20,000 nt of DNA. Origin: an uncultured virus (IMG/VR IMGVR_UViG_3300030110_004015) (taxonomy: Duplodnaviria; Heunggongvirae; Uroviricota; Caudoviricetes; Crassvirales). Location of the stretch: the IMG/VR virus record IMGVR_UViG_3300030110_004015. One strand, written 5' to 3'. The position numbers were made by a program, and so were the translations under genes. Under the pieces are notes generated by a model, which searched no databases, was not told the origin of the DNA, and worked only from the letters and a program-made list of their open reading frames with translations. Positions 1 to 20,000 of this stretch are shown piece after piece. Each line of letters starts with the position of its first letter. Within the stretch, counting starts at the first letter, position 1.

Positions 1-3000
1 TTCTGCTAGTGCTTACCAAGGTCATTTTATGAGAACTGGATCTGTAAACGAGTTTGCAAATTTAGAAGATGGAAAAACAGTAGAAGAGCATCAACAACCC
101 GCAAGTGATTTAGCTAAGTTTTTATTTAATAGATTAGCTGAAAGAAGATTGTTTGGTAAAAATGGAACTTTTAAAAACGCTGTAAAAGGTTATCAACAAG
201 GAAAACTACTTGATGTTGATGATAAAAAACTTAAACTTGGAAAAGAGTGGAGTTATCAGTCAGATGCTGGTGAATATATGTATCCTATATTTATGGGTAC
301 AATGCCTATATGGGTTAGATACTTTAACCCAAATGTTAATAACAATAAAGGAGGTATAAATCCTAACGCGTATAAATTATCTAATGGAAATACTATAGCA
401 GAAGAATTTGGTGTTGGCGTGAGCAAAAATCTACAAACACCTACTGTTATAGCTGAACAACAAGATTTATTATATAGAATATTTACAAACCAAGTAACAC
501 AAAAACAAGCTACAAAAGCTATAAATAATTTTGCTAATCTTAAAATAAAAGAAAGTGTTGGTGATCAGGCTATACTAGACAATGCTATCGCTGCATCTAG
601 GACAACAGGAGATCCAAAGGGTATTACAGTGCTAGATTTTGATGACACATTAGCTACGACAAAATCTGGAGTTAGAGCTAGAATACCAAATCCTACTGGA
701 GATCCTAAACCAAGAAGAAAAGTTATATTTTTAGCAGGTGGAGCTGGTAGTGGAAAATCAAACGTTGTAAGCAAATTAGGATTAGAAAATCAAGGGTTTA
801 AAATAGTAAATCAAGATATATCTTTAGAGTGGTTAAAAAAGAATAATGGTTTACCAGAAAATATGAACGATCTTACTAAAGAACAAAAAAGCACGTTAGG
901 TTCTTTGCAACATCAAGCGAGAGGTATTGCTAAAAGAAAAATGATGAAATACCAAGGTCAAGGTGATGGCGTTGTTGTTGATGGTACAGGTGGATCACTA
1001 AGCGTTATGACAAAACTTGTTGAGCAATTTGAGGCTGATGGATATGATGTTAGTATGTTATTTGTAGGAACCTCTGTTGAAACCGCTTTAGAAAGAAATG
1101 CTAATAGAAAAGAAAGATCTTTGTTAGATGTAATAGTTAGAAAAAACCACGAAGCTGTACAAGGTAATAAAAAAGGATTTAAATCAATATTTGGTAATAA
1201 CTTCATGGAAGTAAGCACTGATAAGTTATCGCAACAAGATCCTATGCCTAAAAATCTTGTTAACAAAATGAATGACTTTGTTAGTGGTTATGAAAAAAGA
1301 AGATTAGATGCCGAGCAGTTTGCTTCTGAAGGAGCTGATATATTAGAACAGGGTGGTGAGTTTGATTTTTCAGAATTTAATATAGTTGTAGAAGGACAAA
1401 CAGCACCACTGTTTAATAAAGCAATGAAACTACAAAAAAAGTTTGGTAGTAAAGATATGTTTGTTTTAACAGCAAGACCATCAGAATCAGCACCACACAT
1501 ATATGAATTTTTAAAAGCAAATGGTTTAAATATACCTTTGAAAAATATAACTGGACTTGCTAATTCTACACCTGAAGCAAAAGCTTTATGGATGGCTGGT
1601 AAAGTTGGTGAAGGTTATAATGATTTTTACTTTGCTGACGATGCTTTGCAAAATGTGCAAGCTGTGCAAAATATGTTAGATCAGTTTGATGTTAAATCAA
1701 AAGTGCAACAAGCTAAGGTTAACTTTAGTAAAACAATGAACGATTCATTTAATGATATACTACAAGATGTAACCGGTATTGAGTCTGAAAAAAGATTTGG
1801 AGCTACTAAAGCTAGAAAACGTGGAGCGAGTAAAGGTAAGTTTAGATTTTTTATACCACCATCACACGAGGATTTTGTAGGCTTATTGTATAATTTTATG
1901 GGTAAAGGTGAGCAGGGTAATAAACATAGAGACTTTTTTGAAGAAGCTTTAGTTAGACCTTTAAATAGAGCAAATAGAGAATATGATACTGCAAGACAAA
2001 CTATTGCTAACGATTATAAAGCTTTAAATAAACAGTTTCCAAGTATTAAAAAGAAGTTTAATAAAAAAACACCAGATGGTGATTTTACTTTTCAAGATGC
2101 TATAAGAGTTTATTTATGGGACAAGCATGGTTATAGTATTCCAGGTTTAAGTAAACCAGATCAAGAGGCTTTGGTTAATATAGTAAGGTCTGACGCTGAA
2201 TTAAAAACATATGCAGACGCTTTAAATATAATATCTAAAAGAAGCGATTACGTTAATCCTACAGAGGGTTGGGATTCTGGAGATATAAGAATGGATTTAG
2301 ACGATGCTACCGGTAGAGTTGGTAGAGCAGAATATTTTGCCGAGTTTAACGAAAACGCTGAAGTAATATTTTCTGAAGAAAATTTAAATAAAATAGAAGC
2401 TGCTTATGGTAAAAACGTTAGAAGTGCTTTAGAAGATATGCTTTATAGAATTAAAACTGGTAGAAATAGACCTAGTGGTCAAAATGCTATTGTAAATAGA
2501 TTTATGAACTATTTAAATGGATCTGTTGGTTCTGTTATGTTTTTTAATATGAGATCTGCTTTACTACAGCAAATGTCTATGGTTAACTATATAAACTTTG
2601 CTGATAACAATATATTTGCAGCTGCCAAAGCTTTTGCTAATCAACCTCAATACTGGAAAGATTGGGCATTTATATTCAACTCTGATATGATTAAACAAAG
2701 AAGAGGTGGTATTAGAACAGATGTTAACGGTAATGAACTTGCTCAAGCTGTTAGTAGGTCAAGACACCCAATGAGAACTTTAGTTTCTAAATTATTAGAA
2801 CTAGGTTTTTTACCAACACAAATTGGTGATAATATAGCTATTGCAACCGGTGGTGCTACATATTATAGAAATAGAATAAACAAGTATATAAAAGATGGTA
2901 TGAGCAAAAAAGAAGCTGAAGCGGCGGCTTTTACTGATTTTCAAAATATAACTCAATCAACACAGCAGTCAGCTAGACCTGATATGGTTTCACAGCAGCA

Positions 3001-4045
3001 AGCCTCTCCACTTGGTAAGGTTATATTAAATTTTCAAAACGTAACATCACAGTTTAATAGATTAGGTAAAAAAGCTTTTCAAGATATATATAATAGAAGA
3101 ATAACACCTCCTAATAGTACGCAATTACAGAGTGATGTTTCTAATGCCTCTAGAATAGCTTATTACTTTGCAATACAAAACGCTATATTCTATAGTTTAC
3201 AAACAGCGTTGTTTGCCATGATGTTTGATGATGATGAAGAAGATGAAAGATTTTTAAAGAAAAAAGAGAGAATGATAAATGGTAGTATTGACTCTGTATT
3301 GAGAGGTACTGGTGTTATGGGTGCCGTTATATCTACGTTAAAAAATATGGCTATTAAATTTGCAGCGCAAAGAGATGTTAAGTATAATCCAGACGAAAGC
3401 TCTGTGTTAATGGAAATGTTAAATGTTTCTCCAGTTGTAGGTATTAAAGCTAGAAAAATAACTAATGCTGAAAAAACTCTTAACTATAATAAAAAAGTTA
3501 TTAACCACATGGGTGATTTTGATATTGACAACCCACAGTGGTCAGCAGTTACAAATTATGTTGAAGCGTTTACGAATGTTCCTGTTAACAGATTATATAA
3601 TAAAACACAAAACATTAGACAGGCTTTAAATAATCAAAATGAATCTTGGCAAAGAGCTTTAATGTTTTTAGGTTGGAGTCAGTATAATCTTGGTATTGAA
3701 AATGTTAAAATACAAGACGTTAAAGAAGAGATAAAAATAGAAAATAAAAAAGTTAAAGAACAAAAGAAAATTCAAAAGAAATTAGAAAAAGAAAAAGTTA
3801 ACGAAGCGGTAGTTGAAGAAAACAAAAAGAAGAGCGAAAAAGATGGTATTTGTGCTGCTGTAACTAGAAGCGGTAAAAGATGTAAAACAAAAGTAGTTGA
3901 AGGAAAAACTTTTTGTACAGTACATGAAAAAGTAGAAAAAAGCGAAACTGGTGAGAAAAAACAATGTAAAAAAATAAAGTCAGACGGTAAGAGATGTAAA
4001 ATGCAAACTAATTCAAAGTCAGGTTTGTGTTACTATCATGATTAA
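1..4045 (+). CDS. Giant multidomain phage protein, 5'-truncated (probable virion/ejected polyvalent-type protein): HAD phosphatase with inserted zeta-toxin-like P-loop kinase, long helical region, two C-terminal CCCH fingers
   Basis: The frame is open from base 2 (TCT GCT AGT...ATG at 29), so the gene probably starts upstream of the window. HAD motifs: DFDDTL (635), VLTARP (~1463), AK and YFADD (~1628-1642). Walker A GGAGSGKS at 737-760, then NQD, VVVDGTG and ALERNANRKERS. The C-terminus has two C-x9-C-x10-C-x2-H units. Confidence 0.85.
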   Translation, partial: SASAYQGHFMRTGSVNEFANLEDGKTVEEHQQPASDLAKFLFNRLAERRLFGKNGTFKNAVKGYQQGKLLDVDDKKLKLGKEWSYQSDAGEYMYPIFMGTMPIWVRYFNPNVNNNKGGINPNAYKLSNGNTIAEEFGVGVSKNLQTPTVIAEQQDLLYRIFTNQVTQKQATKAINNFANLKIKESVGDQAILDNAIAASRTTGDPKGITVLDFDDTLATTKSGVRARIPNPTGDPKPRRKVIFLAGGAGSGKSNVVSKLGLENQGFKIVNQDISLEWLKKNNGLPENMNDLTKEQKSTLGSLQHQARGIAKRKMMKYQGQGDGVVVDGTGGSLSVMTKLVEQFEADGYDVSMLFVGTSVETALERNANRKERSLLDVIVRKNHEAVQGNKKGFKSIFGNNFMEVSTDKLSQQDPMPKNLVNKMNDFVSGYEKRRLDAEQFASEGADILEQGGEFDFSEFNIVVEGQTAPLFNKAMKLQKKFGSKDMFVLTARPSESAPHIYEFLKANGLNIPLKNITGLANSTPEAKALWMAGKVGEGYNDFYFADDALQNVQAVQNMLDQFDVKSKVQQAKVNFSKTMNDSFNDILQDVTGIESEKRFGATKARKRGASKGKFRFFIPPSHEDFVGLLYNFMGKGEQGNKHRDFFEEALVRPLNRANREYDTARQTIANDYKALNKQFPSIKKKFNKKTPDGDFTFQDAIRVYLWDKHGYSIPGLSKPDQEALVNIVRSDAELKTYADALNIISKRSDYVNPTEGWDSGDIRMDLDDATGRVGRAEYFAEFNENAEVIFSEENLNKIEAAYGKNVRSALEDMLYRIKTGRNRPSGQNAIVNRFMNYLNGSVGSVMFFNMRSALLQQMSMVNYINFADNNIFAAAKAFANQPQYWKDWAFIFNSDMIKQRRGGIRTDVNGNELAQAVSRSRHPMRTLVSKLLELGFLPTQIGDNIAIATGGATYYRNRINKYIKDGMSKKEAEAAAFTDFQNITQSTQQSARPDMVSQQQASPLGKVILNFQNVTSQFNRLGKKAFQDIYNRRITPPNSTQLQSDVSNASRIAYYFAIQNAIFYSLQTALFAMMFDDDEEDERFLKKKERMINGSIDSVLRGTGVMGAVISTLKNMAIKFAAQRDVKYNPDESSVLMEMLNVSPVVGIKARKITNAEKTLNYNKKVINHMGDFDIDNPQWSAVTNYVEAFTNVPVNRLYNKTQNIRQALNNQNESWQRALMFLGWSQYNLGIENVKIQDVKEEIKIENKKVKEQKKIQKKLEKEKVNEAVVEENKKKSEKDGICAAVTRSGKRCKTKVVEGKTFCTVHEKVEKSETGEKKQCKKIKSDGKRCKMQTNSKSGLCYYHD

Positions 4046-4076
4046 AAAACAAAGAAAACAAGTGATTTACAGATAT

Positions 4077-5159
4077 ATGAAGAAATTAATAATTTTACTA
4101 ATGGTAATTGTTACTTCTTGTGCTGCTCCAAAAAAATGTTGCTCACAAGATTTGCAAAAACTTTTAAAGTTTTCTACGTTTTATGCTGCTGTAAACGGTG
4201 GTACTTCCTTGTCTGATATAAAAGTGTTTTCTGTTGACAATGGTTTATCAACACAAACTATTTCAACTCCTTATGATTACAACTTTACAATAGGTTTACG
4301 TAAGATAGCAAGGTTTGGCTATGAAAATAAAGCACAAACATTTTATGATGGCACGGAATCTAATTACAGTGATGCGGCTACTGTCGGTAAAGTTAAAGGA
4401 GTTGAATACTTATTTGAAGTAGATTACAAAAGGCAAGAGGGTATTGACTATATGGATCAACATCATTTTGTACGTTGGAGTTCTGATGATGGTTGTCCTA
4501 GTGGTTTGTGTGTTAATTACTTTGCTTTAAAAGTAGAATATTTACAAGACGGTTTTGCTGATGTAGAGTATTTCGAAGCATCAGAAAGATACAGACATCG
4601 TAAAGGTAAAAATTTATCTTGGAATATAGGGGCTGTTCATAGGTTATCAGAACCATATGGTTATGATCCGTTGGACGAGTGGATGTTATCAAACGGTAAT
4701 TTACACTATACTTATCTAGCAATTCAAGAAGGATATACTGTGAACGTTGCTAATAGTGAATACTTTGATCCTAACGGAGTTTTAGTTGCAACTAGTCCTG
4801 AAGTATGGGAAGCAGTTGTAATTCCAGAGGTGTTATCAGATTATGTTACAAAAAAACGTAATGAATTAGATAGATTAATACAGCACTCAATAGTTATTGG
4901 CTTTGATTACTATAAATATACAAAGAAAAACTGGTTACACGTTTGGGGTAACTTTATGCCTTGGCATTATAACGATGGTAGTGAATTTTCATATCACAAT
5001 TTTATAGAAGATGATCAGTGGTACGATTATTCGGGTGGGCTAATATACGGAATAAAACAAAATAAAAACTTAGGTTATTTTGTAGAAGGAAAATATAATA
5101 AGTACTGGAATCGTGAGTGGTACGATTTTAAAATAGGATTAAATTACACAATTTTTTAA
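4077..5159 (+). CDS. Exported protein, probable outer-membrane beta-barrel (possible lipoprotein signal)
   Basis: ATG 4077 is preferred over 4038 because it gives the signal peptide MKKLIILLMVIVTSC. Tyr/Trp/Phe-rich alternating strands; ends KIGLNYTIF, resembling the C-terminal beta-signal of outer-membrane proteins. Confidence 0.65.
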   Translation: MKKLIILLMVIVTSCAAPKKCCSQDLQKLLKFSTFYAAVNGGTSLSDIKVFSVDNGLSTQTISTPYDYNFTIGLRKIARFGYENKAQTFYDGTESNYSDAATVGKVKGVEYLFEVDYKRQEGIDYMDQHHFVRWSSDDGCPSGLCVNYFALKVEYLQDGFADVEYFEASERYRHRKGKNLSWNIGAVHRLSEPYGYDPLDEWMLSNGNLHYTYLAIQEGYTVNVANSEYFDPNGVLVATSPEVWEAVVIPEVLSDYVTKKRNELDRLIQHSIVIGFDYYKYTKKNWLHVWGNFMPWHYNDGSEFSYHNFIEDDQWYDYSGGLIYGIKQNKNLGYFVEGKYNKYWNREWYDFKIGLNYTIF

Positions 5160-5160
5160 A

Positions 5161-5442
5161 ATGGCAAAAGAATTAAATGAAGATACGGGTTTCGTATTAA
5201 GTATAAAAACAATGATAGGTTTAGGTTTTGCAATAGCAACTTTAATAGGTATGTGGTTTACGCTTCAAGCAGATATTGCTGAAGCTAAAGAGTTGCCATC
5301 TCCACCAGATCCAGAAGTAACTCGTATGGAGTTTGATATGAAAGATCAAATGATTCGTAACACGATTATGGAAACAAAAAAAGATGTTGAGGAAATTAAA
5401 GAAACTCTAGATAAAATAGAAGATAAATTATATAACAGATAA
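5161..5442 (+). CDS. Single-pass membrane protein with Pro linker and C-terminal coiled coil
   Basis: TM segment IKTMIGLGFAIATLIGMWFTL, linker LPSPPDP, heptad-like TKKDVEEIKETLDKIEDKLY. Confidence 0.75.
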   Translation: MAKELNEDTGFVLSIKTMIGLGFAIATLIGMWFTLQADIAEAKELPSPPDPEVTRMEFDMKDQMIRNTIMETKKDVEEIKETLDKIEDKLYNR

Positions 5443-5447
5443 ATTAA

Positions 5448-5801
5448 ATGGAAAGACAAGATATGTCAAAGGTGTTGTATGTGTTGTTAATGATATTAGT
5501 ATTTATGGCATCACAAGCACTTGCACAAATAGAAGTAAAACATTTTAATGCTGGATGGAATAACGTTAACAGCGTTAAATGGTTTATGGATTTAGAAGAT
5601 TGTAAAACCAAAGGAACGACAGATATAGCTAAAAATCCAAAAATAGCTAAAAAATATAAAATAGCAGTTGTGCCTACTATTATTATATTTAAAGACGGAG
5701 AAGAGGTTGCTAGGTTTCAAGCAGATTTATCATTTAAAATGGTAGCAACTAGAGAAGAAGTACAAGAAGAAATAGATAATCAATTAATGAGCGATTTTTA
5801 A
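5448..5801 (+). CDS. Exported thioredoxin-fold protein lacking CxxC
   Basis: Signal peptide (M)SKVLYVLLMILVFMASQALA|Q. HFNAGWNNVN sits where thioredoxin has F-x-A-x-W-C-x-x-C. The C-terminal half YKIAVVPTIIIFKDGEEVARF is classic thioredoxin. The start may be 5463. Confidence 0.8.
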   Translation: MERQDMSKVLYVLLMILVFMASQALAQIEVKHFNAGWNNVNSVKWFMDLEDCKTKGTTDIAKNPKIAKKYKIAVVPTIIIFKDGEEVARFQADLSFKMVATREEVQEEIDNQLMSDF

Positions 5802-5802
5802 T

Positions 5803-6201
5803 ATGGGATATGTAATGAAAGGTTTTGGTGGGTTTGGTAACTCACCAGCTAAGAAAAAAGGACCTTGTTGGAAAGGTTATGAAATGGTAGGTATGAAAAA
5901 GAAAGGTAGTAGAACGGTTCCTAACTGTGTTCCTTCACCTGCTAAAAACAGTAATGAACCTAGAAAAACAACTAAAGGGCCTGGTAGAAATTTTAGGACT
6001 ACAGAAGAAGGAGCGGGTATGACTGCAAAAGGTGTTGCTGCATACAAAAGAAAAAACCCTGGTAGTAAATTACAAACAGCTGTAACTGGTGATGTAAAAC
6101 CTGGTAGTAAAGCAGCTGGTAGAAGAAAATCGTTTTGTGCTAGATCAAAAGGTTGGACTGGCGAAAGAGGTAAAGCCGCAAGAGCAAGATGGAAGTGTTA
6201 A
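5803..6201 (+). CDS. Small highly basic phage protein (PCWKGY...VPNCVP module plus DUF6321-like RRKSFCARS...RWKC domain)
   Basis: Motifs recognised from marine phage hypothetical proteins; Lys/Arg/Gly-rich. The family name is from memory, not a search. Confidence 0.7.
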   Translation: MGYVMKGFGGFGNSPAKKKGPCWKGYEMVGMKKKGSRTVPNCVPSPAKNSNEPRKTTKGPGRNFRTTEEGAGMTAKGVAAYKRKNPGSKLQTAVTGDVKPGSKAAGRRKSFCARSKGWTGERGKAARARWKC

Positions 6202-6716
6202 AAGGTTTTCCTATAAAAAAATATTTAGATAAAAAACCACCTAGTAACAACTCATTTACTACTATGCAAGAGTTAAAGGAGTTAAACAAGGTGCCTATGA
6301 ATAAAAAATTTGTAAGACAAAAAGATGATGTTGAAAAATGTTTTAGCTCTATAGTTGATGATAAGCCTCTTATAAGACAATTAATGGACGAAACAGTTCC
6401 TATTATAACAAAAATAAAACATCATCACAAAAGACCTAGACCTAAAAAACTTGCAAAAAAATACGGTATGAATATGAAAGACATTGAGATGCCATCAATG
6501 AAAACACCTTCATACCCATCAGGACACTCTGCTCAAGGTGTATTAGTTGGCATGGCTTTAAGTAAAAAATTTCCAAGCAAAAAGAAACAACTAATGAGTA
6601 TGGCAAAAGATATTTCTAAAAGTAGAAACGTTGCGCATGCACATTATAAATCTGATTCTGTTCTTGGTGAAAAAATAGGCAAAGACATGTATAATTATAT
6701 AAAAGATAAACTATGA
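6189..6716 (+). CDS. PAP2/haloperoxidase-superfamily soluble phosphatase
   Basis: All three PAP2 motifs: K-x6-RP (KHHHKRPRP), YPSGH, and SR-x5-H-x3-D (SRNVAHAHYKSD). No TM or signal peptide. Start is ATG 6189 or GTG 6195. Confidence 0.88.
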   Translation: MEVLKGFPIKKYLDKKPPSNNSFTTMQELKELNKVPMNKKFVRQKDDVEKCFSSIVDDKPLIRQLMDETVPIITKIKHHHKRPRPKKLAKKYGMNMKDIEMPSMKTPSYPSGHSAQGVLVGMALSKKFPSKKKQLMSMAKDISKSRNVAHAHYKSDSVLGEKIGKDMYNYIKDKL

Positions 6717-9079
6717 AAAAAATTTTACTGTTATTAATGTTACCAATAATAACCTTTGCTCAAAAAGAAATGGTTATTATGGTAAAAACAGATAGCTATC
6801 CTTCTGAAACTAGATGGGTATTGTATGCAGATAGTTTTCAAGGACCAATGATTTCAGAGGTTCAATATGGTCATTATGATTCTGCTAATACAATGAATTA
6901 TGATACATTATTTTTAGCAGATAGTATTACTAATATATCATGGGTTATATATGATTCTTTTGGAGATGGTATTGTTAATGGTGAATATTATGTAACTATA
7001 TGTGAAGATACTATAGTTAATTATCCTGTTTCTACATTTAGCAATGGTTTAATACATAATAGAACTGTGCCTCAATGTATGCCACAGCCTCCACCGTTAC
7101 AAATGGTGCCAGCTAAAGTTATAATAAACTTAGATCAATATCAAAGTGAAACTAGTTGGGATATAAAAGACACAAATGGTATAACGTATGCTTCTGGTAG
7201 TGGTTATAACTCTCAACCTGATTATGCTAGTGTTGTTATACCGGTACAGATACCAAAAGGACAATTAGTATTTACAATATATGATACGTATGGAGATGGT
7301 TTAAACGGTGCGTTATGGCAAGGACAAGATGGTTCTTATTACGTTGTTCAATGTAATGATACGTTAGTGTATGGTACAGATCCTGCTTTTGGAAATGATA
7401 CTTCTCATGTACTTGTATCTGATTCTTGTCCTCCTATACTTGGTTGTACTGATAATGATTATATAGAGTGGAATCCTTTTGCTACAGTAGATGACGGTAG
7501 TTGTCAAACTTTAAAAATATTTGGATGTGTAGATAGTACAATGTACAACTACGATCCTAACGCTAATACAATGGAGTTAATTGACACTTGTGTTTACACT
7601 TTAATATTACATGATTTAATGGGTAATGGTTGGGTTGGTTCACATTTAAAACTTATACACCCTGATACAATGTATCAATTTACTCATACTGGTGGTTTTA
7701 ATGATATATATTATGTGGGATTAACCGCACCAGATCCAATAACGTTTAGATTTCATATATCTGCTCAAGCTAGTTTAACCACTATAGAGTGTGGATTTAC
7801 TCTGATTAATCCAGAAGGAGATACAATGATAAGTATACAACCTCCTTTTATACAACCATTATTACCTTATCAATTAATAACTAATTGTGGTAACACATGT
7901 GAAGAAAAAGTATATGGTTGTTTAGATTCATTAGCTGTTAACTATGATAGTTTAGCAAACACAACTGATAACTCTTGTTATTATACGCCTGGGTGTACAA
8001 ACTCTTCTTATTTAGAATATTATACACAAGGATTTGTAGCTGATTATAATGATGGTAGCTGTGTTACTCCAGCTATATGGGGTTGTATCGACTCAACAGC
8101 ATTTAATTATGACCCAACGGCAAACATAGATAATGGTGGTTGTGTACCAGTTGTTGTAGGTTGTATGATACCAGGGTCTTTTAATTATAACGCACAAGCA
8201 AATACATCCGGACCGTGTATTCCTATTATTTATGGTTGTACTTCTCCTATAGCTTTTAACTATAATCCTCTCGCAAATACAGATGATGGGTCTTGTATAG
8301 GAGTCATATATGGATGTACAGATTCTACAATGTGGAATTATATGCCTAGTGCTAATATAGATGATTCTAGTTGTGTTCCGTACATATTTGGATGTATGGA
8401 TGCAACAATGTGGAATTATAACCCTAGCGCAAACACTGATAACGGATCGTGCATTGCTTTTGCTTATGGTTGTACTGATAGCACAATGTTTAATTACGAT
8501 CCACTAGCAAATACAGATAATGGAAACTGCATACCTTTTATTTATGGTTGTACTGATCCTAGTATGCTTAATTATAACCCGCAGGCTAATACAGAAGATT
8601 TTAGTTGCATTGCTTATATTTATGGTTGTATGGACAGTACTGCTATTAACTATGATACGCTGGCTAATACTGACAATGGTTCGTGTATTGAAGCTATTAT
8701 CGGGTGTATGGATCCGAATGCGTGGAATTATAATCCGTTAGCAAATGTAATCTTAGGACATGATTCGTTAGGATGTTTATACGCGGCAGATTGTTCTGCT
8801 ACAGAGCCTGGTGAGCCTTTCTTTTTAAATGACGAATGTTACGCTTGGGTTATTAGTGTAGATGATTATTGTTGTGAAAACGAATGGGACACGATATGTC
8901 AAGCCACATACGATCATTGTTTTAATGGTTGGACTGGGCCGTTATTAGCAAGAGAAATGCAAAAGAAAATTATAGCTATAACAGATTTGTTAGGAAGACC
9001 AACAAAAGAAATAAAAAATCAACTTCTATTTTACATATACAACGATGGAAGTGTAGTAAGAAAATTAATAAAAGAATAA
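6713..9079 (+). CDS. Secreted Cys-rich repeat protein with T9SS-like C-terminal sorting tail
   Basis: Signal peptide MKKILLLLMLPIITFA|Q; two D-x-Y-x-S-E-T-x-W...IYD-x-[YF]-GDG domains; 13 GCxD...NY...AN.D.GSC repeats; ends KKIIAITDLLGRPTKEIKNQLLFYIYNDGSVVRKLIKE. Confidence 0.82.
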   Translation: MKKILLLLMLPIITFAQKEMVIMVKTDSYPSETRWVLYADSFQGPMISEVQYGHYDSANTMNYDTLFLADSITNISWVIYDSFGDGIVNGEYYVTICEDTIVNYPVSTFSNGLIHNRTVPQCMPQPPPLQMVPAKVIINLDQYQSETSWDIKDTNGITYASGSGYNSQPDYASVVIPVQIPKGQLVFTIYDTYGDGLNGALWQGQDGSYYVVQCNDTLVYGTDPAFGNDTSHVLVSDSCPPILGCTDNDYIEWNPFATVDDGSCQTLKIFGCVDSTMYNYDPNANTMELIDTCVYTLILHDLMGNGWVGSHLKLIHPDTMYQFTHTGGFNDIYYVGLTAPDPITFRFHISAQASLTTIECGFTLINPEGDTMISIQPPFIQPLLPYQLITNCGNTCEEKVYGCLDSLAVNYDSLANTTDNSCYYTPGCTNSSYLEYYTQGFVADYNDGSCVTPAIWGCIDSTAFNYDPTANIDNGGCVPVVVGCMIPGSFNYNAQANTSGPCIPIIYGCTSPIAFNYNPLANTDDGSCIGVIYGCTDSTMWNYMPSANIDDSSCVPYIFGCMDATMWNYNPSANTDNGSCIAFAYGCTDSTMFNYDPLANTDNGNCIPFIYGCTDPSMLNYNPQANTEDFSCIAYIYGCMDSTAINYDTLANTDNGSCIEAIIGCMDPNAWNYNPLANVILGHDSLGCLYAADCSATEPGEPFFLNDECYAWVISVDDYCCENEWDTICQATYDHCFNGWTGPLLAREMQKKIIAITDLLGRPTKEIKNQLLFYIYNDGSVVRKLIKE
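7916..8776 (+). repeat. Intragenic tandem array of 11 degenerate ~26-aa (~78-bp) Cys repeats; 2 more copies at ~7442-7590
   Basis: Consensus GC[TM]DxxAxNY[ND]PxANTD[DN]GSCIxxIY, counted from the translation. Synonymous positions vary, so the repeat is conserved at protein level. Confidence 0.9.
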
Positions 9080-9080
9080 T

Positions 9081-9482
9081 ATGGGTACTTTTCAAAGCAG
9101 AAAAATAACAGAAACATCTCTAGTGGAATCATTAACCGATTGTAATACTGGAGGTGATGATTTTTATAATTCTGGAATAGAGTTTGTTAAGATAGTAAAT
9201 GATCATGCTTCAAATCATTACAAAATAACTCTTACACCACCGAAAACTAGTGTTTCAACAACGATACATGGTTCTTTAACAAAATCAGCGGTAGTTGTTA
9301 CTGTTGAAAATGGTGAAGAAGCTTATCTTGGACCTTTTAAACCTAACATGTGGAATAACGCTAGTGATAAAATATCTTTAGCGTACGCTCACGGTGCTGG
9401 TAGTGGTTCTGCAGAAGACACAGCTATTGGCTCTGGTTCACACCTTTTAAAAGCAGAAGTATTATATCTAGATCCTAAATAA
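9081..9482 (+). CDS. Hypothetical beta-rich protein, possibly structural
   Basis: 133-aa ORF tightly packed in the operon. FVKIVN...VVVTVENGEEAYLGPF weakly echoes the downstream paralogs. Confidence 0.6.
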   Translation: MGTFQSRKITETSLVESLTDCNTGGDDFYNSGIEFVKIVNDHASNHYKITLTPPKTSVSTTIHGSLTKSAVVVTVENGEEAYLGPFKPNMWNNASDKISLAYAHGAGSGSAEDTAIGSGSHLLKAEVLYLDPK

Positions 9483-9499
9483 TAAATAAATAATAAATT

Positions 9500-9907
9500 A
9501 TGGCAACAGTAACAGCAGCAATTACCTTATCTAGTGCGGCAGGTGATTTAATAACAGACGCACTATCACTGTCTGATTCTACAAGTATGACGGTAACAGA
9601 TATGGGAACAACAGGTTTAGCTAGAGCAAAAGTTCAAGCCACAGCGGTTCACGCTACGGCTACAGTATTATATACTGCGGATGATTATGCTGCTGGACCC
9701 CATTTGTATATTAAAAATACAGCGGCATCACCATCTGAATTTATTTGGGTGTACGACGATACTACTTCTGGTGATCCTGTTATATTAAAAATGGCGGGTG
9801 GCGATTGGGCTTTCATGCCTTTAAAAGGTGATAAGACTTTAAAAGCTTATGCACCAAGTGGTAATAATCCATTAATAGAGTGGATAGTTTACGGAACAGA
9901 TCAATAA
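9500..9907 (+). CDS. Small putative structural protein, paralog 1
   Basis: MATVTAAITLSS...LYIKNT...SEFIWV...KMAGGDWAFMPL...IEWIVY, shared with the next two ORFs. Confidence 0.72.
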   Translation: MATVTAAITLSSAAGDLITDALSLSDSTSMTVTDMGTTGLARAKVQATAVHATATVLYTADDYAAGPHLYIKNTAASPSEFIWVYDDTTSGDPVILKMAGGDWAFMPLKGDKTLKAYAPSGNNPLIEWIVYGTDQ

Positions 9908-9938
9908 CAATAAATAATAATAACAAAAATAATTAATT

Positions 9939-10355
9939 ATGCCTACAGCAACACTAACATTAACAAGTGCGGATATAGCCGGTGATCCGGTAAACGTATC
10001 CAAAACGTCTACTTGCTATAAAGCCGGTACGACTACTCCGCTAGATCAAACAGCGGGATTAAATAAAATAATTTTAACAACAACAGATAATAAAGAATTA
10101 TATGTAGCTACAGCAGCTGGAAATGATTTAAATGCTAAGTTATATATATGTAATAAATCTACAGTTCCTTCTGAATTTGTTACTATAACAATAAACGCTC
10201 AAGATATAGGAAAACTATATGCTGGCGCGTGGATGTTTATTCCTTGGAGTCAAACAGATACAGCGGCTCAAATTGAGTGTCAAGCAAGCGTAGCAACTGC
10301 TATGCCGGTTGAGTACATGCTTATGCATGAAGGATACGATTTAATAACTGCATAA
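9939..10355 (+). CDS. Small putative structural protein, paralog 2
   Basis: LYICNKSTVPSEFVTI...IGKLYAGAWMFIPW...SVATAMPVEY. Confidence 0.72.
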   Translation: MPTATLTLTSADIAGDPVNVSKTSTCYKAGTTTPLDQTAGLNKIILTTTDNKELYVATAAGNDLNAKLYICNKSTVPSEFVTITINAQDIGKLYAGAWMFIPWSQTDTAAQIECQASVATAMPVEYMLMHEGYDLITA

Positions 10356-10379
10356 AATAACTTTTAAAAAAATAATAAT

Positions 10380-10808
10380 ATGGCAACAATAACAGCAAAT
10401 ATAGCTTTAAATAATGATGTGGCTTCTTCAGCAATATCTATAGCTCAAGCAATGGATCTTTATAAAGCTGGAGGTACAGAAGGCATGGATACTATGACCT
10501 CCGTAAGTAAAATATTAACTAGCACAGATCATGTTGATTTAATAACAGCAGCATCTGTAAGTGGATCACACCATTATGTTTATATATCTAACCCTTCAAC
10601 AGTGGCTTCAGAATATTTTCATGTAACAATTGGGGACAGCGTTGGTAGTGGTACTTACGACAACGGTACTTTACCTACTGAAGAAATTGGTAGATTATAC
10701 GGTGGTGATTGGATGTTTATTCCTTGGACTGCTGCCGCAGACGAGGATATATGCGTTAAACCTAGTGTAGCAACTAAAATGGTAGTCGAGTACATAGTAT
10801 TTAGCTAA
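10380..10808 (+). CDS. Small putative structural protein, paralog 3
   Basis: VYISNPSTVASEYFHV...IGRLYGGDWMFIPW...SVATKMVVEY. Confidence 0.72.
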   Translation: MATITANIALNNDVASSAISIAQAMDLYKAGGTEGMDTMTSVSKILTSTDHVDLITAASVSGSHHYVYISNPSTVASEYFHVTIGDSVGSGTYDNGTLPTEEIGRLYGGDWMFIPWTAAADEDICVKPSVATKMVVEYIVFS

Positions 10809-11263
10809 TGATAAGCAATCATATTTCTTATCGGGAAGGTGTGTATAGCACAACAGCGAAGCGCCTTGGATTAGATAATACTCCTGATGATGAACAATTA
10901 AATAATATGGAATTAATTGCTCATGAAATATTTGAACCATTAAGAACTTATGTTGGTGGACCTATAAAAATTAATAGTTTTTTTAGATCACCTAAACTTA
11001 ATAAGGCTATTGGTGGATCTAGTAAATCTCAGCATTGTAAAGGTCAAGCTATGGACATAGATGATACGTTTGGTAGAATGACTAATGCTGAAATGTATTA
11101 CTTTATAAAAGATCATTTAGATTTTGACCAGATAATATGGGAGTTTGGAGATGATGATAATCCTGATTGGGTACATGTTAGTTATGTATCGCCTGAAAAA
11201 AATAGGAATAGATGTTTAAAAGCTTATCGAAAAAAAGGTAAAACACAATATAAAATAATATAA
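10808..11263 (+). CDS. Peptidase M15A-family Zn peptidase, probable endolysin
   Basis: INSFFRSPKLNKAIGGSSKSQHCKGQAMDID (SxH-x6-D) and WVHVSY motifs. TAATG overlaps with both neighbours. Confidence 0.9.
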   Translation: MISNHISYREGVYSTTAKRLGLDNTPDDEQLNNMELIAHEIFEPLRTYVGGPIKINSFFRSPKLNKAIGGSSKSQHCKGQAMDIDDTFGRMTNAEMYYFIKDHLDFDQIIWEFGDDDNPDWVHVSYVSPEKNRNRCLKAYRKKGKTQYKII

Positions 11264-12123
11264 TGGAAAAATTTCTTTTATTTTCTACTGGAGCTGGAAA
11301 TGATGATTTACAGAACCTACAAGGTAATGAAGTGGCTTTATATAAGGCCACTGATTTAATTACTATGAGGCCTGGCTCTATAAGAACTATAGATCTTCTT
11401 TTTAAATCAGATGGAGGACATGATATAGTTACGTTAGGAATAAAAGGAGGACAGCATTATAAAGTTTTAAGAGCTATATCTCAAGCAATAGCAACACCAC
11501 TTAATAATAACACGGTTATATCTATAGCTGATATGGATGGTTATAGATTTATAGACCCAAATATATGGTCTGTATCTATTAAGCGTAATTTTATAGATGT
11601 ACAAAAAATTAATACAACAATTCCACATGAAATACCTATTAGTAATATTGCAAGAATAAAATCAGTTTGTATTACTAATACTCATGATAGTTCAGTTGTT
11701 GAAACAGTTGTTATGATAACAGATCAAACTGGTAATGATATAACAGATACAGGTGTAAATGTAAACAATGGTAGTGGTTATGCTGCTACTATTGACTCAA
11801 CAGCTGTAACTGTTGATGGTTCTGTTGCGTTGTCTGCTATTTTTGACAATGAAAGAGTTTACAAATCAGATGGTACTGTATTTGGGCTTTGTTCAGCTAG
11901 AAATAGTAATACACAAATAACTTTTGCTACTGGTTTAGAAAACGCTATGACAGATGATGATGATTTATATACAGGCACAAGATACAAACCTTTTGTTGGT
12001 AGGATATATCCTAGATCAACTTTAGTATTAGATAGTCAAGATATAAACTTTGATATGCATACTTATAAATTATATGTTGAAGCTGGAGCGTCAGATTGTT
12101 TAGAAGTTATAGTACGTTATTAA
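11263..12123 (+). CDS. Hypothetical multidomain protein, probably structural/tail-associated
   Basis: 286-aa ORF coupled to the peptidase gene; Thr/Asp/Gly-rich beta segment (TGVNVNNGSGY...DDDDLY). Confidence 0.6.
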   Translation: MEKFLLFSTGAGNDDLQNLQGNEVALYKATDLITMRPGSIRTIDLLFKSDGGHDIVTLGIKGGQHYKVLRAISQAIATPLNNNTVISIADMDGYRFIDPNIWSVSIKRNFIDVQKINTTIPHEIPISNIARIKSVCITNTHDSSVVETVVMITDQTGNDITDTGVNVNNGSGYAATIDSTAVTVDGSVALSAIFDNERVYKSDGTVFGLCSARNSNTQITFATGLENAMTDDDDLYTGTRYKPFVGRIYPRSTLVLDSQDINFDMHTYKLYVEAGASDCLEVIVRY

Positions 12124-12124
12124 T

Positions 12125-13417
12125 ATGAAATTTTTAGGAAATTATTTTACTGATGTTAGTAGGTTTCGTAACGATGTTTATATAGAAAGTTACGGTCCAG
12201 ATACCGCGGCTGGAACATCATCGCATTTATATGTATATAGTACTAATTCTGAAGGTAATCCTACTATCAGTTTAGGTTCTAACGCAGAAGAAGCTTTTAG
12301 AATACAAGCTGTATATGATACTGAAGCTACAACGTTAGATAAAGTTATAATAAGAACTACAGCGGCTTCAGGAACGGGTGATAAAGGAGCAATGTTTTTT
12401 CAAGTTGATGAGGTGGCTATACTCTCTATTTTAGACGATGGAATAAACCTAGCTACTAGTAGTAATTTTTCTATTGGAAGTGTAGATATAATAGATGATA
12501 ATAGCGGTACAACTACTTTAAAGAATATAGACGCTTTAGATGCTACAACAATATCTACGTTTAATTCAGCATTGACAGCTGGTGATATAACAAGCGTAAC
12601 AGCTGGTACGAATTTAAGTGGAGGAGGTCATACTGGAGATGTCACAATAAATTTAGACACTGCTTCAACCTCCACGTTAGGTGCTGCTAGCTTTAGCAGT
12701 TCTCATTTTGATGTAGATAGTGGTGCTGTAAGTATAAAGGCGGGTGGTATTGGAATAGATAGATTATCTGCTGATGTATTAGTTTTAGAATCAGAAAGAA
12801 TAGCTAACAATGATAATGATGAAACTATACCAACTTGTGCTGCAGTTCAAGATGCAGTTACAAATACAACTTCTGTTGGAACAATAAGCACTGGTACTTG
12901 GCAAGGAACTGCTATAGCTACTGGATACACCAAACATCTTGTGCATTACCGGTTTATAGGTTATGGAACTGGTGATGGTACTAATTACTTTGCGCCACAA
13001 CCATTAAGTGATAATCAAGCCCCATTTGAACATGCTGATTCATCTAGTGCTGATGGTTTGACTATACCTGCTGCATCTGGAACAAACATATCTGAGTTAT
13101 TAAGAGGTGGTGGTCATGTTATGACTACAGCTGTAACATTAAAAAGGTGGACGGGTTGGGCATCTTGTAATGGTAGTGCTGCAACTAAAATTGGTTTATT
13201 TAAATGGACACCTGTAGATAATAACAGTTCTAACGTATCACCTGTATTGTTAGATGAAGCTACTATAACTGCAGCGGGTAACGACAAGGCTAGATCTTTT
13301 GCTGAAACATCTTTTACTCAAGCATCTGTAGCCGCTGGCGATATAATATTTACACAAGTATTTACAGCCGCATCAAAAACAGTATTTTTTAACAGCACAT
13401 TGGAGGTTGAGTTTTAA
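12125..13417 (+). CDS. Tail fibre/receptor-binding-like protein
   Basis: Thr/Ser/Gly/Ala-rich, with fibre-type segments GDITSVTAGTNLSGGG.TGDVTINL, NDNDETIPTCAAV and TSVGTISTGTWQGTAIA. Last gene of the + strand block. Confidence 0.7.
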   Translation: MKFLGNYFTDVSRFRNDVYIESYGPDTAAGTSSHLYVYSTNSEGNPTISLGSNAEEAFRIQAVYDTEATTLDKVIIRTTAASGTGDKGAMFFQVDEVAILSILDDGINLATSSNFSIGSVDIIDDNSGTTTLKNIDALDATTISTFNSALTAGDITSVTAGTNLSGGGHTGDVTINLDTASTSTLGAASFSSSHFDVDSGAVSIKAGGIGIDRLSADVLVLESERIANNDNDETIPTCAAVQDAVTNTTSVGTISTGTWQGTAIATGYTKHLVHYRFIGYGTGDGTNYFAPQPLSDNQAPFEHADSSSADGLTIPAASGTNISELLRGGGHVMTTAVTLKRWTGWASCNGSAATKIGLFKWTPVDNNSSNVSPVLLDEATITAAGNDKARSFAETSFTQASVAAGDIIFTQVFTAASKTVFFNSTLEVEF

Positions 13418-13436
13418 AAACATTTAATAGTAATAT

Positions 13437-13470
13437 AAAAAAAGGGAGCCGTTAAGCTCCCTTTCTTATT
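13437..13470. terminator. Bidirectional intrinsic terminator between the convergent blocks
   Basis: Perfect 9-bp stem AAAGGGAGC (13441-13449) / GCTCCCTTT (13456-13464), loop CGTTAA. An A7 run on the left gives the U-tract for the - strand; TTTCTTATTT follows on the + strand. Confidence 0.9.
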
Positions 13471-13483
13471 TATATATATTTAA

Positions 13484-13723
13484 TTATTTCTTGACACATT
13501 TATCACACAAGAAGAAATACATAATAAATACTAAAGCTACTAGGCCTACAAAGCCAGCTCCAGCTATTCCATTAAGCATTCCCATAAAATTTCCAATAAC
13601 ATCCATTCCGAATATTAATTGTCCTGTTAATAATTGCCATAAAATTGTTACTGGTACTATTGCCATCATAATTCCTACTAATCCAGCGAAAAATCCAGTA
13701 AAATAACTCATTACTTTTTCCAT
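13484..13723 (-). CDS. Small hydrophobic membrane protein (about 2 TM helices)
   Basis: Almost entirely hydrophobic/Gly, with a central GMDVIGN loop and basic C-terminus. A-rich leader; ends just before the terminator. Confidence 0.8.
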   Translation of the reverse strand: MEKVMSYFTGFFAGLVGIMMAIVPVTILWQLLTGQLIFGMDVIGNFMGMLNGIAGAGFVGLVALVFIMYFFLCDKCVKK

Positions 13724-13747
13724 AATTTATTTACTTTTTTGTTAATA

Positions 13748-14167
13748 CTAAAATTTATAAGATACACCTAATCTGAATTCTCCTTCTCTTTCGCCGTTTT
13801 CATCTTCTTTTAAAGACACAACATAGCTAGGATCAACGTATAAACTTCTCCATACATTATAAGAGTATCCAATACCAAGATCTAACTTATCCTTTAATTC
13901 AGCTTCAGAATCTTTTTTGTAGTTATATATACATGTGGCCCAAAGTCCTTCATGTATATCGTAACGACCAAGTAGTTCATACTTGTCTTCTCCATCCATT
14001 GTTGCAGCTACCATAAGTTTTTCGTTAACTTGATAACCAACTCCAATCATGTCTGTAGCATTCCAAGTTGAATCAGTTCCTTCACTAAATGTTGTTAACG
14101 CTACAAACTGTGCAGACGCAAGCATTGTAGAAAAAGCAAACAACATTGTTAAAAATAGTTTGTTCAT
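13748..14167 (-). CDS. Small outer-membrane beta-barrel protein (about 8 strands)
   Basis: True start is probably ATG 14167, giving MNKLFLTMLFAFSTMLASA|QF. Strands IGVGYQVN, LGIGYSYNVW, LYVDPSYVV; terminal FRLGVSYKF beta-signal. Confidence 0.82.
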   Translation of the reverse strand: MNKLFLTMLFAFSTMLASAQFVALTTFSEGTDSTWNATDMIGVGYQVNEKLMVAATMDGEDKYELLGRYDIHEGLWATCIYNYKKDSEAELKDKLDLGIGYSYNVWRSLYVDPSYVVSLKEDENGEREGEFRLGVSYKF

Positions 14168-14181
14168 AATAATTGTTTTGA

Positions 14182-16056
14182 TTAAAGGCTTGTTATTTCG
14201 CAAGATCCACCGGCACAAGCCAATTCGCCTGATAGATCAGTGTTGTCAGTTTCTTCCATAACATCTTCTAAATTTATATTGTGTAGTTTAGAAACCAACT
14301 TATCAAACTCTTTTTTAGTTATATCTTCAAAAGGAGCTTGAGTGTATGTTCCACCGTCATAAGGTAGAACGGATAGACCGTTGTAACAGTCTCTATTATC
14401 CCACATCCATTTACCAGCTTTATTCCATTCATCTTCTTTTAAACTAATTGTTGCGGACACGTTGTGGGTGTTAGATCCTTTTCTATGACCTGGTTTAACC
14501 CATTCGGTAGCAACTTTTTTAACTCTTTTAAGTAAGTCAAAAGCAGACTCAGTTCTTAATATAGAACCTTTTGGAGCTGACTGTGGTATTTCTATCACAG
14601 CAGTATCGTGTGGTCTAAAATATTCATCTTCCACTAATTGTGGGTGATTTTGTTTTAAATAATTATATATAGATTCGTTTTTACCTACACGTAATCTACG
14701 TATATAATAATCATTGTGCCAAGCATGTATACCAGAGCTTGTTCCTAAAACTAAAGATGTAGTACCAGCGGGTTTAATACAAGTTGTTCTAGCCGCTTTG
14801 TTTATCCCTATTAGTTTTGCTACTCTTGTGTTTTCTCTTTTCACTGTACTTGCAGCGGCCTTCATATCCAGCGGGAGCACAGCGGCACTCGCGATTCCTG
14901 TCATTGACACACCTATAAGCGCGTCTTTCTCTGTTGTTTCTTGCCATATTTCTCTTAGATAGTGGAATTCCGTATAACCTGCTTGAAGCGTACCAATGAA
15001 GGCGGCAGCTTTAACGCGGGCGTTAAGGTCTTCTTGGTTTGTGACGTCACTTACATTAACTTCGCACAAGTTACAGAACTGATAGGGACGCAAGGCAATC
15101 TCACAACAAGGATTAGTTCCCCAATCTTTATCATGATTAAAGTAGATGCCAGGTTCTCCAGCTCCGGATAATTCAATACGTTTCCACAAATCTAAGAAAA
15201 ACTCTTTAGTAATTTTATGTCTCATTAAAACAGCGGAGTTATTAGCTCTACCACGCTGTGGATTTTCTTCCCACCAACTTCCTGATTTACATGAAATCAT
15301 TTCTTCATCATAAGCTGAAAATAAACTTATTAATGCCGCTCGTCTGATTCCACCAGCGAGTACAGCGTCAGCAATATGACACACAATATCATGGACTTCA
15401 AGAGTAGTAAGCTGTGTTCCATTTTCTTTGTTTTCTAGTATTCCTTTTATTTTTAATAAACATTCTTTTAATGGTTGTGGACCTGGAGCTTTACCGCCTG
15501 AGGTCACAAGCCTTGCTCCCTTTGGTCTAATATCAGAATAATCAAATTTGATCTTAGATGATCTCTTAGAGCCTAAATAAGACTTGATTAAAACCTTTAC
15601 AGCATCAGACCAACCTTCAATTGAATCACCAATAACAAATCTTCTAGTTCGTCCTTCAAATGGTTTTGCTATACATGGTAATTGTTTTACGTGGTGCTGT
15701 TGTACACTATAACCAACACCGCAGCCAGAAAGCAATAAAAACATACACTCGCTAAAACTATCAGTATGATCAATAGGCAAGTAGCTGCAATTATAAAGCC
15801 TATTAGGCGAAATTTCAATTGGCTTCCCGCTAAATTGAAGGGATCGCATAGACGGTAAAACTTTTTTCTTATAGACATATCTGTATGTTTCTTCAATTTG
15901 ATTATATAATTCTGGATATCTTTTTTGGTGCATTTCTTTGTTTCTCGTGACTAGTTCCTCCCAAGTTTCTCTTCTATTTAACTCAGGTATAAACTTAGCA
16001 TACTTCATGTAGACTGTTAAGTCTGAAAGTATTTTTTTATTTACATCACTTTGCAT
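14182..16056 (-). CDS. nrdJ: Class II (adenosylcobalamin-dependent) ribonucleotide reductase
   Basis: RRETWEELV.R, VLPSMRSLQ, LYNCSY, GCGVGYSV, GGIRRAALISL, catalytic TNPCCEI, KPAGTTS and C-terminal CAGGSCEI. No small-subunit gene nearby. Start reassigned to ATG 16056 (624 aa) because the upstream extension is occupied by another ORF. Confidence 0.93.
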   Translation of the reverse strand: MQSDVNKKILSDLTVYMKYAKFIPELNRRETWEELVTRNKEMHQKRYPELYNQIEETYRYVYKKKVLPSMRSLQFSGKPIEISPNRLYNCSYLPIDHTDSFSECMFLLLSGCGVGYSVQQHHVKQLPCIAKPFEGRTRRFVIGDSIEGWSDAVKVLIKSYLGSKRSSKIKFDYSDIRPKGARLVTSGGKAPGPQPLKECLLKIKGILENKENGTQLTTLEVHDIVCHIADAVLAGGIRRAALISLFSAYDEEMISCKSGSWWEENPQRGRANNSAVLMRHKITKEFFLDLWKRIELSGAGEPGIYFNHDKDWGTNPCCEIALRPYQFCNLCEVNVSDVTNQEDLNARVKAAAFIGTLQAGYTEFHYLREIWQETTEKDALIGVSMTGIASAAVLPLDMKAAASTVKRENTRVAKLIGINKAARTTCIKPAGTTSLVLGTSSGIHAWHNDYYIRRLRVGKNESIYNYLKQNHPQLVEDEYFRPHDTAVIEIPQSAPKGSILRTESAFDLLKRVKKVATEWVKPGHRKGSNTHNVSATISLKEDEWNKAGKWMWDNRDCYNGLSVLPYDGGTYTQAPFEDITKKEFDKLVSKLHNINLEDVMEETDNTDLSGELACAGGSCEITSL

Positions 16057-16189
16057 ACGTAGTAAAACACATATCAATAAAAGGAATGTATAACACGTGG
16101 TTTGTTTTTCTTCTTTCTTTATAACTTCTAAATCCCAATAACAGTCCTGGATAAAACCCAAAACTTAATTCCCAATTTTTTATTTTCAT
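16046..16189 (-). CDS. 47-aa hypothetical protein missing from the ORF track
   Basis: Manual translation: MKIKNWELSFGFYPGLLLGFRSYKERRKTNHVLYIPFIDMCFTTYAK*. ATGA overlap with the endonuclease stop and 11-nt overlap with the nrdJ start; it fills the gap exactly. Confidence 0.8.
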   Translation of the reverse strand: MKIKNWELSFGFYPGLLLGFRSYKERRKTNHVLYIPFIDMCFTTYAK

Positions 16190-16644
16190 ATTATTTTTTT
16201 ATTTAAAATTAATTCTACAACCTTATCACATTCCTTTTGGTTTTGAGGTTTATATAAGGTTACATGTTTCATCTTATGATTTACATAATTTTTAAACATT
16301 TTCCATCTTAATGGGAAGCTTTCGTTAGCTCTACCTTTACATTCAATTATAAATGAACTGCTTACAAAGTCTGGTGTATATTTTATAGGTAATATCTTTT
16401 TACAACCTCTGTTGACCATTTGGCCCTTACCATTACTTTGTCTTTCATAACTATCATTATCAAATGTAAAACCTTCTTGTAAAGTAAACGTACACCCTTC
16501 GTAATCAGCGTGTATTTTAGCTTTTTTTAATGCTTGATACATATAACGCTCTAAACCAGAAGCGAACTTGATCCCGTCGAATGTGACTTTTTTTGCTCTA
16601 ACGGGACCACGCTTCTTTTTATATTTCCGCACCATTGTATTCAT
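16186..16644 (-). CDS. PD-(D/E)XK endonuclease (T7 endonuclease I / DUF1064-like, possible resolvase)
   Basis: DGIKFASGLE, KYTPDF and IIECKG motifs. Start may be 16635. Confidence 0.82.
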   Translation of the reverse strand: MNTMVRKYKKKRGPVRAKKVTFDGIKFASGLERYMYQALKKAKIHADYEGCTFTLQEGFTFDNDSYERQSNGKGQMVNRGCKKILPIKYTPDFVSSSFIIECKGRANESFPLRWKMFKNYVNHKMKHVTLYKPQNQKECDKVVELILNKKII

Positions 16645-16939
16645 CTAGTTTAAACTTATCTATTAAAGCTTCTTCAGACAAGTCTTGAAGCTCTTCGCGT
16701 GCTGTTTGTATGTATAACACAGCGTCCATAAGCTCTTCTTGTATATCGTTAAGATATTTTTGAAGACCTTTCATTTTAAACCTGCGCTCATCGTCTAATG
16801 TTGATCCATACTTTTCATAACCAACATCTGATCGTGATACAAACTTATCACAAACGTGTCTAACAACTGGGTCTCTAAATGCGTACTCTTTTCTTGAGTC
16901 GATACCGTCTTTGGCATCCATAATTTCTCTACTGCTCAT
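16619..16939 (-). CDS. Small all-alpha NTP-pyrophosphatase-like (MazG superfamily) protein
   Basis: G-x-x-KYG-x-TL followed by QEELMDAVLY (EExxD acidic metal-binding helix). Confidence 0.6.
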   Translation of the reverse strand: MSSREIMDAKDGIDSRKEYAFRDPVVRHVCDKFVSRSDVGYEKYGSTLDDERRFKMKGLQKYLNDIQEELMDAVLYIQTAREELQDLSEEALIDKFKLDEYNGAEI

Positions 16940-16941
16940 AA

Positions 16942-17760
16942 TTAATCTTTTTTAAATGTTCCATTACTCATTTTACCTGTTCTATTTTTAATTTCATTGT
17001 ATGCTTGTGCTATACACTCTTCAATACTTACACCTTGTAATTCAGCTAAGTTCGTTAATACAACTACACAATCACCTATACCATCAACAACATCATCATG
17101 TTTATTTTTAAGCACAGCTCTACATATTTCACCCGCTTCTTCTAATAGTTTTAGTGTTTGGGTTTTTGTATCTCCTTTGTCATATAATCCTCTATCTTTA
17201 GCCCACATTCTAATTAAATCAAATTGACTAGGTAAACTATTATCTTTTCTACCGTCAGCTCCAACTGGGAATAAACCACCAGTTCTAGGATAAGCATCGT
17301 TATTATCAAACCATCTAGCAAAAGCCTTGTTGTAAACATAAGATCTAGCTTTATTATACATAGACTCTTTAACGTTTTTCATTATCCAAGCTATTGATGT
17401 GTGGGTTAATTTCACATTACCAAATTCAGTCTCCCAGTCCATACCTATATTATCTACAAGATGACCTTTTAGTTTATTAACTGGATATGGAAACGTTGTT
17501 GTTTGTTCTGTTACGTTTATATTCATATTTAAGTTTTTATTTTTATTAAATTTAAGTTCACTATATAATACATCATCTACTTTGTAACCGTAGCATTTTT
17601 GCATTATTCTTTCGCCTAACGATATAAACTCTATATCATCAGACGTTTCTATTATTTCGTATTCACCAGGATAATATCCTTGTTGTTTGTGAACACGCTC
17701 TTCAAGATCAGTCGTTACACCGATCTTTTTTCCTGGTATATGGTATAAGTAATATTTCAT
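16942..17760 (-). CDS. Fusion: degenerate GIY-YIG-like N-terminus, unknown middle domain, C-terminal MazG pyrophosphohydrolase
   Basis: N-terminus YYLYHIPGKKIGVTTDLEERV..Q; C-terminus WAKDRGL...KLLEEAGEI...VDGIGDCVVVL...AYNEIKNRTGK. Confidence 0.8.
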   Translation of the reverse strand: MKYYLYHIPGKKIGVTTDLEERVHKQQGYYPGEYEIIETSDDIEFISLGERIMQKCYGYKVDDVLYSELKFNKNKNLNMNINVTEQTTTFPYPVNKLKGHLVDNIGMDWETEFGNVKLTHTSIAWIMKNVKESMYNKARSYVYNKAFARWFDNNDAYPRTGGLFPVGADGRKDNSLPSQFDLIRMWAKDRGLYDKGDTKTQTLKLLEEAGEICRAVLKNKHDDVVDGIGDCVVVLTNLAELQGVSIEECIAQAYNEIKNRTGKMSNGTFKKD

Positions 17761-18422
17761 AATAAGCCTAGTTTATCGTTATATATATGTAAGTTATGTG
17801 CAAAGTGATAATAACTACCTATATCCATTTTTATTTCTTTAGCTACAAGTTCTTGTAACTTAGAAAATTGATATTGATCGTTACAAAAACCATACCACAA
17901 ATCATTACTACGCATTGTTACACACATGTTTAATCTATTATCTACTATAGTAAATTGAACAGCATACGTACAAGGTGTGTCATACGTATATTTATCTATC
18001 TCTTTACCGTCATATATAGATATAGTAGCTTGCCTAGTATATTTTTCACGTTTTAATAAACTAATAATTTTATCTAATTGTTTATTACGTTGCCATTGAT
18101 AACCATAATTAGAATTAACANNNNNNNNNNCGTCACCATCAGCCATACGTTTCCATATTTCAGGAACTTTACCATATATCTCACCTATTTTAGATATATT
18201 TCTATCACCAGATAAATACCATTGCCATTCGGCTTCGGCATATTCTTTGCTCCACTTACGATTAAAAATGGTTATATCATTTAGCGTTGGTTTGTGTATA
18301 GCAAAACCAATATTAAACAAAGCTTTGGTATCAGCAAAGTCCGCACCGTGTTTACTTATAGTTTTGTAAAAATATTCAAATGCTTCATTAGCATTATAAA
18401 AATCAGTTTCTATATTTGTCAT
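17757..18422 (-). CDS. Thymidylate-synthase-superfamily enzyme, dCMP hydroxymethylase/methylase-like
   Basis: NSNYG, catalytic PC, MRSNDLWYGFCND and NLHIY motifs. Asp at the position of E. coli ThyA Asn177. Spans a 10-N gap. Confidence 0.85.
   Translation of the reverse strand: MTNIETDFYNANEAFEYFYKTISKHGADFADTKALFNIGFAIHKPTLNDITIFNRKWSKEYAEAEWQWYLSGDRNISKIGEIYGKVPEIWKRMADGDXXXXVNSNYGYQWQRNKQLDKIISLLKREKYTRQATISIYDGKEIDKYTYDTPCTYAVQFTIVDNRLNMCVTMRSNDLWYGFCNDQYQFSKLQELVAKEIKMDIGSYYHFAHNLHIYNDKLGLL
18121..18130. other. Assembly/scaffold gap (10 N)
   Basis: Literal Ns in the sequence; true length unknown. Confidence 1.
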
Positions 18423-18669
18423 AATAGTATTTATAATATTCGTAAATTTTATTTAACACCGTCTCATCTTCGTATGTATTAGGATCTGTATATGTGTTCT
18501 TGTTTATCTTTATATCTATCAACCATTTTGTACCGCTGTTTTTCCAATCAGGCATACAGCCAACAGATATATTATTTTCAAGACACCATCCAATTATTTT
18601 CATTTCATTATCTTGATAAGTTCTTGGAGATGGACATCTACCTCGTACTTTTTTAAACTTTTGCCACAT
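18403..18669 (-). CDS. Hypothetical protein (88 aa)
   Basis: Coupled to the primase-helicase stop by TAATG and overlaps the start of the next gene. Confidence 0.75.
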   Translation of the reverse strand: MWQKFKKVRGRCPSPRTYQDNEMKIIGWCLENNISVGCMPDWKNSGTKWLIDIKINKNTYTDPNTYEDETVLNKIYEYYKYYYDKYRN

Positions 18670-20000
18670 TATTCCCAGGGCATTGGTTCACCTTCTTCCA
18701 CCACCGCCTCATGTGGTATGAAAGAGCCAGAGCGTGGTTCCCAGGTAAAATGAGACTCAGCGCCGTTCTCACCGAGGTTTTGGAACTTAACTTTAAGCAC
18801 TTTAACCTTAGTAGTTTTAGCATCGTAATCTCGGTGTACCAATAGTCCGTGGTACGAAGCGTCATACCATTCACCTCCACCTTTAATATTATACATAGTA
18901 GGTTCTTCAATTTTTCCATCTTGTCCTTTATACATTTTAGTTGGATGAGCTACTATAAATACTAGCACATCATATTTTTTACAAAAAGCTTCAATCTTAG
19001 CTAGATAATCCATTGTGTAACGGTTTACATCATCTGATGCTGCGTTTGTGTCTCTGATCTTATTAAACGGATCAATAACTAAACATTTAATACCTTTACG
19101 TTTAACAAGCTCTGCGCCTTTACGTAATACAGATTCTAAACTATATTTATCCATATCAATAAAGAAGTAGTTATCGTTTACGTGGTTTGCTACTTCTTTC
19201 CATTTATCACCGCCAATATCTCCAGCTGATGGCATATCTTGCCACGTTTTACGCATTAACTTATGCGCGTGTAAATATACCGGCTGATTTTCTGGACTAG
19301 CATAAGCAGTTTTCCAACCATAGTTGTTATTGTAACCAATAACCATCTGATCAACAAAATCAGACTTACCAGAGCTAGGAATACCAGTAACAGTAATAAA
19401 CTGACCAGTATAAGTACTAAAAACTTTATCAAAGTTATTAAGTCCAATTTGGAAACCTGGTTTAAAACCATTTTTAACAAAGTCTCTAAGTTCATCTTCT
19501 ACATCTTTTAAGGTTGATACATTTTCTAATGGTACAGGTCGCGCGGTGTGTATAGCATTTCTCAACGCATCCGCACCGTGTTCAAGTAAATAATCATTAG
19601 CATCTTTGTTACCATTAAAATCTATAAGATAACATACTTCAGCGCCAAGACGTCTAACTAACTCTCGTTGCAACATTTGACCAGGCTCATCAGCATCAAC
19701 CGCTAATATAATTCTAGTCTTGTCATCAAAATAATCTATACAGTTATCTAAGTAATCTAGATTATTATTGTTTAATGTGGCACCGTTAGGTACTGATATT
19801 GCGTTTGGTACACCAGCTTCATGTAATGCTAATACATCCATTTCACCTTCAACTATAACACAAGTATCATAACCTACAATACTGTTAATATTATAAAATA
19901 CTTTTTCAGCGCCTTTATAAAGCTTAAAGTTTTTTCTACCATCTCTATATTTTACATTGATCAATTGATCACCCATAAAATAATTAAACTGAATAGTATT
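18669..20000 (-). CDS. Twinkle/T7 gp4-like primase-helicase (TOPRIM + SF4 helicase), 5'-truncated
   Basis: TOPRIM motifs IVEGEMDVLAL, AVDADEPG, KDAND; Walker A GIPSSGKS; LVIDP; VAHPTK; KVKFQ. The frame stays open to base 20000. Confidence 0.95.
   Translation of the reverse strand, partial: NTIQFNYFMGDQLINVKYRDGRKNFKLYKGAEKVFYNINSIVGYDTCVIVEGEMDVLALHEAGVPNAISVPNGATLNNNNLDYLDNCIDYFDDKTRIILAVDADEPGQMLQRELVRRLGAEVCYLIDFNGNKDANDYLLEHGADALRNAIHTARPVPLENVSTLKDVEDELRDFVKNGFKPGFQIGLNNFDKVFSTYTGQFITVTGIPSSGKSDFVDQMVIGYNNNYGWKTAYASPENQPVYLHAHKLMRKTWQDMPSAGDIGGDKWKEVANHVNDNYFFIDMDKYSLESVLRKGAELVKRKGIKCLVIDPFNKIRDTNAASDDVNRYTMDYLAKIEAFCKKYDVLVFIVAHPTKMYKGQDGKIEEPTMYNIKGGGEWYDASYHGLLVHRDYDAKTTKVKVLKVKFQNLGENGAESHFTWEPRSGSFIPHEAVVEEGEPMPWE

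Follow-up and report, generated by a model that had tools for sequence, protein, structure and literature searches.

Little is understood of the way in which phages of Bacteroidota cross the outer membrane when infection ends, and surveys of these phages have found few or no spanins. Kongari 2018 (PMC6139136) surveyed 677 phages that infect Gram-negative bacteria and identified no spanin in 91; in the account given in PMC12596118, unimolecular spanins are the only kind shown in Bacteroidetes phages. The closest described systems are the two-component spanins, such as lambda Rz/Rz1, in which an inner-membrane protein, anchored by an N-terminal transmembrane (TM) segment and helical in its periplasmic part, is paired with a lipoprotein of ~40-60 aa, the o-spanin. 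To our knowledge, neither a BAM-dependent barrel nor a thioredoxin fold occurs in any known spanin. Phages also encode outer-membrane proteins with exclusion or masking-type roles, including lambda Lom and Bor and T5 Llp. In phages of P. gingivalis, signal cleavage that exposes Gln has been reported for genes of unassigned function (Matrishin et al. 2023, PMC10367356), which those authors view as adaptation to the Sec pathway of Bacteroidota with the potential to modify the outer membrane. Those are different proteins from the ones described here, carried by temperate phages of an oral host, and the passages of that paper dealing with them make no mention of a barrel/coiled-coil/thioredoxin trio of the kind considered below.

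Here, we have analysed a 20,000-nucleotide stretch of DNA from an uncultured virus (the window), in which a first-pass annotation had read six exported or membrane proteins as a single host-envelope remodelling set of a composition not previously described. Literature searches likewise found no described system of such composition.

The window, its phage and its host

All six of the proposed proteins correspond to open reading frames, starting at 4077, 5161, 5448 and 6713 on the forward strand and at 13723 and 14167 on the reverse (Table 1). When all 23 proteins of the window were scanned by a heuristic (N-terminal K/R, hydrophobic h-region and small-x-small site), only four were predicted to have signal peptides, those starting at 4077, 5448, 6713 and 14167, and predicted cleavage leaves Gln at +1 in three of them (g04, g07 and g16), as had been claimed. 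The same scan recovered the two membrane proteins, with one TM segment at 5161 and two at 13723, so that the products appear to be addressed to each layer of the envelope (inner membrane, periplasm and outer membrane), again in agreement with the earlier reading. Under the Q-rule of Bacteroidota, Gln is the +1 residue after signal peptidase I cleavage (PMC5837995); the predicted sites of g04, g07 and g16 conform to this rule, a pattern consistent with a Bacteroidota host. The terminase agrees with this, as 86 of its 87 relatives are cultured phages of Flavobacteriia, phages of Flavobacterium, Cellulophaga, Tenacibaculum and Maribacter among them, and the other is an uncultured record, pointing to Flavobacteriia as the host. 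The window derives from an uncultured, probably lytic marine phage of Flavobacteriia, and no tyrosine integrase was found in any of three complete relatives. Its gene order is found again in 80 viral loci, so the contig is phage DNA and not a chimera with host sequence.

Two operons, one structural and lytic on the forward strand and one replication-side on the reverse, meet at a terminator-like hairpin. A sigma-70 promoter scan of the window gave no excess of sites (55 vs 54.7 in shuffles), an Rfam search gave no match, nor did a PADLOC search of 12 proteins, and megablast of positions 4000-14300 against INPHARED was similarly without a match. Among short DNA read contigs, two joints resemble arrangements of the relatives, 11244->13430 in X2 (side 20) and 5699->10834 in X4 (side 28). 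Since sides below 30 at 90% likeness, as in both cases, often stem from other organisms, we place no weight on these joints.

Table 1. Predicted features of the window referred to in the text
Feature	Description	Position	Strand	Basis
g02	360-aa 12-stranded outer-membrane beta-barrel	4077..5159	+	signal heuristic, AF2, Foldseek
g03	93-aa inner-membrane protein, one TM segment	5161..5442	+	heuristic scan, alignment
g04	117-aa signal-peptide thioredoxin-fold protein	5448..5801	+	Pfam, profile, alignment
g07	788-aa signal-peptide protein, 39 Cys	6713..9079	+	heuristic scan, tail alignments
g12	endolysin (Peptidase_M15_3; PHROG 894)	10808..11263	+	Pfam, PHROG
Hairpin	terminator-like	13441..13464	+	convergent gap between + and - operons
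g15	79-aa protein, two TM segments (10-28, 53-71)	13484..13723	-	heuristic scan
g16	139-aa 8-stranded outer-membrane barrel	13748..14167	-	structure model, signal heuristic

The barrel, putative coiled-coil and thioredoxin-fold trio

The exported genes do not form the one set first proposed; they are three separately inherited modules, namely the g02/g03/g04 trio, g07 and the g15-g16 pair. The trio comprises a predicted outer-membrane barrel, a putative inner-membrane coiled-coil protein and a redox-dead thioredoxin fold. The AF2 model of g02 (pLDDT 75.2, pTM 0.71) finds its best structural matches in the 12-stranded outer-membrane barrels Tsx (Z 15.1), KdgM (14.1) and NanC (13.5), with autotransporter translocators as further neighbours (EstA, Z 13.9; NalP, 13.0; AaaA, 12.5; AIDA-I, 11.1; Hbp, 10.1; BrkA, 10.0). 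Foldseek returned 118 matches at E<=1e-3, and the best 50 of these 118 are all outer-membrane barrels. The signal of g02 in the window is of lipoprotein type, with the lipobox VTS|C by the heuristic, and its C-terminus (...NYTIF) resembles the beta-signal of outer-membrane proteins. Both g02 and g16 combine a signal, a closed antiparallel barrel in the predicted structure and an aromatic C-terminal beta-signal, in line with the two outer-membrane barrels named in the first-pass annotation. Signal types in a 31-member alignment of the large barrel, read by eye, were 16 Q-type, seven Cys-type, five unclear and three N-truncated, a strict regex giving 13 Q-type and five Cys-type instead.

The gene for g03 starts 1 nt past the g02 stop codon and encodes a TM segment near the N-terminus (11-29), which a Pro-rich spacer separates from a helical region of ~45 aa that bears the conserved motif TRMEFxMKDQxxR; its profile matched only coiled-coil chains in the PDB, insignificantly (E 0.4-0.9). 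The earlier assignment of a periplasmic thioredoxin fold to g04 was borne out by PF00085 (24.2 bits vs a cut-off of 23.5) and by the family profile, which matched 187 thioredoxin-type PDB sequences at E<=0.01 (best 5.6e-10). Its predicted cleavage site is ALA|Q, the Gln column being invariant in 27 of 27 relatives, and the CxxC position is occupied by NxxN (W-N-x-x-N) in all 27 aligned relatives, with W37, N38 and N41 invariant, so that g04 appears to retain the fold whilst lacking the CxxC redox site. TraF/TrbC of F-type conjugation likewise have a periplasmic thioredoxin fold that lacks redox cysteines, and serve as part of an envelope-spanning machine. The match of g04 to TIGR02742 is weak (E 0.0028, 17.5 bits vs a cut-off of 66.45) and its context is unrelated to that of TraF/TrbC, and we do not claim membership.

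The trio is phage-only and widespread, occurring in thousands of ocean phage sequences. We found 3636 relatives of g02, with 311 representative clusters at 50% identity, and no Pfam or PHROG family match for g02 itself. Searches of INPHARED by tblastn with g02 and with a second barrel lineage gave no match, and the thioredoxin-like protein matched only generic thioredoxins there, so neither barrel lineage is present in any cultured phage of that collection and no phenotype is on record. A distant barrel representative (P0356) yielded no viral locus. We also considered, and rejected, a host or prophage origin for the barrel: a scan of genome contigs with one barrel pattern gave 12 matches, all on MAG contigs of mixed taxa (labelled Parvibaculum, Maricaulis, Rickettsiales, Nitrosopelagicus, Woesearchaeota, Pelagibacter and four Bacteroidota), which we read as mis-binned phage DNA.

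Over 80 relatives the trio is ~80% identical, compared with ~55% for the giant neighbouring gene, and marine runs give it a summed contig depth of 700-1700 vs 5-16 for the fibre genes. Three phage lineages whose structural genes are unrelated have retained it; in the two further lineages the barrel is 33% and ~30% identical to that of the window's lineage, and the trio is complete in 65/80 and 74/80 loci. When three lysin types were searched for in these two lineages, the trio had a recognised endolysin no more than 1.5 kb away in 32/52 and 32/59 evaluable loci (64/111). The linked endolysins are of unrelated types, M15 (32 loci), phrog_3000/33083-type (24) and Amidase_2 (8), and in group B the M15 gene starts no more than 100 nt past the thioredoxin-like gene in 27/27 loci that have both. 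Neighbours identified through PHROGs and Pfam include an endolysin (phrog_894, 1e-29 to 1e-35), a holin (phrog_3427, up to 1e-30) and a PG_binding_1+Amidase_2 gene followed by Phage_holin_4_1. The trio of the window's own lineage comes after the giant gene of the structural operon, with a lysin within 1.5 kb in 1/56 evaluable loci and a median gap of 6.3 kb; in the window itself the gap is 5.0 kb.

The Cys-repeat protein and the g15-g16 pair

We regard g07 as a variable Cys-repeat secreted protein, encoded in the hypervariable genome region concerned with host interaction. Its predicted Sec signal (MKKILLLLMLPIITFA|Q, cleavage site TFA|Q) is kept in relatives, and is followed by at least seven repeats of GCxDxxxxNYxxxANxDxxxC. 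The protein also has a C-terminal module rich in Cys and a tail of ~40 aa that is conserved (..ITDLLGRP..YIYxDGxVxRKLIK.). Relatives differ in length, some carrying an N-terminal MAM domain, and nothing among PDB sequences matched g07 at E<=1.

The first-pass label of T9SS-like cargo for this protein did not survive, as every sorting-domain model was negative. Neither PF18962 nor TIGR04183 matched the last 259 aa of g07 and three relatives (Pfam E<=0.1) or the homologues in five related phage records, and TIGR04183 was absent from an NCBIfam search of g07 at E<=1. As positive controls, the sorting-domain searches gave 12-46 matches in each of four Bacteroidota MAGs and detected a true phage T9SS cargo (L219:2504-3241, PF18962 36 bits). 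The sole sorting-domain likeness is a 16-residue motif: hhalign of 31 g07-type tails against 28 genuine sorting domains places IxITDLLGR on template columns 32-47, with a probability of only 5-8% over 16 columns. The D-L-L-G-R stretch and the terminal K-L-I-K do correspond in position to the pair of motifs that a T9SS sorting domain is reported to require (PMC11285876). Among named ESM-Atlas clusters, those closest to the tail carry PF18962, but their scores of 0.80-0.81 fall below 0.9 and offer a lead only. A phage-encoded T9SS type-A cargo has been described in 'Cryophage' (Bellas et al. 2020, PMC7468147) and resembles g07, by that description, in being a variable surface-type protein with a signal peptide in a phage of a T9SS-bearing host phylum. 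The type-A sorting domain, however, spans 70-90 aa, compared with ~40 aa for the g07 tail, and the models detect no such domain in g07.

In the remaining module, the AlphaFold model of g16 (pLDDT 80.5, 8 strands) most closely matches the OmpA TM domain, OprF, NspA, Ail and OmpX. The protein has the predicted signal site ASA|Q and ends in ..SYKF, and S-A-Q is invariant in 18/18 small-barrel relatives. There are 2360 relatives, metagenomic throughout among the 120 listed, and family matches stay below cut-off (Pfam 20.2 vs 28.7 bits; Lom PHROG 108, E 6e-4). Like the OmpX/Ail barrels of the lambda Lom kind, g16 is phage-encoded, with a signal peptide, eight strands and ~120 mature residues; unlike them, it is always paired with a two-TM protein of 75-79 aa, in an apparently lytic phage. 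This partner, g15, adjoins g16 in 10/10 and 5/5 loci having both and is 59% identical to its copy in the 164-kb phage L226. Since g15 is the sole small multi-TM protein of the window, it is a possible candidate holin. The pair is co-oriented with the replication-side RNR, MazG, thymidylate synthase and primase-helicase genes and, given this orientation and the shared terminator end, may be expressed early.

Proposed breaching of the outer membrane and alternative roles

With localisation signals, folds, phage-only distribution and endolysin/holin linkage to draw on, we tentatively favour a role for the trio as a spanin-like, outer-membrane-breaching step of host lysis, and would put its chances at slightly short of even. 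The predicted topology is spanin-like, with an inner-membrane TM segment and periplasmic helix and an outer-membrane partner that here carries a lipobox. The trio lies beside endolysin and holin genes in two other lineages, which makes it doubtful that these products go beyond the needs of lysis, as had been supposed. The window also has no canonical spanin candidate: it gave no spanin PHROG match, and among ORFs of at least 25 aa on both strands only g02 has a signal and lipobox, barring a 26-aa out-of-frame ORF inside g02 that we judged spurious. The conservation of the trio and its restriction to phages argue in the same direction. The three proteins would build up in the envelope during late expression, g03 would contact the barrel either directly or through g04 and, once endolysin g12 had removed the peptidoglycan, the assembly may destabilise or open the outer membrane. 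Possible rather than probable is the broader proposal that marine Bacteroidota phages breach this membrane by a three-part machine unrelated to spanins, made up of a 12-stranded barrel inserted by BAM, a coiled-coil tether in the inner membrane and a thioredoxin adaptor devoid of redox activity, perhaps with g16-g15 working alongside.

Compared with two-component spanins as published accounts describe them, the trio shares the predicted inner-membrane arrangement of g03, tightly adjoining genes and, in other lineages, a place within the endolysin/holin cassette, and its lipobox-bearing partner occurs where no other spanin is identifiable. The differences are considerable, in that g02 is a 360-aa barrel, with a signal peptidase I signal in most relatives, rather than a small lipoprotein with a short mature part, there is an extra thioredoxin-fold component, and the periplasmic part of g03, at only ~60 aa, gives a much shorter helix. 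That short reach and the lack of sequence similarity to any spanin family weaken the case for lysis, as do the distance from the endolysin in the window's own lineage and the 47/111 loci elsewhere with no recognised lysin nearby. In addition, the flanks of lysis cassettes are also favoured by accessory genes, lambda bor being an example.

Since the barrels, the thioredoxin-like protein and the secreted protein are all exported, they could remodel the host envelope in a manner unrelated to lysis, through superinfection exclusion, receptor masking or keeping progeny off debris, and both the position of the window-lineage trio and g07 in the structural/tail-fibre region, away from the lysin, and the possibly early g16-g15 pair, with the weak Lom match of g16, would suit this. 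Exclusion and masking genes are, however, usually sporadic and co-vary with receptor-binding proteins, whereas the trio is the most conserved block of its region across lineages with unrelated structural genes; the lack of an integrase in complete relatives and of any PADLOC family also speaks against remodelling, which we consider unlikely. The large barrel could instead serve as an outer-membrane export or anchoring partner for phage secreted proteins with a short conserved tail, in the manner of a split autotransporter, a two-partner system or a PorP/SprF-like T9SS adaptor. A signal-peptide Cys-rich protein, smaller than g07, is indeed detected in 76/80 lineage-B loci, directly 3' of the barrel in 10/10 inspected, and its tail of ~30-40 aa is like that of g07 (..LLG(R/Q)..., G.(V/Y)..K.I.K); BLASTP between the two proteins gave nothing significant (best E 0.077). 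The autotransporter translocators near g02 and the ESM-Atlas lead fit this proposal as well, although the likeness to 12-stranded barrels is generic and none of the 31 barrel-family members matches any outer-membrane-protein Pfam model, PorP_SprF included. An export role is distinctly unlikely in our estimation, as such a protein lies beside the barrel in 0/11 inspected lineage-C loci (a lipoprotein in 4/11), and it leaves the invariably paired TM-coiled-coil and thioredoxin-like genes and the endolysin adjacency unexplained.

Control of lysis timing would account for that adjacency, with g04 and g03 as an antiholin or holin-regulator pair and the barrel as sensor. T4 RI, for instance, acts on the holin T. 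The g03 and g04 genes always adjoin or overlap, which suggests a stoichiometric pair, and several cassettes have separate canonical holins. Neither RI/RIII nor any antiholin family is similar to these proteins, though, and we know of no role for an outer-membrane barrel in the known lysis-inhibition systems; with the window's lineage still left without an outer-membrane step, we find timing control very unlikely.

Being conserved, phage-only, free of family annotation and found in cassettes with three unrelated endolysin types, the trio is a concrete candidate for the outer-membrane step. If the proposal of a three-part machine is correct, phages would have a further class of lysis system, new to science and carried by thousands of ocean phage genomes, and the 'no spanin found' gap would be closed for an entire host phylum. 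Much of the carbon of algal blooms is degraded by Flavobacteriia, and so their lysis by phages bears on marine carbon release. Should the trio instead remodel the cell surface, it would point to an unusually widespread reprogramming of the host envelope by lytic phages.

Gene layout, folds and predicted addresses

The window has a GC content of about 0.33 and is phage DNA, organised as two convergent gene blocks (see table). The minus-strand block carries primase-helicase, thymidylate synthase, MazG, DUF1064 and class II ribonucleotide reductase (RNR) genes followed by g16 and g15, and a run of 10 N lies at 18121-18130 within the thymidylate synthase gene (PF00303, 1.5e-24). Searches against INPHARED found no close cultured relative, and no tyrosine integrase was found in three complete relatives of 71-95 kb. 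The terminase of one complete relative gave 87 record matches at up to 63% identity, 86 of them phages of Flavobacterium (68), Cellulophaga (15), Tenacibaculum (2) and Maribacter (1), with an uncultured record as the remaining match. Since gene order is conserved across related viral loci, the contig is not a chimera with host DNA, a possibility raised in the first-pass annotation.

Features of the window with strand and supporting matches
Feature	Position	Strand	Remarks
g01, 3' 4 kb of giant gene	2-4045	+	AAA_33/Zeta_toxin-type kinase matches
g02, barrel	4077-5159	+	
g03, TM/coiled-coil	5161-5442	+	
g04, thioredoxin fold	5448-5801	+	
DUF6321 protein, basic, 132 aa	5803-6201	+	
PAP2 phosphatase, 175 aa	6189-6716	+	PF01569, 8.9e-9
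g07, Cys-repeat secreted protein	6713-9079	+	
Four small proteins, three clearly paralogous	9081-10808	+	
g12, M15 endolysin	10808-11263	+	PHROG 894, 4e-30
Two fibre-like proteins	11263-13417	+	PHROG tail-fibre matches in relatives at same position
Terminator-like hairpin	13441-13464		between + and - strand blocks
g16, small barrel	14167-13748	-	
g15, two-TM protein	13723-13484	-	

Structure prediction with AlphaFold2 and family alignments bore out the two outer-membrane barrels proposed in that annotation. The g02 model (pLDDT 75.2, pTM 0.71) is a barrel whose best structural neighbours are 12-stranded outer-membrane barrels (Tsx, Z 15.1; KdgM, 14.1; EstA, 13.9; NanC, 13.5; NalP, 13.0), with 118 Foldseek matches at E<=1e-3, whilst that of g16 (pLDDT 80.5) is an 8-stranded barrel closest to the OmpA TM domain, OprF, NspA, Ail and OmpX. 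Residues 77-107 of g02 form its most conserved segment, yet the least confidently modelled. By its family matches g04 is a thioredoxin fold, as proposed, but its CxxC site is replaced by NxxN in 27/27 relatives.

A heuristic scan for signal peptides across all 23 window proteins picked exactly the four proposed before, g02, g04, g07 and g16, and the two membrane proteins were likewise recovered, g03 with one TM segment and g15 with two. The g02 signal has a lipobox (VTS|C), and g04, g07 and g16 have small-x-small sites at which predicted cleavage would expose Gln, matching the claim of at least three such proteins. This Gln is invariant in 27/27 g04 relatives, as is S-A-Q in 18/18 g16 relatives. 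The g02 alignment (n=31), read by eye, holds 16 Q-type and 7 Cys-type signals with 5 unclear and 3 truncated; a strict regular expression on the same members returned 13 and 5. The conserved Gln fits the Bacteroidota Q-rule (PMC5837995). Predicted addresses are thus the inner membrane for g03, the periplasm for g04 and the outer membrane for g02, which we refer to together as the trio.

Separate inheritance of the trio, g07 and the g15-g16 pair

The exported products had been grouped into one envelope set, but their distribution across lineages resolves the trio, g07 and g15-g16 into three separate modules. For the window's own barrel lineage (A), 80 related viral loci were kept from 159 matches, many ending shortly downstream of the trio; tblastn found g02 in 80, g03 in 73, g04 in 72, g07 in 56, g12 in 27, g16 in 21 and g15 in 10. 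Identity across these relatives is about 80% for the trio and about 55% for g01 and g07. Summed contig depth in two marine runs was 700-1700 over the trio, endolysin and RNR gene compared with 5-16 over the fibre genes. Given this depth and identity relative to the variable region, many phages that occur together share the trio, and the g07-to-fibre region is strain-specific. The DUF6321 gene is covered as deeply as the trio in these runs; its product aligns only with the C-termini of PHROG families far longer than itself (phrog_10346, positions 413-525 of 525).

The barrel family comprises 3636 relatives among 4744 candidates (311 representative clusters at E<=1e-3), matches no Pfam or PHROG family, and was seen solely in viral contigs or in MAG contigs read as mis-binned. 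Judged by sequence, the trio is a phage-only and very widespread predicted envelope set. Two further barrel lineages, B (P0258 type; 96/98 stretches confirmed, 80 kept) and C (P0281 type; 222/234 confirmed, 80 kept), hold the complete trio in 65/80 and 74/80 loci respectively, in phages that differ in portals, terminases and genome size (28-167 kb). The expectation that the genes co-occur across related phages therefore holds for the trio, kept in A, B and C, but not for g07, for which no similar protein lies beside the lineage C trio (0/11 inspected loci; a lipoprotein follows the barrel in 4/11). In lineage B another secreted, Cys-rich protein was detected in 76/80 loci, directly after the barrel in all 10 inspected, and it is not similar to g07 except for a comparable short tail. 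The g15 and g16 genes are adjacent wherever both were found (10/10 in lineage A, 5/5 in lineage C), and the g15 of a phage of 164 kb shares 59% identity with that of the window.

Several neighbouring genes were also noted. The giant g01 protein, encoded directly upstream of the trio and 2540-2820 aa long in relatives (L017:1503-9965, L021:2345-9967), combines a kinase domain of AAA_33/Zeta_toxin type with a HAD-like DxDxT motif and a pair of Cys/His clusters at the C-terminal end, and has no PHROG function. The PAP2 phosphatase, present in 31/80 related loci, retains the family's three catalytic motifs in readable form (KxxxxxxRP, PSGH, SRxxxxxHxxxD). Its family normally acts in or beyond the membrane, so it is odd that the heuristic scan detected neither a signal peptide nor a TM segment; the phosphatase may reach host envelope lipids from the cytoplasmic side or travel in the virion. 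At 9500-10808 (+), three tandem paralogues of 135-142 aa, perhaps with a fourth at 9081-9482, start MATxTAxxTL and have no family match; relatives directly follow the thioredoxin gene in some lineage B loci (L102, L107, L096). A DUF5675/phrog_1501 protein recurs near the barrel (L118:5166-5645, L082:5210-5707, L096:10843-11313) and occurs in 28/80 lineage B loci. One locus (L243:5294-8653) has the TM/coiled-coil and thioredoxin genes duplicated on both sides of the barrel; an M15 endolysin follows, as does a lipoprotein of 129 aa.

The "T9SS-like cargo" label on g07 was not upheld, as neither PF18962 nor TIGR04183 matched g07 in the window or its relatives at permissive thresholds, whilst the PF18962 model did detect domains in four Bacteroidota MAGs (12-46 apiece). 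When 31 g07 tails were profiled against 28 genuine sorting domains, only 16 columns aligned (IxITDLLGR; probability 5-8%), and ESM-Atlas neighbours of the tail with PF18962 scored 0.80-0.81, which is a lead only. However, the 16-column stretch and the terminal K-L-I-K correspond to the two motifs reported as essential in sorting domains (PMC11285876), so g07 may carry a minimised sorting signal. The PF18962 model also recovered a genuine phage-encoded T9SS cargo, with a Cohesin domain and Por_Secre_tail (36 bits; cut-off 27), at L219:2504-3241; the viral contig is 167 kb long and its trio lies 3 kb downstream of this gene. In a relative, a weak Por_Secre_tail-like match (20.6 bits, short of the cut-off) falls within the giant ORF of 2740 aa, at G002:C1:24577-24768 (L081).

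Linkage to lysis genes and a possible role at lysis

Of the loci with 1.5 kb or more of flank on each side of the trio, 32/52 (B), 32/59 (C) and 1/56 (A) have a recognised endolysin within 1.5 kb of it, and 41/52 (B) and 25/59 (C) a holin or small TM gene; these are lower bounds because the probes covered only three lysin types. These endolysins fall into three unrelated types, M15 (23+9 loci), phrog_3000/33083 type (9+15) and PG_binding_1+Amidase_2 (8); that endolysin families are exchanged while the trio stays constant is our strongest hint at function. In lineage B the M15 gene starts within 100 nt after the thioredoxin gene in 27/27 loci with both, and holins (PHROG 3427, Phage_holin_4_1 or a 70-84-aa TM protein) come next in several. 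In the window, the trio and g12 share a strand 5.0 kb apart with variable genes between, no homologue of these holins or small TM proteins was found, and no small lipoprotein ORF suits an o- or u-spanin, bar a spurious 26-aa ORF inside g02.

With the predicted addresses, the folds, the conservation and the lysis-cassette linkage of other lineages established, we consider the trio a credible spanin substitute. Its members would form an assembly spanning the periplasm, held in check by peptidoglycan, which after endolysin action would open or destabilise the outer membrane, as spanins do; the conserved TRMEFxMKDQxxR helix of g03 and g02 residues 77-107 could be contact surfaces. The layout is closest to that of a two-component spanin, but the trio has no sequence relation to any spanin and its outer-membrane partner g02 does not qualify as an o-spanin. 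No spanin is known to use a barrel or thioredoxin fold, g03 has only a short periplasmic domain, and trio-endolysin adjacency is lacking in the window's own lineage. Lysis-cassette flanks also often host accessory genes. One lineage B phage encodes a 63-aa proline-rich lipoprotein directly after the barrel (L093:7047-7238, lipobox LCSGC), which looks o-spanin-like, and some trio phages could also retain a classical outer-membrane lipoprotein.

Surface remodelling or superinfection exclusion by the exported proteins is the rival nearest to the first-pass annotation, which saw a single system beyond lysis needs. The observation on exported proteins in that annotation was largely right, its reading of one system beyond lysis only partly so: the division into three modules and the lysis-cassette linkage in B and C speak against a single non-lytic system. 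The barrel and its secreted neighbour might instead work as an export pair, for which the Cys-rich protein behind the lineage B barrel is suggestive and the lineage C trio lacking a g07-like neighbour is not. The trio might also control lysis timing, a reading that shares the endolysin linkage with the spanin substitute.

Spanins were not found in 91/677 phages (PMC6139136), and only unimolecular spanins are reported for Bacteroidetes phages (PMC12596118). Phages of P. gingivalis are already reported to encode Q-rule proteins (PMC10367356), and 'Cryophage' true T9SS cargo (PMC7468147); the trio is not described in the accessible text of either. Full-text literature searches turned up no account of such a barrel/coiled-coil/thioredoxin set in phages, and the core value of these data lies in an undescribed, very widespread and phage-only envelope trio.
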